The notes under the pieces are model-generated. The model was not told the DNA's origin. It worked only from the letters and a program-made list of their open reading frames with translations, and ran no database searches. From a virus, in IMG/VR virus record IMGVR_UViG_3300036668_000241, positions 1-64,000 of that record: a DNA stretch of 64,000 bases; one strand, written 5' to 3'. Both the position numbers and the translations under genes were made by a program. Positions within the stretch are counted from its first letter, which is position 1; each line of letters starts with the position of its first letter. This document shows positions 1-64,000 of the stretch, piece by piece.

Positions 1-1340
1 TCAGTTCCAACACCCACACGAACAGGGGTACTCGCTGCACTAGCAGACAAAAGATCACCCTTGGTAGTAAACACAGTCTTAGCGACAACATCCGAACTGT
101 TGGCTTTATCGGAAAGGTCAGAAACAACGATAGCCCCTTGCATACTGCTGTGGAATTGGCACGCATAGTAAAGATTTGCAGGTGCATCGAAAGGGACTTC
201 AAAAATAATAGTGCCCACAGCGGCTCCATTATTCGTCACGCCAGTGCTATAGATATTGCCTGAGCTGTATGCTCCAGGAACTGTTTGAATCCAAAATGGA
301 TGGCCAGAGGCATTAATATTAAAAATGTAACGATGACCACGAGTAAGGACAAGTGTTGGGTTGCTTGCACCATTAATAACATAGTTATCAGAGCCACTAT
401 TTGTTATTGTATAGGTAACAGCACCGGCTGGACCTGTAGGTCCTGAAGGACCTAATGCTCCAGTTGGACCGGTTACTCCAGCAGGACCAGTAGCACCCGT
501 TTCGCCGTTTGCTCCTACAGGTCCTGTGGGACCTTCAACACCCGTAGCTCCAGTAGGTCCTGTCGGACCACTTCCTGGGCCAGTCGGACCCAGAGGACCA
601 GTGGGTCCTGTAGAACCAGTACCTACAGGCCCAGTAGGTCCTGTTGAACCAGTGGGTCCAAGTGGTCCAACAAAAGGTCCAACGTCATACCATTCTTGGT
701 TAAGGTCAGACCACACATACAAATCGTTTCCAATAATGTATGCGTCCCCGATATTACCTACAGGAACGTCTCCCTCAAGGAATTCAAGAGTTGCGTAGGA
801 CCCCAAAACAGAGACACCTGATCCCTGAGAACCCGTGGGTCCTGTCGGTCCTACCCCTCCAAGAGGCCCAGTCGGTCCGGTAGGACCATCGCCAACATAA
901 GCAACTTGTTGCCACTCGTTTCCGGTGTAAAACTCAATTTCCCCAGTATCAGTGTCAATCCAAATATCTCCAACTTCAGAGAAGTCGGGGCGAACTTGGC
1001 TGTAAGTAATATTAGAGTTTCCTGCATTCTCGTATGCCAAAGACGCGGAAAAAGCAATATCACTTGTGCTACTAGCTACAATAATTTGATCGCCAACATC
1101 TACAGCAAATCTAAAGGTCTCAAAGACTTGCCCACCAGATACAGTCAAGCTAGACGCCTGATACACCCGAACTGTTTCAGAGCCTCCACCACTTGCTGGG
1201 TCTATGTAAATGGTGACAAAGGCTTCGTTCAGACTTTTGTTTGAGGCGATAACAGAAGCAACTCCTGTTGTATCAACAGTAGTAAGAGTAGTAGCTTGAG
1301 CTGCTAAAGGAGTAACTGCTCCAAGTCTTTTTACAGGCAT
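1..1340 (-). CDS. Collagen-like virion fibre protein with cupredoxin-like domain (runs off left edge)
   Basis: Not in ORF track (truncated). ATG at 1340 overlaps the upstream stop. Translates MPVKRLGAV...FETFRFA..., then GPT repeats, then HPFWI...[11 protein letters not shown]; frame open to the window edge. Confidence 0.8.
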
Positions 1341-1864
1341 TATTCGGTTACCGTTACCCTTCTCCATCCTTGAGATGTGTAGACCTCAAGTGTATCAAAT
1401 TCAGTGTTGAACCGAACATATCCTACCTCAGGTGAGGGATTTCTAAAAGCAGTAAGTCCTTTATCCAAAATTATTGTGTTATCTACTCCCCGAATAATTT
1501 TATTGGTAAAGGTTTGTGGTAGTCCTGCTTGATCTACAACGTCGTCTTGAAGAAGTCCATTGGCGCTAAAAGAAGCTTCTCCATTAGAGCTTCGTATGAT
1601 GAGAGTGTCTCCTGGGTTGGTAGCAAATCTAAATGTTTCGAATGTACCTCCCACGCCAAGTATAATATTTGATGCTAAATACGCATACTGACTGTCTAGT
1701 GTTGCTCCCGATGGGACAAGATATATTGTAGCTTTTGTCACAGGGGTAGCCGTGATTGCTGTGTTTGTAACAATTACTGAAACTAAATAGTGAGCGGTAA
1801 ATGAAACCAGAGGAGTGCTTACGTTTTGCTCTGGTTGACTTACTCCAAGACGTACGATTGCCAT
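1340..1864 (-). CDS. Virion structural protein, paralogous to the N-terminal domain of the downstream fibre
   Basis: ORF 1340..1894; likely start MAIVRLG at 1864 after GGAGG. Shares the FETFRFA motif with the next gene. Confidence 0.7.
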
Positions 1865-1872
1865 AGTGCCTC

Positions 1873-4800
1873 CTACGCCTGGGCCTCGGACCATGACATC
1901 TTAGCGGAACTGAGCGTCTCGTTTCCTGTGAGACGAGCTACCGCAATAGTGATGATGTCAGGACCATCTGGGAATACTGAGTCGCCGCCAAGAATTGAGT
2001 TTGATAGTTCGAACAGATCACTAACGCTAACCGTAGTGGACTGCTCTTCTCCTTGGTTTCCAGAAGCCTTGAAGTTGTAGACCTGAACACCTCCAGAAAC
2101 AGTGTCGTTAGATGTATGTTCAATTACCTGAACCAATGACGGTGCATCTACTCCAACAAAGTTAAGGTTGTTGAGTCGTCCATTGAGAAGCAACTTAACG
2201 TCAATCAGTTGGTTGCTCTGAACTCCAATTTCGTTCAGTCTCAACTGCATTCGGTTAATAATGTCTCGATCTCCAAGCTTTCCGGTTAAACCTTCTGAAA
2301 CAGAAGGGCTGAGACGGAGAGAAAGAAGCGGCTGGTAGTTGGCACCAGAGGTGTTGTTTAAGGTTCCAGCTGGTGACAATCGATATGTTGACTGTGAGTT
2401 TCCAGAGTTAAGGAAGTCAATAACGTTATTGAGTGCCAGTGATCCTACTCCTGGGTTGTAGCCCGTGAAAGAGAAAGTAAAGTTAAAATTACGATACGTA
2501 AATGTCGTAGCTCCAGTACTGGTAATTTGATGTACACCGTTAACTGCTTGATGCAGAACGTTAGTAGTTGGTACGTAGACAAAAATCCATTGATTAGTGC
2601 TGAATCCGTGAGCAGCTGACGTAGTAACGCTTACTGTAAATCCTGACTTTGAAATACTTGTAATTGTTGGAGCGGATACTTCAGAAGAAGCTTCGGTGTT
2701 AAGCAAAGCAATGTTGTTAGAATCAAGAACTCTTGTAAAGTACAATGCTTCGTTTTGTAGATTGTTAAACGCATTCAATCCAACAGTTCTTGTGACAGGG
2801 TTTTGAGTATTAACCTGTGGAAGACCGTTTGTTCCAATTCCCAGGAATTGAACAGCATCTCCAGTTGCAAATCCGTGAGACGGAATATTGATAACGTCGT
2901 ATCGAGCGTCTAAAGCAGTTGATCCAAACGTCTTTGAAGTAGTTCCACCAATATTCAGAGTCTGGCTAGACTTGGTAAACAAGTACGCCTTGTCATCGTC
3001 AAATCTACCGTCCATGATGACCGATGTTCCCCAGTGGAACAATGATGGAATGTATGACGGATTATCGAATGTCGTGACTTCGTATCGAGCCGGAAGGTTA
3101 CCGGATCGGAAGTAAGACTCGAATTGAATGTTGTTATGAGTAAACTCATGTGTGTACTGGACTTCACCGTTTGTAGTCTTAAAACCAAAGCGAATTTTTC
3201 CAGCGCCGTACCATGAATAGTCCATGTAGATCATTTGAATCTTAGAAAGATCAAGATCGTATCCTGTAGGACCAGTCCCATCACATGGGTCAATAGACCA
3301 GTCTTCTTGAGGAACTTTTGTATCAATTGTCTTTGTTGCAATAATTCCAGTCTTAGCGGGAGTAAACGAGTGAGGAGCACCTGTTCCTGTAGAAGAAATA
3401 CTTACAGTTGTTAGCGTGTTTGGAGACGGCTTTAGCCTAAACGTATTACTACTAATAACGTCAACGTAATACGTACGACCGTTTACCATTCCTCCGATAG
3501 GATTACCGTCAATAGAGTTATATATAACTGGAATATTTTGTGTATATCCATGACTAATAATTGTATATATATTTGTAGACGGATTAACTACCGTTGTAGG
3601 ATTAAACTCTTGCTCATTACCTGAAGCGCCCTTGTACTCAGGCTTAATAGTAAGTCTAGAGTCTGAAAGAATGTTAGCAACCTTGTATGTCATACCTCGC
3701 AGGACGATACTGTCTCCGGCCTCCACCTGCGTAGTAAAACTGGTGTTAGTGCCAAACACAAACTCTGATCCCTTAAGAGCAGCTAAAGTTCCAGCAATCT
3801 GCTGTGTTGAAGAGCGACGAACTGCGTAAAGTTTTTGACCATCAAACTCGTAAAACATTCCGTTTTGAAAGTCAAACATACCTGCTCGGAGGGCTCCATT
3901 TTGCCATGCATCAACATGAAGCCTTGGGAACCCATATGCTTTCGACTCATTGATGTTATTGGTAGCAATAACTGTGAGATTGAATGAGTCAATAACAGAA
4001 ACCTGAAAAGTCCCATTAAAGACCTGAGAAATAACTTCACTAGAATCCAAAGCATCATCAATACGACAAGACAATCCATTTATTAAACCGTGGGGTCTAC
4101 GAGTCCGAATCTGAATAACATTTGATGAACCAACTTGGAAGGCTGCTTCAATGTCGATACTAGGCTTAAAGTTAATAGCCGCAGATGTCTGAATACCTTT
4201 ACCTGACTGGTAACGGAAGTACTTACGAGTCTGGCGAATAATAGAGCCATACCATGTTCCAGATCCTGTGGACATTTCTACGCCGCCGTCAAATGGACGA
4301 TGCAGTGAGTATCCCTGAGGACGGACATACACAAAGGTTGGATATGAATAGGCAATGTCTATGTATTCAGATGTGTATGATCTGTCTACAGTAATTTGAC
4401 TATCCGAACCGATAGCAGCAATAGTTCTCACAATTGGCGGTGCTGCAGTTATTTTTCCTACGTAAAGCTGCAGTCCTGACCCTTGATTAGAAAAGTCTAC
4501 AGCGTTTGTTCCAGCGATAGCCTCTGTTCTTAAGTTGTGAAGTGTTACTTGATTACTACTAGATGTCGTAACAGTTCCCGTTACTACAGCATTACCAATA
4601 TTTCCACCAAAAGACACTACTCTAAATTGGGTAGCGCTGACAATAGATCGAACAACGTGTAGTCCGTTGAATACTTCTGGGTTTACTCCAGTAATGTCAG
4701 CTACGGTTATTACGTTTCCAACTTGATAGTTGTGATTTGCAGACGTAGTAAACGTAATTTGATTGCTTGTTCTATCTCTAGCAGTCAGGTTAAGTACTGT

Positions 4801-7800
4801 TTCATCTGGAAGTCTATTGATGTAGTAGTAGTAACCCTCAACCAGAGGACTTGGAGCAACACCACCACTTCCGGATTGCTCTGCAAGACCAGAGGTCTGT
4901 GGCTCTGTAGAAAGGGTCAAAGATGTAGAGGCAACGTAAGTAAAGGTTGTAGTGTTTGACACGCTTATTGTGTACGTGCCTACAAACTCACTTACGGAAG
5001 AGCTACTAAGACCACTAATAATTACTGTATTTCCAGTAGTAAATCCATGAAGCTCGCCAGTGACAATTGTTCTGGTAGTGCCGGAGCTGGCAATAGTAAA
5101 GATTTCTCTACGACGACCCCCACTTCCAGGATTAAAGATTACTGAATCTCCTGTAATAAATGGGTGATTGTCCAACGATACGATGTCAGTTGACGTGTCT
5201 ACGTCTGTTGACTCAAAGTAAGACTTAGTTTCTGTGTCCTGTGGGAATAATCGGAATCTGTCGCCCACCTTCAGAATCTTGGAAAAGTCTGTACCGTCTC
5301 CAGTCACCAGAACAGAGTCAATTTCAGTAGAAACTGTTCCTGTTCCAGTAATTTGACCGTTAATTTGAAATGAGGTAAAGGTGTGATTAGTACCTGCACC
5401 GTAGCTAATAAGAATTACATCTACACCTGATGCTGCTTCTTCGGCAGTCCCTGCTAGATGAAAATAATCCTTGTTAATAACAATAACAAAATAATCTTCT
5501 GCGTCTGTTAGCCCACCAATATCCGTTCCGCCCTCAGATGAGTACGTAACTTTAGTTCCCGTAAGGAACCCATGTGAAGGAACTTTTATACTATTTTCGG
5601 TGAGATCCACCGTAAATCTTGGGTTAAATGTTTTAACAATTTCTGGAACAGACCCATTTGCTAGTACCTCAAAAGTATTTGCATTTGGAACGTTTGTAAT
5701 TGTGTACGTTCCGTCAGGAGTTCTGATGAGAGACTTTAATATATGACGTCCAGTAGGTATTGTTACTCTGGTCAAATCAATAGCAATACCGTTTGTTGCA
5801 TTATTAGATGTATTAGCAAGTTTTAATGTATTTCCATCTACAGGAATTGTATAGTATGGAGTAGCTGTAGTAAGGCCACCTATTTCTGTTTCTCCACCAG
5901 TGTCGTACTCAACTAGTTCACCTAGCGAGAATCCATGATCAGGGATAGTAATCGTATTGTTGTCATAATCAATTGATGTCGTAATAATTTCTTGACTACC
6001 AATTCCAACATTAGTAATATCAGGGAATACTGTTAAAGCTGAATCAGAAGCAAGTCTGATAATGCTGTCATCTAGTTTTTGTACATAGTACGTGTCTCTG
6101 TTATTAAGGCCACCAATTTTTGTATTGGAGTCTAGGGATGCAATATACCCACCAGATGCAACTTCTACAAGCTCTACAAATCCTGTTTTGATTGTCTTGG
6201 GAACTGTATTGAGCGTAGTAGTTCCAGTAGCAACAGCCGACTGAACTGTCTGTACTTGAATTGTTCCAGTTACTGAGGCACCTGCTACAGTACCTGAATC
6301 CGGAGTAAAGAATTGGACTCGGTTAGCTGCAGGAATTGCAGTAATTACATGAGTTCCATTGAAAACTTCCGGGCTTGCGCCAGATATATTACTAATGGTT
6401 ATGCTGTTACCGACTCGCAGATTATGAGTTGTATTAAAGGTAATATCAGCAACGTTTACTGATCTGCTTCTTGACGTTACAGTGAATGTAGTGACGTTTA
6501 CTTGAGGAATTCTACTGACTGTAAAGGATCTGACAGTGGGAACAGAGGCAACTACGTAAGTTCCGTTAAAAATGTTTGGATTATCTGCAGAAATACTAGA
6601 AATAGTTACAGTACTTCCTACTTCAAATCCGTGATCAAATCTAGTATTGTACAAAGAAACAGTGTGTGATAGGAGTTCTCTTTCAGATATTGCTCTTTGG
6701 TACGTAGGAATAGACATTCTAATCTGACGAGGGGCAATGATAGAACCTGAAGCTCCAACGTTAGTGACAGTTCCTGATGTAGGAGTAGTAAAACGAACTC
6801 GGTTAGTTGCAGGAACTTCGGTAATTGTCCATGTTCCATTAAATATCTGAGGCTGCTGAGAACAGTTTGCAATACGAATTATTTCGCCAACATCAAGCGA
6901 GTGTGTGGTATTAAACGTTACATCTGCAACGTTACCTGATCTATTAACTGCAGATACGCTGAAGCTAGGAACTGTATTGAGAACTCTGGCCCTACGCATC
7001 AAACCTGTAACCGTTTGACGTGAGACAGTTATAGCTGTATCAGCATTATAGGTAAAAGTGGTGGCATTAGGCACACCAGAAACAATTAAATCACCAATAA
7101 ATTGACTACTGTCAGGTCCAGTAAGGTCTAATATACGTACTCTATCACTAGTGCTAAGTTGATGAGGATTATCTGTGTAGACAGTTCTTACAGTTCCAGA
7201 GCTTTCTCTGTCAATAATTCCTGTCTCGGAAGCAAAAAACATATTATCGTTACCAGAAACATTACGGAGATGCGTCCAGTTAGTGACACTTGACTCCATG
7301 TTGTGCTCTTCTGCGGTATTAATCCACAGGTTTGTATTACTGAAAAGTCTAACGTCTTGAAGTGATTTGTTGTTTCCTGCTGCCAAAAAGTTAAATGTAG
7401 TAGAGTTTGGAATAAAATCAACAACATAAGTTCCGTTAAACACATCCCTATTGGGACCAGTCATATTATTTATGTTTACTCGGTCGCCAACCTGAAGATT
7501 GTGACTAGCATTTGTATTGATTTGACCTCGGGTGCGTCTGGTCAAGTTTCTGTTGTTGATGTAGTTTCCGATAAGAGAAGTAAACCCAATAACATCAAAC
7601 TCTTGTGACTGGTTGTAGTTTGATTGAGGTAGTGGGTACCTAAATCTTGTGGAGCTTTCTATGTTATCAATTTGAGCAATCTGATGTACAGTGGCATTAG
7701 AGCTTAAAATATTTTCAGTCGAAATGGTGATCGACTCTTCCAGGTTAACTCCGCCATCAGCTCTTTGAGTTCCAACATATGTGAACTGATTGCTATTCTG

Positions 7801-10404
7801 TACGCCATTGATGTAGTACTCACCATTAAAGTACTGTCCGAACGGAGCGGGAACTCCCTCGACTAGAATAAGATATCCGCTTGGAAGGTTGTGGGGACGA
7901 TCAGTAACAATAGTCCTTGTCGTACCTGAGGATCTAATGCTTCTTAGTGTGAGTTTTCTAGTTTCGGTTACGTAGTCCCACTCGGAGTTTCTTATAGTGG
8001 TTACTCCTGATGGGGCATTTGTCGTACTAACTGTGAAGTTTTCTTCGCCAGTATATGTAAACTCGTTTGAAGTTGGAATACTTGTTACAAGGAATCCGCC
8101 ATTAAATCGTAGATTACTTGCTCCAGTAAAGCCTTCAACTTCAACCCACATGCCTGTTTGTAAGTTGTGAGTTGCTCCGGTGGTAAGGCGACGTGTCTGC
8201 CCCGAACTTGAGAATTGATTTACCGTCAGACTTGGAGTAGATATGGCCGGGCGAGAGAATTGATCAAATGTAACTCTTTGATTAGTGACCAGACCATGTG
8301 GGGTTGTTGTTGTTATATATCTATAAATACCGCTGCTCACAAAAACGCCTGCGATCTCAAGGTCTCTAGACTTTGCGTATACAACGGTCTGGCCTGACAC
8401 ATAGCCGTGGCTTGGCAAGTAGATAGAGTCTTCAAGAAGGTTAACAACAGTAAAGATAAAACTATGACCAGTTCCTGTTCCTGCAGTTTGCAGGTCAATT
8501 TCAGGACCATTAAGAGACTGACTTAGTTTAAATCTATTCTCATCAACAACTTCTTTAATGTAATAAGTAGCATTGTTTTGAAGAAGAACAACGTTAGTTC
8601 CTCCACCATTTGAGTATCTAACAGGCTGATTTGTTAAGAACCCGTGGTTAGGGATAGTTATTGTATTTGTGGAAATGTTTACAACAACACTACGGAATCC
8701 TTCAACACTTGCAGCGGAAGGACCTCTAAGATTTACCGTTGTAAAATCGGGATCAGGAGTAAGGCTTAGTTTGAAAGTGTAACTGTCTACGAGCTCTACA
8801 TAATAGACAGTAGATTGATTTAGATCTGCTACAGGAGTGCCTGTGTGGAAATAAGTAATTGCTTCTCCATTGAACAGACCATGTGGAGATGTTGTGTTAA
8901 TAGTTTCTCCGACGGTGTCTATTGTAAGAGGAACTAAAGCGTGAAAAGAATTTCCATTTTGTGAAACTTCTACTGCAGCCACGTCATTGGCAGCATCTTC
9001 TGCTGTTTCATGAAGTGTAAATCCAAACACAGAAGACTCAACTAGCTCAACAAAAACTTCACCCTCTACAGCACCAGTATTGTAGGCCGAAAGGTTTGTA
9101 ATTGACTGACCAAGAATTGTCGTTGAGTTTTCATAAAATCCACTAGATGTGGCAACGTTTGTTGCGGTTGGGAAAATATACGAACCGCCACCGCCACCAA
9201 CAGTTGACGAAGCTGTAGCGTTTGTTGCTCCACCACCGTACCCTCCAGCACCACCAGAGGATCCCCTGACTTGACCGTCCGACCCACCGCCTCCACCAAA
9301 GCCACCCCACGCGGAAGAAGTTCCTCCAGAAAATCCTCCTAGAAGACCGTTATTGAACCCGCCGCCTCCGCCGCCCACAGATGAGTTTCCTCCAGCCGAG
9401 AAAAAGCCACCGCCACCACCACCAGCGTTAATTCCTCCAGCACCGTTTCCGTTCTGTCCGCCTGTATATCCCTGAGCAGACGTTCCACCAATGGTGGTGA
9501 GTACGCCGTCACGCCCGCTATTAGCAGCTGCAGAAGAAGAACCACCGCCAGCAATAAAAAGTGGGATATTTCCTGCTTTACGAACTACAAAAGTTCCACC
9601 AGAGCTTGCGGCCCAAGCGAGGTTATTTGGAGGCAATTCTCCACGTTGCCCTACGGCAACAGTAATAGTTTCTCCTTTGTTAAGTCTAATACGTCCCTTA
9701 ACAATCGCTCCACCCCCAGGAAGTGATTGTCCTTGACGACCAGGGGATCCTTTGACGGTAAACTCATAAATTCCATCTGTGGGAACAGTCCAGTCCTGAT
9801 AGCCTTGATAAGATCCTTGAGCAAGGTAGTTTGTGGCCCAGGAAGCTCCGCCAGATGTGTAAGAGCTTTTAAGTTGACTAATAGTTGGACCTGTACGTCC
9901 AGTAGACCCAGCAGTGGTAAATGTATGTGACGTAAAAGTGTAGAGAGAAGATCCTCCAAGACCAGTAAGAAGGTTTTTTACGTAGTAAACCTGACCGGAC
10001 TGAATGCCATTTATTGGGTTCCCGGAGGTCAAATACCTGACTGCTTGTTGGTTTTTATAAGAGACAAAAGAGATATTAAACTGATTGTTAAAGACAAAGG
10101 GAAAGTTAAACGTAGAAGAGCCTGGAGAGAAATTAGTAATGTCAATAGGATCACCATCAGGTTCATCAGTAAACTGTATGGAAAATCCATCACTTAAGGT
10201 GTAATAGACCTCTCCTGAAGTGATTCCCGTTAAATCTCCTGTAGTTTCACGGAATACCCACGCAGTGTTGTTCGTAACCTCTGTAGGGTACGCCGTCCCA
10301 GCATCCCTGTTGGGGAAATAGATAAAGTCCTCGTCAAGGTTTACATTCACCTTTTGAAGGCTGTGTGTGCCTGCTCCACCTACGGCAGTAATATTGATTG
10401 CCAT
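1873..10404 (-). CDS. Giant (2843 aa) virion structural / tail-associated protein with repeated HG-containing beta modules and a glycine-rich domain
   Basis: Many repeats of the ITIPxHGF..G..V.Y and TxxxHxLxxGxxV types. Segment WTVPTDGIY...GGGAIVKG...GQRG...FIAGGG resembles the ALK/LTK-type glycine-rich domain. Confidence 0.75.
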   Translation of the reverse strand: MAINITAVGGAGTHSLQKVNVNLDEDFIYFPNRDAGTAYPTEVTNNTAWVFRETTGDLTGITSGEVYYTLSDGFSIQFTDEPDGDPIDITNFSPGSSTFNFPFVFNNQFNISFVSYKNQQAVRYLTSGNPINGIQSGQVYYVKNLLTGLGGSSLYTFTSHTFTTAGSTGRTGPTISQLKSSYTSGGASWATNYLAQGSYQGYQDWTVPTDGIYEFTVKGSPGRQGQSLPGGGAIVKGRIRLNKGETITVAVGQRGELPPNNLAWAASSGGTFVVRKAGNIPLFIAGGGSSSAAANSGRDGVLTTIGGTSAQGYTGGQNGNGAGGINAGGGGGGFFSAGGNSSVGGGGGGFNNGLLGGFSGGTSSAWGGFGGGGGSDGQVRGSSGGAGGYGGGATNATASSTVGGGGGSYIFPTATNVATSSGFYENSTTILGQSITNLSAYNTGAVEGEVFVELVESSVFGFTLHETAEDAANDVAAVEVSQNGNSFHALVPLTIDTVGETINTTSPHGLFNGEAITYFHTGTPVADLNQSTVYYVELVDSYTFKLSLTPDPDFTTVNLRGPSAASVEGFRSVVVNISTNTITIPNHGFLTNQPVRYSNGGGTNVVLLQNNATYYIKEVVDENRFKLSQSLNGPEIDLQTAGTGTGHSFIFTVVNLLEDSIYLPSHGYVSGQTVVYAKSRDLEIAGVFVSSGIYRYITTTTPHGLVTNQRVTFDQFSRPAISTPSLTVNQFSSSGQTRRLTTGATHNLQTGMWVEVEGFTGASNLRFNGGFLVTSIPTSNEFTYTGEENFTVSTTNAPSGVTTIRNSEWDYVTETRKLTLRSIRSSGTTRTIVTDRPHNLPSGYLILVEGVPAPFGQYFNGEYYINGVQNSNQFTYVGTQRADGGVNLEESITISTENILSSNATVHQIAQIDNIESSTRFRYPLPQSNYNQSQEFDVIGFTSLIGNYINNRNLTRRTRGQINTNASHNLQVGDRVNINNMTGPNRDVFNGTYVVDFIPNSTTFNFLAAGNNKSLQDVRLFSNTNLWINTAEEHNMESSVTNWTHLRNVSGNDNMFFASETGIIDRESSGTVRTVYTDNPHQLSTSDRVRILDLTGPDSSQFIGDLIVSGVPNATTFTYNADTAITVSRQTVTGLMRRARVLNTVPSFSVSAVNRSGNVADVTFNTTHSLDVGEIIRIANCSQQPQIFNGTWTITEVPATNRVRFTTPTSGTVTNVGASGSIIAPRQIRMSIPTYQRAISERELLSHTVSLYNTRFDHGFEVGSTVTISSISADNPNIFNGTYVVASVPTVRSFTVSRIPQVNVTTFTVTSRSRSVNVADITFNTTHNLRVGNSITISNISGASPEVFNGTHVITAIPAANRVQFFTPDSGTVAGASVTGTIQVQTVQSAVATGTTTLNTVPKTIKTGFVELVEVASGGYIASLDSNTKIGGLNNRDTYYVQKLDDSIIRLASDSALTVFPDITNVGIGSQEIITTSIDYDNNTITIPDHGFSLGELVEYDTGGETEIGGLTTATPYYTIPVDGNTLKLANTSNNATNGIAIDLTRVTIPTGRHILKSLIRTPDGTYTITNVPNANTFEVLANGSVPEIVKTFNPRFTVDLTENSIKVPSHGFLTGTKVTYSSEGGTDIGGLTDAEDYFVIVINKDYFHLAGTAEEAASGVDVILISYGAGTNHTFTSFQINGQITGTGTVSTEIDSVLVTGDGTDFSKILKVGDRFRLFPQDTETKSYFESTDVDTSTDIVSLDNHPFITGDSVIFNPGSGGRRREIFTIASSGTTRTIVTGELHGFTTGNTVIISGLSSSSVSEFVGTYTISVSNTTTFTYVASTSLTLSTEPQTSGLAEQSGSGGVAPSPLVEGYYYYINRLPDETVLNLTARDRTSNQITFTTSANHNYQVGNVITVADITGVNPEVFNGLHVVRSIVSATQFRVVSFGGNIGNAVVTGTVTTSSSNQVTLHNLRTEAIAGTNAVDFSNQGSGLQLYVGKITAAPPIVRTIAAIGSDSQITVDRSYTSEYIDIAYSYPTFVYVRPQGYSLHRPFDGGVEMSTGSGTWYGSIIRQTRKYFRYQSGKGIQTSAAINFKPSIDIEAAFQVGSSNVIQIRTRRPHGLINGLSCRIDDALDSSEVISQVFNGTFQVSVIDSFNLTVIATNNINESKAYGFPRLHVDAWQNGALRAGMFDFQNGMFYEFDGQKLYAVRRSSTQQIAGTLAALKGSEFVFGTNTSFTTQVEAGDSIVLRGMTYKVANILSDSRLTIKPEYKGASGNEQEFNPTTVVNPSTNIYTIISHGYTQNIPVIYNSIDGNPIGGMVNGRTYYVDVISSNTFRLKPSPNTLTTVSISSTGTGAPHSFTPAKTGIIATKTIDTKVPQEDWSIDPCDGTGPTGYDLDLSKIQMIYMDYSWYGAGKIRFGFKTTNGEVQYTHEFTHNNIQFESYFRSGNLPARYEVTTFDNPSYIPSLFHWGTSVIMDGRFDDDKAYLFTKSSQTLNIGGTTSKTFGSTALDARYDVINIPSHGFATGDAVQFLGIGTNGLPQVNTQNPVTRTVGLNAFNNLQNEALYFTRVLDSNNIALLNTEASSEVSAPTITSISKSGFTVSVTTSAAHGFSTNQWIFVYVPTTNVLHQAVNGVHQITSTGATTFTYRNFNFTFSFTGYNPGVGSLALNNVIDFLNSGNSQSTYRLSPAGTLNNTSGANYQPLLSLRLSPSVSEGLTGKLGDRDIINRMQLRLNEIGVQSNQLIDVKLLLNGRLNNLNFVGVDAPSLVQVIEHTSNDTVSGGVQVYNFKASGNQGEEQSTTVSVSDLFELSNSILGGDSVFPDGPDIITIAVARLTGNETLSSAKMSWSEAQA

Positions 10405-10444
10405 CTACAAAAAACTCCTTTTCGACAATTGCATTCTACCGTAG

Positions 10445-12913
10445 TTATCTGACAAAGACTGCTAGACCAGTGAACGTTCTATTGGCTGCGCCATTAGAAG
10501 TAACTCCCTGGTTATACCAATTACCATGTGCCCGCCACTGGTTGTTAGTTGTGTAGCTAAAGCCGATGCCTCCACCCCATCTGCCACCTACAGTACTTGT
10601 TCCACCCATTCCGATCATGGAAACACCGTGGCCAGTTACAAGGTTTGATGTAGAAGTGCTGTAGCCGCCTGTTATGTAGCTATTTATAGCTCCGTAGTTA
10701 TTGGCTCTATCCGAAAGAGTCTTAAATCCAAAAACTGTAGGGACTTGTGACTGAAATTGAGCAACACTAGTTACAGTTTGAAGTCTACGAACCCACGAGT
10801 ACTCTTCTTGGGTCACTGTTGGGAACAGCCACTCATCACCATAGGTACTGAGGTTTGTTCCCCCTGTTACAGATCTCATATTTGGAATGGTTGAGTTATG
10901 ACGCCATCCAAGTCTTCTAGAGGCGTCATTAATTGAAACAACCATTATGTCGTTAAATGGAAGTTTGTAGAACAGCTTGCTGAAAGAGTCTACGTCATTG
11001 AAATTGGCATTACTAGCATCCGTAAATAGTGTTTCAAATGACGCATCTGAGTTCCATGCCCAGCCGTTCCAGTGAGGGGCAAAGGTAAACCCTGCTCCCA
11101 CTCCAGAAACTCCAACACCGAGACCAGCAATACTATTTGTGAGGAGAGTACTACTAGACAGTTTCATAACCTGAGTCCAGCCGCCACTTTCAAGGGAGAA
11201 GTTGCAATAAGTTTGATGTGCAACAGAGCTTCCGACTGGCTTAATCCAGTAAGCACCATCTGGTGCGGTTGGGAATACCTCAAGAATGTCTACCGCACTT
11301 GCAGCTGCTCTAGCTTGTGTAGTTCCATTAAGAACAAATCCTTTTTCATCTGTAAGTCTTACATGTACAGAGTTATATACTCTATCTATGTAATAGTAGT
11401 TAGAAGGAGACTCTACTGTAGTGAATGCCCCACTAACCGGATAATTGTATAGGACCATATCTGATTCTTCAAAATCATGTCCTGGGACCGCAAGTATGTT
11501 TCTATCAAGAGATACCGATACCGAAGCAAATGTCTGGGCACCCGTTCCCCCTGATGCGCTTGTGATTGTCGTTCCACCAGGCTCATCGGAGACGTTAATA
11601 ATGGTTGTTGATGGGTTTGTTGCTGTGACCCAGTAAGTGGTGTTGTTGGTTAGCCCTGTAGCAGCAACACCTGTAGTGCTATAAAAAACCATTTGGCCTT
11701 CAAGCCAGTCTGTTGCAGCACTTAAAGTAATGTTTCCTAGACCTGAAATAGAAGAAACAGTAAATGAATTTGATGCAGAGTTATCTCCATCAAACTCGTA
11801 AGCTGTTCCTCTAGTAAAACTTACGTTTGTTTGATTTTCAGTAGATTCATTATTTCCAGCAAATGAAGCTGCCAAGTCTGCTATTTGAAAAATTCCAGAC
11901 ATATTTGACGTTATATCTATTGCATCACCATCTGGTACTTGACTAACTTGAAAAGTTGAGTTACTCGTCCCGAGAGTGTTATTAGTCTTTAAGAAGACAA
12001 CACCTCTAGGATTTTGTTGAAAGTATCCAGAAGCGGAAGTCAGGTCATAGGAAAGAGCAGATCCAACAGAAAGACCATTAAAGTTTTCAGAAGTGTGAGC
12101 TACGGTAACGCTATCCTCTGACGTATTTACTCCGGCCACAGCGCTTCCCACAGAGGAAGGACTGCTGGATGTTCTGTTTGTAAAGTTGTAGTTTTCCGAA
12201 GCTACGGTATTAGATCCGTCAAAAGTTCTAGCCGTTGAGTTATTTGATGCATCAAAAGTTTTTGCTTCTGTGTTAGTAGCGTCAAACTCTTGTTGAATAG
12301 TAGAGTTTAAGTTCAAGAAATAGAATGGAGTGTTTGGTCCAAAGCCATGTGGACTGTCTGTTCTAACTGTCAAAATGGAAGTTGCTTCAGCGTCTGTAAC
12401 AATTCCGTCAGAGTCAGAAATTCTTACCTGAGAGCCTTGAAAGAATTCTCCAGTAATAATTGCTGTGTAGAGGTCCTCAATGGAAGCTGTAAAAAATTGA
12501 TTTTCTTTGGCTAGATATGTAAAGGTTCTAGCAGTAGGAACCGAATTAATAATATATGAACCGTCTGCCGTTAAAGATTTAGTACCTGAGACGTTAATAG
12601 GAATGCCTACTGATAACCCATGATCCAAGGCGGTGCTAATAGTAATTTCTCTAGACCCTTGAATAGTTACAATAGATACAATATTTGGGATAGTGGTATC
12701 ACCGGACTTTGAAAAGAATGAGGGAGTGTTGTTGATGAGTTCAACTGTTTCCCACTTAGTAGGCTGAAGGCCGTACTCGAAGTCAGTATCAATAAGGTTT
12801 TCGGGAGTAGAAACTCTAAGCTTTGTTACAGGGTCAATAAACTGTTTAGGAAAAGTTATTTCACCGCCTGTGCCCCCGCTGCCTGACGAATTTCCACCAA
12901 GAAAACCTGGCAT
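10445..12913 (-). CDS. Virion structural protein with C-terminal fibrinogen-like domain
   Basis: Same HG beta repeats as the giant protein. APDGAYWIKP...QTYCNFSLESGGWTQVMK matches the start of a fibrinogen C-type domain. Confidence 0.7.
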   Translation of the reverse strand: MPGFLGGNSSGSGGTGGEITFPKQFIDPVTKLRVSTPENLIDTDFEYGLQPTKWETVELINNTPSFFSKSGDTTIPNIVSIVTIQGSREITISTALDHGLSVGIPINVSGTKSLTADGSYIINSVPTARTFTYLAKENQFFTASIEDLYTAIITGEFFQGSQVRISDSDGIVTDAEATSILTVRTDSPHGFGPNTPFYFLNLNSTIQQEFDATNTEAKTFDASNNSTARTFDGSNTVASENYNFTNRTSSSPSSVGSAVAGVNTSEDSVTVAHTSENFNGLSVGSALSYDLTSASGYFQQNPRGVVFLKTNNTLGTSNSTFQVSQVPDGDAIDITSNMSGIFQIADLAASFAGNNESTENQTNVSFTRGTAYEFDGDNSASNSFTVSSISGLGNITLSAATDWLEGQMVFYSTTGVAATGLTNNTTYWVTATNPSTTIINVSDEPGGTTITSASGGTGAQTFASVSVSLDRNILAVPGHDFEESDMVLYNYPVSGAFTTVESPSNYYYIDRVYNSVHVRLTDEKGFVLNGTTQARAAASAVDILEVFPTAPDGAYWIKPVGSSVAHQTYCNFSLESGGWTQVMKLSSSTLLTNSIAGLGVGVSGVGAGFTFAPHWNGWAWNSDASFETLFTDASNANFNDVDSFSKLFYKLPFNDIMVVSINDASRRLGWRHNSTIPNMRSVTGGTNLSTYGDEWLFPTVTQEEYSWVRRLQTVTSVAQFQSQVPTVFGFKTLSDRANNYGAINSYITGGYSTSTSNLVTGHGVSMIGMGGTSTVGGRWGGGIGFSYTTNNQWRAHGNWYNQGVTSNGAANRTFTGLAVFVR

Positions 12914-12985
12914 TATTAGATACCTCTTTCAGTCAGTGCGTAAACGGTGAAGGCGTCTAGCCAACGCTTGTATATCTTCATTAGA

Positions 12986-13636
12986 TTATACACCTAACCA
13001 CCATGAAGTACTTATCTTATAGTTACCTTGACCGCCTGCTGGCCCCGTTGGACCGGCATTACCTCCAGCAGCTTGAACAAACACTCCTTCAAAGTAAACA
13101 TATGTAATACCAGTACCTGTGTCAAACCAAGCGTCACCGTTAGTTGCAGTATCTAAAGAAGGTTGTGTGGGGCTTGCTGTAAATTTTCCGGGAGGACCCG
13201 TTGGGCCTAAAGGTCCTGGTATGTCAGATGCCGCACCTGTTGGCCCGAGAGGTCCTGTAGCTCCGCGAGGGCCAGTGGGTCCAATCGGTCCAGTCACTCG
13301 AGAATCAGCACCCGTAGGTCCAGTTGAGCCAGTTGGTCCTTGCGCTCCTGTTGGCCCGAGAGGTCCTGTGGAACCTCGCTCACCTTGTGATCCTGTAGCT
13401 CCAGTTGGTCCTGCTACTGTGGAATCGGGTCCAGTAGGTCCTTGAATTCCATCAGGACCTGTTGGACCGGCTCCACCTGTTGCACCAGTAGGTCCAGTAG
13501 CACCTTGTGGGCCGGTAGGACCTAAAGGAGCCTGTCGAAGAACTTGCCAGTAAGTGCCATTATAAACCCATGTGCTGCCACCAGAAGTAAACTCCTCGCC
13601 TAATTCGGCGGGAGATGGAAAGTCAATGGCGGGCAT
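12986..13636 (-). CDS. Short collagen-like fibre protein
   Basis: [10 protein letters not shown]-terminal module, Gly-X-Y (GPT) repeats, GDAWFDT module. Confidence 0.8.
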
Positions 13637-13691
13637 CTACAAGCCTTCCTCTACTTTTGGATTATAAATATTGTACTATAGGTACCAAATA

Positions 13692-13868
13692 TCAAGTAGG
13701 ATATTCGGGGCTAGCAAATCCCATATTTAATTTATTTGTCCAAGATGTCGCCCAGGTGCTGGCAGCTTCTTCCGACTCCCAGGGGCCGCTTTGATCAATA
13801 AGACTGCCGTCTGAGTATACCTTGCATATAGGTGGATTTCCTGTTATTTGAAAAGAATATACCATATC
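13692..13868 (-). CDS. Small hypothetical protein (58 aa)
   Basis: Below ORF-track cutoff. MMVYSFQITGNPPICK...PEYPT, preceded by AAGGA, fills the gap between co-oriented genes. Confidence 0.6.
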   Translation of the reverse strand, partial: DMVYSFQITGNPPICKVYSDGSLIDQSGPWESEEAASTWATSWTNKLNMGFASPEYPT

Positions 13869-13874
13869 ATTTCC

Positions 13875-14789
13875 TTAGAGTGAGTACGCCATTTTCCCAG
13901 AGTCACCGACTGCTAGGGCATAAGTATTCGTAAAAAGTAAATCATTTATTTTTGTAGACCCAAATGTAGAAGATCTTAGTGTCCAAGACTCTCCTGTAAA
14001 TGAAGTTCCAAGTTTTCCGCTAAATCCTGCAACAATTGCGGATGAACTTTCATCTATACCTATCTTTACCGTTCGTAGTCCTGACACGTTAAAGGCGGTA
14101 GGAGCAGGTGACTGTACCCATGAGGTTGAGTTGGATGAGTATCCTATTTTTCCTGTATCTCCTACAGCTACATAAAAATTTTCAGAACCATGTATAGAAT
14201 ATATATTTGTTACAGAAAATGAAGAATTCCTTTGAGTCCACAAAATACCGTTAGTTGACGTAGATAACTTTCCTTCATTTCCTACAGCCAATACTGAAGA
14301 ACTTCCAGAGTGTAAAGATCGTATAAAACTTGTTCCAAACGAGGAAAGTCTCATAACCCAGTTCTCTCCATCTTCAGAAGTAGCAAGCTTTCCGCTTCCT
14401 CCTACTGCAACCCATAAATTGTTATTTTCGTAAAAACTAACATCAAGAATAACGCTGGACCCAAAGGAAGAATTTACCTGTATCCAAGTAATTCCATCTT
14501 CAGATATTGCCATTTTTCCTGTACTACCCGCCGCTATGAACTTTCCATCACCAAAAGCAACTGTATATATCGAACTAGTCCCAAAAGATGAAGTTCTTTG
14601 AGTCCATGTATCTAGATTTGCCGCTGTAGCTAGTTTTCCACCAGCTCCAACTGCAACAAAAATGTCATTATTTGTAGCAACTGAGAAGATATTGGACGTG
14701 TCAAAAGTTGTAATAGCTACCTGATTCCAAGAAACAGGGGTGAAAGGAAAAGGAATAGATGCCGATATGGGGTGGGTAGAGATCAGCAT
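13875..14789 (-). CDS. Beta-propeller repeat protein (WD40/YVTN/BNR-like), probable receptor-binding protein
   Basis: About 7 repeats of VAVGxxGKLATSxxGxxWxxRxSSFGxSxI. Confidence 0.75.
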   Translation of the reverse strand: MLISTHPISASIPFPFTPVSWNQVAITTFDTSNIFSVATNNDIFVAVGAGGKLATAANLDTWTQRTSSFGTSSIYTVAFGDGKFIAAGSTGKMAISEDGITWIQVNSSFGSSVILDVSFYENNNLWVAVGGSGKLATSEDGENWVMRLSSFGTSFIRSLHSGSSSVLAVGNEGKLSTSTNGILWTQRNSSFSVTNIYSIHGSENFYVAVGDTGKIGYSSNSTSWVQSPAPTAFNVSGLRTVKIGIDESSSAIVAGFSGKLGTSFTGESWTLRSSTFGSTKINDLLFTNTYALAVGDSGKMAYSL

Positions 14790-16457
14790 TTATACCACCA
14801 AACTACCGGTCAAGATCCACTGATTTGCTCCCAATTTTATCAAAGAAGCAACCGCGTACCGAGCTTTAGTGACTAGCCTTCCGCCTTCAGAGAATACAAA
14901 AACTCCCGATCCTGCAGCTACAGTAATTTGTCCAATACCGAGCTGCAAAATAACAATCTGTGTGCCAATAGGAAAGTTATATCCTGAATCTGGTTGGACT
15001 GTGAGATTCACACCAGAAGAACTATTTATCTTTACTAGTGACGCTGCGTCAGCTTCTCCTAAAGTGTGAGAAGAAAAATATGTATCTCCAAGAAGTTCAT
15101 AGAACGGAGGCCCTGTTGGGCCAGTGACAGTAGACGCCGGTCCGGTAGGTCCGGTTGGCCCTAAAGGACCTGCAAGAGTAGACGCCGGTCCGGTAGGTCC
15201 GGTTGGACCTAATGGACCTTGCGAACCAGTAGGGCCAGTTACAGTACTTGCAGAACCAGTAGCACCTGTTGGACCGGTAGGTCCTCGATCTCCAGCAAGA
15301 GAAAATCTCCAAGCATTATATACCCCAGATCCTGCAAAATTATCAATCGAGACAGTTATATCTGTCCCAGTTATATCTGTAATTACACCTTCCATATAGA
15401 TAGTTGGCGCATCATCATAAGAGACTCGTACTCTATTTGCTTCTGCGTACGCTCCAACAGCTCCAACGGAAAAAAGTTGTAGTCCTACACCAATAGTTCT
15501 GTTTGTTGTTGAGAAAGTTACGTTGTAGTCATTACCTCTAGCACCAGTAGATCCTGTCGGACCTGTAGGTCCCGGTCCTCCTTCAGGTCCAGGTACAGCT
15601 GATGCAGCACCCGTAGGTCCTGTCGGACCTGTAGAACCACGGATACCCGCGTCTCCTTGGGGTCCGGTTGGTCCTAAAGAACCAGTTGGTCCAGTTGGTC
15701 CGGTTGGGCCTCCTGACGGTCCTGTAGCTCCACTAGGACCAGTTGGTCCAGTTACTGATGCACCAGTAGGTCCAGTAGCACCTTGCACGCCAGTAATACC
15801 TACGAAACCTCTAGGCCCTGTTGGTCCTGTAACAGTAGAGTTAGCTCCTGTAGGACCAGTAGAACCTAAGGGTCCTTGTAATCCTTGGTTTCCTTGGTCT
15901 CCCTTATCACCTACTGGACCAGTTGGTCCTCGATCACCCTGCGGTCCAGTGACACCTTCAGATCCAGTAGGTCCAAGATCTCCTAATGGTCCAGTAGGAC
16001 CAATAATTGATGCACCTGCTGGGCCAGTTTGACCTCTAGCACCTATGGGGCCGGTAAATCCTGTAGGACCTGTTGGTCCTGCAACAGTGCTGCTCTCCCC
16101 TGACGGTCCCGTGGGGCCTGTCGCTCCAGGAGGTCCAACGTTACTTGATGCCGACTCGACCCAAGCGGCGCTAGTTCCGTCATCGTAATAAACAAAAATT
16201 TGACCAGTTGCAGAGTTAAACCATGCATCTCCACTGCCTGGATCGGAAGGAGGTACGTCAGATACTATGCTGAAATTTCCTGTTGATCCCGTTGAACCCG
16301 TAGGTCCAGTTACATTTGATCCAGCTCCAGTAGGTCCTGTAGGTCCCACCACTGTAGAAATGACAAGTTGCCACGCAGTTCCATCCCACTGCCAGCTCTG
16401 AGAGCCAGAGGTGAATACATCGTTAAGGTTTGGAGCGTTAGGAAAGTCGATAGCCAT
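14790..16457 (-). CDS. Collagen-like fibre protein
   Basis: MAIDFPNAP module, long GPT repeats, C-terminal globular domain ([19 protein letters not shown]...WILTGSL). Confidence 0.8.
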
Positions 16458-16469
16458 TTTCTACCTATC

Positions 16470-17141
16470 TTAAAGTTGAGCTTCATATTGAAACTGGACA
16501 AGAATTTTATCATTAGCACCAAAAACAAATGGTGTCTCTGACGCTGCAGGAGCTCCTTCATCAAAAGTAGATGCTTGACTATGCATCCACATTTCTACTC
16601 TAGAATTATTGCTTTGATTAAAAATACATGTGCCAAAATATGAAATTCCAGGTCCTTCATCTCGCATAACAACTTGACCTAAAGGTTGATAGTTATCAAT
16701 CACTGCAAGGGTTGGTATTGAAAGGAAATACGTTCCAGAGCCTCTAGAAAAACCTATAGTTCCAGCAGTTACTCTAATCTCTCCAATAATTAAAGAGCCT
16801 ACAGCAATGTATCTGCCAGTAACTGCAGAGTTTCCTAGAGTTGGATTGGTAGTATTGGCAGTCCATTGGGGTGTGTAGTTCTGCCATGGAGAAGTTGTAA
16901 ATGTTCCGGCGGGTCCAATTGCACCCGTTGGGCCAGTAACCGTTGAAGCTGGTCCTTGAGGACCTAAAGGTCCTGTCGGCCCTCCAACTGTGGAAGCTGG
17001 CCCGGTTGGACCTAAAGGACCTGTTGGCCCTACGGCGCTTGTTCTCACAAGTCTCCATAAAATTCCACTCCACACATATGTTTGTGTGTTGTATACGTAC
17101 TGTTCCCCTATTTCAGGAGAGCTAGGAAAGTCTAATGCCAT
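16470..17141 (-). CDS. Short collagen-like fibre protein
   Basis: ORF 16470..17165; likely start MALDFPSSP after AGGAGG. GPT repeats and a C-terminal WQNYTPQW domain. Confidence 0.75.
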   Translation of the reverse strand: MALDFPSSPEIGEQYVYNTQTYVWSGILWRLVRTSAVGPTGPLGPTGPASTVGGPTGPLGPQGPASTVTGPTGAIGPAGTFTTSPWQNYTPQWTANTTNPTLGNSAVTGRYIAVGSLIIGEIRVTAGTIGFSRGSGTYFLSIPTLAVIDNYQPLGQVVMRDEGPGISYFGTCIFNQSNNSRVEMWMHSQASTFDEGAPAASETPFVFGANDKILVQFQYEAQL

Positions 17142-17154
17142 GATTGTCTGCCTC

Positions 17155-18789
17155 CTATCCTGCATCCGCTATAAATGATCCGGAAATATGTAAAGTAGAC
17201 GCAGTAGTAAGAGTTACTGGATTTGTACCTGTTACTGCGGTTTTTATTCCGTTAGTTCCAGCATACCAAAGGGTCATAAAAGCTGACCCAAACTCGATGG
17301 CTCCATAAATAAGGTACTCTTCAGCTCCGTTATCTATACTTCCAAGAATTGTTTCTCGAGTAAATCCATCTGGAAGGAATGGAAGAGTTAAAGAGTACTG
17401 CCCTGTACCAAAATTGGTAACGTTAGTGAACACTATATTTACTCTAAAATGAACTAAATTACCTGTTCTAATCCAAACACCAGATCCTGGAGTTCCTAGG
17501 AATGTAAGACCTGTACCACTCCACTGGGGAGTGTATGTATTTGATGTAGGGCTTCCTGCTGGGCCCGAGGGACCGGTAGGGCCTGTAGGTCCTTGCTTAT
17601 CAATAATGTCAATTACTCCAGCATTAGCTAAGTCGGTCACATCTTGATACAAAACTTGACTGGGAGCGTTTAGAGGAACATCATAGATAATTACTGGATC
17701 AGAGTCAGTAAGATTTCTTCCAAGAGTCGTGCTGTTGTTTGTTGTTCCAGGAATTGAAGAAGTATTTCCTGAGTTAAGTCGTAAGGCTACCGAGTTAGTT
17801 AGCAAGACCGCCGAAGCGTCAAAATAAAGTCTTTCTCCTCTAACTGCAACTAAAGTTGGGTTAGGCTCTGCTACTCCTTGAACGTTAAACTGAGACTCGT
17901 TAGAAGATACTAAATATGACACGCCACCTTTAGGTCCGATTGAACCTGTAGGTCCTGGAACGGTAGAAGGTTGCGTTGAAGTTGGGCCTGTAGGTCCGGT
18001 TGATCCGCTCGGTCCAGTAGGTCCGGGAACAATACTGTCTGCACCGGTAGGTCCGGTTGGCCCTGTAGGTCCGGGAACAGTGGAGGGGGCTGTGGAAGTA
18101 GGTCCTGTTGAACCAGTGGGTCCAGTCGATCCAATAAGAGCTCCGGCTTCAATCCATCCGTTACCTTCTGTAAAAATAAAAATAGTGTTTTCGTCGTAAA
18201 TAACATAAAAATCTCCAACATCTGGAGTTAAAATCCCTAAGTCCTCTTCAAAATCTTGATAAGACTGATAAAAACCTTTTGCAGTACTTCCAAGTCCCTG
18301 AGGTCCTGAAGGTCCGGTTGCACCCGTAGCTCCAGTAGGTCCTATAGGTCCTCCAACCGTTGAGTCTTCCCCAGAATCTCCCTGAGGACCAGTAGGTCCG
18401 GTTGCACCGTCAGTACCATCTATTCCGTCTGGGCCAATTGGACCAGTTGCTCCGCCAAACTCAGTGGACCCCATCTCAATCCAGTATCCATCGTAAAAGG
18501 CATACAAAGCGCCATCTTCTGAGTTAAACCAGACGTCACCTTCAGCTGGGTCTAATGGGGGGATGTTTGCTGCAATAGCAAATTCACCTTGCGGTCCAGT
18601 AGGACCAGTGGGGCCCGTAGGCCCGGTTGGTCCGGTAGATCCTGTGGGCCCTGTAGGTCCAGTAGGACCTGTGGGACCGACCACTTGTGATCTAACTACA
18701 TCCCAAGTTGTTCCGTCCCACGACCAACTTCTACCACTGACGGTAAAAACTTGACCAACTGTAGGAATGTTAGGAAAGTCAATAGCCAT
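17155..18789 (-). CDS. Collagen-like fibre protein with degenerate cupredoxin-like domain
   Basis: MAIDFPNIP module, GPT repeats, [14 protein letters not shown]...[12 protein letters not shown] domain, C-terminal YTPQW...[13 protein letters not shown]. Confidence 0.8.
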
Positions 18790-18831
18790 TAGTTTCTACC
18801 TTTCTTTCCTAAATTTATTATTATAGCTCTA

Positions 18832-21800
18832 TTAAGGTGCAGCAATGTAAGTCCCTGAAATAAATATTTTATCTCCTGAGTCTATCGCTATAGGGTTAGA
18901 TCCAGTTACTGTGTTATTAGTAAGAGTTGTTTGTCCTGAGAAGTCCGCTTCTGAGACAAAAAGGTCAATTCTTGAAGTAAAAGAGCCTTTCTTTATAATT
19001 CCATAGATTATGTAGTCTGTGTTTGAACTAGACTCTTCTAAGTACCCAGTAAAAACAAAAGTTTTGTCAATAGGTGCAAATGGAAGAGTTAGACCATATT
19101 GACCGGACCCAAAGTTAGTGACATCTGTAAAATTAACTTCTATAGAGAAAGTAATCATTGCTCCAACTACTACATACACTCCACTTGCTGGGGTCCCTGT
19201 AGATTCAAGAGAAGCTCCTACGTCTGTAAAAGTAGGTGTATAGGTTAGAGCATCTGCTTGAACACTTCCTGAAGGACCTGTAGGACCTAAAGGACCTGTT
19301 GGTCCAGTTACAGAATTTCCCTGATCACCTGTTGGACCAGTAGATCCAGTTGGCCCAGTGGCAGTTGACGGATCTCCTTGAGCACCTGTAGGACCTAAAG
19401 GACCTGTTGGTCCAGTTGGACCAGTAACATTGGATGCGTTTCCTGTAGGTCCTGTCGGACCTGTAGAACCAGTTGGACCCTCTACTGTTGAAGGTTGAGT
19501 AGATACTGGTCCAGTTGGGCCTGTGGGCCCTGTTGGGCCAATATCAGCGGAGGCAGCTTCAACCCAAAAGTTGTCGAAGTAGACATATGTTTTCCCGATT
19601 GAAGTGTCAAACCATGCGTCGCCAACATAAGGATTGATAGGGGGAGTGTCTGATGCAAGAGTAAATGTCCCTATAGGGCCAGTTGATCCTGTCGGGCCTG
19701 TTGGTCCTGGAGCTGTTGAAGGTTCGGTAGAGACCGGGCCAGTTGGTCCAGTTGGTCCAGTTGGTCCAGTTGATCCAGTTGGTCCTCTATAACCCGTTGG
19801 GCCAGTGACCGTTGATGCTGCACCAGTCGAACCTGTTGGCCCGAGAGGTCCTAGTGGACCAGTGGGTCCAATTGGAGCGGCTCCTGTTTCAATCCAATAT
19901 CCGTCATAGTAAACAAATATTTTTCCTGTTGTGCTATTGAACCATGCGTCTCCTATTTGCGGGTCAGCTGGAGGAATATCTGCTGAAATAGTGAACTGTC
20001 CTGAAGGTCCGGTTGGTCCTGCAATGCTTGAGTCAGCACCTGTTGGACCGGTAGGTCCGGTTGGGCCTTCAATATTCCCAACGTTGTCCCACTCTTGATT
20101 TACGTCATCCCAGACGAAAAGATTTCCGTCTATGAGGTACCCATCGCCGGGAGACCCTGTTAAAGGGAGTTCGCTTATGTCAGCAAGACTGCCAAGAATG
20201 GTTATTCCAGTACCTTGAATACCTTGCGAACCTGTGGGACCTGTGGGACCTGTAAGTCCTGTAGGACCAGTTACCGTAGAAGGAGCACCAATGGGACCTG
20301 TAGATCCTGTCGGACCTATATCTCCTGTTGAGCCAGTAGGTCCTGTCTCTCCAATCGAGCCTGTTGGTCCTGTTGAACCCGTTGGGCCTAGAGGTCCTGT
20401 AGGTCCTAAATCTCCAGTAGGTCCTGTAACATTCGAATCTGCTCCAGTTGCACCTGTTGATCCTGTTGGGCCTAAATCCCCCGTTGGCCCAGTTGTCCCA
20501 ACTAATCCTGTTGAGCCAGTAGGTCCTGTCGGACCTATATCTCCTGTTGAGCCAGTAGGTCCTGTCGGACCTATATCTCCTGTTGAGCCAGTAGGTCCTG
20601 TAACAGTTGATGCTGCACCAGTCGAACCTGTTGGCCCGAGAGGTCCTGTAGGTCCTGTAACAGTTGATGCAGCACCAGTCGAACCTATAGGGCCCGTGGG
20701 TCCAATTGAACCCGTAGGACCTGTAACTATGCTGTCTGCGCCCGTTGGACCTAAAGGACCTTGCGAACCAGTAGGACCTGTAGGACCCTGTGAACCTGTA
20801 GGTCCTGTAACACCTTGAATACCTTGTGGACCAACATCTCCTGTACGAGCAAAGGTAATAATAATGTCTTCGTTGTTGTCAAAGCTTGATGCAAGACCAG
20901 ACACCCACGAAACAGGAACTTTAAAATATCCAGCTGCTTCTGTGATACTGCCAGTAATAGAAAAAAGTGCAAAGTCAGCAGTATTAGTTTTATTGCTAAC
21001 TCGAAAGTGTCCTTTTAGTGGACTTGTTGAGTCATCAATTGTTTGAAGGAACGCTTGAATATCAATCGAGTTATCGTCTTCATCATCAATAAAAAGGAAA
21101 TTAGCAAGCGTTACGTTTGCATTATTAAATCTAAGTTTTCCTGTGCCAGGATCTGTATCACTGACAGAAGTATTAAACGTGTAGTCAAAGCTTGCTCCAC
21201 CAAACACACCTGCGGGACCTTGTGTACCTGTTGCTCCAGTAGGTCCCTGTGAGCCTGTAGGTCCTGCAATACCCGTTGGGCCTGTAGGTCCTTGAACAGT
21301 GCTTGCTGCACCTGTTGGACCAGTCGAACCTGTTGGCCCGAGAGGCCCAGTTGGTCCTGTAACAGTAGAGTTAGCACCTGTTAATCCTGTAGAACCAGTT
21401 GGTCCTGTAGCACCTTGTAAACCTGTTGGTCCCTGAATACCTATTGATCCAGTTGCACCAGTTGATCCTGTAGAACCAGTTGATCCTGTAGCACCTGTAG
21501 CACCTTGTGAACCTGTAACGCCTTGCGGACCTATATCTCCTGTTGAGCCGGTAGGTCCTGGAGTAGTAGATATTGCACCAGTTGGTCCTGTTGGTCCTGT
21601 AACAGTTGATGCTGCACCTGTTGATCCAGTTACACCCTGTGGTCCTGTGTTGCCTATAGGACCCTGTGAACCTGTAGGTCCTGTAACACCTTGAATACCT
21701 TGTGGTCCGATATCACCTGTACGAGCAAAGGTAATAATAATGTCTTCGTTATTACTAAACTCTGTTGCTAATCCATTTAAATATGAAATAGGAATTGTAA

Positions 21801-24198
21801 AATATCCAGAATTTTCATTAATACTTCCAGTAATAGCAAACATTGCAAAATCTGAAGTGTTTGTTTTATTGCTAATTCTTATATGACCCTTGATTGGGCT
21901 TGTAGAATCATCAATAGTTCTTAGAAAAACTTGAACATCAATTGCACCATCAGACTCGTCGTCAATAAACATGTTGCTAGACAATTGAAGATCTGCATTA
22001 TTAAATCTAAGTTTTCCTGTGCCAGGATCTGAGTCTGCAGTGCTACTGTTGAATGTATAGTCAAAGCTTGCTCCACCAAACACACCTGCGGGACCTTGTG
22101 TACCTGTTGCTCCAGTAGGTCCCTGTGAGCCTGTAGGTCCTGCAATACCCGTTGGGCCTGTAGGTCCTTGAACAGTGCTTGCTGCACCTGTTGGACCAGT
22201 CGAACCTGTTGGCCCGAGAGGCCCAGTTGGTCCTGTAACAGTAGAGTTAGCACCTGTTAATCCTGTAGAACCAGTTGGTCCTGTAGCACCTGTGGGACCT
22301 GTAAATCCTGTAGTACCTGTTGCGCCTGTCAACCCTGTAGGTCCAGTGACACCAATTAATCCTTGAGCACCTGTAGGTCCGGTTACTGTACTGGCAGCAC
22401 CAGTAGCACCAATTAATCCTTGAGCACCTGTAGGTCCTTGAATTCCATCAGGACCCCTAAGACCTGTCGGACCTGTAACACCCTGACCTCCAGCTACTCC
22501 GGTAGGTCCAGTAGAACCAGTTGCTCCATTAGCTCCAGGTTGACCAACAGCACCAGTAGGTCCAGTCCCGCCTGCAACACCTGTAGGTCCTGCTACACCT
22601 GCGGCACCTGTTGCACCAGCAGACCCAGGTTGGCCAACAGCACCTGTTGATCCTGTAGGACCTGTTACTGTCGAGGCTGCACCTGTTGGACCTGTAGGAC
22701 CAGTAACACCCTGAGTACCCGCTGGACCCGTTACTGTCGAGGCTGCACCTGTTGGACCTTGCAAACCTGTTGCACCTGTTGCGCCTGTTGCACCTATAGA
22801 ACCGTTAGTACCCGCTGGGCCCTGGGATCCGGTAGGCCCTTGAGCCCCTGTTGGGCCAGCAACACCTTGTGCACCAGCAGAACCGGTAGAACCCGTTGGT
22901 CCGGTTACATTAGAGTCAGCACCCTGAGAGCCAGTAGGACCTGTTATACCAATAGATCCGGTTGCACCTGTTGGGCCTTGCGGTCCCATGTCTCCTGTGC
23001 GAGCAAAAGTAATAACGACATCTTCAGCAGAAGAAAAGTTAGCTGCCAGTCCGCTAACGTATGAAACAGGAACTTTGAAGTATCCTGTTGTTTCAGTTAT
23101 AGTTCCAGTAATAGCAAAGAATGCAAAATCATTTGCATCCTGTTTGTTAGCAACACGAAGGTGTCCTTTTATAGGAGAAGTGCTGTCATCAATTGTTCGC
23201 AAGAAAGCTTGAATGTCTATTGATCCATCGGCTTCGTCATCAATAAACATAAATGTTGCGACAGGTAGACTTGCTTGGTTAAATTTTAAAGTTCCTGTTC
23301 CTGGATCAGAATCGTCTGTCTGAGTAGAGAACGTGTAGTCAAATGTTGCTCCGCCAAAAGATCCTGCTGCACCTGTTGCTCCAGTTGGTCCTTGAGTCCC
23401 TACTGCTCCGGTAGGTCCTGCAATACCCGTTGGGCCTGTAGGTCCGGGAGTAGTACTTACTGCTCCAGTAGGGCCAGTGGTCCCTTCAGGTCCTTGAACT
23501 CCCGTAGGACCTAGATTGCCTTGAATTCCCTGAACACCCTGTGGTCCTGTTACACCCTGTGGCCCTGTTACTCCTTGAGCACCTGTTGGACCTGTTAATC
23601 CTTGTGCTCCTATTGAGCCTGTGGGCCCGGTAAAGGGACCAACATTTTCCCAAGAAGATGTCTCTGTACTCCAGATATATAGGTTTAACCCAACAACATA
23701 CGCATCACCAGCAGCACCTGTAGGGTGTGCAGTAGTTAGTGCACTCTCTGTTGCGTACTCTCCTAAAAGTTGAAAAGAATACCCGGCAGGTCCCGTTGGT
23801 CCTTGAGGCCCTAATGGTCCTCGCGCAATGCCTGAACCGGCTGGCGTTACTGTAGATGGATCTGCAGTGTCGAGACGAGTAATGTCAACATCGCTCTCGT
23901 CACCTATAGGTAGATAGAATCTAAACTCGTAGGGCCTAGCACCTCTAATGCGAATTCTGGCGGTGTAGTACCAACCACGAGGACTTAAATCCCGATCGTC
24001 CGTGCAAGGAAGCTCTACCGAAAATTCACCGTTAGCATTGAGTGTTGCTTGAACGGGACCAGAAAGAATTACCGCGTCATCAAGATCTTCAATACGACTA
24101 GACGCATTAAAAGTGATTGTCCCCGAGGCAGCTAGACCGTTCACTTTTGTGAATTGGCCAACAACTACTCTCGTGGATACGTCAACAGGGTAACTCAT
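18832..24198 (-). CDS. Long collagen-like tail fibre (1788 aa) with three copies of a ~115-aa globular spacer
   Basis: N-terminus resembles actinophage minor tail proteins. Extensive Gly-X-Y. FGGAxFDYTF...IITFARTGD domain occurs 3 times. Confidence 0.85.
21182..22291. repeat. 234-bp exact direct repeat (21182-21415 and 22058-22291) within an 876-bp tandem duplication
   Basis: Base-by-base identity from TAGTCAAAGCTTGCTCC to GGTCCTGTAGCACCT; further identical patches at the same 876-bp offset. Confidence 0.9.
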
Positions 24199-24310
24199 AC
24201 ACTCTCCAGCTCAGGCAGGTTGAAGAGACTGAGGTTCTCAGTCTACTGGTACCATAAGTATTGTACGATCTTTTCGAGTATGCGAGATTCAAAAAAGGTC
24301 TAAATATCGC

Positions 24311-25552
24311 TTAAAGATGTGTTGATATGATACTAATGTCTTTCCTTGGGTCGTGCCCGGCACCAATTACTAGGGACAAAATACCTGTAGAAGACTCTAA
24401 ACCTTGACGATCCCTAAACCATGCAGATCCAGGATCTGTAGTCGGGGCTTGTAGCCAGAATCGTTGACCTATATCCATAGTTTTGAAGTTATGAAAGTGT
24501 CCTGAGATCCACAAGTCAGCCATCCCTAAAGAGGTTTGACCGGCTGCTTGGCCAGATAGATATTTAATAACGTCTCTTCCGGCTTGATGCCCATGAAAAA
24601 GACCAAGCATTGTTCCATTAACGTCTACGGTTAATGTCTGATGATCTTTGTCCGGATATCGGAATTCAATATGAGATAGTGATGGATTTTCCGCGCAAGC
24701 GTCTTGACATGCACTGGCAATCTCTACGTTCCAGCCGTCTGAGGGGTCTGCAATTACTTGTCTAGTAACTTCATCGTGATTACCGTTTACGACCGGGATG
24801 ATCATTCTGTCGCACAAAGGAGCAAAGGCCTTAATTTGTGCCATAAGAAGTCTTCGTGCAACCCTTGTCTGCTCTGTTAGTCCTAAATCAGACGCAGCTT
24901 GAGACTGTAGTTTTCCATTTTGAGAGACGTTACCTTCGACATGATCTCCAGGGAGGCCAATAACTATTGTCCCTATGTTTCGTCCAATTTTACGCAAATC
25001 CCTGAGCCGTTCTACGCCACCCTCAGTACCGTTAAGAATCCGCTGAATAGATTGCTCTGTCCCACCGTTTCCGGTTTTTTTACCGATTTGCTGGTCGCTA
25101 GGTGCAAATACATATGCTAGGTCACCGGACTTAAACTTTTCTGACTTTCTTGGACGCCATTTAGATACCTCATCAATTAGCTTCTCTACATCTAAATCGG
25201 TTTCTACATACATTTGCGCCGGTTGTACAGAAACTCTAAAAGCCTCAAGCCATTCTCCTGAGTGACTCTGCCAACGAGATCTACGTAGTCCTACTACTTT
25301 CCACGACTCTGGGTTGAGATCAAACTCTTCTAAAATACCAGCAGCATCTGGCATTTCTCCAGCGTGTCGGGGGGTGGATATTAAAAATCCACCTTCAGCG
25401 TCTATTTCCATACGAGGACGCCACGACTCGGGGGTATTTAATGCTTTTACATCTGAGCCGCGTTTACCGGGGCTGGCTAGACGTTCTAAACGATTTGAAA
25501 GACTTTCATTCATACGGATTGACTCTTTCGAACATCTCTGCCGATAAAGCAC
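24311..25552 (-). CDS. Calcineurin-like metallophosphoesterase (Mre11-like phage nuclease)
   Basis: Motifs SDQQIGK, GDHVEG, GNHDE, HGHQ, GHFH. True start is probably MNESLS at 25513. Confidence 0.8.
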   Translation of the reverse strand: MLYRQRCSKESIRMNESLSNRLERLASPGKRGSDVKALNTPESWRPRMEIDAEGGFLISTPRHAGEMPDAAGILEEFDLNPESWKVVGLRRSRWQSHSGEWLEAFRVSVQPAQMYVETDLDVEKLIDEVSKWRPRKSEKFKSGDLAYVFAPSDQQIGKKTGNGGTEQSIQRILNGTEGGVERLRDLRKIGRNIGTIVIGLPGDHVEGNVSQNGKLQSQAASDLGLTEQTRVARRLLMAQIKAFAPLCDRMIIPVVNGNHDEVTRQVIADPSDGWNVEIASACQDACAENPSLSHIEFRYPDKDHQTLTVDVNGTMLGLFHGHQAGRDVIKYLSGQAAGQTSLGMADLWISGHFHNFKTMDIGQRFWLQAPTTDPGSAWFRDRQGLESSTGILSLVIGAGHDPRKDISIISTHL

Positions 25553-25782
25553 CGGCAGTTGTTTCTACGATGTAATGCTACAGATGAGTAGGCAATATCA
25601 TAACCTTCATCAAGAAGTACTTGATGAAGTTGAACATTTGAAATGTTTCGTGGTTCGTCGAAAAGCACACTGTTTAAGGCTTTTTGATCACTCTCTGAGA
25701 GTTTTTCGAGGACTCGTGATACACCACAAGGGAGTCCAGACTTTTTTGGCTTTACTTCTGCAAGTCTCTTAGCAAGACTCAT
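25510..25782 (-). CDS. Small Cys/His, HTH-like protein coupled to the phosphoesterase
   Basis: CGV...HRRNNCRC; stop overlaps the downstream start. Confidence 0.65.
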   Translation of the reverse strand: MSLAKRLAEVKPKKSGLPCGVSRVLEKLSESDQKALNSVLFDEPRNISNVQLHQVLLDEGYDIAYSSVALHRRNNCRCFIGRDVRKSQSV

Positions 25783-25892
25783 ATCTACCTCTTCTGTAAC
25801 TGCGTTATCTACTCAAGTAGTAAGAGTTGACACGACTTAACGGGTATCAGCAACCCCAACAGTAACAGAAGAATTAAGAAAATTACAGTAGT

Positions 25893-26273
25893 TTACTCAT
25901 CTTTAATAAGATTTTTAAGTAATAGTCCCCAAGTTTCCCTATTGTCTTGATGCAAATCCGTGATCATTCCCTCTGAACGCTTAATATCTTCCTTTAAATC
26001 TGCTAGAGTGTATTCTAGCTTTTCAACTCTTCGAGAGATGTCTGGGAGACTATAGCCACCATTTGCTGTAGGTTGAATAGGCTTTGTGTATTCTATAACT
26101 TCTTCTTTGATAGTCTTTCTAAGCTGCTTTAGCCACCACCGGCCAAGTCCTGTTACAGCACCTATAACGGCAACAATAAATGCAAGAATTACTGCAAGAT
26201 CTCCTACATCAACCTGACCTTGACTATTAGGTTCCCACCACGACTGGGACAGTAGTTCAAACATCACAGACAT
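25893..26273 (-). CDS. Single-TM membrane protein with coiled coil
   Basis: Hydrophobic LAVILAFIVAVIGAVTGL followed by basic residues and a heptad region. Confidence 0.6.
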   Translation of the reverse strand: MSVMFELLSQSWWEPNSQGQVDVGDLAVILAFIVAVIGAVTGLGRWWLKQLRKTIKEEVIEYTKPIQPTANGGYSLPDISRRVEKLEYTLADLKEDIKRSEGMITDLHQDNRETWGLLLKNLIKDE

Positions 26274-26500
26274 GTAATTCCAATCTAGATAGGTGTAGAA
26301 GGTTTTAGTCGTTAGCTGGACTTATATCCTTCTTAATGCTAGGGTCTCGACACTAACAATTCAAAATATTTTTACCTGAATTATTAATCTCTTATACTAT
26401 TTTAACCCGCTTGATAAGATCTAATTTCCAAAGTGACTACTATAGATGGGGACAAAGTGATAAACTGGCAACTTACGAAAAATTTGATTGGTGACAATAT

Positions 26501-29140
26501 ATGAGTGATTGGGAAGAAGCCGATAACGGTAGAGTAGCCGATGGTGCTATGTGGTACGCAAGTCAGGGCTGGAAGGTTCTTCCTTGTTATGGGATTGTTG
26601 GGGGACGTTGTACATGCAACAGCACGCACTCTGAACCGAAAGATGTTGGCAAACACCCAAAGCTTCCTGACTGGAGTACTGCTGCCTCGTCCGATGTAGA
26701 TACTGTTCGTAAGTGGTGGGAAAGCGCCCCTGAATCGAACGTTGGTATCTACTGTAAAGGTTCGGGATTTCTTGTTATTGATATTGATCCAAGAAACGGC
26801 GGACCAGACTCCTTCGATAAATTTGAAGAACTCGTTGACGGGGAGCTTCCTATAACAGTGGAAGCAATTACTGGATCATACAATATTAATGGCCATCAAA
26901 GTAGGGGACGTCATCTTTTCTACAAATGTAATGAAGATGAACAGCTTCTTGGTAATTTAAATAAGTCTGGGCTAAAAGGTATTGATATCAAGCACAATGG
27001 GTATGTACTTGTTGCTCCCTCTAGACATTTCTCAGGAAATTGTTATGAATGGGTTGAAGGTAAGGCTCCGTGGGAGATAGAAATTGCAGACGCTCCTGAG
27101 CAACTTTTAAACTCTTTAAGGAAGAGGTCTAGAAAAGCTACGTCTCTTGGTGAAAGCGATTGGTCTTCTATTTTTGGGGATCTAGATATTGGTAATGACC
27201 GAGTAGATATTGAAAGAATGCTTGAAGAAGGAATTGAAGAGGGCTCTCGAGCAGTAGATGTATACAAGATGACGTGTGCACTATCTAATAAATTTCCCGT
27301 GGCAACAGAAGTTGGTCGCATGGGAGTAGAAACTATGATGATTAGATTTAATGCTGAAAAGATTAGACCTCCGATGGATCTTGAAGGAAGCAACGGACTT
27401 CTTATGCACGTTCGTAACGCTATTAATTTTGTTCTTGATAACCCAAAAAGTGAGCGCATGTGGCCGGGGATTAGTAACTTTCAAAAAGACTGGGCCAATA
27501 AATCTACAAATGAGGCCAAACTTTCCACAGAAAAAATTGAAAGAAAAATGATTCAGCCGATAACTGGTGTAGTTATGCCTAAGGAATACCCTGCTCAATT
27601 AGCGGGAACTGTTGGCGGAAAAGTGATTGAAAATCTCCAAGATATGGACTCGGTAGCTGATGCCGTAACACGCGGGAACATTGATATTCCTAAAGATCCT
27701 GACGCTCTTTTCGAAGAAGACGGTGGTGAGCCGGGCAAAAGAACTCTTTCTGATACTGGAAATGGTCGTAGATTAATTGACACATTCGGAACTGCAGTTC
27801 GATATACCCCCGGTCTTGGGTGGTTTCATTGGTCTCAAGGGTATTGGAAGCCTGACGTAGAAGCACTAGAATTGCAAGAACTTTCTAAAAGACTCTCACC
27901 TATTATTGCTGCCGAAGTAGTTAATTATGAGGATCCTGACAAGCAGGGTGAAGTAGTACGTTGGGCTATGCAATCAAAGTCTAATTCAAGAATAAAAGGA
28001 GCCATCGAAAATGCTAACTCTGACCCTAGAGTCTTAGTTGGTGTTGATCGTTGGGACGCAGATCAAAATTTATTTGGAGTAAGCAATGGCGTTATTGACC
28101 TCAAAACTGGTGAACTACTTCGCGGTCGTCCAGACCTCTACATTACTCGTCGTGCTCCTGTCGCCTACTCTCCTGGGATGCGAAATATCCGTTGGGAACA
28201 ATTCCTAGACTTTGCAACAGACGGCGATAAAGAATATCAAGACTGGCTGCAACGAGCAGCTGGGTACACTCTTACAGGCTCAAGTAAATACGACATCATG
28301 TTTCTAGTTTACGGTCCTCCAGGGTCTGGTAAAAATACTTTTGTTGAAGCTCTTGTAAAGGCTCTTGGTACTCAAGAATACGCATGGCCTCTGGATTCAA
28401 GTATTCTTGCTGCAAATGACGGACAATCAAACAGTTCAGATTTGTATCACTGGGCAATGCTTCGTGGTCGTCGTATGGTATGGGTTGATGAGCTTCCCGA
28501 CTCTGAGCGACTAAAAGAGAACGCAGTAAAGAAGTTAACAGGTTCTTCTGAAATCTCTGCTCGATCACCAGGAGAAAAACCATTTACATTTGCCTCGCAA
28601 GCCAAGTTATGGGTGTCTACAAACCATAGGCCTATTATTACTGATGATGCCATGTGGCGACGTATTAGACCGATTCCGTTTACATGTATCCCCGAGGTCC
28701 CCGATCCAGACTTAAAAGAATATATCTTTGACCCAGAGGGTGCGCTACCTGCGGTACTTTCGTGGGCGGTTGAAGGAGCAATTAAATTACTTGGATCTTC
28801 CGCTAGAGATGGTCTCGGTTGGTGCACTCGGGTAGCAGAAGCTGCTGATATGTATAGAAAAAATGAAGATCGTATTGGAATTTTCTTTGATGAAGAAACT
28901 AATCAATCAGAAGGTGCCTCTGTCCCAGTTAAATCTATCTATACCCTCTACAGAATGTGGTCAGAAGAGCGTGGAGAAAGAGCTATGACTCAGATTGCAT
29001 TCCAAAGAAAACTTGCAGACAGGAATATGAATGTGGTAGGTCTAGGATCTAGAGCAATCATTCATGGATATTCTTTAGCTCCACGATCAGTGGAGACTGA
29101 GACTGTTGACTGGGGAACATTAAGCAGATTTGCAAGATAA
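26501..29140 (+). CDS. Bifunctional primase-polymerase fused to D5-like SF3 helicase
   Basis: Prim-pol motifs GWKVLPC, NVGI, VIDIDPRNGG, GRHLFY, GIDIKHNGYVLVAPS. D5_N region SDTGNGRRL. Walker A GPPGSGKNT, Walker B WVDE, STNHRP. Confidence 0.92.
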   Translation: MSDWEEADNGRVADGAMWYASQGWKVLPCYGIVGGRCTCNSTHSEPKDVGKHPKLPDWSTAASSDVDTVRKWWESAPESNVGIYCKGSGFLVIDIDPRNGGPDSFDKFEELVDGELPITVEAITGSYNINGHQSRGRHLFYKCNEDEQLLGNLNKSGLKGIDIKHNGYVLVAPSRHFSGNCYEWVEGKAPWEIEIADAPEQLLNSLRKRSRKATSLGESDWSSIFGDLDIGNDRVDIERMLEEGIEEGSRAVDVYKMTCALSNKFPVATEVGRMGVETMMIRFNAEKIRPPMDLEGSNGLLMHVRNAINFVLDNPKSERMWPGISNFQKDWANKSTNEAKLSTEKIERKMIQPITGVVMPKEYPAQLAGTVGGKVIENLQDMDSVADAVTRGNIDIPKDPDALFEEDGGEPGKRTLSDTGNGRRLIDTFGTAVRYTPGLGWFHWSQGYWKPDVEALELQELSKRLSPIIAAEVVNYEDPDKQGEVVRWAMQSKSNSRIKGAIENANSDPRVLVGVDRWDADQNLFGVSNGVIDLKTGELLRGRPDLYITRRAPVAYSPGMRNIRWEQFLDFATDGDKEYQDWLQRAAGYTLTGSSKYDIMFLVYGPPGSGKNTFVEALVKALGTQEYAWPLDSSILAANDGQSNSSDLYHWAMLRGRRMVWVDELPDSERLKENAVKKLTGSSEISARSPGEKPFTFASQAKLWVSTNHRPIITDDAMWRRIRPIPFTCIPEVPDPDLKEYIFDPEGALPAVLSWAVEGAIKLLGSSARDGLGWCTRVAEAADMYRKNEDRIGIFFDEETNQSEGASVPVKSIYTLYRMWSEERGERAMTQIAFQRKLADRNMNVVGLGSRAIIHGYSLAPRSVETETVDWGTLSRFAR

Positions 29141-29166
29141 GAATCTGATACTAAGCAGCTTGCTAT

Positions 29167-30591
29167 TTATCGAGCAGTAAAAATTTTTCCACCACGGTTA
29201 GGTGGTTTCCCGGAGTCTCTAATGTTTGGGATTCTTCTTGCCGCTGAAGATTTAGCTGTAAGTTTTCCACCAGTAAACCCAGGAGGTGGCTTGATAAGTA
29301 GAGCTGTCATTGCATGGACCAGTGCATCTACTCGGTCAGGAGACTTCTTAGTCTCTTCAGGTATCCACGAAGTCATCTGAGATTCAAGATCTGTAAGATA
29401 TCCAATGTGATGAATTCTTTGTTGTTCGTATGCAAGGACTACAGGTTCTGCTCGTAAAGCTTTTCCATACTTAGAGTGAACTTCTAATACTTTAACTCCA
29501 GGGTCTATTGAGTTAATAGCGTTTCTTACTAATGCTCCACCTTGATTAACTTCAGCAACTACAGGAGCACCCCAACGACGAGCCATCTCTACAACTCTAC
29601 TTGCCCATACTTCAGGGGACCCATGAATAGAAGCATCTTCCATAACCCACGCGTTGCGTTTGTATAAATCTCGATCTGCAGTTGCTGCGCACACAACAAT
29701 TCCACATTCGTCTCGAGGATTCTCTGCTACAGATGGGTCTACTCCAATACATCTAAGAGGTGCGGATGCAGGGAGCATCCCATGACGAGATTCTTCAATC
29801 ATTTCAATTGTCCAGAGTGCTCCTTCAACATCGCTCAGCATTTCTCCATAGAGTTCTTGCTGCGCAAGACGAGTTCCTTCGTAAACACCCATGATTGACT
29901 CAAGGTATGCCTCTGATAGGTTTCCAGCGTTGTCTAGGGTGCTACCTTTTGATATATAAACTTTACCTGTTCTCTCCGACTCTGCTAGTAGTGAATACAG
30001 AATCGGCACACGTTTAGGAGTAGTAGTTGCAATAATTTGCGGGTGTGGGCCAAGACGAGTTGCAACTCGTAAGTTATCCCAAGATGTCATACCTGCTGCG
30101 TCAGGGGACTGTCGCCACGCTGCTAGTTCATCTGCCCATGAATAGTTAGCCTGGACACCACGGAGGCCGTCAGGCTCATCAGCAGTAGCGAGTAGTGCGG
30201 TATTCCCGTTAGGCCATGTAAGACGACGCTTAGAGGGTTCGTAGTGCGGTCTTTCGGAAGGAGGAGATATATCTAATATGCCAGAGTTACCTTCAACGAT
30301 TACATCTCGAACGTCAGCAGCAGTACGAGCAACCAAAAGAAATCTTAATTGACCCTCGTTTGTTAGTTTTGCTCGATCTCGTACCCACTCGGCGGCGGAA
30401 CGTGTTTTTCCGCTTCCACGGCCCGCAAGATAAAGCCATACATTCCAGTCAAATCCGTCAGGAGGACGTTGCTCTGGACGCGCCCATGCAGACCAATCCC
30501 ACATAAGCGCATCCATATCGACACCAGCAAGAATCGCTTCTCGTTCTTCTTTAGGCAGTGAGGCAAGCTGCTCCATCATGCTTTGGGCCAT
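29167..30591 (-). CDS. terL: Terminase large subunit
   Basis: AGRGSGKT Walker A, WADE Walker B, TTTP coupling motif, nuclease GVDPS and PDRVDA. Confidence 0.92.
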   Translation of the reverse strand: MAQSMMEQLASLPKEEREAILAGVDMDALMWDWSAWARPEQRPPDGFDWNVWLYLAGRGSGKTRSAAEWVRDRAKLTNEGQLRFLLVARTAADVRDVIVEGNSGILDISPPSERPHYEPSKRRLTWPNGNTALLATADEPDGLRGVQANYSWADELAAWRQSPDAAGMTSWDNLRVATRLGPHPQIIATTTPKRVPILYSLLAESERTGKVYISKGSTLDNAGNLSEAYLESIMGVYEGTRLAQQELYGEMLSDVEGALWTIEMIEESRHGMLPASAPLRCIGVDPSVAENPRDECGIVVCAATADRDLYKRNAWVMEDASIHGSPEVWASRVVEMARRWGAPVVAEVNQGGALVRNAINSIDPGVKVLEVHSKYGKALRAEPVVLAYEQQRIHHIGYLTDLESQMTSWIPEETKKSPDRVDALVHAMTALLIKPPPGFTGGKLTAKSSAARRIPNIRDSGKPPNRGGKIFTAR

Positions 30592-30599
30592 ATCACCTA

Positions 30600-31070
30600 C
30601 TACTGATCTGCAAAGTCTCTTCTTTGTAGACTTCTCTGTACCCCATAGTATAGCGGAGCAGCGGAGCTGAGGCCCATACCACGAGCGATAGCAGCTAGAG
30701 ATACTCCTGATTCGTACTCATGAGCAATGGAATTATGGTACTCCTCTGCTGTCCCACTTTTTGCTGCCTTAATTCTATTAATTGATTCTTCTATATTTTC
30801 AGTTTTTGATTTACTTTTTGGCTTAACAGAAGATACAACTACATGCTGCATCATAATTCTTCGACGAATCCCAGCGTAAGCAACATTTAATTCTTTAGAA
30901 AGCACTGGGAGACTGCCACCCTTATTATAAAATTCAGTTAAAAGTCTTGTGTACTCCCGGCTAGCTATATGTGCTGGGGTGGTTTGATTTCTTGATCCGT
31001 ATGCTTTTTTTGCTAGAGTTAGTAGTGGCTCTATTTTAGATTTATATTCTTCTACGAGTTCCGTATTCAC
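30600..31070 (-). CDS. Tandem HTH DNA-binding protein
   Basis: Two similar units: EY..LL.E.Y..GGSL..LSKELNV and EY...IA.EYESGVSLAAIARGMGL. Confidence 0.65.
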   Translation of the reverse strand: MNTELVEEYKSKIEPLLTLAKKAYGSRNQTTPAHIASREYTRLLTEFYNKGGSLPVLSKELNVAYAGIRRRIMMQHVVVSSVKPKSKSKTENIEESINRIKAAKSGTAEEYHNSIAHEYESGVSLAAIARGMGLSSAAPLYYGVQRSLQRRDFADQ

Positions 31071-31105
31071 TGTGTATCCTTTCGTCTTTATTAGGTCGAA
31101 TGTGA

Positions 31106-31134
31106 ATCATACCTCAGGGGTGTTAGGCAGTCAA
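31106..31134 (-). promoter_or_regulatory. sigma70/SigA-type promoter for the HTH-terL operon
   Basis: TTGACT-17 nt-TATGAT on the minus strand. Confidence 0.75.
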
Positions 31135-31142
31135 CTTACATC

Positions 31143-31165
31143 AAAAAACCCCCGTAAAGGGGGGT
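31143..31165 (-). terminator. Intrinsic terminator
   Basis: ACCCCCC-TTTAC-GGGGG followed by TTTTTT on the minus strand. Confidence 0.75.
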
Positions 31166-31282
31166 AAATTGACTAATGAAGGTATGTATCAAGTTAGGAC
31201 CTCTGCGTCAGGCCCACCTTGAAAAATCTAGTGAACCACCTCCTACGACGCGAAAGTAACTAAAGAAATAGTACCATTGGAC

Positions 31283-31732
31283 TCACTCCTCTACCTTTTT
31301 GAAGAGTTCGTATATTCGGTCCAATTCTTCCGTGATCTTTATGGCATGTGGATTTTCTGGTTGATCCCTAAGGAATTTTACGAGTAGGTCTCCAACCGAG
31401 GGCTGAACAAACTGCAAATATTCTCCAGTTTCGCCCCAGAAAGTGATTATACTTCCCTCATCAAGAGAGCCATCTGGCAAGTTTTTATCACGTTTTAGAC
31501 AATAAAAAAACATGAAAATTCTTTCTTTAAAAGACATCTTAAAAATCATACTTTGTTTTTTGGTTCCAGTAAGGAAACTCCACCCCTGTAGAAACCGATA
31601 TTTCAATGTTTGATGTGTGTAATAGTCAGTGCTAAATCTAATACTCTCAATGTGCGTTTTGTTTGTAAAGATCCAGTCTCTATGTACAAAATGATTTGCT
31701 GAGAAATCTAAGTAATCTAAACCCTTGCTCAT
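31283..31732 (-). CDS. Hypothetical protein
   Basis: 149-aa ORF translationally coupled to thyX (ATGA overlap). Confidence 0.65.
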   Translation of the reverse strand: MSKGLDYLDFSANHFVHRDWIFTNKTHIESIRFSTDYYTHQTLKYRFLQGWSFLTGTKKQSMIFKMSFKERIFMFFYCLKRDKNLPDGSLDEGSIITFWGETGEYLQFVQPSVGDLLVKFLRDQPENPHAIKITEELDRIYELFKKVEE

Positions 31733-32442
31733 GGTGCAACCCTTCCATTTGCTGCAAATGCTGCATAAGTTATTGGCATATGCTCTTTTAAAATCTCTTC
31801 GTAACGTTCTGCAACCATTTCGATCTCGCGCTGGGGATAGGACGGAAAGTGTGAGCCCTCCACATGCTGTCGTAAACTAAGAAAATTCATAAGTGCTCGA
31901 GCATTCATAGTTACATACGCACTTGAGTATATATTTAGAGGCAGCGCTATACGAGCCACCTCTTTAGCGATTCCGTTGGCTAAGAGTTGTTCATAGTTTT
32001 GATAGGCATCTATACACTGCTTCTCAAAAAGAACCTTAGTCATTGCGTATTGATCGTTAGTGCCCTCTATAAACTGATAGTGACCCGTTTTACCAATCTG
32101 CTGAAGGTTGCGTTCCCGCGCAGGAATGTAAAACTCTGGCTTTAAGACTGCATATCTACCGGACTCTTCGTTGTAACTTGCAATCCGGTGCCGCATGTGT
32201 TCGCGCCATACGAAAATAGGGGCTTTGACATAAAATGTAAAGTATGAATGCTCAAAGGGGCTTCCGTGGCGATCACGCATTAGGTAGTTGATTAGCCCTG
32301 AAATCTTTGCTTCATCCTGTGTAACATCTTTTGAGGCTTCACCTTTTGTACTTACCCAAGCGGCTCTTGCTACATCTATATCTTGTGCGCTATATTTAAT
32401 GAGCTCTACTATAACTTCCGAGCTATATTGAACGGATTGCAC
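31729..32442 (-). CDS. thyX: Flavin-dependent thymidylate synthase
   Basis: RHGSPFEH and the RHRIASYNEESGRY signature. Likely GTG start at 32442 after GGAGG (ORF track starts at 32505). Confidence 0.95.
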   Translation of the reverse strand: MQSVQYSSEVIVELIKYSAQDIDVARAAWVSTKGEASKDVTQDEAKISGLINYLMRDRHGSPFEHSYFTFYVKAPIFVWREHMRHRIASYNEESGRYAVLKPEFYIPARERNLQQIGKTGHYQFIEGTNDQYAMTKVLFEKQCIDAYQNYEQLLANGIAKEVARIALPLNIYSSAYVTMNARALMNFLSLRQHVEGSHFPSYPQREIEMVAERYEEILKEHMPITYAAFAANGRVAP

Positions 32443-32725
32443 TAAGTTCCTCCATAAGTGATTCGTTTTCTTTTTCTGAGCCCTTGTTTCGTTTAGTTTC
32501 TGCACGTTGCGAAGCCTTGGTAATAACTTTTTCTAGTGTTTTTACAGCCTCTACTAACTCAACAGAGTCGTTACTAAAAGTAAAGTATTCGAAAGTAGCT
32601 TGAACCACTACCACTTCATTGCTAACTGAGCCGTCAGGGTACTCTAGAAATTTAACGGAGTCAATACGTTCTAACTTCAACAACTCTGGACTGCCAGGTT
32701 TTGGCTGTCTATATTTAGATCCCAC
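32423..32725 (-). CDS. Hypothetical protein
   Basis: Co-oriented 100-aa ORF overlapping its neighbours. Confidence 0.6.
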   Translation of the reverse strand: MGSKYRQPKPGSPELLKLERIDSVKFLEYPDGSVSNEVVVVQATFEYFTFSNDSVELVEAVKTLEKVITKASQRAETKRNKGSEKENESLMEELSAIRSI

Positions 32726-33095
32726 TGTCTTGTTCCTCTCTTATCGGATACATTTCTGCCATTCTTTTTGCTAGTTCTCGCATTTCTTCTATCGCTTCAG
32801 GAGTGTCTTTACCGTTTGACATTTCTTTCTGATGCCACTCTCTAACTGTTGCTAGGGCTTCAGCAGTAGAGGTCCATTCTTGCGAGCGTCCCTCAGTGCA
32901 GAATACAGAAGAGCAGATAGTGATGCTTTTAAATTTTATCGTACCCCCATCCTCTCTGTCCCAGACGTCCCCGTAGTCTACAGAAATATACCCCTCAGCA
33001 GACTTGCAAAAGGACTCGTACAGAAAGTAATGATTGTAGGACTCGCGCAAAAGTCTTTCAATTTCTTTAATGTCTTCATACTCTTCTGGCGTCAT
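32715..33095 (-). CDS. Hypothetical protein (leaderless)
   Basis: TAGTCT -10 lies 6 nt before the ATG. Confidence 0.65.
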   Translation of the reverse strand: MTPEEYEDIKEIERLLRESYNHYFLYESFCKSAEGYISVDYGDVWDREDGGTIKFKSITICSSVFCTEGRSQEWTSTAEALATVREWHQKEMSNGKDTPEAIEEMRELAKRMAEMYPIREEQDSGI

Positions 33096-33151
33096 GAGGA
33101 TAGACTACCGTATGGTAGACAAGAAATACTAGGGCCGTGTATAGTTTTTCT

Positions 33152-33403
33152 ATGACATACTTTCAGATTGAAGATACTAAGTGGGCCGATGGTTTACAGT
33201 CTGGCCTTGAAGAATATATGATGACACTGCAAGAAAGTGCTTATGCCGAGGAAGAAAGGGAAGAGATCGAAGAGGTAGAGACAGCCTCTGGAATAGCCTT
33301 CTGTGGGTGCGACACTTGCTACTACCGAGAGATTCTCTGCTATCTAACTCCTCGCATTCTTGAAGGTGGAGCAGAGGGAAAAGTAACTCTTACGGATGGC
33401 TAG
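33152..33403 (+). CDS. Hypothetical CxCxxC protein (leaderless)
   Basis: TAGACA-18-TATAGT-6 nt-ATG; FCGCDTC motif. Confidence 0.65.
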   Translation: MTYFQIEDTKWADGLQSGLEEYMMTLQESAYAEEEREEIEEVETASGIAFCGCDTCYYREILCYLTPRILEGGAEGKVTLTDG

Positions 33404-33587
33404 GCTATTTGGCTGGTGTATGGACAATCATCATGAAGGATGCAGGACTCATTACCGAGACCTGTATGAACCTGAGAAAATTATTGAATGCGAGTGCGAG
33501 TGTCACGTAGGCAAAAAGAAGAGACCACTCCCAGAACCACATATCCCTCCTAAAGAACAAAAACTTCCTAGAAGATCCTCTCGTTGA
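33396..33587 (+). CDS. Small Cys/His-rich protein
   Basis: WCMDNHHEGC...CECECH; overlaps the upstream stop. Confidence 0.6.
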   Translation: MARLFGWCMDNHHEGCRTHYRDLYEPEKIIECECECHVGKKKRPLPEPHIPPKEQKLPRRSSR

Positions 33588-33596
33588 TATCTACAA

Positions 33597-35324
33597 TTAT
33601 CCCATGTTGTAGTAAGTGATACGGGATACGCCAGTAATAGCGATAATTCCCGCTGCCGTGATAACCGTGAGGTTCTGGTAAGTAGCAACATGCGAACCGG
33701 GGTTTTGTGGAGCGAGAGCAGCCGCACCGATGAGGCTCAATGTTGCGCCAGAATCCGATCCTGCAACCGCAGCGCCGTAAGTGTACGCAGTGGGGATAGC
33801 CGCAATACCAACCTGATTTGCAGTCAGCATAAGAATCTTGGCAGGAACACCGCCACCAAACGGATCAGCAAGACCAACGCGACCAGCAGCGTTCGGCACA
33901 GTCGTACCAGTCGTAATAACAGCGCCGTTGGCTTTCAGCCAAGTGATTGTTGCAGCCGTATCCCTAATCTTGTCTACGGCAACTGTCGAGTTAAATATTG
34001 CTCCCTTCGCAGCCGTAGATCCGAACATGGCAGCACGATCAGCATCCGTAGCAGTAGCGCCAATCAGTCTTGTCATGGCTGCATTAGAACCAGCAAGAGC
34101 ACCGATAGCAACCGGCTCAGAAAGAGCAATAGCGAAGTTCCCAGCGTTACCAATTAGTGAAGTAATCGCGGTCGCGCTGCCAGCGAAGGCACTCATAACA
34201 GCAGCGTTACTTGCAACAAGTGCAAAGTTTGCGTGAGTTGCAAGGCTGTTCAACGCAGCAAGTGAACCACCAATTGCAGTGGCAAGAATCGGATTCGTTA
34301 AGGCAACCGTCAGGTTTCCATGAACAGCGAGTGCTTCAATACTAGCTGGTACAGCAGCAATTGCATTGACAATAGTGTTGCTAGGGAACACCAAAGACAA
34401 GTTCGGGCTTGTTGCTAGATATAGCATTGCGGTTGTGTCCGTTGCCATAAGTTGAGCAGCAGCAGGATTAGCAACAACTTTCCCCAGTTCGCTTGAACTG
34501 TCAATAATTGAGTTGACGCTAGGGAACGCACCAATAAGACCGGCGAGGCTAACAATTGCGGCAGGTCGCACATTTGAAAATTGACCTGAGCCTCTAAAGT
34601 TTGTCCAAGCAGTTCCATCGTTGTAGATTGCAGACATAGCAACCGGGCTGGCACTAATGGCTGACATACCGACAGCGCTTGGAGTTATCTGCCCCATTGC
34701 TATCGTGTTTTGGGCCACGATAGCCATTGCAGAGGATGATCCAGCCACGATAGCAATAGAAGTCGCATCTGCTGCAACGTCACTCATCATACTGCCACTA
34801 TTAGCCATCAAAGCAACGGTTGGTGAACTAGCAACAACTGCCTCCATAGCAGGTCGGGAATTAGAAACGAGGTTGTTAGCAGGCCCGTTAGCAATAAGCA
34901 AAGACATTGATGCGAAAGGCGCGGTTCCCGCTAAAGTTTCAACCACATTTTTCACGTTAGTTTCATAATGAGCGCCCCCAGTAAACTGAAACCACGAAAT
35001 AGGATTTGCTTCAATCACCGTCAACGTTGCAAGGCTAGTCGAAACCGTACCAACAGCAGTACTGTTAGCGATAATTGCCTGCGACGCAATACTGTTTTCA
35101 GTCGAAGCCTCAGCAAAAACTGCTTCACGGGCAATAGGACTAGCGACAATAGCCGTAACCGTATTGCCACTTGCAGCAATGCGTCTAGCTTGACCGCGCA
35201 TAGAAAGCAGAACCTTGAACTCGGCTAGTCGTCCACCATCAGTAAGAGAAGTTTGAAGTTGGGCACCTGAGTGCGTTCCACCTTCAACTGCGTTTAGCAG
35301 TCTAATTGCGCGTAACATTCCCAT
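33597..35324 (-). CDS. Ala-rich helical-repeat virion-associated protein
   Basis: 575 aa with recurring AMxAIxxSxxAM-type repeats; RBS AGGAG. Confidence 0.65.
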   Translation of the reverse strand: MGMLRAIRLLNAVEGGTHSGAQLQTSLTDGGRLAEFKVLLSMRGQARRIAASGNTVTAIVASPIAREAVFAEASTENSIASQAIIANSTAVGTVSTSLATLTVIEANPISWFQFTGGAHYETNVKNVVETLAGTAPFASMSLLIANGPANNLVSNSRPAMEAVVASSPTVALMANSGSMMSDVAADATSIAIVAGSSSAMAIVAQNTIAMGQITPSAVGMSAISASPVAMSAIYNDGTAWTNFRGSGQFSNVRPAAIVSLAGLIGAFPSVNSIIDSSSELGKVVANPAAAQLMATDTTAMLYLATSPNLSLVFPSNTIVNAIAAVPASIEALAVHGNLTVALTNPILATAIGGSLAALNSLATHANFALVASNAAVMSAFAGSATAITSLIGNAGNFAIALSEPVAIGALAGSNAAMTRLIGATATDADRAAMFGSTAAKGAIFNSTVAVDKIRDTAATITWLKANGAVITTGTTVPNAAGRVGLADPFGGGVPAKILMLTANQVGIAAIPTAYTYGAAVAGSDSGATLSLIGAAALAPQNPGSHVATYQNLTVITAAGIIAITGVSRITYYNMG

Positions 35325-35336
35325 TTACTTCTCCTA

Positions 35337-35936
35337 TTATTTAGCAACGAAGAAAGCAGACAGCCTGCTCACTTCATCTTCATCTAGTTCATCACGGATA
35401 GAACTTTCAATTAAATCGTTTGCACTCAACCAATCGAAAGCGGGAACGGCAAGCAACCACTGACCTGAATCGTCCGAAGCCGTAAAGCACGTTTCATCGT
35501 CGTCCGGTTCAAGTGTTGAAGCAATGAACTGAAACAATCCTATACCCTCTACAACCGTAGAGTCATCTGCCAGGGGTGCAGGAACACCAATAACTCTCAA
35601 GCTTGATCTGTCTTCATAGGCCAAATATCGCAATGAAGTAGGCGCACTGAGAACAACAATGTCGCCCTCACCCAAAAGGTTAATTGTGTTAATGCTTTTT
35701 AGATTTATTCCTGAAACTAAATTAGCCTGTTTTAAGTTAAGTGCATTTTGTGCAGCAACACTGACCGGCTTATTAGAATCTGTCGTGTTGTCCACAAGGT
35801 TCAATGCATCAACACGGTTCTTCGTCGCCAACGCTGCCGCCTGCGCGTTAGTGGTAATCAGTTGATTAGCAATAACAGCGTTAGTTTGAGCAGTAACTGC
35901 CGTGGTTAGAAGGGCTACTTCTTGCTCGATACTCAT
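35337..35936 (-). CDS. Tail-fibre-associated protein
   Basis: LNLVDNTTDSNKPVSVAAQNALNLKQ is a common phage fibre coiled motif. Confidence 0.65.
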   Translation of the reverse strand: MSIEQEVALLTTAVTAQTNAVIANQLITTNAQAAALATKNRVDALNLVDNTTDSNKPVSVAAQNALNLKQANLVSGINLKSINTINLLGEGDIVVLSAPTSLRYLAYEDRSSLRVIGVPAPLADDSTVVEGIGLFQFIASTLEPDDDETCFTASDDSGQWLLAVPAFDWLSANDLIESSIRDELDEDEVSRLSAFFVAK

Positions 35937-36145
35937 GCGTGGCCTCCGGTGAGATGATTAACAAAAAAAGTGTTCGTAGTTATTAGTGATGTTGCCATTT
36001 GAGTCAGTGGAACCTGTGAAGCGTTCTCAGATAACAGTACAGCGGAAGCAATTCTACTTTCAAGGGCCAGTTGAGCAGTAACAACAGTATCAAGCAGCTC
36101 AGTTGTCTGCGTTGTTAGGCTTACGAGGGACGCTTCGATAGTCAT
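35933..36145 (-). CDS. Small fibre-associated protein, paralogous N-terminus to the next gene
   Basis: MTIEASLVSLTTQTT resembles MSIEQEVALLTTAVT. Confidence 0.6.
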   Translation of the reverse strand: MTIEASLVSLTTQTTELLDTVVTAQLALESRIASAVLLSENASQVPLTQMATSLITTNTFFVNHLTGGHA

Positions 36146-36355
36146 TTATGCACCTCTCGATTGTAGGATAAGTCTTTGTGTCTGTATTAGGTTTGATGCC
36201 TGCCATATTCGATACTCGTCTGACAGGTAGGTCCAACCATGTACGCCATACACTCCAGACTTTTGATCTACAGTGTCAAAGTACATCCACCCTTCTTCAG
36301 GACTGGCAGGAGGTTGAGAGACTAAAGCTAGTTTTAATGCGTTAAAGAACCTCAT
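36146..36355 (-). CDS. Small structural protein
   Basis: PPASPEEGWMYFDT module like that in the collagen fibres. Confidence 0.6.
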   Translation of the reverse strand: MRFFNALKLALVSQPPASPEEGWMYFDTVDQKSGVYGVHGWTYLSDEYRIWQASNLIQTQRLILQSRGA

Positions 36356-37152
36356 CCGACCACCGAAACTCTAAATGTGCCTGAAGCCTGAGTTTCGGCT
36401 GCAACGACGGTGACTGTATTAATTCCAGTAACCGTGGCATTTAAATCTACAAGCTCTCCGGTATCTATCAATCGACACATAATAAGTACATCAAGTGAGT
36501 TTAGCCCGTGGGTTACGGTTACTGGTGTTCCTCCAGTAAGCGTTCCTATGTTTATTGCATATTTCCCAGTTGCGCCAATCTGTTGGCGAGTTGTTTTTAT
36601 TCCTAGTTCGCTAACCGTTATAGAGGAATCTTCAGCAAGAACGGAAAATACGTTTGCAGACGAAATAAGTCCGTTTCCGGTGGAGTATGTCTGCCCCGCT
36701 CCAAAACGTACCCATTCTATTGAAGTAACTCCGATAGTAATGTTGACAGACGTTTGCGTAAATGCCTCGTTAGTGCCAATTGTTCCAGAAGTAATCAGAA
36801 CAGTTGCACCTTTAAGCTCAGCAGGAGTATCAGCGTCAACGCTACGAGTGGGAGCTCCAGTGGCATTTACTGTGTAGATACCGTTTTCTACGTTATTAGC
36901 TTGTGTTTTTATGAGAATACGGTCACCCGTTGTTAGACTAACTCCGTCAATAAACTGACCGTCGGTATAGCTAGTTGTCAAATCTCCGTCAGAAGTAGTG
37001 GCTACTCGCACTGAAGTCTTCCACGATAGACCCGCCGCGATATTGTCTACATATTGTTTGTTAGCAGCATCAGTACCAGTAGAAGGGTCAGCGACGTTAA
37101 TACCTTTTTGATTTCTAAGGTCTACTCCATTAAAAAATTTAGATGCAGCCAT
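36352..37152 (-). CDS. Tail fibre / virion decoration protein
   Basis: DAANKQYVD, WKTSVRVATT, IDGVSLTTGDRILIK, ENGIY motifs. Confidence 0.75.
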   Translation of the reverse strand: MAASKFFNGVDLRNQKGINVADPSTGTDAANKQYVDNIAAGLSWKTSVRVATTSDGDLTTSYTDGQFIDGVSLTTGDRILIKTQANNVENGIYTVNATGAPTRSVDADTPAELKGATVLITSGTIGTNEAFTQTSVNITIGVTSIEWVRFGAGQTYSTGNGLISSANVFSVLAEDSSITVSELGIKTTRQQIGATGKYAINIGTLTGGTPVTVTHGLNSLDVLIMCRLIDTGELVDLNATVTGINTVTVVAAETQASGTFRVSVVG

Positions 37153-37613
37153 TATGAGAATATAACCTCTCCTACTTGTGGTGTTGCAAATGAAATATAT
37201 GAAGTATTAATGTCAATGTGATTTATTGGGACCCCAATAACTTCTCCCTCTAGGATAACAGAAACGTTAGGTATCTTTCCGAGATTATGCACTATCGTCC
37301 AATCGCCAGATGCCAGCGATTGAATATGTTTGTAGTAAAAAATTGGGCCTGGAATACCCTGTATTCCCTGCTCACCCAAAAGACCTTCAGGCCCTATCGG
37401 ACCATCAAATCCACGTAGCCCTACACCAGCGAATACTTCAATAATATTATTAATTGACTCTACTGTTACCATGCTAATCTCAGTGGGTATCTCTACAAGA
37501 TTTGTTTCAATACTAACCTCAACGGAAGTGTTTGACTCGGGAGTTATCTCTACAAGATTTGTTTCAGTATTGACCTCAACCAAAGGTGTTAAATCGTCAG
37601 TGTTGAATGACAT
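37152..37613 (-). CDS. Structural protein with short collagen segment
   Basis: VEVNTETNLVEI-type repeats, Gly-X-Y, WTIVHNLGKIPNV. Confidence 0.7.
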   Translation of the reverse strand: MSFNTDDLTPLVEVNTETNLVEITPESNTSVEVSIETNLVEIPTEISMVTVESINNIIEVFAGVGLRGFDGPIGPEGLLGEQGIQGIPGPIFYYKHIQSLASGDWTIVHNLGKIPNVSVILEGEVIGVPINHIDINTSYISFATPQVGEVIFS

Positions 37614-37615
37614 TT

Positions 37616-37954
37616 TTATGCACTTCTAACTGTAAAATCTCCACGAACAATTCGCTCTTGTATGCCAGAGCTTTCCGTAAACTCCAAAGCGTATGTATAT
37701 TTCCCCTCCGGCAAATTACTCATGACTGATGGCGGAATATTGATAGAAACAGTGCCTCGAGCACCGTCAATATCTATGTAGTCACTTGTCGATATTTCTA
37801 AAAGAATTTGCCCGGATACTTCCTTGATAGCCATATATGCAGTGGTATCTGTGATAACAATGGTACGCCGTTTAGAGTCTTTTCTAACTAGTGCACGAGA
37901 AAAAGTCATGCCAAAATCAGCTATGAAGTTATGTGATCCAGCCAGAGCAGCCAA
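37616..37954 (-). CDS. Ig-like baseplate/fibre adaptor protein
   Basis: TFSRAL...GTVSINI...YTYALE...RIVRGDFTV pattern; TTG start after AGGAG. Confidence 0.6.
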   Translation of the reverse strand: MAALAGSHNFIADFGMTFSRALVRKDSKRRTIVITDTTAYMAIKEVSGQILLEISTSDYIDIDGARGTVSINIPPSVMSNLPEGKYTYALEFTESSGIQERIVRGDFTVRSA

Positions 37955-38046
37955 AGAATTCTCCTTTTTAGAGCTCAGCCTTACATTATGCCATGAAATA
38001 CGTAAACCTATTCACATACAAGAGTGTGTTGGGGTAGGCTAACACT

Positions 38047-38355
38047 ATGACTAGAAAAAAGAAGGTAATGCCAACTCTGGAAGATGTTCACCCAGAGTGG
38101 ATAATTTTTGACGAGATTCAAATAAATGGACGTAATATTATGTCGGGGACTGAAATCTCTATTACATCTGAAAAAGGAAGATTTAGATTTATCAAATACG
38201 TTAAAACCCCTTCCGCTGAATGGATAGATGTTATTGGAGGCCCTAAAGGGTCCAAAATGTTTAGATCATTTAGGCCAGAACAAGTCAAAACAGTTCACTG
38301 GAAAAACAAGCTGCGAGAAAGCTTTAAAGACTCTGAAAAGTCTGTATCCAACTAG
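38047..38355 (+). CDS. SH3-like hypothetical protein (leaderless)
   Basis: TTCACA-18-TAGGCT-6 nt-ATG; GRFRF...EWIDV...FRSFRP. Confidence 0.65.
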   Translation: MTRKKKVMPTLEDVHPEWIIFDEIQINGRNIMSGTEISITSEKGRFRFIKYVKTPSAEWIDVIGGPKGSKMFRSFRPEQVKTVHWKNKLRESFKDSEKSVSN

Positions 38356-38581
38356 CTAGCTCTTCAAGGCTAAGATTCATAGATATTTCTTCCCCTAATA
38401 GATTTTGTATCTTTTCTAAATACTCTTCTAGCTCTTCTTGAGTAATTCCTGTTACTTCTTTAAGATGTCTTTCCATCTCAGCGAGGGCATCAATAATAGT
38501 TTGAAGAGGCACAACTTGAAATCCTGACTGAGTTACAAGACTAATTAGCCTGTCTTCTTTTTCTTCGGGCTCTTCAGACAT
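38324..38581 (-). CDS. Acidic hypothetical protein
   Basis: 85-aa ORF co-oriented with the operon. Confidence 0.55.
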   Translation of the reverse strand: MSEEPEEKEDRLISLVTQSGFQVVPLQTIIDALAEMERHLKEVTGITQEELEEYLEKIQNLLGEEISMNLSLEELASWIQTFQSL

Positions 38582-38593
38582 AGGATAAATCTA

Positions 38594-38818
38594 TTAAATA
38601 CTGTCGGAGTCCACGACAAGAGTCTTGTCAAGTAAATGTGATTGATCTATCACGTAGTAAGACAGTTCTCGAAGTGTCTCTTCATAACGAAGGAAATGAT
38701 GCCGACAAAAATACAGCTCACCTGAGTCAAGAATAGTAAGAAAATATGCTTGCGAATAACATATATCGCAACGGTCTGATGAGTTGAGGATTTTTTCTTC
38801 TGCTTGTAAGCTGCTCAT
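38594..38818 (-). CDS. Small Zn-binding protein of an actinobacterial family (leaderless)
   Basis: DRCDIC..QAY...SGELYFCRHH; TAGAAT-6 nt-ATG. Confidence 0.7.
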   Translation of the reverse strand: MSSLQAEEKILNSSDRCDICYSQAYFLTILDSGELYFCRHHFLRYEETLRELSYYVIDQSHLLDKTLVVDSDSI

Positions 38819-38830
38819 TTGTAGATTCTA

Positions 38831-39790
38831 CTAGACAATTGCATTCATAATATTTAAAACATGATTTTTAGGGATAATAGCTAGATGTGAAGACACGTCA
38901 TTTTTTCCAAATGATACAACAAAATTATCATTTAGTTCAACCATTCCCCCTACAAACTCTATTCCAGGACCTACAAATTGAAATGCCTGAGAAGATTCTA
39001 TTAATACGCCAAAACGATCAAATCGTACAAAATAATGTCCGTAGTTTTTTACAACAAAATCCATCATGCCAAAATTATTAGGGCTATACCCTCGAGATTT
39101 GCTAACCCATAGTTTGTGCATAACTGCAATATAGGTCCCATCTTTTTGCTCTATAAGATGAGAGTTCCCTCTAAGTCCAGAAATAAGATTATTGTCAGAG
39201 AAGTTGGTAATAATTTTATCGTTTTTAATAATTGCTGTAGGTCCATAAACAAAATCAAAGTACTCAGTAGCTTTGAGATCAGGAACTAACCAGTTTTTTT
39301 CAGGCTTATCTGGACGAACACCAGGATAAATTTTCACATCAATAATCTTTGTGGCTTTGGGGTCAAGCTTACAAACACAAAAACGTGCAACCGGAGTGTG
39401 CTCTTCCATAACTACTCCTGCAATCATCCAACTATTATCTCTCCAGAAGAGTCGTGGATCTTCAATTCCTCGAGTGTACTTTAGGGGCAATTCGGGCATA
39501 GGAATCTGTCTAAAGTTTTTAAACTTGAAATTCTTATCTACTTCAGCAAAATAAATTCTATTACGAATCTTTCCACCGTTTGTCACATGAAGCTCGCCAT
39601 GAGGAAGGACTACATAGTTAGAAGATCTAAAGGCCATTGCGTATCCTTTTTTAGGAGAATACCCAATAGATGGATTAAAACACGACCACTCTTTATTATT
39701 TTCTTCTGCTAGTCTTTTAAGATTTATTATGTTATCGGTGATAGGGAGAAAAGTTGTAGGGTCTTCTTTTAACATGTTAATCCTTCTCAT
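38831..39790 (-). CDS. Five-bladed beta-propeller glycoside hydrolase/phosphorylase-like protein (GH130-like)
   Basis: FNPSI, GIEDPRLF, EKNW, IEFVGGM, VSFG motifs. Confidence 0.7.
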   Translation of the reverse strand: MRRINMLKEDPTTFLPITDNIINLKRLAEENNKEWSCFNPSIGYSPKKGYAMAFRSSNYVVLPHGELHVTNGGKIRNRIYFAEVDKNFKFKNFRQIPMPELPLKYTRGIEDPRLFWRDNSWMIAGVVMEEHTPVARFCVCKLDPKATKIIDVKIYPGVRPDKPEKNWLVPDLKATEYFDFVYGPTAIIKNDKIITNFSDNNLISGLRGNSHLIEQKDGTYIAVMHKLWVSKSRGYSPNNFGMMDFVVKNYGHYFVRFDRFGVLIESSQAFQFVGPGIEFVGGMVELNDNFVVSFGKNDVSSHLAIIPKNHVLNIMNAIV

Positions 39791-40568
39791 AAATTGCTTG
39801 CGGGTAACGATCTAACACAGGACTTTTCTTTTTAGCAATAGTAAATATGTTGTCTCCTGTATGTGTAATATTAAAACCAGCCGCATTCAGCCTTGCCACA
39901 ACAGAAGGCATAGAATCTTCAAAACAATCTTCTGTCCAGATACTCCCATCAAAACCCGCAGCTTTGACTACTTGCATAAGAGAATGTATAGAGTACTCAT
40001 AGTTATGCCTGTACGGAGACCTATTAGTGTGGTACTGCATATAAAAGTATGGTTCTAGTCCGGACATCATTTTTGTAAGTCCTCGAGAACTAACCACATT
40101 TGGAGTTGTTAATAGCAAGCTTCCTTTAGGCTTTAGTACTCTATTAACTTCAGACATCATAAACATTGGATCAATATCCATGTGCTCAATTACTTCTGAA
40201 CAAATAACCCAATCGTATGTTTTATCTTTTACTGGAATCTCATCAGACTCTAAATCAATAGCAAAAGCCGTAAAACTCCCTGAGTAGCTATGTATTGCTA
40301 TTTCGTAGGTATGCACTGTTTCTTTGTTCATATCAAAATTAGTAACATCTATTGTAACTTTTGGTAAAAGAGCTTGAATTGCAAGAGTAATTACTCCACC
40401 AGTTCCTAATTCCAGGATACGACCTTTAGGTTTTTGATCAAGAAGGACCTGTAAAGTTCTTGCAATTCTCCTTGTGTGAGTTATATGGTAAGTATCTTCG
40501 GGTCTAATAAGTTCTTTCAGAACTTCTGCGACAGCAGGATAGATGTCTGTATACGGTCCGGTAAACAT
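39777..40568 (-). CDS. Class I SAM-dependent methyltransferase (leaderless)
   Basis: ILELGTGG, YDWVICSEVIEH, RVLKPKGSLLLTTPN. Start at 40568 is 6 nt after CATAAT. Confidence 0.85.
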   Translation of the reverse strand: MFTGPYTDIYPAVAEVLKELIRPEDTYHITHTRRIARTLQVLLDQKPKGRILELGTGGVITLAIQALLPKVTIDVTNFDMNKETVHTYEIAIHSYSGSFTAFAIDLESDEIPVKDKTYDWVICSEVIEHMDIDPMFMMSEVNRVLKPKGSLLLTTPNVVSSRGLTKMMSGLEPYFYMQYHTNRSPYRHNYEYSIHSLMQVVKAAGFDGSIWTEDCFEDSMPSVVARLNAAGFNITHTGDNIFTIAKKKSPVLDRYPQAIYEKD

Positions 40569-40640
40569 AACTGCATTATGCCACAGAAAGGAAATTATCG
40601 GGCCCCCTTGCGGACATGTGATATTATTTATGAGATACAT

Positions 40641-40724
40641 GCCAGAGTCCCCTAGTGGCCGATGGGACCGATTTTGTAAGTCGGTACAAAAACAACGCAG
40701 GTTCGAATCCTGCCTCTGGCTCCA
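40641..40724 (+). tRNA. tRNA-Thr(UGU) with a long variable region
   Basis: Acceptor GCCAGAG/CTCTGGC, anticodon arm CCGAT-TTTGTAA-GTCGG, T arm GCAGG-TTCGAAT-CCTGC, encoded CCA. Extended -10 (TGATATTAT) upstream. Confidence 0.85.
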
Positions 40725-40796
40725 AGTACATACAAGGCATTAAACAAGAATGGAAAGAGAAAATACAGAGCCGGGGGCTAAGGGGGCATATAAACC

Positions 40797-41011
40797 AAAA
40801 ACCCCCTTGCGGAGGTTAGTGGGGTGAATATCCGGGTTGCTTTTTACCGGAACGGCCTAGCCAGCAATCCATAGGTTTATGTACCGCTGTAGCCGATCTA
40901 CCGTTTACTCCGCTAAGAGAAAGACCGCTAAGTCCCGATAGTGCGTTTCTCGCCCCTACTGGCACAGAGCTTGATTCCGCCATATTCCACTCGGACCGTC
41001 GCCCTTATGTT
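40797..41011 (-). ncRNA. Candidate ~215-nt structured non-coding RNA
   Basis: Extended -10 TGCTACTAT at 41026-41018, GC-richer body with several helices and no credible ORF, terminator AACCTCC-GCAA-GGGGG-TTTTT. Confidence 0.55.
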
Positions 41012-41115
41012 GCGAGAATAGTAGCACAGATACTTAATAATTAATACACGGAGGTATATTCTTATTGTCCTTACACGAATTAGGTGTAAAATACAAGTAA
41101 TCAAAGGAGTTATTA

Positions 41116-41412
41116 ATGAAGTGTGAAATTTGCTATTGGGCCGAAATGCCTGACAGTGTTCCATCTATGTCTAGGCATATTGGTACATATCATCAAGACA
41201 TTGTTCCAGATCAAGTAATTGTATGGAAGAACTCAGAAATGATTCTTGTTGAAAAGTACAATGGAAAAGATCAACTTATTAATGTCTATGTACAAAAAGT
41301 TGTTCCTTCTCCTAAAGAAAAGCCACTTTTTGATTATGTCCCTCTAGAAACGGAAACTGTTAAAGACTTTGAAGACACTCCCACTGTTATTGATCTAGAC
41401 GAATTACCTTAA
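41116..41412 (+). CDS. C2H2-like zinc finger hypothetical protein
   Basis: CEIC...HIGTYH; RBS AAGGAG. Confidence 0.65.
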   Translation: MKCEICYWAEMPDSVPSMSRHIGTYHQDIVPDQVIVWKNSEMILVEKYNGKDQLINVYVQKVVPSPKEKPLFDYVPLETETVKDFEDTPTVIDLDELP

Positions 41413-41440
41413 GCACTACAAAACAACGGTACGACTCAAA

Positions 41441-41489
41441 GGCTGACGCAGAAGGATTCGAACCTTCAACCATCCGATTAACAGTCTGA
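41441..41489 (-). pseudogene. 3' half of tRNA-Asn(GUU)
   Basis: TCAGA-CTGTTAA-TCGGA, TGGTT, GAAGG-TTCGAAT-CCTTC, TGCGTCA-G-CC. No D arm or 5' acceptor strand upstream. Confidence 0.7.
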
Positions 41490-41494
41490 TTTTC

Positions 41495-41656
41495 TTACAG
41501 TCTTGTTATTTTTCCGCTTGGAATAGCGTTTAAGTTCTCTAGGTTGCATATCCCGCACCACAGGTTGTTTGTTATTTTGGAATATTTCGCGTTCTCTGTT
41601 TCTCTTTGATCTACTAAAACGCCACAAGAATCGCACAGGTCTTCTGTTATTGACAT
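41495..41656 (-). CDS. Small CxxC...CxxC protein (53 aa)
   Basis: MSITEDLCDSCG...LWCGICN..., with AAGGAG upstream; more plausible than track ORF 41478..41693. Confidence 0.6.
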   Translation of the reverse strand: MSITEDLCDSCGVLVDQRETENAKYSKITNNLWCGICNLENLNAIPSGKITRL

Positions 41657-41664
41657 ACCCGGAC

Positions 41665-42252
41665 TTACTCCTTTGTTTCATACTTCTCTTCAATATAATC
41701 TACTAAAGATAATTCTTCTTGGTCGGTAGGTTTTAACTGTAGGTACAGCTCATGGAGTATAGGAAATCCATCTACTCCCGTAAATGTTTCGTACCCCGCC
41801 AAAGAGAAATAAAGTTTCTGAATAAGATCTTTACTTGCCTCATTCTGTTCTTGAATAGGAGCTTCTACTTCTTCAAGACCTAGAATATTAAAAGCATACT
41901 CTACAGTCAAAGCAACAGCCGTACTTGCAATTCCTTTATTTCTATGCGACTCGTCAATCCAATAACTAATGTAGCAATGGTTTTTTGTTATATTCCACAA
42001 AGTTACTTCACCTACGGGTGCAGCTTTATGATAGACACCAAAAGGAATCTTAGGTTTTTTAACCGTTTCAATTATTTGATATGGAGATATTGAATCCAAG
42101 TTTTTTTCCCGCAGAGCAGCAAACATCATTGAATCGTTCAGAGATAAAGTATTGACGAATACTGTGCCAAAGTTTAAATGTGCTGGCTCTATCTTATATT
42201 CTTCGTCCAAGTCTCGAATTCTAATGTTAGATGTGGGCATGTCCATGTTCAA
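41665..42252 (-). CDS. GNAT acetyltransferase, RimJ/RimL-like
   Basis: ISYWIDESHRNKGIASTAV...AFNILGLEEVEA...NEAS. Confidence 0.8.
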   Translation of the reverse strand: MNMDMPTSNIRIRDLDEEYKIEPAHLNFGTVFVNTLSLNDSMMFAALREKNLDSISPYQIIETVKKPKIPFGVYHKAAPVGEVTLWNITKNHCYISYWIDESHRNKGIASTAVALTVEYAFNILGLEEVEAPIQEQNEASKDLIQKLYFSLAGYETFTGVDGFPILHELYLQLKPTDQEELSLVDYIEEKYETKE

Positions 42253-42460
42253 TTTCTTTCATCTTTATATATAAACTGTTCAGGCAGTCAAGTGAACATG
42301 CGTGACTATCTATTGAAGATTGTCCTTCTTGCTGACCCTGCCAAGTAGCAACAGATATCCAGTTCTTTCTTGGAAAGTCTTCTAAGTTAGTTCCATCAAC
42401 AGTTGCGTCTGCATCTACGGCTCCGCAACCATCGCAGACAACTCCAACAATATATGTCAT
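42227..42460 (-). CDS. Small zinc-finger protein
   Basis: CDGCG...HACSLDCL; likely start MTYIVG at 42460. Confidence 0.6.
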   Translation of the reverse strand: MTYIVGVVCDGCGAVDADATVDGTNLEDFPRKNWISVATWQGQQEGQSSIDSHACSLDCLNSLYIKMKEIEHGHAHI

Positions 42461-42500
42461 TACAGTCCCTTCGTTATGTAGTAGTAGCAAAACTCTACCA

Positions 42501-42680
42501 CTAACCTCCGTTAGAGTAAAACCCTCGGCCTTTAAACATGACAACAGTATTGTCAAACTTTCTTTTTAGTTTCTTAGCGCAGTCAGGTTTCGGGCAAGTA
42601 GTTCTTTGTTGAGGATCTGAGATCCCTCTAGTCTCGATATAAGGATGTCCAATCTCGCATACATATGAATATGTAGGCAT
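42501..42680 (-). CDS. FmdB-family zinc-ribbon protein (59 aa)
   Basis: Below track cutoff: MPTYSYVCEIGH...TCPKPDC...FKGRGFYS. Confidence 0.75.
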   Translation of the reverse strand: MPTYSYVCEIGHPYIETRGISDPQQRTTCPKPDCAKKLKRKFDNTVVMFKGRGFYSNGG

Positions 42681-42814
42681 TAGATATGATGTCCTTCTAT
42701 TTCGTTGGGAGCCTGCTTTAGTGGAGAGGTAGAGTATTCACATCTCATACAGATGTCTATACCTCTCCACACCTCAATGTCGTGACCTTGAGCGCAAGGA
42801 TTTTCTTTAGGCAT
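42680..42814 (-). CDS. Small hypothetical protein (44 aa)
   Basis: MPKENPCAQGH...CMRC; overlaps the nrdJ stop and the next start. Confidence 0.5.
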   Translation of the reverse strand: MPKENPCAQGHDIEVWRGIDICMRCEYSTSPLKQAPNEIEGHHI

Positions 42815-45800
42815 TTTTCTTTTCTTTAGCAATATCCGTAATCATTCTAACCTCGCAACTATCCGTGCTACAGAAAGCTTCTCCGATAGCATCAGATGCC
42901 ATACCTGCGTAGACTCCCGCAAAGTCAATCTGAAAGAGTTTCATTGTGTAGTCGTTATACTCTTCCTCAGTGATTTGACCGTAGGGCATCTGGGGATAAG
43001 TATCGTTTCCTTGGGGTAGGAATGAAACTGTCTTCATCTGACCGTCATACATATGAAGAACAGATCCGACATGCTTGCTTTCTGTCTCTGCATTAAACGA
43101 AATCGTAACACTAACAGAGTTGTCAGACCAGTATCGCTGTGCTTGTGCTGCTAGTGCCATTTTCTCGAAGATGGTAACTTCTTTGTCAGACCTAGATGAG
43201 TTTGAAGCAATTGGAAAGTAAACAACGGAGGTAGTGTCTGGAGATTCGAACGCTGGTTCGACCCGGTAATTAGCCATCTTGAATAGAGGAAGCATCGGAT
43301 CACTGTTAGCGAAGCGAATCGTGCGCAGAAAATACTTACCACCGGGAGTCCAATGTACACCAGGGGACTCACCAGCAAGAATAGAAACTGTTCCCGAAGG
43401 CTTAACGGTTGTTGTTTTAATCGACTCCCGAATCCCAAGCCATTCCGAGTAGATGGTGTCGTAATATTTGATAGTTCCGTATCCTTCATCCATCCATGTT
43501 CTCAGAGTTGGGAGACCCTGATTATCTGCAAAGTCTGCTACGCCCGACATTGACGCTCCAATACGACGGTTACGCTGCATGATTGCGTTGGTCTCTTCCC
43601 AGTGGGTGGGGAGGAGAGTGACAGTCTTAGCGTAGAGATAAGCAAACTTTAAAGTGCGCTTGTAGTCTTCTAGAGTGTCGTGCCGATTTAGGTAAGTCTC
43701 TACAAGGGTGCACATCTCGAAGGACTCAAGAGATTGTTCGGCGCAATTGTGAACGTACAGCCCATTGGCATCAAAAGCGTGAACTTTCTCTACGGTGACA
43801 TCATAAACCGATGCAGTTCCAAAAGGAGTCAATGACTTGAACGTTGCATAAAATGGCTTAGTGTATACGGCCTTGCTTCGGAGACTGTTGATACGAAACC
43901 ACTTATCACTCTTCTCTAAATCACAAAAGCCGATGCGATCCATATACCTATGAGCACTCTGCGCTGAAATCATTAGTCGCCAAGTTGCCTTGGTAGCATA
44001 AATTTGATAGTCGCCTGTGCCATTATTCTTTGGTAGAGACATTTCGCCTGCGGTTCGGTTCATTGCTACGGTTGATTGAATGCCTAACCGCAAGAGCATA
44101 CGCTGGACCCGCTTAAGTTGCTCTTTATCAGACTGATGTAGACGAATACTTACGCCCTTCTCTAGGTTTCCTTCTACTGAACCGTCAGCATCAAATGCGC
44201 CACGGAGGAACCCGACGTAAAACTCTGAAGACATCTGCTCAAGATCGTCTGTAATCTTCTTAGATCCCGGGCTCATACCTACAGAGTCAGCAAGATGTGC
44301 AATAGATGCACTCTTCAATCTATACTCATTCCGTCCCGGAACTTCCATAAATCCCTGCCAGTCAGACCTGTGTGAAAGTGTAGATGCTGCTGTAAAGACT
44401 GCTTCTTTGACCTCTGGGTGGTCGCCCCAGACACTTAGCACAGCACTTTTATTGTTGAAAGTTCCGTCTCCCCAGAGTTGACCAATAAGATATCCCTCTT
44501 GTTCGGAGCCAGCACCTCCCCACACACTTAATGTTCCATGATCGTGCAGGACAATCTTATCTTCGTGAGTAAGATTTCCCGCTTCTACCCACCCACGTTG
44601 GGTCATCACTTGGTGGTTGTCTGTGATCCTAAGTGTGTGTCCCTCTACCGTTGTCAAATCAAAGACCTGACGATCATGGTCTGTAAGGAAGAATCCATCT
44701 GACTCGGTTCGATACTTCTCTCCATCTACAATCGCTACGAACGGGGTGCCAACCAAGTCGCGCACCTGCCTCGGACCATCTTCAGTCAATACCCACGAAT
44801 CATCAGTGATGCAAGGGTTGTAGCCTACGACGCGATGATCTTTGTTATTTGGTGCATCTGCAAGACGACCGTACGCACGCGACACATCCATCCACAAAAC
44901 TCCGGGCTCACCGTTGCGAACTACTCCATCAAGAATTGGAGATAAGTCTTCTCCAACTTTTACATCTACTGAGTTGTTAGACATCCAGCCAAACTCTTGA
45001 CGATCTGCTGCAGGTCCAGGAGTGAACTTACCTTTGTCATCATAGGTTCCATAATTCTTGAGGTTCAAAAACTCTTCGTCATCAATAGAACCAATGAGAA
45101 GTTCGGCTGAGCGACGCACGTTACCTGAGACAACGCAGACGCCAATCATATTTCCAATATTGGCAATGTCTGTTCGAGTTACCATTTCGCCACCTCTACC
45201 ACTAAACAACTTAGTAATATGGTTGTGTAGTTTTTCTAATGGCTGATGTCCCGCTGCGGTCCCACCAAAAATCTTAATTGGTACGCCTGCAGGACGGATT
45301 AATGAGTAGTCAAACTTCACTGATTTTTGATCTGACTTAAGGTAAGAGTTAATTTGCATGGTCAAAGATTCAACCCAACCCTCTCGGGTATCAGGAATCT
45401 CATATACAACTGACTCTTCTAATGGATTGTAGATATTGAAGTTTTTGTCAGCACCCTTATTGTCGAAACCAACGCCAACGCCAAGCATGGAAGCTTCCAT
45501 AAGATATGCAAATGGTTTTGCTGGATTGTTCTTGGTCATTTCCATGCTACTAACAAAGGCACAGTTTTGAAGGGCTGCGCTATTGCGCTGCTCATTTACA
45601 AGACGAGTTCCCATAACCCAAAGACCTCTGCCAGGTGGAGTCCACTTCAGATTAAAGAGACGGTCAAAACCTTCTTTGGCTGATGATTGAGCCTTCTGGT
45701 CATTCCACGGTAAACGATTAGTTTTGCAGTGATCTTTTTGAAGAGAGTACATGCCATTGATGACACGCTCACATACATCTGTCCACGTCTCTTTAGTGCC

Positions 45801-45947
45801 GTCTTCTTTGATCCTTGAGTAAGTTCTTAAGAATGTAATTTCCCCAACAGAGTTGCCTCCTGCGTCTCTATAACCAAACGGTGCTTTCTTATCTGCATAA
45901 GTAGCAACAAAGTCTTCAGAAAGCCGAAAAGAAAATAAAAGTGACAC
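42807..45947 (-). CDS. nrdJ: Class II (adenosylcobalamin) ribonucleotide reductase, monomeric type, intein-containing
   Basis: PPGRGLW, NCAF, GNVRRSA, NP|CAEQ, TVKPSGT, C-terminal CSTDSC. Confidence 0.92.
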   Translation of the reverse strand: MSLLFSFRLSEDFVATYADKKAPFGYRDAGGNSVGEITFLRTYSRIKEDGTKETWTDVCERVINGMYSLQKDHCKTNRLPWNDQKAQSSAKEGFDRLFNLKWTPPGRGLWVMGTRLVNEQRNSAALQNCAFVSSMEMTKNNPAKPFAYLMEASMLGVGVGFDNKGADKNFNIYNPLEESVVYEIPDTREGWVESLTMQINSYLKSDQKSVKFDYSLIRPAGVPIKIFGGTAAGHQPLEKLHNHITKLFSGRGGEMVTRTDIANIGNMIGVCVVSGNVRRSAELLIGSIDDEEFLNLKNYGTYDDKGKFTPGPAADRQEFGWMSNNSVDVKVGEDLSPILDGVVRNGEPGVLWMDVSRAYGRLADAPNNKDHRVVGYNPCITDDSWVLTEDGPRQVRDLVGTPFVAIVDGEKYRTESDGFFLTDHDRQVFDLTTVEGHTLRITDNHQVMTQRGWVEAGNLTHEDKIVLHDHGTLSVWGGAGSEQEGYLIGQLWGDGTFNNKSAVLSVWGDHPEVKEAVFTAASTLSHRSDWQGFMEVPGRNEYRLKSASIAHLADSVGMSPGSKKITDDLEQMSSEFYVGFLRGAFDADGSVEGNLEKGVSIRLHQSDKEQLKRVQRMLLRLGIQSTVAMNRTAGEMSLPKNNGTGDYQIYATKATWRLMISAQSAHRYMDRIGFCDLEKSDKWFRINSLRSKAVYTKPFYATFKSLTPFGTASVYDVTVEKVHAFDANGLYVHNCAEQSLESFEMCTLVETYLNRHDTLEDYKRTLKFAYLYAKTVTLLPTHWEETNAIMQRNRRIGASMSGVADFADNQGLPTLRTWMDEGYGTIKYYDTIYSEWLGIRESIKTTTVKPSGTVSILAGESPGVHWTPGGKYFLRTIRFANSDPMLPLFKMANYRVEPAFESPDTTSVVYFPIASNSSRSDKEVTIFEKMALAAQAQRYWSDNSVSVTISFNAETESKHVGSVLHMYDGQMKTVSFLPQGNDTYPQMPYGQITEEEYNDYTMKLFQIDFAGVYAGMASDAIGEAFCSTDSCEVRMITDIAKEKKNA
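43746..44813 (-). mobile_element. Intein (356 aa) with LAGLIDADG homing endonuclease
   Basis: Begins CITDDSWV after GYNP, ends VYDVTV...LYVHN before Cys. Internal YLIGQLWGDG and FLRGAFDADG. Confidence 0.92.
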
Positions 45948-45999
45948 AAAGCCTGCCTTAAATAGTTAGTGGTTGTTGGGTTACTAGAGTACTAGAAGC

Positions 46000-46236
46000 C
46001 TAGAACAGTTTGTCTTGAGACGCAGTATCTGTAGTATCGGGAATTACATTATCTCTATAGAGAACTAAAAGTCGAGCTCGTTCCATCCCTTGAATGTACT
46101 CGCTTGAAAAATCATTTTCTCTATATTTTGCAATGTGTTTTTCTAAATCTATTACTACTTTGTTTCTACATTCGCTTTCTAGTTGGTTTTTAGCTAGCTC
46201 ATATTCCGACCAACGTACGGCTGTATTTTCACACAT
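46000..46236 (-). CDS. Hypothetical protein
   Basis: 78-aa ORF with RBS GGAG. Confidence 0.55.
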   Translation of the reverse strand: MCENTAVRWSEYELAKNQLESECRNKVVIDLEKHIAKYRENDFSSEYIQGMERARLLVLYRDNVIPDTTDTASQDKLF

Positions 46237-46264
46237 AAATGCTCCAAATCTTTATTCTATAAGT

Positions 46265-46768
46265 TCATACCGTACGAAACTTTATATAACATTTGTGAGG
46301 TTCAGGAGATATGCAGTAGTCCTCGTAGTTACATTCACCGCATGAAGTTCGTTCTGCATACGACTTGTCCAACTTTACTGCCATAGATAGGTGTCCGTCA
46401 ATAAGAGTATCGTCAGAAGTTTTTAGATCTTCAAGCTGTGCAACAAACTCTTTTAGATCTGCGTAGGTAGACATGTCTCCCAGAGACACATGAATGACAG
46501 TTCTAGAGTTAAAACCGTTAGGTATTGCTTTGACGTCTATAGAAGCTTTAAGACAGTCTTCATAATTGTTTGAGCCAAACGCTCCCATTTCTTCTAACGT
46601 CTCAATAGTAAAAGCTACGTCTTCAAAAACCATAGCAATTTGACTGTCTTTAACATTTATGTCAAGTTCTAGATTGTAACCTTTGGCATCTAGGTCATGA
46701 CCATGCTTCTTCATTGTTTTTCTAGTTACTTCATAGGCATAGTTATTAAAATTCTTCATTAATATCAT
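46265..46768 (-). CDS. Hypothetical protein
   Basis: 167-aa co-oriented ORF with a Cys-rich C-terminus. Confidence 0.6.
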   Translation of the reverse strand: MILMKNFNNYAYEVTRKTMKKHGHDLDAKGYNLELDINVKDSQIAMVFEDVAFTIETLEEMGAFGSNNYEDCLKASIDVKAIPNGFNSRTVIHVSLGDMSTYADLKEFVAQLEDLKTSDDTLIDGHLSMAVKLDKSYAERTSCGECNYEDYCISPEPHKCYIKFRTV

Positions 46769-47018
46769 CTCTTTTCTGTTTGTTTAAATCTTTTTTATCT
46801 CGATCGGTAATTTCTTGCAGTAATCTATCGTCTACATAATCTGGAACATAGTTTCCTTTTTTTCTATGTGCTTTTATATGTTCAAGCATCTCTTCCTCCG
46901 TATCCGATATAAAAGATTCGAAGAGTTCTTCAGACAAAGAGCACGCGCAACACTCGAATTTATTTTTAAAAGTTCCAAAGATATAAACATCCGCCTCAAC
47001 GAATCTACAGTAGCTCAT
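46746..47018 (-). CDS. Hypothetical phage protein
   Basis: MSYCRF..DVYI..ECCAC..MLEHIKAHR. Confidence 0.65.
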   Translation of the reverse strand: MSYCRFVEADVYIFGTFKNKFECCACSLSEELFESFISDTEEEMLEHIKAHRKKGNYVPDYVDDRLLQEITDRDKKDLNKQKRDDINEEF

Positions 47019-47074
47019 ATCTAACGTTCCTTCTTCCAGGTTAATTAACTAATTAATTATAACTCCAGTTATAC

Positions 47075-47479
47075 TTAATTTGATAGTTGATAGTTCTGCT
47101 CTTTCTCTTTCTCTTTCTCTTTTATCATAGATTTATGGCACGGGGCGCATAGTATTTGTAAATTGTCTTGATGGTTTAGACATGTCATATATAAAGGATT
47201 AAATCCACTAAGTGTTTCGAGGTGTTGAACCACAAGGTTTCTAGTTTTTGTTCTAGTTCTCCTGCAGATATTACATACAGGAACGTCAACAATACGAAAT
47301 TTAGCTTGCCTAGCTTCTTTCGGACTATGGTTGTTGTACCAATCTATTCGACATTTAGGAGAGCAGTACACTCTATTCTTTCCAGGATTATCCTTGCCAC
47401 AGGTTGGACACCCAGTTTCATGATGTTCTTCTACCATTTTAAATCCTTTTCTGTAGTGCTCAACGGTACGCCACACCAT
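47075..47479 (-). CDS. HNH-like endonuclease with N-terminal zinc finger
   Basis: CPTC...CSPKC, CNIC...QH...NLQILCAPCH. Confidence 0.7.
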   Translation of the reverse strand: MVWRTVEHYRKGFKMVEEHHETGCPTCGKDNPGKNRVYCSPKCRIDWYNNHSPKEARQAKFRIVDVPVCNICRRTRTKTRNLVVQHLETLSGFNPLYMTCLNHQDNLQILCAPCHKSMIKEKEKEKEQNYQLSN

Positions 47480-47522
47480 GCCCGATAGGGCATATTCTGG
47501 CGTACTATTCTAGTTAGGTTTA

Positions 47523-47804
47523 TCATTCCACTTTTACCCATCTAATCGCGGTTTCAATACGAACTCGTCGCACTAAATCACCATCAGGATCTTGTCGTAA
47601 GTTTCCATCTTCATTGACGCAGTAACCCCAAATGTTTTCAACGATGTCTAGGCACCGTACACGCTCAGTCTCAACAGCAGCCTTGATAGCGGCAGCGTGA
47701 TCTTCATGCCTCACCCATAAACCTTTGTTTGAAGACTCGCCCTCGTACAAGTCCATCTTATAACGCGGAATGTCGCTCATCACTTCACCTCCGGTGGGTC
47801 GCAT
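47523..47804 (-). CDS. Hypothetical protein
   Basis: Likely start MSDIPRY at 47780 after GGAGGTG. Confidence 0.6.
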   Translation of the reverse strand: MRPTGGEVMSDIPRYKMDLYEGESSNKGLWVRHEDHAAAIKAAVETERVRCLDIVENIWGYCVNEDGNLRQDPDGDLVRRVRIETAIRWVKVE

Positions 47805-49204
47805 CGTTCTATGTGAGTAATGTCTTCGTTTACTCCGTGATCATCACTTATCAGAGAATACATCCCTGCAGCAAGTTCACCTTGTTGATTCGTATTGTAA
47901 ATAGCCCAAGGCCCAAAGGGTGTGTCATACCACTTTCCCTTTACCCATTCATGCTCAACGAGGGTCGGGATTAGTTCGGCGGGGGTCGGTGCGACGTAGA
48001 GGGTGAGTGTTCTAGAATCGCATTGACTCTGCCCACCCTTATCCCACGCCACCCAAAACTCATCAACTTGATCGTCATATGTTTCAATGGAAGTTACTGT
48101 CCCGATGAACATATCATTCCGTACCCGATCCCCAACCTTGAACTTAGGCTCAGGTGTAGGTGGGATGTAGAGGTCAAGACGAGAGGCACTTACGCGTGTT
48201 ACCGGCATCCCTGTCGTTGTGCAGACATCGTATGACCAGTCACTTGCGACGCTGCTGCTACCCAATATTCCGGTGATGACCAAGATTTCGCAGTGCTCAT
48301 CTAGCAGCACCCGATCCCCCAAGTTAAACTTTGGCTTAGATGTCAGTGATTTCTTGACGTAACCACCTGAGCAGCCACACGAGGTAATTTCTGGTAGGAC
48401 GTACAGGGTTAGATCGTCTTCATTTATACGCCAGTTTTCGTTTGAGTAGTACCATTGATCGGATTCATTAACGTATTCGGCTTTAGTAATTTCCCAAAAA
48501 AGATGACCTGAGAATGGGTCTACCACGGGATCTCCAACTTTGAATTTTGGTTTCGGGGACATCTTTACTTCACCTTTAAACTCTCGTTTCGGGTAGATCG
48601 TTACTCCACCTTTTGAGCCGACGTTCGCCAACGTTACTATTGTGTCGTCTAACAGATACGCTTTTGATGTGTGATCATCTTCAACTGTGACCTTGAACAT
48701 CTGATTGGCTGCAGAGTGATAAATAATAATTCCTTCTGGTCTATCAAACCCTCGAGCTGCTACGCTGCCCTGATATTTAAATGACTGGATGCAGTCTTTT
48801 GCAGCGTCTGTGTGAAACGGACCTTCGTACAAAGTAGGAACTACAGTAAGCCCGTATTCAGTGAGACCGACATCCTTCCAACGCTTCACATTAAATAGTG
48901 AAAACCTTCGTTCTCCTTGTAATAGTCCGTATCCTCGTTGGATTCCATGCCCCCACCATTCACCAAAGTGAAGTCCAGGTCCCAGCGTTGAAATGAGTTC
49001 TAGTTTGTTTTTGCTAACCCATGCAGCAAACCCAAAGTTGTCTTCCTCAAGAGTGATAACTTTTTTACGGGATTGAGCGTAGATATCCCCATCTACGGTA
49101 ATTCCGATGGCTGCATTAGTTCCATCAATTTTTTCCGTGATAACTATGTCTCGGTTGAGACGTGGAATCTTTGGGAAAGCGTTAAATTCAATTAAATTTG
49201 TCAT
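47780..49204 (-). CDS. Rnl2-like RNA ligase fused to three KFxxGD (SH3/Tudor-like) repeats
   Basis: Adenylation motif ITEKIDGTNA, FGEWWG, PEGII, MFK; then PKFKVGD / PKFNLGD / PKFKVGD repeats. Confidence 0.8.
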   Translation of the reverse strand: MTNLIEFNAFPKIPRLNRDIVITEKIDGTNAAIGITVDGDIYAQSRKKVITLEEDNFGFAAWVSKNKLELISTLGPGLHFGEWWGHGIQRGYGLLQGERRFSLFNVKRWKDVGLTEYGLTVVPTLYEGPFHTDAAKDCIQSFKYQGSVAARGFDRPEGIIIYHSAANQMFKVTVEDDHTSKAYLLDDTIVTLANVGSKGGVTIYPKREFKGEVKMSPKPKFKVGDPVVDPFSGHLFWEITKAEYVNESDQWYYSNENWRINEDDLTLYVLPEITSCGCSGGYVKKSLTSKPKFNLGDRVLLDEHCEILVITGILGSSSVASDWSYDVCTTTGMPVTRVSASRLDLYIPPTPEPKFKVGDRVRNDMFIGTVTSIETYDDQVDEFWVAWDKGGQSQCDSRTLTLYVAPTPAELIPTLVEHEWVKGKWYDTPFGPWAIYNTNQQGELAAGMYSLISDDHGVNEDITHIERCDPPEVK

Positions 49205-49261
49205 TGGGTTCCTTTTGTTTTTTTGTCTTTTGTCTTATCTGCTAGGTTCGGTAAAAATATA

Positions 49262-49708
49262 TCATACTAGAATTTTATATTCAAGTGCTTCTTTGATAAC
49301 TTCTGCTATGGCTCTGTCCCTATCTACATATGTGTCAAATGTTTCTAGGACTCTAGTGGCAAAATATACTCCCTGTCTTACTCCAAAGTCGATTGCTTGC
49401 TCTTCAGAATTGAATTGGGTGTCGGTCTGAGTTTTTGAGAACTCATATCCCTGCATGAATCCTTCGTCGTAGTCCACGTTGTTGTCTTTACTCGCGTCTA
49501 AGTCTTCTTTTTTATTTGTTCTACTTATTTTCATGTTTTCTTTTATTCGACGTTCGGTTTCAAGTAGTCCAACGTAGGACGTAGATTCAATAACTACTGC
49601 TATGCCATCGCTGGCAACTCTTTTTAATTCGATTAGCGCGTCTCGAGCGCCGTCTTCATACCCGCCGTAATATCCTTCGTCGTAATCCACGTTGCCATCT
49701 TTAATCAT
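49262..49708 (-). CDS. Hypothetical protein with duplicated NVDYDEG motif
   Basis: 148-aa ORF coupled to the upstream gene. Confidence 0.6.
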   Translation of the reverse strand: MIKDGNVDYDEGYYGGYEDGARDALIELKRVASDGIAVVIESTSYVGLLETERRIKENMKISRTNKKEDLDASKDNNVDYDEGFMQGYEFSKTQTDTQFNSEEQAIDFGVRQGVYFATRVLETFDTYVDRDRAIAEVIKEALEYKILV

Positions 49709-50133
49709 CTCAAGAAACCTTCTTTACGAGCCTTAGCTACCCAACGGGCAGAGGTACTGTGTGGTGCACCTGTTGCTTTAGAGATTGCTACTAAGGGACG
49801 TTCGTTTCGTGTTAGGGCATCAATATAGAAATGAGACAAGTTCTTAAGAAAGACATCATTAAGAGAGTTAGGACGGTCTAACGATGGACGAGTCTTAGCC
49901 GGTTGTGCGCTGGACCTGTTCTTGATAATTGTCTCTACTGCACCGAGTGGAAACTCTCGCAGATCATATGCAGACATTGACTTATTTACTTGCGTCTTAA
50001 ACTTTACCTCAGAGATTGAGCCTTTATTATCTGTAAGAATAGTAGCGGACCCCGTGAAGTTAGAATATTTAACCGTGTAGATATTCTTTTCTGTCTCTGA
50101 CTTCTTAACAGTTATTGTTTCTTGAAAACTCAT
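49705..50133 (-). CDS. C-terminal HTH DNA-binding protein
   Basis: PLVAISKATGAPHSTSARWVAKARKEGFL; own promoter TTGACA-18-TAGACT at 50211-50182. Confidence 0.65.
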   Translation of the reverse strand: MSFQETITVKKSETEKNIYTVKYSNFTGSATILTDNKGSISEVKFKTQVNKSMSAYDLREFPLGAVETIIKNRSSAQPAKTRPSLDRPNSLNDVFLKNLSHFYIDALTRNERPLVAISKATGAPHSTSARWVAKARKEGFLR

Positions 50134-50212
50134 TGTTTGTGCCCTTCGTCATAGATTAATTATCTTTATTGCTTAAGAGTAAGTCTAAACACATAACCGT
50201 TTACTTGTCAAC

Positions 50213-50869
50213 TTATTCTTCTATTGTTTCTGTGTAGTTAAGATTTTTACCACAGGGAGGACATAAAGTTTTAAGCCAGTGGCTCTGCGTAAGAACCTCT
50301 CCATGTAAACTTGAACAAACTTCACATGTGCGGGATGAAAGTTCTTCGTACTTTTCTACTATATTTGACATCTCTTCATATAGATTGCTTTGACGTAGAC
50401 CCTCTGGTTCATACGCCTTTAGTGTTGCTTCATGTTCTGCGCTATCAAAGTGCGGACAGTATTCTGTGTGAAACCACTCCGACAGTTTGTATTGCATCTC
50501 GATTGTTCTAAGGCTCCTATCCTCTTTAGTAAGATATGCAGGATTAACTGGGCCTCTGGCTGGCGCTAGGTTATCAATATCTTTGCAGCATTGATGCTCA
50601 GGGGATGGTAGTCCGAAATAATAGCGAAGGGTAGCGTATTTTTCCTTGACTTGGTGGATCTCGTAGTCTGGATATATGGCCGAAAGTTTTTTGTCGAGTT
50701 CTATTATTAAAGGGTACCAACCTTTGTTACATGAAATCCATTTTCCCCAGCCGTCGGGAATGCGATTAAGGATTACTAACAAATCCTCTGAGTATTCTCC
50801 TGCATCTTTTGGCAGGTGAACGGTATCTCTAAAAGATTTAACTTTTTCTTCTTCTTGATTATTTATCAT
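50213..50869 (-). CDS. Conserved-type phage hypothetical protein
   Basis: GWYPLI...QVKEKYATLRYY...SSRTCEVC...TLCPPC. Confidence 0.65.
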   Translation of the reverse strand: MINNQEEEKVKSFRDTVHLPKDAGEYSEDLLVILNRIPDGWGKWISCNKGWYPLIIELDKKLSAIYPDYEIHQVKEKYATLRYYFGLPSPEHQCCKDIDNLAPARGPVNPAYLTKEDRSLRTIEMQYKLSEWFHTEYCPHFDSAEHEATLKAYEPEGLRQSNLYEEMSNIVEKYEELSSRTCEVCSSLHGEVLTQSHWLKTLCPPCGKNLNYTETIEE

Positions 50870-51191
50870 TGTTGGTAATCCTTAACTCGGTTTCTATGTC
50901 ATATGGTCTAGCACAACAGCCGTCGCAACCGTGGACGGATTCAAACTCGTCCATAGATTTCTGATCGTCCGGGTCAGGATGACCAATACCGTGTGGGCAG
51001 ATGCGCTCCATTAGGGCTCTGTCGCTACGCCAGTTTTGGGGCCACGAGTCCATGTGGTGGTTGGAATTGTAATGGACCGGGCACCAGTAACCTCTGCAAC
51101 GTCCTATGGCGTGAGCGATAATTTTCTGGCCACCTACCAGTATTGATGGCTCCAGCGCATTCATATCGTAGTAGGTCTCGTCCTTGCTCAT
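50859..51191 (-). CDS. Cys/His-rich actinophage-type protein
   Basis: CPVH..NHHM..W...MERICPHGIGHPDPD...HGCDGCC. Confidence 0.65.
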   Translation of the reverse strand: MSKDETYYDMNALEPSILVGGQKIIAHAIGRCRGYWCPVHYNSNHHMDSWPQNWRSDRALMERICPHGIGHPDPDDQKSMDEFESVHGCDGCCARPYDIETELRITNNDK

Positions 51192-51240
51192 TTTAATCCT
51201 ATCTAGTTTAAGTATTTAAACCTTACCACTAGATAGGACA

Positions 51241-51278
51241 AAACAAAAGTCCCTGCATAGAGTAGAAAATGCAGGGAC
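51241..51278 (-). terminator. Intrinsic terminator after the transglycosylase gene
   Basis: GTCCCTGCAT/ATGCAGGGAC 10-bp stem followed by TTTTGTTT on the minus strand. Confidence 0.75.
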
Positions 51279-51295
51279 CTTATAGAGATATTATA

Positions 51296-51910
51296 CTACA
51301 AGTTGCAGGTTCTTCCGGGAACAGTCTCATTCCAGTGGTGCCTGCCAGACCATTTGCTCTCGTAGTTGAGTGCAGTAAAAAATGCTCGGTCCTGGAATTC
51401 ACGAGCCCATTTGTTGATCGGGGTCTTCTGCAGTTTGGTACGGATTTTCTTGGCGACTGGTTTGCCGTAGTCCTTCTTGAGTTCTGGGTAGATCATATGA
51501 GGAAGTCCATTTCTCCAGCTTCGATCCAGGAATTGATATGCGCCAGCAGCAGTTGAGGTTGGGTAATTAGTAGCTCCATATGTGTTGCGGGATTCTCGGT
51601 ACATTACGCATTCGCGGAAATGCTCTTGAGATTTGTTGTAGAACTTGCCGGTGTAGACGCTCTTCTCATATCCATGCATGGACGGATGTTTATACTTCCG
51701 AGTGACCGTTGGCATCTGAACTCGAGCAATCGTAGGGACCGAGGTGACTGCCATAGCGGTAGTGAAAGTTATTCCCCGGGCATCCTTTGGGACTGGCGTA
51801 ACAGCCGTGGAAGTTGCAAGTGAAGATGCTGAAAGCAGAGTGACAACGGATAGTAGAAATAGGAGTACACTAAGCTTGCCTGCTACTTGGGTATATTGAT
51901 GGTTGAACAT
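51296..51910 (-). CDS. Secreted lysozyme-like transglycosylase (Rpf/SceD-like)
   Basis: Likely start MFNHQY after AAGGAAAG; hydrophobic signal; CVMYRES...STAAGAYQFLDRSW...QDRA...HHW..C. Confidence 0.75.
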   Translation of the reverse strand: MFNHQYTQVAGKLSVLLFLLSVVTLLSASSLATSTAVTPVPKDARGITFTTAMAVTSVPTIARVQMPTVTRKYKHPSMHGYEKSVYTGKFYNKSQEHFRECVMYRESRNTYGATNYPTSTAAGAYQFLDRSWRNGLPHMIYPELKKDYGKPVAKKIRTKLQKTPINKWAREFQDRAFFTALNYESKWSGRHHWNETVPGRTCNL

Positions 51911-51998
51911 ATCTTTCCTTCCGTGGTGGTCGGTTAGTTGTGATGGTAAAAGGTTGAGCCCCTCCTCTTCTGGCGAAGATCGGGGGCCCAATTTTAGT

Positions 51999-53033
51999 TT
52001 AAGTTGCTTTCACGGTAAAACCATTTTTCTTTCCTAGCTTTATAAGTGAAGCTCTACCAGGGATTCCGTCAGCGTCTGCGCCTGTGTAACCCAGCTTTTT
52101 CTGCCACTTGGCGTAGGCTGCCTTAGTAGCAGCATTAAATACGGGAGAGACTTGCTTGGCTAGTCCTACCTCCTTTTGAAGGGCTTCTTGTACCGTGCCG
52201 ACCGAAGCGTTCTTTTGCCGTGGCTTTAGATCGCTAAGCTTTACGACTGGCTTCGGTGCTGGCTTTGGCTTGGCTGGCACCACTTCACACACAACTACTG
52301 CTGGTGGGTCGGACTTTGGGATTTTTCCAACAATAATCTGTTCTGGCTCTGGTGTTGGGGTGGGTTTGACAACCAAGACGCCTTTTGAATTGGCTTTTAC
52401 AAAGGCAGTGACTTCTCTGCGCGTCTTCTCTGAATCTATTACGTTCCTTCGGGCGATTCCTACGACCTGATGCCACCAATCGAGATCCTGCTTGACATCG
52501 GGTTTGCGGGTAGTCCAATCTTGATGACGGATCACTCGATCTACTGGGTACGACAGGTTGAATGGGCGCAGGGCGTTAAGTAACGCAGCGGAGAGCAAAG
52601 CTGTAGATATCACCTGCTCGAGGGTCATGCCACCTTTAGTTCCGTTGATGGCTGCCGTTGTACCAAGAGATTCGATTTCGATTCCGTACAGGTACTCGTT
52701 ACCTTGATCCTTGGGAACGGTAACGTCGGGAAGTGTTTTTCTTTTGAAAGTTACAGGTCCGCCTGAACCAGCATGATAGGCGCTGGTACCTGAAACAACT
52801 TCAACGGTACCGTCGCGGTTTACGAGGAAGTGACATGCGCGCACTGGAGCATAAGGGTTGCCGTTGACAATCCAGTTAAGGGAGTTCGTGCCAGCCGTGT
52901 GGTGGAGAACTACGCCGACACTCGGGGACGTTCCGTAAACGTCAATCTTCTTGGAATCCCAGCCGTCAATGAACTTTGTGGGAACTCCGTACTTCTTGAG
53001 TTTGTACTTGAGCCTTCGTTGTGAAACTCTCAT
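51999..53033 (-). CDS. Endolysin: N-acetylmuramoyl-L-alanine amidase (Amidase_2) with C-terminal peptidoglycan-binding domain
   Basis: VVLHHTAG, CHFLVNRDG, AYHAG, GIEIE, IRHQDW..RKPD; Pro/Lys linker; TKAAYAKWQKKLGY...ADGIPG. Confidence 0.88.
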   Translation of the reverse strand: MRVSQRRLKYKLKKYGVPTKFIDGWDSKKIDVYGTSPSVGVVLHHTAGTNSLNWIVNGNPYAPVRACHFLVNRDGTVEVVSGTSAYHAGSGGPVTFKRKTLPDVTVPKDQGNEYLYGIEIESLGTTAAINGTKGGMTLEQVISTALLSAALLNALRPFNLSYPVDRVIRHQDWTTRKPDVKQDLDWWHQVVGIARRNVIDSEKTRREVTAFVKANSKGVLVVKPTPTPEPEQIIVGKIPKSDPPAVVVCEVVPAKPKPAPKPVVKLSDLKPRQKNASVGTVQEALQKEVGLAKQVSPVFNAATKAAYAKWQKKLGYTGADADGIPGRASLIKLGKKNGFTVKAT

Positions 53034-53488
53034 TTTACTCCTCTACAATCTGTGTAATGATTTTGGTCATCTTTTAATCATACAGCAGAATGTCTTGGTT
53101 TATCAAGGTAGATCGGATTTTTATTACTTTTTATCGAAAACTTTGAGGTGTCCCTGTTGGCAAAAACATAACACTTTCATTGTGTTTCTGTAGAGAGTCT
53201 CCCCTTCTGCGGTTGCGGCGGCGGAAGAATCCGGGGTTGTTTAGGCCCTTTATTTGTGGCTAGTATTTCTATTATTGATGAAGCTATATGATAGAAAATC
53301 ATCGTTTTTTAGACTTAAGTGGGACCATTCAACTAAAGAATTAGAGGCGGATATGGATGTGTGTAGGGTAAAAAGTTACTTACGTCAAATGATGAGTTTG
53401 CGTGAGATAGGTGTAAGTACAAATTAGTGAGTTACTAGCAGGAAAAAATATATGTAAGTTGTTGTTTGGTGTAAGTGGAAACCATTCA

Positions 53489-53594
53489 TCTATATCAACT
53501 GTATGCAATATGAACTATTTTTACAGTACACGCGTACGCGCGCGCCTATGGGCTCTACTAGAAAATAGTTCATATTAGCGACAGCTGATATAGA
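53489..53594. repeat. 33-bp imperfect inverted repeat around an alternating CG core
   Basis: TCTATATCAACTGTATGCAATATGAACTATTTT (53489-53521) versus AAAATAGTTCATATTAGCGACAGCTGATATAGA (53562-53594); core ACGCGTACGCGCGCG. Confidence 0.85.
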
Positions 53595-53748
53595 AGTATA
53601 GTTTTTGTTATTGTTCGTGGATTTATATAGGTACTAATAGACGACGTAGAAACATAGAGTATTGGTAAGTAAGGTCCACTTTAAATGTCTTTCGCTAAAA
53701 ATAGCTGTTTTAGTTGACTTGTTTCTACTTCGGGTGTAGGATGAGCGC

Positions 53749-54327
53749 ATGATCCTCTTTTACGGGCTGAACGGTGAGACGATTTCTGAGAAAGAGTGGA
53801 GCAAACTATTTGGGAGTCCGGATCGAATTGTGGCGAAGATGAACCTGCCGGACCAAGGAGTTGTAGTTTCAACTATTTGGATAGGACTTTCTTTTTCAGA
53901 TGAGCTAGCGACAGGAGATCGACCGCTGATATATGAGACGATGGTCTTTCCAGAGAATGATTACCTTGAGATAGAGTGTTTCCGTTGGGCTACTCGCTAT
54001 GAGGCAGCGCAGGGCCATGCAGAAGTAGTTGACAAGGTAGTCTCTGGAGAGATATCCTTGGGAGTAGATCTGGCTCGAGGTCTTCAATCTGATATTGATC
54101 TTGAGTACAAAGAGTTAATATCTAGGAAGTCTGCCGAAGTAGATGCTTCAGGAGTTCCTACTGCTGGGTGTCCGATATGCGGAGACCGCTGGATTTTAGT
54201 TCCGATGCTTTTTGATGAAGAGACGTATGATGTTGCTGCGTGGGGCACAGAAGGAACGTGCTACTCATGTGGGACAAAGGTGACTGTCTGTACCCCGCTG
54301 GATGCAGAAGGTCTAGGAGAGGATTAA
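53749..54327 (+). CDS. Two-domain hypothetical protein with C-terminal zinc ribbon (leaderless)
   Basis: TTGACT-17-TAGGAT-6 nt-ATG; VSTIWIG..YETMVF domain; CPICG...CYSCG. Confidence 0.7.
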   Translation: MILFYGLNGETISEKEWSKLFGSPDRIVAKMNLPDQGVVVSTIWIGLSFSDELATGDRPLIYETMVFPENDYLEIECFRWATRYEAAQGHAEVVDKVVSGEISLGVDLARGLQSDIDLEYKELISRKSAEVDASGVPTAGCPICGDRWILVPMLFDEETYDVAAWGTEGTCYSCGTKVTVCTPLDAEGLGED

Positions 54328-54328
54328 A

Positions 54329-54628
54329 ATGCTTACCAAAGCGATGACCCAACACGGAACCTACTACCTAATTGATCTTGCGCAAGGAAAAGCTAAGAGA
54401 GTTCCTGCACAGAGACGAGGGGCTATGCACGAAGATCTCGAGTGGTTTAATTTCTATGACGTAATGGCTTTTGACTCTGAGTCACTTGAAATACAGGGAC
54501 CGATTATGGTTGGGAAAAGAATGTACTTTCGAGTTACACATGGAAATTTCTATGATTGGCGAGTCTCAACTGAGGTGATGTCTTTGGAGTCGGTTAACGA
54601 AGAAGGGACGGGAAAGACCAATGGATAA
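54329..54628 (+). CDS. Hypothetical protein
   Basis: RBS GAGGA; co-oriented in the operon. Confidence 0.6.
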   Translation: MLTKAMTQHGTYYLIDLAQGKAKRVPAQRRGAMHEDLEWFNFYDVMAFDSESLEIQGPIMVGKRMYFRVTHGNFYDWRVSTEVMSLESVNEEGTGKTNG

Positions 54629-55004
54629 GGTTCACGACAATCTGTGTTCATACAAGGTTCATCACTATCTTGCAGGAAAGTGCAATTGTGATGTAATAGA
54701 GGCAGTCATTGCGCGAGAGGCAGAGAAGACGCAACTGAAGTTACAGCGCGCTTATGAACAGGGACGAATGGTAACGGTGCGCGAACGCAAGAGAAGTCAG
54801 ACCTTTTCGTTAGTTAAAAATATTGATGTCAGTGGCCTCAATGGGATAGGAGTTGTTGCTTTAGGGGTAGAGTTTCCCGACGGTACAGTGGTCCTGCGCT
54901 GGTTAGGAGAGTACCCAACAACAACTATTCATGGCAAGGGAATAATCTCGGTGGAGGCTATTGAAGGTCATGAAGGTACGATTTGGATTGAGTGGGACCT
55001 ATGA
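54621..55004 (+). CDS. Hypothetical actinophage-type protein
   Basis: DVSG..GIGVVALGVEFPDGTVVLRW. Confidence 0.65.
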   Translation: MDKVHDNLCSYKVHHYLAGKCNCDVIEAVIAREAEKTQLKLQRAYEQGRMVTVRERKRSQTFSLVKNIDVSGLNGIGVVALGVEFPDGTVVLRWLGEYPTTTIHGKGIISVEAIEGHEGTIWIEWDL

Positions 55005-55267
55005 GCAAAGAGCAGTATATTCAACTAAGATCTTCTGAGATTGTTGATAGGGATTCGGCATTCTTTAATGCCGATGGTCGAAGACGAGCGATGGTCGAAC
55101 AGGTGGCGAATAATTTATTTGCTACATGGTTCCCTGACTATGAAACAGGTGGCGGTCCTAAAGGTGACGACTTCCAAAACTGGCACGATATTGCCTGTCT
55201 AGATGCACAGGTAGCCGTAGAAACTTTAATAAGAAACGCATGGATCGACGATCCGACAATGGACTGA
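54992..55267 (+). CDS. Hypothetical protein
   Basis: Likely start MSKEQ at 55001 (ATGA overlap). Confidence 0.6.
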   Translation: MGPMSKEQYIQLRSSEIVDRDSAFFNADGRRRAMVEQVANNLFATWFPDYETGGGPKGDDFQNWHDIACLDAQVAVETLIRNAWIDDPTMD

Positions 55268-55277
55268 ACTGAGAGGT

Positions 55278-55499
55278 ATGAGGATGGAACTGAGCATATG
55301 GGACACGGCAATGATCGCTGCTTGGATTGTGGTATGGCTATCGGTAGCGATGATCTTTTTTGGCATCATTGGAGCAATGGCAAAGTCACGAAAGCAAAAG
55401 AATCAGGTCTATAATAAACTCCGCAAGGCAGTCAAAACCGAAGCGGAGTTCGATCGGATTGTCAAGACGATGAAAGATGGAGATGGGGACACTAAATGA
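55278..55499 (+). CDS. Single-TM membrane protein
   Basis: Hydrophobic N-terminal helix followed by a basic tail. Confidence 0.6.
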   Translation: MRMELSIWDTAMIAAWIVVWLSVAMIFFGIIGAMAKSRKQKNQVYNKLRKAVKTEAEFDRIVKTMKDGDGDTK

Positions 55500-55960
55500 A
55501 TACCGCCTCCGCAGCCCTCGCTGCTCTGGGAATGGATCTCGAAGAAGTAGTGGAGATGGATTCGGTGCTTCGGACACGCCCGGCGCAAAGGGACGGACGG
55601 ATCTGTCTTTGTGGTCATGGGGTCATGAAGCACTCAGAGTTTGGTGGTCATGTGAACTGCAAACCTTCAAAGATGGACTGTCCATGCAAACGGATTCGAC
55701 CAGTCATTGATGTCGAAGACACCAGACCGTTCTTGAGAAAGACTCAAGGCGCTGGCCCCATGCACGCATTGTCTAGAGGGCTAGCAGCTTTGGCTGTATC
55801 TGGCAAAGAAGCGGAATGGATCGTGGACTTGGTGTGTGACCGTTGCGAAGAGGAGAGTGCAATTTTGTATCCTGTTCCTGTTACCCAAAGCGGTTTCGCT
55901 TCAACGGAAGCCACTGGCTATGACGCTCTGCTGTGTATAAAATGCCGAGAGCAGATCTGA
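55496..55960 (+). CDS. Cys-rich zinc-binding hypothetical protein
   Basis: CLCGH..H..C..CPC, CDRC, CIKC. Confidence 0.65.
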   Translation: MNTASAALAALGMDLEEVVEMDSVLRTRPAQRDGRICLCGHGVMKHSEFGGHVNCKPSKMDCPCKRIRPVIDVEDTRPFLRKTQGAGPMHALSRGLAALAVSGKEAEWIVDLVCDRCEEESAILYPVPVTQSGFASTEATGYDALLCIKCREQI

Positions 55961-55964
55961 TCTG

Positions 55965-56234
55965 ATGGAAAGTCGTTATGAGATGTATTCAACTAATTTA
56001 AATAACTATCTAGAAGACTTATTTACTAAAGGTGTAATAACTTCTGACGGATTAGAAGATGTAAAAACTTATTCAAAAAAAGAGATCTTCTCTATGAAGG
56101 GTAATCTTGAGAAGGATATTAAAGATAAGATCATTGAATGGGAAAAGATTGTTTCAACTGGAGATGATCGTTTGTATTCTCTAGGTCTTAGACATGCACT
56201 TGATATAATTTCTGGAGAAAATGCGACCGATTAG
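55965..56234 (+). CDS. Hypothetical protein
   Basis: 89 aa, AT-rich, LYSLGLRHALDII. Confidence 0.6.
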   Translation: MESRYEMYSTNLNNYLEDLFTKGVITSDGLEDVKTYSKKEIFSMKGNLEKDIKDKIIEWEKIVSTGDDRLYSLGLRHALDIISGENATD

Positions 56235-56401
56235 GATGTATAGAATCACTTCTTAAAAATCGGTAAACCATAAATATGCCTTGTTTCTATAATAGATCTG
56301 CTACTAAGTAGTGGGTCTATTATAGTTTATGTTTATAAAATCCCCAAAAAGCTGCTCGCTCTCTCTAAACTCGACAAAAAACGTCCTGGAATTGCGCTAC
56401 G

Positions 56402-56704
56402 ATGTACTTTCGTAAACTTTACGAAAGAATGGAGCTAGCTGTAATGTTCAACAACAATTTCTGGATCGCAGCTTCCGAACGTGCCATCAAGACTTTTGCA
56501 CAAGCCTTGCTTGCCCTTATCGGAACTGATATGGTAGGGATTACTTCCCTTGACTGGCCTGCACTTCTCGCGGCCTCCGCAACGGCGACTCTGCTCTCCG
56601 TTCTCTCATCCGTAGGTTCCGCTAACTTCGGCAAGAACCCTGGACCGTCTCTTGCAGACGAGACAACCGAGTCGAAAACAACCTTTATTGAAAACGTAAA
56701 ATAA
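56402..56704 (+). CDS. Holin, r1t-type
   Basis: FWIAASERAIKTFAQALLALIG...DW..LLAASATATLLSVLSSV...GPSL; probable start MFNNN at 56444. Confidence 0.85.
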   Translation: MYFRKLYERMELAVMFNNNFWIAASERAIKTFAQALLALIGTDMVGITSLDWPALLAASATATLLSVLSSVGSANFGKNPGPSLADETTESKTTFIENVK

Positions 56705-56719
56705 CAAGTAGATAACGAA

Positions 56720-57775
56720 ATGTCTGAACTCTTAAAGAGTATTGAAGTTGGCGATGGCGGCCCGGATAACAACAACAACACGCCCGATGATTACTCCGAG
56801 CCGCTGGAACCTGCTGTTGATGAACCGTTAGACATGCGGCCCGACCTATCCGATATAGGTATTATAGAGATGGAACGGGGTGTTTGTGAGGACACTTTCG
56901 AAAACCGTTCTACTCTACGCCGAGCTAAGCTCAACTGGCAACCGGTCTATGACCAGAGCGGCGTGCCCACCGGACTAATCGCGGCCCGCTCCGCTGAAGC
57001 AATGAAGGAACGACGGATACTATCTCTAGCCGAGAAGAAACCGCTCCTGGTTGACCCAACAAACAGAAACTCTGACTACTGCACCGGTCTCGAGCTCCTC
57101 CTTGAGGACAAAGCTATAAGAATTACTCCACCGTGGGTAATCGGCGCGACTAAGGCCTGGCGTGCCGAGCAAGAAGCTGGCGGCCCGCCAACAAACCGGC
57201 GCGCTCCTAAAGGCTTGCCACACCGCTGCCGTGTGATAAAGAGTGACGGTATCCGCTGTCTCCTGTGGGGTTCAGGACGCCCGAAAGATGACGGCTTGTG
57301 CCGCGTACATTTACGTAATAACCGTAAGCCTGGAGAAGACGTCGAGCGTGCACGTCGAAAGATTATTCAAGCCGCTCCCTATGCCGTTGATGTTCTCGAA
57401 GACCTCATGGAAAACGCTGAGTCTGAACCGGTTCGCCTCAAAGCGAGCACCGAAATCCTTGACCGAGCTGGGATACGAGGAGGACAAGATCTTAATGTTG
57501 AGATCGAAATAACCGAGGCGCGGCCTGCATCTATGGTCGTTGCCGAACGGCTCGCCCGCCTAGCTGAGGGTGCCCTCTCAATGACGGCCCGCCTCCACGC
57601 AATAGCCGAGCAAGCAGAAAACTCAGACATAGTTGACGGTGAAGTAGTTGACGAGGAAGAACCAGGGCCCGCAGCTCAGACAACCGTAAACTTTACCGAA
57701 GTAGTAGCTCCTGGCACGCCATCTGATGAACCGATCGAAAAATTCGAAGACCTAGACGAGGAGTCAATGCAGTGA
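56720..57775 (+). CDS. Putative terminase small subunit-like protein
   Basis: Zn-knuckle RCRVIKSDGIRC...GLCRVH plus AAPYAVDVLEDLMENAESEPVRLKASTEILDRAG, a pattern seen in TerS-like proteins. Confidence 0.5.
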   Translation: MSELLKSIEVGDGGPDNNNNTPDDYSEPLEPAVDEPLDMRPDLSDIGIIEMERGVCEDTFENRSTLRRAKLNWQPVYDQSGVPTGLIAARSAEAMKERRILSLAEKKPLLVDPTNRNSDYCTGLELLLEDKAIRITPPWVIGATKAWRAEQEAGGPPTNRRAPKGLPHRCRVIKSDGIRCLLWGSGRPKDDGLCRVHLRNNRKPGEDVERARRKIIQAAPYAVDVLEDLMENAESEPVRLKASTEILDRAGIRGGQDLNVEIEITEARPASMVVAERLARLAEGALSMTARLHAIAEQAENSDIVDGEVVDEEEPGPAAQTTVNFTEVVAPGTPSDEPIEKFEDLDEESMQ

Positions 57776-58023
57776 TTGATGTGACAGCCGAACAACTTCT
57801 CGAAGCGGCCCGGGAGTTAGCTACCAATCTATTCAACGATGTCGATTTGTGCACAACCAGGCAGGAGCACATCCGCGTAACTTCTCGAGCGAATGCTGCC
57901 GCAGCTTTGTACAACGGATTAAGTAGCGAAGATGGACCTTTTGGGTTAACTTTTACGTTTGACTCTGAAGACGGAGATATTATGTTTACTGCTGAGGAAG
58001 ACCCGAGAAACGACGATTTGTAG
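57772..58023 (+). CDS. Hypothetical protein
   Basis: GTGA overlap with the upstream stop. Confidence 0.6.
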   Translation: MIDVTAEQLLEAARELATNLFNDVDLCTTRQEHIRVTSRANAAAALYNGLSSEDGPFGLTFTFDSEDGDIMFTAEEDPRNDDL

Positions 58024-58133
58024 CTTGAGCTGCAGCTGCGGCCCGATCAGAGAAACTTTATCGAAGTTGGTCTCGAGCTCGACCTAAATCTAAAATACTT
58101 GACTTTATAAAAGCGGCGCGCTAAGGTGCGGAA

Positions 58134-58415
58134 ATGTCTTACCCAATAGAGATACTTCAGTTCACCCGTAGGGGCGATGCTACAAATTCAGAACAGAGGT
58201 ATGTTTTTATTGTCAGCCGAGATCGTCTTTTCATCAGAACAACCTGGACCTTTAAAGATGAACTAGGAAGTACTGTGGGTCCGGACACGGCCACTTTCAC
58301 AGACATTAGACAACTCGAGAAGATTCTCAGGCTCAGAACGGATGCCCTCGTGAGTAAAAACTTTGTGCTCGATGAATACGCCAAAGACATTCTAGAAATG
58401 CAATCCGCCAGGTAA
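58134..58415 (+). CDS. Hypothetical protein (leaderless)
   Basis: TTGACT...TAAGGT-6 nt-ATG. Confidence 0.65.
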   Translation: MSYPIEILQFTRRGDATNSEQRYVFIVSRDRLFIRTTWTFKDELGSTVGPDTATFTDIRQLEKILRLRTDALVSKNFVLDEYAKDILEMQSAR

Positions 58416-58433
58416 TCAATAAGGAGAAACAAT

Positions 58434-58721
58434 ATGGATGTTGAAAGAAGCTACGTAGATATCTCAGTATCAAAAAAGAAAGACGTAAAGTCGGCGGGGT
58501 GGCTCGTCGAGTTTAAATCGGACATTCCCGAAAACCGTGTTGTTGAGGCATTCACCACATCGACGGCTGCTAAGACATACGCCGTCTCGTTTTTCAATTC
58601 GATTTCCGGCGAGGACCGCAAGCGGCTACCCTGGAGCGACTCATCAACAGGATTAGATACAGCGTTCGATACTAGTTATGACATCTCCGCCCGAGGAAAA
58701 GCAATCTTCCGTAAAGATTGA
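58434..58721 (+). CDS. Hypothetical protein
   Basis: RBS AAGGAG; 95 aa. Confidence 0.65.
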   Translation: MDVERSYVDISVSKKKDVKSAGWLVEFKSDIPENRVVEAFTTSTAAKTYAVSFFNSISGEDRKRLPWSDSSTGLDTAFDTSYDISARGKAIFRKD

Positions 58722-58768
58722 CAAACGGCCTGCCGCGTGCAAGACTTCCAGGAGCAGTTATACTGTTA

Positions 58769-58842
58769 GGGGCGGTAGCTCAGCTGGTTAGAGCCCCGAA
58801 CTCATAATTCGGTCGTCGTCGGTTCGAGCCCGACCCGCCCCA
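58769..58842 (+). tRNA. tRNA with CAU anticodon (Ile2-like or elongator Met)
   Basis: GGGGCGG/CCGCCCC acceptor, GCTC/GAGC D stem, CCGAA-CTCATAA-TTCGG, GTCGG-TTCGAGC-CCGAC, A73; followed by CCC rather than CCA. Confidence 0.92.
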
Positions 58843-58845
58843 CCC

Positions 58846-59241
58846 GTGTCTCTTAGTAGCAAAACGAATATACTTAAAAAGACAAAACGACAAACTACGA
58901 TTGGAAATCCAATTATGTTTTTAGAAGCCCTAATTCTTGGAGCCTTATACCGTCAAGAGAGTGACGCAATAGAGTATGCATATGAACAGCCTAAGTCAGA
59001 GAAAGAACGAGACGAACTTATTTTTTCTTATGTCGGTTTAGGATTTCTTATCTGGCCTCTTCTTTCCTGTATCGGCTTGTTTAAGTCTAAATGCAGATGG
59101 TATGTTTCTATACTTCCCGTCGTGTTCGGCGCGATCCTTTTATATGTAGGATATTCAAACGGGGCATGGACTTATTACTTCACTTTCAGTGCTCTCTGGG
59201 CGCTTGTTGCATTTTTTGTACTAGGACTTACAACACCTTAA
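58846..59241 (+). CDS. Multi-TM membrane protein
   Basis: Three hydrophobic helices; likely start MFLEAL at 58915. Confidence 0.6.
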   Translation: MSLSSKTNILKKTKRQTTIGNPIMFLEALILGALYRQESDAIEYAYEQPKSEKERDELIFSYVGLGFLIWPLLSCIGLFKSKCRWYVSILPVVFGAILLYVGYSNGAWTYYFTFSALWALVAFFVLGLTTP

Positions 59242-59253
59242 GGGAGAATAATA

Positions 59254-59574
59254 ATGTTATTGCGAAACTACATCGGATCCGAGATCCGGCGCGCCCGTGT
59301 TGACAAAGACATGACTTTGCGAAGTATGGCGATTGTATCCAATGTAACTATGAGTTATATTTCCGAAGTTGAGCGCGGCCTGAAGGAACCGAGTTCCGAG
59401 GTACTTCGTTCCCTATGCACCGCACTTGACTATCCGGTTTCCTCCCTACTGACTGAGGTTAGTAGCAAGATGTTGATACATGAGATCGAACTGGAGTTGA
59501 AGCTCGGCAGCTACCCAACGTCAATAAAGTATTCCAAAGTGATCCAGGATGGCGGGTTGACAACCGTCGGATAA
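59254..59574 (+). CDS. XRE-family HTH regulator, ClgR-like
   Basis: LLRNYIGSEIRRAR...TLR......SYISEVERGLKEPSSEVLRSLCTALD closely follows the actinobacterial ClgR/PopR pattern. Confidence 0.8.
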   Translation: MLLRNYIGSEIRRARVDKDMTLRSMAIVSNVTMSYISEVERGLKEPSSEVLRSLCTALDYPVSSLLTEVSSKMLIHEIELELKLGSYPTSIKYSKVIQDGGLTTVG

Positions 59575-59585
59575 AGTTCTATAAT
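59557..59585 (+). promoter_or_regulatory. Perfect-consensus sigma70/SigA promoter
   Basis: TTGACA-17 nt-TATAAT. Confidence 0.9.
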
Positions 59586-59639
59586 AAAAGACGGAATGAC
59601 AAAAGACAAACAACACCTATATCTACACAAAGGGACATC

Positions 59640-60377
59640 ATGACAACAGGACTTAAGTTGAGCAAAGATCGCAAGGTTGCCAACATCGTAAATAAAGCAG
59701 GCACGCAAGCCGCTATGCACAACGCATTCGGGTTACCGGCAGGCGATCAATTCTCGTGCGGAGGCATGACAGATGTATGCGGCTCGATTTGCTACGCAAA
59801 CAAACTAGAGAAGTTATTTCCTTCTGTTCGCGTATTGCTGATGCACAACTGGAACCTGCTAAAAGATGCGGATTTCGACACAATGGTCAACCTACTTGAT
59901 GAAGTTATTTGCAAGTTTGAATCAGAGTGCGAGAAACGTTCCGCCAAAAAGATATTCAGAATTCACTGGGACGGCGACTTCTTTAGCATTGACTACGCTC
60001 GAGCATGGATCGAAGTTATCCGTTGTCATCCTGATATACAATTCTGGTCATACACTCGGCAGGCGTTCGCTGCAGTTGAATTACATAAGTCTGGACTTAT
60101 CAACGTAGCAAACTATTTCAGCGCGGATAGTGCAAACTTGCCTATAGCAACAATGCTACGAAAGACCTACGGCATACGCCTAGCAATGCTTGCTGATAAT
60201 TTCCAAGACGGTCAAGCCGTTATGCGTGAGATCACCGGCAAGGTTGGTGCAAAGTGCCCAGAGAATAATAAAGCGCAGGCGTTCGGATTAATCACAACCG
60301 AAGGATCGGCATGTAGTAGGTGCCGCCTATGTGTGTTCGGCAAGGCTGACATAGTATTCAGCGCGACTAAAAAATAG
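59640..60377 (+). CDS. GP88-family protein (radical-SAM-like Cys motif)
   Basis: FGLPAG..SCGGMTDVCGSICYA, FRIHWDGDFFS, FWSYTR, CPE, CSRCRLC. Confidence 0.75.
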   Translation: MTTGLKLSKDRKVANIVNKAGTQAAMHNAFGLPAGDQFSCGGMTDVCGSICYANKLEKLFPSVRVLLMHNWNLLKDADFDTMVNLLDEVICKFESECEKRSAKKIFRIHWDGDFFSIDYARAWIEVIRCHPDIQFWSYTRQAFAAVELHKSGLINVANYFSADSANLPIATMLRKTYGIRLAMLADNFQDGQAVMREITGKVGAKCPENNKAQAFGLITTEGSACSRCRLCVFGKADIVFSATKK

Positions 60378-60417
60378 TTTAGGCAGAGGGACTGCCACCA
60401 AATGACGGGAGTACGGA

Positions 60418-60660
60418 ATGAAAGTAAAAGATCTAATTCAGCAACTTAACGACCACTACAAACCGGAGGACGATATCTTCTTGATTTCTTGGGACAAGAC
60501 CTTCGGAGCCGGTATGACAGAAGACGGCGTGCTAAGCGATGAGCAATGGGAAACCGCTGTTGCACTTATGGAGTTTAGAGAGCACAGAGATATGGAAAAC
60601 GTAAACGGAGAGATGACAGAACTAATCCGTGAGAGAGTAAACGAAGCACTAGAGGACTGA
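60418..60660 (+). CDS. Hypothetical protein
   Basis: MKVKDLIQQL start typical of small phage proteins; RBS GGGAG. Confidence 0.65.
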   Translation: MKVKDLIQQLNDHYKPEDDIFLISWDKTFGAGMTEDGVLSDEQWETAVALMEFREHRDMENVNGEMTELIRERVNEALED

Positions 60661-60689
60661 GATGTTTCTTAGTAGCACGAGTTAGAAGG

Positions 60690-60718
60690 TTGACAACCGC
60701 CAGAAAAAATGTAATAAT
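60690..60718 (+). promoter_or_regulatory. sigma70/SigA-type promoter
   Basis: TTGACA-17-AATAAT; shares GGTTGACAACCG with the 59557 promoter. Confidence 0.7.
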
Positions 60719-60809
60719 AGAACTTGTACGGCGAGGGTATGCGACCCCTAACGACTCGCTCCTTCGCCGTACAACCAAATGACAATTACAATACGACGGG
60801 AGCAAGACA

Positions 60810-61304
60810 ATGGGTTTAGATCAGTTCTTGAGAGTAAGTAAGACCTTCGGCTCGTATATCAACGACACCGAATCCGCTTCATACGACGCAATTAAGGCGG
60901 CGGCAGGGCTGGATAAGATCGGTAATTCGAACAGCAAATATGTCACAGTGGAAGTAACCGCACTCTACTGGCGCAAGGCAAACGCGATCCACGGCTGGTT
61001 TGTCAACGAACTGGCAGGCGGCGAGGACGAGTGCCAAGTAATTCCAGTAACCCGTGAAAACATAACTACGTTGCGCGATCTTTGCGTAGACGCTATGAGT
61101 GTTCCAGCAGGTATGTCTCTTGATACTCATGCGCGTACGGTGCTTCCCCCATCCGATGGGTTCTTCTTCGGTGGGTCAGAAATTGACGATTACTATATTC
61201 AAGATCTGAAGGACACAATCGAAGGTATAAACCGTATCCTCGAAGAACTTCCAGAAACCGGCGAGAGCTGGGACTGGAGTTTGACATATCAAGCATCGTG
61301 GTGA
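60810..61304 (+). CDS. Conserved-type phage hypothetical protein
   Basis: MGLDQ...YWRKANAIHGWFV...GFFFG...YQASW. Confidence 0.75.
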   Translation: MGLDQFLRVSKTFGSYINDTESASYDAIKAAAGLDKIGNSNSKYVTVEVTALYWRKANAIHGWFVNELAGGEDECQVIPVTRENITTLRDLCVDAMSVPAGMSLDTHARTVLPPSDGFFFGGSEIDDYYIQDLKDTIEGINRILEELPETGESWDWSLTYQASW

Positions 61305-61310
61305 CACGGC

Positions 61311-61339
61311 TTGACAACGGGCAACCGATTCGGTAGCCT
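61311..61339 (+). promoter_or_regulatory. sigma70/SigA-type promoter
   Basis: TTGACA-17-TAGCCT. Confidence 0.75.
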
Positions 61340-61345
61340 CTAATC

Positions 61346-61427
61346 TTGTTGGTAGAGAACCCCCCTTCTCCCAACAACGAGTCCCGTCAGAGTTCTCCCC
61401 CGTCCTCTGGCGGGACTCACCTTTCTT
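61346..61427 (+). ncRNA. 6C-like small RNA (two hairpins with C-rich loops)
   Basis: Hairpin 1: TTGTTGG-TA-GAGAA-[CCCCCC]-TTCTC-CCAACAA. Hairpin 2: 14-bp stem with loop TTCTCCCCCGTC. U-rich tail. Starts at the expected TSS. Confidence 0.65.
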
Positions 61428-61483
61428 AGTAGCACGAAAAAACAAACGACAAAACGACAAAAACTAGAAACCAGGAGTATACA

Positions 61484-61627
61484 ATGCCAATCTTTATCGA
61501 AGTTGAAGACACGGACGGCACGATCTTCGAGTGGGTAACAGACAGCGAAACTTTAGACAAGTTGCGCGGCCATCTTGGAGAACCGCAAAATGTCTACTCT
61601 TTAGTAGCAAGTGATCTCGCGGCTTGA
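61484..61627 (+). CDS. Small acidic protein (47 aa)
   Basis: Below track cutoff; RBS AGGAG; MPIFIEVEDTDGTIFEW... Confidence 0.65.
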   Translation: MPIFIEVEDTDGTIFEWVTDSETLDKLRGHLGEPQNVYSLVASDLAA

Positions 61628-61652
61628 CCGCGTGAAAGTAAACCTCTATAAT
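61624..61652 (+). promoter_or_regulatory. sigma70/SigA-type promoter
   Basis: TTGACC-17-TATAAT. Confidence 0.85.
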
Positions 61653-61671
61653 AGGTAAACACCTACAAGAT

Positions 61672-62346
61672 ATGGAGAACAAGATGCCAAACTGGGTTCA
61701 TAACAGCCTAAACATTACCGGAGACAAAGAGCAGATCACGCGCCTAATCGCGCAGGTTTCTGCCCCCTACACCACAAAAGGTTCTGAGTGGGTAGACGGC
61801 AAGATGATTACGGTAGATGCCGTAGTCACAGATCAAGATTTCTCATTCTGGAATATCTCACGGCCTGAAGGCGAGGACTTGGATAAGTACAACGAGTCTA
61901 TGGGAGGTGGCACACACGCAACCCCTTTCTGGTACGAATGGAATAACACCCACTGGAATACTAAGTGGGAAGCCTGTGATGCCGTGAGTGACCTAATCCA
62001 CGGAGAGAAGGAGAGTCAGGTTTCCTACCACTTCCAAACGGCGTGGAGTCCACCAACTATCGTACTTGTTAAGTTGGCACAGCAATACCCAACGCTAAAC
62101 ATGACATTCTTCTGGGAAGAAGAGCAGGGTTTCGGTGAGGACTTAGAGATTACCGGCGGGGAGATTGTCGTCAATGATTCGTGGGATATCCCAGAGACAC
62201 ATGAGGACACAATGAAACGGCGCGACTACTGCTATTGCGAAGATGCAGAAGATCAAGATGATATTCCGTTTGATGATTGCCCGACTAAGTTTGATCCGAA
62301 TATGATAATTGACAAAAACGAAATAGAAATGGAGGCACTAATATGA
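61672..62346 (+). CDS. DUF1281/YubB-like ferredoxin-fold protein
   Basis: MPNWVHNSL (likely start 61684)...WYEWNNTHWNTKW...FQTAWSPP...YPTL...EE. Confidence 0.75.
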   Translation: MENKMPNWVHNSLNITGDKEQITRLIAQVSAPYTTKGSEWVDGKMITVDAVVTDQDFSFWNISRPEGEDLDKYNESMGGGTHATPFWYEWNNTHWNTKWEACDAVSDLIHGEKESQVSYHFQTAWSPPTIVLVKLAQQYPTLNMTFFWEEEQGFGEDLEITGGEIVVNDSWDIPETHEDTMKRRDYCYCEDAEDQDDIPFDDCPTKFDPNMIIDKNEIEMEALI

Positions 62347-62576
62347 GTAACGTGACATCACTTACTTACTTCGCAACTGACGGGAACTACGGGAACGCAG
62401 GAGGTCTCACCGTTGTAGATACGTCTGCATGGACAGACCTTGACTTCGAGTTGCTAGATGGCGTGACAGATGAGTTGCGCCCTACTGCCGGTCGAACGAT
62501 CTCCGATTGGATTGAGGGTGGTCGAACAGATGACTACAATACTTACTTCCAGAAATTGGGAATAGATATTCCTTAG
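62343..62576 (+). CDS. Hypothetical protein
   Basis: YFATDGNYG...VVDTSAWT; RBS GGAGG. Confidence 0.65.
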   Translation: MSNVTSLTYFATDGNYGNAGGLTVVDTSAWTDLDFELLDGVTDELRPTAGRTISDWIEGGRTDDYNTYFQKLGIDIP

Positions 62577-62595
62577 TAGCACGATTTATATGATC

Positions 62596-62620
62596 GTCCC
62601 TGCCGTGAGGTGGGGACTTT
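62596..62620 (+). terminator. Probable intrinsic terminator
   Basis: GTCCCTGCC-GTGA-GGTGGGGAC followed by TTT. Confidence 0.6.
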
Positions 62621-62680
62621 CGTATTTAGTAGCAAAGTTGCGTATCTACTTAGTAGCAACACGCAAACTTCGATATAGAT

Positions 62681-62709
62681 TTGACAAGTACTCGAATAAC
62701 CTGTAAGTT
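62681..62709 (+). promoter_or_regulatory. sigma70/SigA-type promoter
   Basis: TTGACA-17-TAAGTT (TG directly upstream of -10). Confidence 0.75.
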
Positions 62710-62754
62710 TGCTCTTGTAAGGAAAACACCTACTAAACGACAGAAGGAAATAAA

Positions 62755-63246
62755 ATGGACGTTACTAAGTCAGTTCAGGGGATCGCCGTCTATGGTGAGT
62801 TTGTACGCCCCGGTACTACCACGCAGGTTATTGTTACTCCTGACGGACGCAACACATCAGGCGACAAGGTTGAGATGCACATTGTGCGCCGAACAATCAG
62901 CCTATCTACACCACGCAAGCAATGGCGTTTCAGCACACTATCTACCACTGACCCAATTACAACCTACGCAGGGTCAAACGTAGACGCTCTAAAAGAGATC
63001 TACTGCGACAATCGCATGAGGTACGCCTCGTCATTGTTCGAGCAACTGGCACGCGGAGATTGGTTCTTAGTAGCAGATCCAATTCTGGTTGAGGTCTCCA
63101 AAATGGATATGGATCATATCTCCATAAACAAGACACCTACCAAATTGCTTTATCGCATCACGCAATCCCGTCTAATGATTCCGGGATATCCAACTGACGT
63201 TGTAAATGAAGAAATAACCACAACACCTACACTTGCCACTATTTAG
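62755..63246 (+). CDS. Hypothetical protein
   Basis: 163 aa; RBS AAGGA. Confidence 0.65.
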   Translation: MDVTKSVQGIAVYGEFVRPGTTTQVIVTPDGRNTSGDKVEMHIVRRTISLSTPRKQWRFSTLSTTDPITTYAGSNVDALKEIYCDNRMRYASSLFEQLARGDWFLVADPILVEVSKMDMDHISINKTPTKLLYRITQSRLMIPGYPTDVVNEEITTTPTLATI

Positions 63247-63271
63247 TAGCAACGAGCCGAAGGATAAAAAA

Positions 63272-64000
63272 ATGTTATCAGAAAAGTTTGCAAATATCGG
63301 ATCAGTCTCAGAGCCAACAAAGTTCTGGAGCATGGTTGTCGAAGTCGCTGCACAAATGGACGTACCAGAGTCTGCTATGAAATTGTCATCAGAGGTATTG
63401 CCACAGGGTCGGTACGTCGAACGTGCTGCAAATGGGACACGCAAGCCAAAGACTCCAAAGGCACTCCCCACCGTTGAGTCATTAGATGCAGATACCGAAT
63501 ATCTGCGACCTAATGGAATGATCTATCACACCCGCGAATGGGGAGAGCATGGAGATGTCGCTGCCCTACGCAAGGCGCGTGAAGTTACGGCGCAAGCCTT
63601 CACAGAAAGTTCCGGCTCTCCAATGTTCTCGCTGCTCTACGGCGCACCCGGCTGCGGAAAGACTGCACTAGTTGAGGCTGCTTTCGGTGAGAATATCTAC
63701 ACGATCTTGGGGACTGGCGATACCGAAGTGGCAGACATGATCGGTGGATATATTCAGACACCTAGTGGTGGCTTCGAGTGGTTGGACGGCGACCTATTAA
63801 AGGCTGCCGAAAATGGTGGAGTCTACTTCATAGATGAGGTCGGACTCATTGACCCGAAGGTTCTCTCCATTGTGTACGGACTCATGGACGGACGGCGCGA
63901 GATCACTGTCACCGCAAACCCAGAGCGAGGCACAGTCAAGGCTCACCCAGAGTTCTATGTAATCGCTGCTACTAACCCAAACGCACCCGGCGTTCGGTTG
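63272..64000 (+). CDS. MoxR/CbbQ/NirQ-type AAA+ ATPase (runs off right edge)
   Basis: Not in track (truncated). Translates to LLYGAPGCGKT (Walker A), DMIGGY...WLDG.L, YFIDEV (Walker B), VIAATNP. Confidence 0.85.
   Translation, partial: MLSEKFANIGSVSEPTKFWSMVVEVAAQMDVPESAMKLSSEVLPQGRYVERAANGTRKPKTPKALPTVESLDADTEYLRPNGMIYHTREWGEHGDVAALRKAREVTAQAFTESSGSPMFSLLYGAPGCGKTALVEAAFGENIYTILGTGDTEVADMIGGYIQTPSGGFEWLDGDLLKAAENGGVYFIDEVGLIDPKVLSIVYGLMDGRREITVTANPERGTVKAHPEFYVIAATNPNAPGVRL

What the first reader, a model, noticed from the sequence alone, without database searches (positions are those of the whole stretch)
40797..41026. Unassigned ~215-nt stand-alone structured RNA candidate between two tRNA loci
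Seen on the minus strand: extended -10 TGCTACTAT (41026-41018), a GC-richer body with no RBS-led ORF, and a GNRA-capped terminator CCTCC-GCAA-GGGGG-TTTTT (40815-40797). Possible pairings: GUGGAAUAU (40990-40982) with AUAUUCAC (40831-40824); GACGGUC (41000-40994) with GGCCGUU (40857-40851); hairpin UCCGG/CCGGA, whose loop AGCAA can pair with upstream UUGCU (pseudoknot); GGGAC/GUCUU; GCG-AGAAA-CGC. CUUAGCGG occurs twice. I could not match it to tmRNA, RNase P, SRP, 6S or a tRNA from memory. Inference: a new phage ncRNA class; large phage ncRNAs often lie near tRNA genes.
Basis: partly seen in the sequence, partly recalled or inferred. Interest (0 to 1): 0.72.

Follow-up and report, generated by a model that had tools for sequence, protein, structure and literature searches.

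The report
Divergent manA RNA in actinophage
The stretch is a real, self-contained gene for a folded RNA of about 215 bases, but it is a very divergent member of the already described manA RNA family rather than a new class, and it sits among the phage's tRNA genes.

Summary
On the minus strand, 40797-41026 carries an extended -10 box, a GC-rich non-coding body (40820-41010) and an intrinsic terminator.

The interpretation 'new ncRNA class' does not hold. The body matches Rfam manA RNA (RF01745) over the full model at 39.1 bits, E 2.7e-8. That is below the gathering score of 55.2, and whole-window scans filter the match out.

I found eight further distinct relatives of the same short form, which lacks one hairpin. 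Five score above Rfam's cut-off (56.0-72.9 bits) and three just below (49.1-54.6), so they link the window copy to manA.
- A model built only from the window copy finds a canonical cyanophage manA.
- A model built from the nine short forms finds 5 of 5 canonical copies.
- The shared fold is 92.7-94.2% paired, with 34 of 51 and 43 of 48 pairs changed on both sides.

The phage is a freshwater actinophage: its large terminase is 76% identical to that of Actinomycetia phage DSL-LC01.

Six of the nine short-form copies lie within 200 nt of same-strand tRNA genes. In Rhodococcus phage Francesca the RNA exactly fills the gap between tRNA-Met and tRNA-Lys. That favours a stand-alone stable RNA over a 5'-UTR riboswitch. 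Its function remains unknown.

The parts
41018..41026 (-). Extended -10 promoter-like box TGcTACTAT. It would place the start near the conserved 5' ACA at 41010-41008.
   Evidence: Sequence read. Relatives have TTGACA/TTGACT with a 17-18 nt spacer and a -10 box at the same distance from the conserved ACA. The consensus scan did not list it, because the -35 is weak. The transcription start is inferred, not shown.
40820..41010 (-). Body of the RNA: a short-form manA-family fold of 191 nt.
   Evidence: Rfam RF01745 at 40821-41006, 39.1 bits, E 2.7e-8, model positions 1-192. My canonical model R1 with filters off gives the top hit of the window, 23.5 bits against 16.1 for the next. The short-form model R3 scores it 164.7 bits.
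40993..41004 (-). P1 hairpin GGGC-GACG-GUCC.
   Evidence: Helix 1 is 91.7-94.6% paired, with 3-4 of its 4 pairs changed on both sides.
40983..40987 (-). 5' strand (GAAUA) of the closing helix, which Rfam marks 'pseudoknot?'. It pairs with 40826-40830.
   Evidence: alignment. Helix 2 is 97.8-98.6% paired. The canonical pair is GGGAG/CUCCC; the window has GAAUA/UAUUC and relatives GAGUA/UACUC.
40826..40830 (-). 3' strand (UAUUC) of the closing helix.
   Evidence: As for 40983-40987.
40972..40982 (-). Conserved junction UGGCGGAAUCA. The family signature is UG-C-GAAU-AA.
   Evidence: One search match line. UGGCNGAAU is present in all nine short-form members.
40906..40934 (-). Hairpins H3 (GAC-UUAGCG-GUC) and H4 (UUCUCU-UAGC-GGAGUA). 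Their loops hold the twice-occurring CUUAGCGG.
   Evidence: Helices 6 and 7 are 97-100% paired with compensatory changes. A UAGCG-type loop recurs in 6 of 9 members at H3 and 5 of 9 at H4.
40853..40895 (-). Long hairpin H6/H7 with the conserved internal GGCUAGG.
   Evidence: Helix 8 is 87.8-91.7% paired, with 12-15 pairs changed on both sides.
40831..40851 (-). 3' hairpin H8, UCCGG-UAAAAAGCAAC-CCGGA, with an 11-nt loop.
   Evidence: Helix 9 is 100% paired. Seven of the 11 loop positions equal the manA consensus UAuacAguAAU.
40797..40817 (-). Intrinsic terminator: stem, GCAA loop, then a U run.
   Evidence: Terminator scan. Relatives L200, L191, L193 and L214 carry different GC hairpins at the same place, followed by U-rich tails that are clean U runs only in the window and L200. 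Termination itself is not shown.
40779..40787 (-). 5' remnant of a same-strand tRNA-Thr(UGU) that directly follows the RNA in close relatives.
   Evidence: L196 is 99% identical to the window and has an intact tRNA-Thr here.
40600..40614 (-). 3' remnant of that tRNA-Thr. It holds the 12-mer TCCGCAAGGGGG that also occurs in the terminator.

Best explanation
The region is an independent gene for a stable, highly folded RNA of about 215 nt that belongs to the manA RNA family (Rfam RF01745). It is a short form lacking the hairpin with the ACCA loop, and the window copy is the most divergent of the nine short-form copies found.

How it is made:
- In this freshwater actinophage, transcription would start at an extended -10 promoter (41026-41018), near the conserved ACA at 41010. 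It would end at the hairpin plus U run (40817-40797).
- In relatives the same RNA sits inside tRNA gene arrays. There it must be freed by the enzymes that cut out the neighbouring tRNAs.

How it most likely works: I think it acts in trans as a folded particle, not as a 5'-UTR switch of a downstream mRNA. By analogy with canonical manA RNAs, which self-assemble in vitro, it may act as a homo-oligomer built through its conserved loops.

Status of each step:
- Shown: the fold, its conservation, the homology to manA, the non-coding nature and the tRNA context.
- Inferred: the transcript ends, the processing and the trans action.
- Speculative: oligomer formation and the cellular role.
For: Homology to manA
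- RF01745 aligns over the full model at 39.1 bits, E 2.7e-8.
- Relatives score 72.9, 66.0, 61.8, 58.5 and 56.0 bits, all at or above the gathering score of 55.2. Three more score 54.6, 52.0 and 49.1.
- Model R2, built from the window copy alone, finds the canonical cyanophage copy in L125 at 24.7 bits, E 9e-5. The other 5 of the 6 canonical loci searched were not reported under default filters.
- Model R3, built from the nine short forms only, finds 5 of 5 canonical copies at 41-52 bits.

Fold
- Nine distinct short forms: 92.7% of cells paired and 34 of 51 pairs changed on both sides. With partners slid, 32-49% of cells pair and 6-14 pairs change.
- Fourteen sequences including canonical ones: 94.2% paired and 43 of 48 pairs changed.

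Non-coding
- The 55-aa frame is interrupted in 7 of 8 relatives.

Own transcription unit
- The -10 box and terminator are read.
- Promoter-like TTGACA/TTGACT with a 17-18 nt spacer and a -10 box stands before the conserved ACA in L194, L200 and L191. L193 has an extended -10 (TGTTAGGAT) with only a poor -35.
- GC hairpins follow the RNA in L200, L191, L193 and L214.

tRNA arrays
- In Rhodococcus phage Francesca the RNA (locus 2980-3165) fills the gap between tRNA-Met (ends 2978) and tRNA-Lys (starts 3166).
- L213 has tRNA-Asp 19 nt downstream. L200 has tRNA-Glu 41 nt upstream. The G051 contig has tRNA-Trp about 170 nt upstream. L218 has tRNA-Met 124 nt downstream. L196, L194 and L205 have tRNA-Thr 33 nt downstream.

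The cassette is better conserved than its flanks
- Against L194 the RNA region is 97.6% identical over 250 nt, while the methyltransferase region is 67.7% identical.

Self-assembly of canonical manA
- Passages of bioRxiv 10.64898/2026.07.01.735769 report 60-mer cages and decamers held by kissing loops.
Against: - The window copy fails Rfam's curated cut-off (39.1 against 55.2 bits). It is not reported in whole-window scans or by the genome search with RF01745.
- My narrow canonical model gives it only 23.5 bits, against 16.1 for the next-best place in the window.
- Folding energy gives no support.
- No transcript evidence was obtained.
- The hairpin whose loop (ACCA) is complementary to the canonical GGUGGUG loop is missing. 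The published assembly interfaces therefore may not exist in this form. The conserved loops show no clear covariation with a candidate partner sequence (my reading).
- In L214 and L212 a protein-coding gene with a ribosome-binding site starts 20-50 nt after the RNA. That is the layout of a cis-regulator.
- In L196, L194 and L205 the 'terminator' is followed within 10 nt by a tRNA gene that has no room for a promoter of its own. Read-through must therefore occur, or the hairpin is not a terminator.
- All pair counts were made on alignments fitted to the model structure, which leans them towards that structure.
Confidence: 0.6

Rival explanations
1. It is a cis-acting manA riboswitch, as Rfam types the family. 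The folded domain would sense a metabolite and set read-through of the terminator at 40817-40797. That would control what lies downstream: originally tRNA-Thr, then the methyltransferase and the GH130-like gene.
For: - The family was proposed as a riboswitch candidate found in 5' UTRs of mannose/fructose, nucleotide-synthesis and other genes (Weinberg 2010, PMC2864571, passages read).
- A terminator directly follows the domain here and in L200, L191, L193 and L214.
- In L214 and L212 a gene with a ribosome-binding site follows within about 50 nt.
- In L196, L194 and L205 a tRNA gene without room for its own promoter follows the hairpin, so regulated read-through is conceivable.
- The second gene downstream in the window (38831-39790) is 52% identical to the DSL-LC01 protein deposited as 'beta-mannosyltransferase'. 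It has a weak match to beta-1,2-mannobiose phosphorylase 7FIP, E 0.0099.
- Sugar-nucleotide and polysaccharide genes lie beside the G051 copy.
Against: - In Francesca the RNA is flanked by tRNAs with 1 and 0 nt to spare and no expression platform.
- Downstream partners are heterogeneous: tRNA-Thr, tRNA-Lys, tRNA-Asp, tRNA-Met, a protein whose N-terminus reads like a metallophosphoesterase (my reading of the translation, no family search) and proteins with no Pfam match or not searched.
- The phages that share the methyltransferase/GH130-like module lack the RNA. No match was found in the other 50 of 52 records, nor in the 12.7-kb syntenic stretch of DSL-LC01 with filters off.
- I saw no alternative pairing between the terminator and the domain.
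- The mannose link rests on a depositor's label and one weak match. Pfam and NCBIfam find nothing for that protein.
Confidence: 0.22
2. It is a tRNA-array accessory RNA whose role is tied to tRNA biology. It could be a processing scaffold for, or decoy of, tRNA-maturing enzymes or host tRNA-cleaving defence nucleases. It would be co-transcribed and co-processed with the phage tRNAs.
For: - Six of nine short-form copies lie within 200 nt of same-strand tRNA genes, against 3 of 60 canonical cyanophage loci examined.
- The copy in Francesca is an exact fill between two tRNAs.
- In L213 and L218 the RNA is preceded, 3 nt away, by a sequence that looks like a T arm and ends in CCA. This is my reading, and ARAGORN did not call either one.
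Against: - L212 and L214 have no tRNA in 12.9 and 8.3 kb. Most canonical copies have none nearby.
- Nothing in the fold resembles a tRNA: there is no tRNA-model match on the RNA itself.
- Adjacency may only mean that stable-RNA genes cluster together.
Confidence: 0.12
3. The resemblance to manA is chance or convergence, and the region is an unrelated structured RNA or no RNA at all.
For: - The score is below the gathering threshold.
- The MFE is not unusual.
- The canonical-only model gives 23.5 bits, with a 16.1-bit false place elsewhere in the window.
Against: - A graded series of relatives scoring 49-73 bits on RF01745 score 132-182 bits on the same short-form model that gives the window copy 164.7.
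- Reciprocal hits go both ways.
- Compensatory changes occur in every helix that could vary.
- The two-motif pattern that the window matches found only 17 other places in 2.9 million viral contigs, all reading like chance matches.
Confidence: 0.04

Closest known systems
manA RNA motif, Rfam RF01745 (Weinberg et al. 2010, PMC2864571): canonical form in T4-like marine cyanophages and Photobacterium
   Same: - Full-length alignment to the model.
- Shared parts: a P1 hairpin with a GACG loop, a long-range closing helix, the UG-C-GAAU-AA junction, a multi-stem core and a 3' hairpin with an 11-nt UA.A.AG.AA. loop.
- The shared fold is 94.2% paired over 14 sequences.
- Many canonical copies also have a -10-like box just upstream and a T run just downstream.
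   Different: - The window copy scores 39.1 bits against 160.9-226.6 bits for canonical copies on my model R1. It is below Rfam's cut-off.
- The hairpin with the ACCA loop is absent.
- The H3 loop is UUAGCG, not GGUGGUG.
- The closing helix is GAAUA/UAUUC, not GGGAG/CUCCC.
- The host range is actinophage and freshwater, not marine cyanophage.
- It has its own strong terminator and lies among tRNA genes.
Short-form manA copies found here: Rhodococcus phage Francesca PP978770 (76480-76665), viral contigs L191, L212, L213 and L214, metagenome contigs L193 and L200, and MAG contig L218
   Same: - The same architecture without the ACCA-loop hairpin.
- UGGCNGAAU and GGUAAAAANCAANCC in all nine members.
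- 131.6-181.5 bits on model R3, against 164.7 for the window copy.
- tRNA neighbours in most copies.
   Different: - The window copy is the most divergent from Rfam's model (39.1 against 49-73 bits).
- It has a 1-nt longer GAAUCAAG junction and two mismatches in the inner P2 helix.
- Francesca's copy has no promoter or terminator of its own.
manA motif on the Bifidobacterium breve megaplasmid pMP7017 (PMC10832533, one passage read)
   Same: - A 178-bp manA motif on a mobile element of an actinobacterium that also carries tRNA genes.
[quoted passage not shown]
- The length is close to that of the short form (176-191 nt).
   Different: I could not fetch the sequence. The accession I recalled was not in the collection, and blastn of L193 against the plasmid collection found nothing. 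Whether it is the same short form is untested.
Stable small RNAs encoded in the tRNA gene cluster of phage T4 (species 1 and 2, rnaD/rnaC).
   Same: Phage-encoded stable RNAs of unknown function that lie among tRNA genes and are matured with them.
   Different: No sequence or structure comparison was made here. No homology is claimed.

Membership tests
manA RNA (Rfam RF01745) | Covariance-model score at or above the curated gathering score of 55.2 bits | tested here: not met
   The window copy scores 39.1 bits. Five relatives of the same short form meet it, at 56.0-72.9 bits. Three do not, at 49.1-54.6 bits.
manA RNA (Rfam RF01745) | Statistically significant, full-length alignment to the family model | tested here: met
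   E 2.7e-8 over model positions 1-192 in a 1.2-kb search against 4227 families. It is the top hit of the whole window with my canonical model and filters off, E 1.4e-5.
manA RNA (Rfam RF01745) | Reciprocal detection: models built without canonical sequences find canonical manA | tested here: met
   R2 (window copy only) finds 1 of 6 canonical loci under default filters, 24.7 bits. R3 (nine short forms) finds 5 of 5 with filters off, 41-52 bits.
manA RNA (Rfam RF01745) | P1 hairpin with a GAYG-type loop at the 5' end | tested here: met
   GGGC-GACG-GUCC. The helix covaries.
manA RNA (Rfam RF01745) | Long-range closing helix (Rfam 'pseudoknot?') joining the region after P1 to the 3' end | tested here: met
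   GAAUA/UAUUC. The helix is 97.8-98.6% paired, with 3-4 of 5 pairs changed on both sides.
manA RNA (Rfam RF01745) | Conserved junction UGaCUGAAUAAaCUU | tested here: met
   The window has UGGCGGAAUCAAGCU. UG, C, GAAU, AA and CU are kept, with one inserted base.
manA RNA (Rfam RF01745) | Three hairpins in the central junction, including the one with the ACCA loop (model positions about 100-115) | tested here: not met
   Two hairpins are present. The ACCA-loop hairpin is deleted in the window copy and in the two relatives whose Rfam alignments I saw. None of the nine short forms has extra bases at that place, while the canonical copies do.
manA RNA (Rfam RF01745) | GGUGGUG loop on the first junction hairpin | tested here: not met
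   The loop is UUAGCG in the window and YUAGCG or UAACG in relatives.
manA RNA (Rfam RF01745) | 3' hairpin with an 11-nt loop UAuacAguAAU | tested here: met
   The loop is UAAAAAGCAAC, the same length with 7 of 11 positions identical. The stem is 100% paired.
manA RNA (Rfam RF01745) | Location in the 5' UTR of a protein-coding gene (Rfam type Cis-reg) | tested here: inconclusive
   In the window a terminator, a tRNA remnant and an opposite-strand tRNA lie between the RNA and the next gene. L212 and L214 look like 5' UTRs. Francesca and L213 are inside tRNA arrays.
manA RNA (Rfam RF01745) | Self-assembly into pentamer-based oligomers (bioRxiv 10.64898/2026.07.01.735769) | not testable with these tools
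   No tool here folds RNA complexes. The paper's passages were read.
tRNA, tmRNA, RNase P RNA, SRP RNA, 6S RNA | Match to the corresponding Rfam model on the candidate | tested here: not met
   No such match overlaps 40797-41026 up to E 10. ARAGORN finds no tRNA or tmRNA there.

The most novel reading that the evidence does not exclude
manA RNAs as a whole may be mis-filed as cis-regulators. On this reading they are stand-alone phage RNA genes, made from their own promoters or cut out of tRNA precursors by RNase P and 3'-end nucleases, and they act as self-assembling RNA particles in the infected cell. The short actinophage form lacks one of the canonical kissing-loop hairpins and carries two UAGCG loops. 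It would then build a different oligomer. It would also give the family's unknown function a first genetically tractable test system, in a cultured actinophage.
Probability: 0.25. Interest if true: 0.8.

Novelty: new member of a known kind. Interest (0 to 1): 0.42.

Why it matters
manA RNA has had no known function since 2010, and Rfam types it as cis-regulatory. A 2026 preprint reports that canonical copies form 60-subunit cages in vitro, which makes natural variants and their genomic settings newly relevant.

This window adds four things:
1. The family reaches freshwater and soil actinophages as a short form. Standard annotation misses part of that form: four of the nine copies fall below Rfam's cut-off.
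2. The short form usually lies in tRNA arrays. In one cultured phage it leaves no room for a 5'-UTR role, which argues for a stand-alone RNA.
3. Rhodococcus phage Francesca offers a cultured system for asking what the RNA does.
4. The RNA cassette is kept nearly identical between phages whose neighbouring genes are about 68% identical. That points to strong constraint or recent exchange.

For genome annotation, the practical lesson is that a small-region, permissive covariance scan recovers family members that whole-genome scans filter out.

Tried and rejected
Searches that found nothing
- Whole-window Rfam scans, at gathering and at E <= 0.1, did not list the match. Only the 1.2-kb scan did. 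I attribute this to the tool's stricter filters on larger inputs.
- The genome search with RF01745 found nothing in the window's own record or in 50 related records. Its control rang nowhere, so this says nothing.
- blastn ('distant') of the candidate against the phage collection found no match.
- nhmmer and a fuzzy motif search over the 51 methyltransferase loci found nothing homologous.
- R2 on those loci, and on the DSL-LC01 syntenic region with filters off, found nothing.
- R2 and R3 through the genome search on the related records found only G000 and G051.
- The search for related loci with the 98-aa ORF (41116-41412) found no relative.

Pattern scans
- GAATNAANCT...GGTANNNAGNAANCC in viral contigs gave 17 places, none resembling the RNA and most reading like coding sequence.
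- GGCGGAAT...AAACGC...GGTAAAAAGCAA gave only L191.
- Of the 17 metagenome loci, 5 were true and 12 gave no model match.
- Of the 49 genome-contig loci, only L218 matched model R2. Read by eye, many of the other 48 are the same one or two conserved protein-coding genes recurring across related genomes.

Other dead ends and rejected readings
- R1 with default filters over 458 kb did not pick up the window copy.
- Second R1 hit at 59890-60051 (+), 16.1 bits: it lies inside an ORF, has many non-pairs and is not found by R3. I rejected it as spurious.
- Folding energy is not informative.
- Expression: no RNA holder was listed.
- Loop-loop complementarity (UAGC loops with the internal GCUAG) was inspected by eye. 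There was no consistent covariation, so I keep it as speculation only.
- My first definition of the inner P2 helix was wrong (63% paired). I redefined it from the relatives, and it was 89.1% paired after re-alignment.
- Supplementary files of Weinberg 2010 and of the 2026 preprint (genomic contexts, variant alignments) were not seen. They may already list short forms or tRNA-adjacent copies.
- Print searches for manA covered 'manA RNA', 'wcaG RNA', 'manA motif', 'RF01745', 'manA riboswitch' and 'manA RNA motif'. Among the passages I read, none describes an actinophage copy. I did not search the word actinophage itself.
Full report
**What is in the sequence**

On the minus strand the window reads TG-c-TACTAT at 41026-41018. 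A GC-rich stretch follows, and then CCTCC-GCAA-GGGGG-TTTTT at 40815-40797. The terminator scan lists that hairpin with a 7-pair stem. The body (40820-41010) is 52.9% GC, against 44.3% for the window and 35-37% for the neighbouring genes.

A 55-aa frame starts at AUGGC (40983). In 7 of 8 homologues the same frame hits stop codons within 17 codons, and the eighth has no AUGGC there. The region is therefore non-coding.

Folding energy does not mark the region. The z-score is -0.85 on the minus strand and -0.11 on the plus strand.

**Which family it belongs to**

Rfam scans of the whole window listed only two tRNAs. A permissive scan of 40300-41500 gave RF01745, the manA RNA, at 40821-41006 on the minus strand. 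The score was 39.1 bits against a gathering score of 55.2, E 2.7e-8, covering model positions 1-192 with one hairpin (about 100-115) deleted.

The family was described by Weinberg et al. 2010 as a riboswitch candidate of marine cyanophages and gamma-proteobacteria (PMC2864571, passages). A 2026 preprint reports that canonical members assemble in vitro into decamers and a 60-subunit cage through kissing loops (bioRxiv 10.64898/2026.07.01.735769, passages).

**Testing the link with my own models**

I fetched canonical copies from IMG/VR with a two-motif pattern. The scan gave at least 120 places, 112 of them non-redundant true copies and one false one. I aligned 28 of them and checked the Rfam-like fold: 96.9% of cells paired and 26 pairs changed on both sides. 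From this alignment I built model R1.

With filters off, R1's best hit in the 64-kb window is the candidate at 23.5 bits, E 1.4e-5. The next place scores 16.1 bits, lies inside an ORF and has many non-pairs. Canonical copies score 160.9-226.6 bits on R1, so the candidate is very remote from the cyanophage group.

Model R2 was built from the candidate alone with the manA fold mapped onto it (51 pairs). It found the canonical copy in L125 over its full length at 24.7 bits, E 9e-5. It found nothing in the 51 actinophage loci, and it missed the other five canonical loci under default filters.

**Finding relatives**

A pattern was built from positions shared by the candidate and manA, with the canonical bases at two positions excluded. 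It found one viral contig, L191, and 17 metagenome loci. R2 matched five of those 17:
- three copies identical to the window over the 191 nt (L194, L196, L205);
- L200 at 116 bits;
- L193 at 78 bits.

blastn with L193 then hit Rhodococcus phage Francesca (75 bits on R2). A refined pattern added L212, L213 and L214 from viral contigs and L218 from a MAG contig. Of the other 48 genome-contig hits none matched R2, and by eye many are conserved protein-coding genes recurring across related genomes.

That gives nine distinct sequences. On Rfam's own model they form a graded series:

| Copy | RF01745 score (bits) |
|---|---|
| Francesca (L211) | 72.9 |
| L212 | 66.0 |
| L213 | 61.8 |
| L218 | 58.5 |
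| L214 | 56.0 |
| L193 | 54.6 |
| G051 (L191) | 52.0 |
| L200 | 49.1 |
| window | 39.1 |

Five copies thus pass the curated cut-off of 55.2 bits. The window copy is the most divergent end of the same short form.

**The fold**

On the nine sequences aligned to R2, 92.7% of cells pair and 34 of 51 pairs show changes on both sides. With partners slid by 1-3 columns, 32-49% of cells pair and 6-14 pairs change.

My first version of the inner P2 helix was wrong (63% paired). The relatives show a 5-pair helix directly after GAAUAA. Model R3 was built with that correction and without any canonical sequence. It finds 5 of 5 canonical cyanophage copies at 41-52 bits.

The joint 14-sequence alignment is 94.2% paired, with 43 of 48 pairs changed on both sides. 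Slid controls give 36-52% paired and 16-26 pairs. These alignments are fitted to the model, which favours the structure, but the gap to the controls is large.

All nine short forms lack the hairpin with the ACCA loop. They carry UAGCG-type loops where canonical copies have GGUGGUG, and they share UGGCNGAAU and GGUAAAAANCAANCC.

- the closing helix, the UCCGG/CCGGA hairpin and GAC/GUC are right;
- GACGGUC/GGCCGUU, GCG-AGAAA-CGC and the AGCAA/UUGCU pseudoknot are not supported.

**The phage and the neighbourhood**

The window is part of a 72.3-kb IMG/VR virus record. Its large terminase is 76% identical to that of Actinomycetia phage DSL-LC01 from lake water. The next-best matches are Microbacterium and Gordonia phages.

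Genes around the RNA:
- a SAM methyltransferase (39777-40640; homologues align from about residue 25);
- a 319-aa protein that is 52% identical to DSL-LC01's deposited 'beta-mannosyltransferase', with only a weak match to a GH130 mannobiose phosphorylase, E 0.0099;
- a 98-aa ORF on the opposite strand;
- a GNAT acetyltransferase;
- an intein-bearing class II ribonucleotide reductase.

DSL-LC01 and 50 contigs that share the methyltransferase lack the RNA.

**tRNA context**

- In Francesca the RNA (locus 2980-3165) exactly fills the unannotated gap between tRNA-Met (ends 2978) and tRNA-Lys (starts 3166). This lies inside a long tRNA array.
- L213 has three tRNAs upstream, and tRNA-Asp 19 nt downstream followed by tRNA-Thr.
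- L200 has tRNA-Gly and tRNA-Glu 41 nt upstream.
- G051 has tRNA-Trp about 170 nt upstream.
- L218 has tRNA-Met 124 nt downstream.
- L194, L196 and L205 have tRNA-Thr 33 nt downstream.
- L212 and L214 have no tRNA in the DNA held. L193 is too short to tell.

That is 6 of 9 short-form copies, against 3 of 60 canonical loci examined.

Where the RNA is not hemmed in by tRNAs it has a promoter-like element at a fixed distance from a conserved 5' ACA, and a GC hairpin with a U-rich tail after the conserved UCACCC.

The cassette is 97.6% identical over 250 nt between the window and L194, whose methyltransferase region is only 67.7% identical.

**Mechanism**

The best-supported reading is a stand-alone stable RNA. 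It would be made from its own promoter and terminator here, and cut out of tRNA precursors in relatives. It would act in trans.

The Francesca layout leaves no room for an expression platform or a regulated mRNA, and the downstream partners are heterogeneous. By analogy with canonical manA it may self-assemble, but the short form lacks one of the canonical loop hairpins and I found no covariation that names a partner for its conserved loops. Assembly is therefore speculation.

The riboswitch rival keeps weight for three reasons:
- a terminator follows the domain in several copies;
- L212 and L214 look like 5' UTRs;
- in L196-type genomes a tRNA gene sits 10 nt after the hairpin, so read-through must happen.

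No expression data could be obtained.

**Comparison with what is known, and verdict**

This is a divergent member of a known family, not a new class. Papers in the library place manA in cyanophages and Photobacterium. One paper reports a 178-bp copy on a Bifidobacterium megaplasmid and remarks that manA can lie next to tRNAs (PMC10832533, one passage). I could not fetch that copy to compare it.

What this window adds:
- an actinophage and freshwater short form that standard thresholds partly miss;
- its strong tie to tRNA arrays;
- a cultured phage in which the family's unknown function could be tested.

Confidence that the region is a real RNA of the manA family is about 0.9. Confidence in the full statement, including stand-alone trans action, is 0.6.

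Noticed in passing
window 40600-40787 (minus strand), with the insert at 40615-40778: The same-strand tRNA-Thr(UGU) that follows the RNA in the 99%-identical contig L196, and in L194 and L205, is broken in the window. Its first 9 nt (40779-40787) and last 15 nt (40600-40614) remain. The middle 51 nt are replaced by 164 nt that carry a different tRNA-Thr(UGU) on the opposite strand (40641-40724). That tRNA is 84 nt long with an enlarged variable region and an encoded CCA. No other copy of the insert exists in the loci held.
   Followed up: partly
window 40603-40614 and 40802-40813 (minus strand): The 12-mer TCCGCAAGGGGG occurs exactly twice in the window (0.10 expected by chance). One copy is in the RNA's terminator hairpin. 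The other is the T-arm/acceptor 3' end of the broken tRNA-Thr. L194 and L196 show the same pair. The terminator may derive from, or exchange with, the tRNA's 3' end.
   Followed up: partly
window about 41441-41489 (minus strand): Only the 3' part of a tRNA-Asn(GUU) is present (Rfam tRNA model 29.9 bits, cut at its 5' side). L196 has the whole tRNA plus about 630 nt that the window lacks. The fragment overlaps the end of a small CxxC...CxxC ORF (41495-41656) that has a good ribosome-binding site. Both tRNAs that flank the RNA on its own strand are thus damaged in this genome.
   Followed up: partly
loci L069-L188 (canonical cyanophage manA copies): Of 112 non-redundant canonical copies, 105 have TAnnnT and 48 have TGnTAnnnT within the upstream 40 nt. 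Sixty-seven have a run of at least four T within 25 nt after the 3' hairpin. Many canonical copies therefore also look like short self-contained units. The genomes are AT-rich, so this is weak evidence.
   Followed up: partly
L213 about 2760-2796 and L218 about 2920-2957: Directly upstream of the RNA (3 nt away) both contigs have a sequence that looks like a T arm (GGUGCAA(A/C)UCC) followed by an acceptor-like strand ending in CCA. ARAGORN did not call either one. They may be unusual tRNAs or tRNA-like elements.
   Followed up: no
window 42807-45947 (minus strand): The class II (B12-dependent) ribonucleotide reductase carries an intein with a LAGLIDADG endonuclease domain (Pfam RNR_Alpha, RNR-II_ins_dom, Intein_splicing, LAGLIDADG_3).
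   Followed up: no
window 38831-39790 (minus strand): This 319-aa protein has no Pfam, PHROG or NCBIfam match. It is 52% identical to the DSL-LC01 protein deposited as beta-mannosyltransferase and weakly matches GH130 beta-1,2-mannobiose phosphorylase 7FIP (E 0.0099). It follows a SAM methyltransferase in both phages.
   Followed up: partly
window 59890-60051 (plus strand): This is the second-best hit of my canonical manA model (16.1 bits, rough E 0.002). It lies inside a 245-aa ORF, has many non-pairs and is not found by the short-form model. I judge it spurious, and it shows that the short calibration makes such E-values optimistic.
   Followed up: yes

What the first reader, a model, noticed from the sequence alone, without database searches (positions are those of the whole stretch)
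58853..63251. Oriented 9-mer TTAGTAGCA repeated ten times through the early-gene arm: candidate stoperator-like regulatory system
Seen: TTAGTAGCA (preceded by C/T in 9 of 10 cases) occurs at 58853, 59459, 60669, 61426, 61601, 62573, 62626, 62650, 63067 and 63243. All are on the transcribed strand, within 4.4 kb, whereas a given 9-mer is expected about once per 4^9 = 262 kb at uniform composition. Most sit at gene ends or in intergenic gaps. Two supply the TAG stop of a gene (62574, 63244), three end 12-22 nt upstream of a -35 box, and three cluster around one terminator/promoter junction. Isolated copies also occur at 52123 (+) and at 45545, 49786, 56299 and 63967 (-). Known: asymmetric, transcription-oriented sites at gene boundaries are the signature of cluster A mycobacteriophage stoperators. 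Inference: this is the binding site of a phage protein that shuts off or activates the early arm, or a directional DNA-handling signal. Alternative: the reverse complement TGCTACTAA resembles an extended -10, and near-matches at 41018-41026 and 42481-42489 sit at promoter positions, so the copies could be antisense promoters.
Basis: partly seen in the sequence, partly recalled or inferred. Interest (0 to 1): 0.82.

Follow-up and report, generated by a model that had tools for sequence, protein, structure and literature searches.

The report
Conserved nine-letter phage control word
A nine-letter DNA word is written about forty times into one block of small genes of a lake-water phage and is kept at the same places in distant relatives, so it is a real control signal, most likely the docking site of a phage regulator protein.

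Summary
The uniform orientation is an effect of the window edge. The whole 72.3-kb phage record holds 40 copies (19 +, 21 -), 36 of them in a block of small genes starting at 58.85 kb. The word is under selection. Three lineages whose proteins are 54-81% identical, and whose G+C differs by about 10 points, keep it at the same places and in the same orientation. It is written into coding DNA by codon choice and by changes at variable residues. One lineage carries CTAGTAGCA in 5 of 5 copies, and more distant relatives carry other words. Two position classes exist. Sense-strand copies lie at gene ends, terminators and promoters. Reverse copies lie inside transcription units, often 11-20 nt before a start codon. 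Every copy upstream of the AAA-ATPase gene is +, and - copies dominate after it. Best reading (about 0.5): sites for a phage-encoded sequence-specific DNA-binding regulator, working like stoperators without being a member of that family. A 191-aa protein with two helix-turn-helix domains, encoded inside the block in sister genomes, is the candidate reader. Binding is untested.

The parts
58853..58861 (+). word copy, intergenic, 9 nt after tRNA-Met and 53 nt before the start of gene 58915-59241
   Evidence: The tRNA and this copy are absent from sister genome G002.
59459..59467 (+). word copy inside the ClgR-like HTH gene 59254-59574, read V-S-S
   Evidence: VSS is found in 3 of 14 aligned homologues, all from the own lineage.
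60669..60677 (+). word copy 8 nt after the stop of gene 60418-60660 and 12 nt before the -35 box of promoter-like site 60690-60718
61426..61434 (+). word copy in the leader of gene 61484-61627, 11 nt after hairpin 61383-61414
   Evidence: The hairpin plus word is kept in L342 (2134) and, as CTAGTAGCA, in L343 (452).
61601..61609 (+). word copy in the last codons of gene 61484-61627 (L-V-A), 14 nt before the -35 box of 61624-61652
62573..62581 (+). word copy that supplies the TAG stop of gene 62343-62576, just before terminator-like hairpin 62596-62617
   Evidence: Kept at the same gene end in L342 (3254), L343 (1653) and L424 (179).
62626..62634 (+). word copy 8 nt after the hairpin
   Evidence: L424 has two copies after this terminator (242, 289) and L342 has one (3419).
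62650..62658 (+). word copy 22 nt before TTGACA (62681)-17-TAAGTT (62704-62709)
63067..63075 (+). word copy inside gene 62755-63246 (L-V-A at variable residues)
   Evidence: Not kept in L342, L343 or L424.
63243..63251 (+). word copy that supplies the TAG stop of gene 62755-63246, 20 nt before the AAA-ATPase start at 63272
   Evidence: Kept in L342 (4026) and L424 (908), where it is read through as V-S-S, and in L343 (2225), where it is the stop.
63967..63975 (-). reverse copy spelled by the codons of the invariant A-A-T-N of the AAA-ATPase
   Evidence: This codon set occurs in 2 of 97 distinct genes, namely the two TTAGTAGCA lineages in that set. It is also spelled in L424.
56299..56307 (-). 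reverse copy at the centre of inverted repeat 56287-56325, which carries a TATAAT box on each strand, upstream of holin gene 56444-56704
   Evidence: Kept in G002.
52123..52131 (+). isolated copy inside amidase gene 51999-53033 (- strand gene)
   Evidence: Role not examined.
49786..49794 (-). isolated copy inside gene 49705-50133
   Evidence: Role not examined.
45545..45553 (-). isolated copy inside ribonucleotide reductase gene 42807-45947
   Evidence: Role not examined.
59557..59585 (+). promoter-like site TTGACA-17-TATAAT (12 of 12 matches)
   Evidence: L203 6557-6585
60690..60718 (+). promoter-like site (11 of 12 matches, TG before the second hexamer)
   Evidence: L203 7690-7718
61624..61652 (+). 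promoter-like site TTGACC-17-TATAAT (11 of 12 matches)
   Evidence: L203 8624-8652
62596..62617 (+). terminator-like hairpin between genes 62343-62576 and 62755-63246
   Evidence: L203 9596-9617
58915..64000 (+). left part of the word-rich arm: nine small + strand genes and the start of the AAA-ATPase gene (63272-64312 in the record). The arm continues to about 73.5 kb outside the window.
   Evidence: extent

Best explanation
(C)TTAGTAGCA is the recognition site of a phage-encoded, sequence-specific DNA-binding protein that controls transcription of the 15-17 kb arm of small genes, each with its own promoter and terminator. The site works as double-stranded DNA in either orientation. Copies that overlap promoters (in the spacer, at the start site, or a few bases before the -35 box) would act on initiation. 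Copies at gene junctions and inside genes would act on elongating polymerase, as stoperators do. Which orientation is used where follows partly from what the flanks must also do. The sense form offers TAG-TAG stops and a pyrimidine run after hairpins. The reverse form offers a purine run usable as a ribosome-binding site, and A-T-K codons. Shown here: the enrichment, the sharp word boundaries, the confinement to one arm, the two position classes, the conservation of place and orientation across diverged lineages, the recoding of genes to spell the word, and a one-letter lineage variant.
For: Enrichment: 15 copies against 0.66 expected in the window and 40 in the record, none before 45.5 kb. 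It is the most over-represented 9-mer of the record. Sister genomes hold 42-46 copies, and G002 has none in its last 22 kb. Sharp word: the 9-mer occurs 40 times, its two 8-mer sub-words 45 and 44 times, and C precedes it in 28 of 40. Pyrimidines at -4 to -1 occur in both orientation classes (12-15 of 19 + copies, 17-19 of 21 - copies, background 0.45 on the + strand), as expected for one duplex-reading factor. Position: 15 of 18 + copies are non-coding or give the stop codon (background 0.23, P = 1e-7). Five of 18 - copies lie 0-20 nt before a start codon (background 0.044, P = 8e-4). Selection between strains: 0 mismatches in 300 word positions against 4.4 expected, and one 1-nt indel, among 251 mismatches in 17118 aligned bases. 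Selection between lineages: L342 (AAA 77%, vWA 66% identical, G+C 57%) has 11 copies in 7.7 kb. L424 (AAA 81%, vWA 63%, G+C 58%) has 31 copies in 17 kb. By my reading, 9 of the 11 G000 copies between 62573 and 66325 recur exactly in L424 at the same place and orientation, and a tenth recurs as CTAGTAGCA. Recoding: the invariant A-A-T-N of the ATPase spells the word in 2 of 97 distinct genes, exactly the word-bearing lineages in that set. A-T-K at two vWA sites was seen only in the own lineage among 80 sequences, and later also in L342 and L424. L342 and L424 use TTA GTA GCA for an L-V-A that G000 writes differently. Reader co-evolution: L343 has CTAGTAGCA in 5 of 5 copies, three at orthologous places. 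76 of 76 viral loci with 58-71% ATPase identity have 0-2 copies and other top words, and 79 of 84 further loci are not enriched. Candidate reader: a 191-aa protein inside the arm in G001-G004. 30 of 44 aligned family members match Pfam Sigma70_r4. The model (pLDDT 88.6) has two helical domains. Of 80 loci around homologues, only the six whose protein is at least 54% identical carry the word (5-36 exact copies); the 74 with 46% identity or less have 0-2.
Against: No binding, footprint or transcript evidence of any kind. No RNA run was listed. The candidate protein itself reaches no Pfam or PHROG threshold. Its fold matches are weak and generic for HTH domains (Foldseek best E 0.11, VIA best Z 6.0). 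Its link to the word rests on two independent word-bearing lineages and is confounded with phylogeny. The gene is not in the window or in the G000 record, which ends before it. The N-terminal recognition helix is nearly invariant across the whole family, which does not fit a change of specificity there. An exact:1-mismatch ratio this high is unusual for a transcription-factor site. In L424, - copies are preceded by GAT in 11 of 20, while by my reading 0 of 11 + copies are followed by ATC, so the two classes may not be equivalent. Five to seven start-proximal copies per genome fit an RNA or translation role equally well.
Confidence: 0.5

Rival explanations
1. RNA-level signal. The reverse copies (UGCUACUAA plus a purine run) are start-associated leader elements that tune translation or mRNA stability, like the start-associated sequences of Cluster K mycobacteriophages. 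The sense copies (UUAGUAGCA) in leaders and trailers are their complement and could pair with them in cis or in trans.
For: Five of 18 - copies in G000 lie 14-19 nt before a start codon, and two more touch a start (67618, 71116). The same layout recurs before unrelated genes in G002-only cassettes and in L424 (at least 7 rows). All such copies have the same orientation. Adjacent + / - pairs would fold into 9-bp hairpins (70796/70814; L424 6280/6291 and 9300/9315). In 64-72 kb each transcription unit starts with a + copy followed by - copies.
Against: A single RNA-binding factor cannot read both the word and its complement. Ten + copies upstream of the ATPase gene have no - partner. All eight 1-mismatch variants in 64-72 kb are + copies, with no compensating - variants. 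Copies deep inside long genes (ATPase, vWA) are conserved although far from any start. Several + copies lie before promoters, between transcription units.
Confidence: 0.15
2. Promoter-type element. TGCTACTAA would be a variant -10-like box read by a phage-directed polymerase form. It would drive sense transcription in the right part of the arm and antisense transcription over the left part.
For: The word resembles the TGnTATAAT boxes that are abundant in relatives (14-23 per 20-kb locus in many loci), and the word-bearing loci have none (0 in L419-L424). The family of the candidate reader matches sigma-70 region 4. Purines follow the reverse form. From recall, sets of phage-specific promoter words are known to change together between related phages.
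Against: Start-proximal copies end only 11-20 nt from the start codon with the purine-rich ribosome-binding site in between, so a start site about 7 nt downstream would cut it off. No partner box sits at a fixed distance. The structural genes have no copy. About half of the copies would be antisense promoters, many pointing into terminators. The last base of the would-be -10 box is A, not the T required by the scan consensus.
Confidence: 0.1
3. DNA-handling signal rather than gene control. The possibilities are a Chi-like protective site, priming or replication sites, targets of a nicking or modifying enzyme, or short homologies that promote cassette exchange.
For: Each copy could add benefit wherever it lies, which would explain copies written into coding DNA. 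Orientation switches at one conserved point, the ATPase gene start, in three lineages. Four of 14 junction ends of the 7 cassette differences between G000 and G002 lie within 15 bp of a copy, where about 1.5 are expected by my rough estimate. One deletion in G000 starts 5 nt after copy 69973.
Against: The word is confined to one arm. Its places relative to stops, hairpins, promoters and starts are conserved across lineages, which a pure DNA-handling signal does not need. Both orientations are mixed to the right of the switch (8 + and 17 - in G000). The other cassette junctions use unrelated microhomologies. Copies inside conserved genes are not module borders. No methylase, nickase or recombinase was seen among the proteins scanned, but not every gene was scanned.
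Confidence: 0.15
4. No function: the copies are relics of duplicated cassettes, or arise by chance.
For: A few copies share longer flanks (66325/66876, 62573/70796), and a paralogous cassette family exists.
Against: Flanks carry almost no information beyond -4 to +2. There is exact conservation across lineages with about 70-76% nucleotide identity in the best genes and a 10-point G+C shift, as well as codon-level spelling. 0 of 100 shuffles reach the observed count.
Confidence: 0.02

Closest known systems
Operator/stoperator sites of Cluster A mycobacteriophages (L5, Bxb1, TipsytheTRex) and their monomeric two-domain immunity repressor
   Same: Dozens of copies of a short asymmetric word lie at promoters and in short spaces between genes. 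The word differs between related phages, as if co-evolving with its reader. The candidate reader here is of similar size (191 aa against 183 aa) and is predicted to have two helix-turn-helix-type domains joined by a linker. Basis: passages read in PMC9283540 and PMC6550527, compared.
   Different: The core is 9-10 bp rather than 13 bp. Sites are confined to one arm of 15-17 kb instead of spread over the genome. Both orientations are used (19 + and 21 -), and many copies lie inside coding sequence. There is no detectable sequence homology to the solved repressor (7tz1 absent at E up to 10), and the fold match is generic (VIA Z 4.5 over 44 residues). No sign of lysogeny was seen in the parts examined. 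Binding is untested.
Start-associated sequences (SAS) of Cluster K mycobacteriophages
   Same: An asymmetric repeated word restricted to the non-structural half of the genome. A subset lies just upstream of start codons, in one orientation, before unrelated genes. Function is unknown in both cases (passages of PMC3203893).
   Different: According to that paper, SAS contain the Shine-Dalgarno core and lie 3-7 bp from the start, nearly all in one orientation, with 11-19 copies. Here the word lies upstream of the purine run, 11-20 nt from the start. Only about a third of the reverse copies are start-proximal. An equal number of copies in the opposite orientation sit at gene ends and promoters.
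Sigma-70-type extended -10 promoters of the related phages (TGnTATAAT)
   Same: Similar letters at 6 of 9 positions. Both are the most abundant short word of the homologous arm in their respective genomes.
   Different: No T at the last position, no consistent partner box and no fixed distance to starts. Half of the copies are antisense to the genes.

Membership tests
Cluster A-type stoperator system | more than twenty copies of one short asymmetric site per genome | tested here: met
   40 copies in the 72-kb record and 42-46 in sister contigs. The word is not its own reverse complement.
Cluster A-type stoperator system | sites located throughout the genome (both arms) | tested here: not met
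   No copy in 1-45.5 kb and 36 of 40 after 58.85 kb. G002 has none in its last 22 kb.
Cluster A-type stoperator system | sites in promoter regions and in short intergenic spaces | tested here: met
   12 intergenic and 3 stop-codon copies among 18 + copies, and 6 intergenic among 18 - copies. Copies abut promoter-like boxes. However, 15 of 36 are fully inside coding sequence.
Cluster A-type stoperator system | [quoted passage not shown] | tested here: not met
   19 + and 21 - on an arm transcribed in one direction. Orientation is uniform only upstream of the ATPase gene (10 of 10) and follows position class elsewhere.
Cluster A-type stoperator system | bound by a monomeric repressor homologous to L5 gp71, with an N-terminal HTH plus a Stoperator domain | tested here: inconclusive
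   The candidate 191-aa protein has two predicted HTH-type domains. There is no sequence match to 7tz1 at E up to 10, and the fold match is VIA Z 4.5, rmsd 1.7 over 44 residues.
Cluster A-type stoperator system | repressor binding stops initiation and elongation and confers immunity | not testable with these tools
   No culture, no RNA run listed and no binding assay.
Cluster K start-associated sequences | the word contains the Shine-Dalgarno core and lies 3-7 bp upstream of the start codon | tested here: not met
   The word lies upstream of the purine run. The gaps to the start codon are 14, 18, 14, 14 and 19 nt for the five start-proximal copies, and the other 13 - copies are 65 nt or more from a start.
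Cluster K start-associated sequences | restricted to the non-structural half, nearly all in one orientation | tested here: inconclusive
   Restriction to the non-structural arm is met. The single orientation is met only for the start-proximal subset (all -) and not for the word as a whole.
Sigma-70-type promoter (-10 or extended -10 element) | A at position 2 and T at position 6 of the -10 hexamer, a -35 partner at 16-18 nt or a TG extension, and a start site upstream of the ribosome-binding site | tested here: not met
   The would-be hexamer ends in A. No conserved partner appears within 25 nt on either side. There is too little room before start codons.
Chi-like or other orientation-dependent DNA-handling sites | orientation set by DNA ends or replication direction rather than by gene features, with genome-wide spread | tested here: inconclusive
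   A conserved orientation switch at the ATPase gene exists. However, copies are tied to gene features and confined to one arm. Host genomes could not be examined.

The most novel reading that the evidence does not exclude
An orientation-coded regulon in a probably lytic, roughly 130-kb actinophage. One monomeric two-HTH protein reads about 45 asymmetric sites and acts as a polar barrier to RNA polymerase. Under this reading, the conserved flip of site orientation at the AAA-ATPase gene (all + before it, mostly - inside transcription units after it, + again between units) divides the arm into a sub-block that is shut off and a sub-block that stays readable but is insulated unit by unit. Sites are written even into conserved enzymes by codon choice.
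Probability: 0.2. Interest if true: 0.8.

Novelty: new variant of a known kind. Interest (0 to 1): 0.62.

Why it matters
Multi-site, phage-wide control words are well studied mainly in Cluster A mycobacteriophages, and the start-associated sequences of Cluster K still have no known function. Here the same kind of signal appears in uncultured freshwater actinophages, and its comparative record is unusually clear. Place and orientation are conserved across a 10-point G+C shift. The word is spelled into an invariant enzyme motif by codon choice. There is a one-letter lineage variant, and a testable candidate reader. This makes two questions directly testable: how a dispersed site set and its reader change specificity together, and whether site orientation encodes different regulatory outcomes. 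It also gives annotators a marker for the early or host-takeover arm of this phage family.

Tried and rejected
Close cultured relatives: megablast against INPHARED found nothing. blastn found only the tRNA and a 70% match of the ATPase to a 129-kb uncultured actinophage record. Its paper was seen only as a search listing.

Expression: no RNA holder was listed for 10 kb of the arm.

Known RNA families: only the tRNA was found, plus a sub-threshold match on its opposite strand.

The 16-mer scan found multiple hits only in the own lineage.

Cassette-boundary idea: 4 of 14 junction ends lie within 15 bp of a copy. This is suggestive only, and the other junctions use unrelated microhomology.

A -10-like box just upstream of copies: by eye on the listing, 5 of 40 copies have a TAnnnT ending 1-5 nt upstream. 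About 4 are expected by my rough estimate, so this is not enriched.

Gene 62755-63246 as reader: it is conserved in 75 of 76 relatives and evolves fast. Its model has pLDDT 85. Foldseek found nothing at E 0.001 or better, and the best VIA match is Z 5.3 to a PARP1 WGR domain. No case can be made. An apparent two-residue insertion at copy 63067 was an alignment artefact.

ClgR-like HTH at 59254: its match to ClgR has E 2e-16. Homologues lie in only 12 of 76 non-close relatives, none with the word.

Palindromic TAGTACTA after TATAAT in some relatives: it is present in a minority of loci and is not a general counterpart.

Crude ORF tiling of relatives was too imprecise to use.

My first codon-model gene caller missed many small genes. 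Genes in 58.9-72.1 kb were set by hand and checked for open frames.

Literature: the word and its complement occur in 297 papers. The 15 listed are primers or unrelated sequences. I saw no report of this word as a phage signal, but only that listing was inspected. Supplements were not opened.

Genome-contig scan with the candidate reader: 4 loci on MAG contigs labelled Rhodoluna, Aquiluna or Actinomycetota. This is a host hint only.

Full report
OBSERVATION. TTAGTAGCA occurs 15 times in the window. The mean in 100 dinucleotide-preserving shuffles is 0.66, the largest shuffle value is 3, and none reaches 15. All ten + copies between 58853 and 63243 and the five isolated copies are at the stated coordinates. 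These are: C or T before 9 of the 10 copies; two copies giving a TAG stop; three copies ending 12, 14 and 22 nt before a -35 box; and three copies around one hairpin.

The window is bases 1-64000 of a 72328-base IMG/VR virus record, estimated about 55% complete. The whole record has 40 copies, 19 + and 21 -. The word read backwards occurs 0 and 1 times. No copy lies before 45.5 kb, and 25 lie in 64.0-72.3 kb on both strands. The uniform orientation is therefore a property of the stretch upstream of the AAA-ATPase gene only.

THE WORD. It is the most over-represented 9-mer of the record and it is sharply bounded. The 9-mer occurs 40 times and its two 8-mer sub-words 45 and 44 times. C precedes it in 28 of 40 copies. 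Outside positions -4 to +2 the flanks carry almost no information, so the copies are not relics of one duplicated segment.

Pyrimidines at -4 to -1 are preferred in both orientation classes: 12-15 of 19 + copies and 17-19 of 21 - copies, against a background of 0.45 on the + strand.

One-mismatch forms (37 in the record) are near background. The exception is eight + forms in 64-72 kb, most of which sit at gene ends or hairpins. One of these is an exact copy in a sister genome.

CONTEXT. Bases 1-53 kb carry - strand genes. They include collagen-repeat fibre proteins, terminase, primase-polymerase (+ strand), a ribonucleotide reductase with an intein, an RNA ligase and an amidase. From 53.7 kb on, a + strand arm of small genes follows. 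It has promoter-like sites matching the consensus at 11-12 of 12 positions, and terminator-like hairpins.

Near-identical sister contigs (G001-G004, 98-99% identity) carry 42-46 copies. In G002 the word-rich stretch ends about 17 kb after it starts, and the following 22 kb have none.

TWO POSITION CLASSES (hand-curated genes). Of 18 + copies from 58853 on, 12 are intergenic, 3 give the stop codon and 3 are coding. The 15 that are non-coding or give a stop compare with a background of 0.23 (P = 1e-7). The + copies lie after gene ends, 0-15 nt after hairpins, 6-32 nt before -35 boxes, or directly after a -10 box (68112, 69230).

Of 18 - copies, 12 are coding. Most are read as A-T-K, one as A-T-N, and two in the L-L frame. 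Five lie 14-19 nt before a start codon with a purine run in between (background 0.044, P = 8e-4).

Along the arm, all 10 copies upstream of the ATPase start are +. From there on, 17 are - and 8 are +, and the + copies mark the borders of transcription units.

SELECTION BETWEEN STRAINS. G000 and G002 differ at 251 of 17118 aligned bases. None of the differences falls in the 300 word positions, where 4.4 are expected. One copy differs by a 1-nt indel.

The seven cassette differences between the two genomes bring further copies in the same layouts before unrelated genes.

SELECTION BETWEEN LINEAGES. A metagenome scan with the ATPase, and a viral scan with the candidate reader, found three diverged lineages.

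- L342 has G+C 57%. Its ATPase is 77% identical, vWA protein 66%, and gene-62755 protein 55%. It has 11 copies in 7.7 kb.
- L424 has G+C 58%. Its ATPase is 81% identical and vWA protein 63%. It is 76% identical in nucleotides to L342. It has 31 exact copies, and 40 of the 8-mer core, in 17 kb.
- L343 has G+C 60% and an ATPase 76% identical. It has CTAGTAGCA in 5 of 5 copies, three of them at places orthologous to G000 copies.

I compared by eye. Of the 11 G000 copies between 62573 and 66325, 9 recur exactly in L424 at the same place and orientation, and a tenth recurs as the one-letter variant. About 8 or 9 of the 12 copies between 61426 and 66236 recur in L342. The orientation flip at the ATPase gene is kept in all three lineages.

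The copy at the end of gene 62755-63246 is a stop codon in G000 and L343 but is read through as V-S-S in L342 and L424. What is conserved there is the DNA word, not the coding.

The invariant A-A-T-N of the ATPase is spelled with the word's codons in 2 of 97 distinct genes, exactly the two word-bearing lineages in that set. L424 spells it too. L343, whose variant cannot encode N at that place, has no copy listed there.

A-T-K at two vWA sites, A-T-K in gene 68468-68641 and V-S-S in gene 59254-59574 occupy variable residues and were unique to the own lineage in the first set of relatives.

All 76 viral loci with 58-71% ATPase identity have 0-2 copies and other top words. Examples are GGGTAAAAA (23 + and 5 - in L017) and a 16-mer containing AAAAGTAAA (16 + and 1 - in L031). 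Of 84 further loci, only the own lineage, L342 and L343 are enriched.

WHO READS IT. The HTH protein at 59254 is ClgR-like (E 2e-16). I recall that this family binds palindromes as a dimer. It is absent from most relatives.

The fast-evolving conserved gene 62755-63246 gave a confident model but no convincing fold match.

Inside the arm of G001-G004, about 1 kb beyond the last stretch of G002 that aligns with G000, lies a 191-aa protein. It has no hit in G000. On its own it matches no family. It has 184 homologues, and 30 of 44 aligned members match Pfam Sigma70_r4. The alignment and the model (pLDDT 88.6) show an N-terminal HTH, a proline-rich linker and a second conserved helical domain with an HTH-like pair of helices.

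Fold searches give only weak, generic matches. Foldseek's best rows are ECF sigma factors at E 0.11 and above. VIA Z is 6.0 or less, to ParB, KorB and DnaA DNA-binding domains, and 4.5 to the Cluster A repressor.

Of the 80 viral loci around homologues, the six whose protein is at least 54% identical carry the word. The 74 with 46% identity or less do not. The C-terminal recognition-type helix differs between these two groups, while the N-terminal one is almost invariant. This is a lead, not proof.

MECHANISM. One duplex-reading factor best explains four things. The same core and near flanks occur in both orientations. Copies are conserved far from any start. Copies overlap promoter spacers and start sites. 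One-letter variants are specific to a lineage.

The link between orientation and position can be explained by what the flanks must also provide: stops and a pyrimidine run in one orientation, a ribosome-binding purine run and A-T-K codons in the other. The conserved flip at the ATPase gene leaves room for a polar effect on polymerase.

The RNA or translation reading is the main rival for the start-proximal subset. The promoter reading is weakened by the lack of room before start codons. DNA-handling readings are weakened by the tie to gene features and the confinement to one arm.

COMPARISON. The system works most like the operator/stoperator sets of Cluster A mycobacteriophages (passages read in PMC9283540 and PMC6550527). 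In part it resembles the start-associated sequences of Cluster K (PMC3203893). It fails defining features of both. It has no single orientation and no genome-wide spread. No homology of the candidate reader was detected. The word is not the ribosome-binding site itself. I therefore file it as a new variant of a known kind.

LIMITS. There are no binding or transcript data. The host is unknown; MAG labels Rhodoluna and Aquiluna for homologue-bearing contigs are only a hint. Gene starts are hand-set. Orthology of sites was judged by eye from printed contexts. The search of earlier findings and contig look-up by protein were closed, and supplements were not consulted.

Noticed in passing
window 1-24200 (- strand genes 3-1367, 14790-16457, 17155-18789, 18832-24198): Four large proteins carry collagen triple-helix repeats (up to 13 stretches in the 1788-aa protein). 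Their GGACCTAC-type codon repeats are the other most frequent short words of the record.
   Followed up: partly
window 42807-45947 (-): A B12-type ribonucleotide reductase is interrupted by an intein with a LAGLIDADG domain. One isolated word copy (45545) lies inside this gene.
   Followed up: no
window 59254-59574 (+): The only clear HTH protein of the arm within the window is a close sequence relative of actinobacterial ClgR, the Clp gene regulator (E 2e-16). This suggests that the phage mimics a host stress regulator.
   Followed up: partly
window 56287-56325, upstream of holin gene 56444-56704: An inverted repeat with 18 paired positions carries a TATAAT box on each strand, with a reverse word copy at its centre, just upstream of an r1t-type holin gene. 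It looks like a regulated pair of divergent or overlapping promoters.
   Followed up: partly
record 67.9-72.3 kb (L009 about 6020-6060, 7125-7160, 8255-8285, 9590-9625, 10195-10225): A second repeated element: hairpins whose stems consist of a C/G clamp plus an A-run and T-run. At least five copies occur, mostly just before promoters of the CTTGCA type. They are distinct from the 9-mer word.
   Followed up: no
record 66439-66831 and 71721-72113; G002-only insert after 69981; remnant at record 69982-70005: A family of paralogous 130-aa genes, each with its own promoter. G002 has a third copy, of which G000 keeps only the last codons, after a deletion that starts 5 nt beyond word copy 69973.
   Followed up: partly
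window 58749-59253 versus G002: The tRNA-Met gene, the first word copy and the small membrane-protein gene after it are replaced in sister genome G002 by a different small membrane-protein gene.
   Followed up: partly
loci L425-L498 versus L419-L424: Many relatives carry 14-23 extended -10 boxes (TGnTATAAT) per 20-kb locus. The word-bearing lineages carry none there and use promoters with -35 boxes (TTGACA or CTTGCA) instead.
   Followed up: partly
window 61311-61483: The leader of gene 61484-61627 has a promoter-like TTGACA-17-TAGCCT followed by two hairpins. The second hairpin (61383-61414), with its loop sequence, is conserved in L342 and L343 just before the word. This may be an attenuator.
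   Followed up: no
L499, L501 (genome contigs): Homologues of the candidate reader lie on MAG contigs labelled Rhodoluna sp. and Aquiluna sp. This hints that the phage family infects freshwater Microbacteriaceae. The contigs may instead be phage DNA binned by mistake.
   Followed up: no
L201 4246-4836 and 5412-5822 (G002, beyond the record end): At the far end of the word-rich stretch, sister genomes encode a proteasome-subunit-like protein and a protein with a peptidoglycan-binding domain. Each gene ends in or beside a word copy.
   Followed up: no
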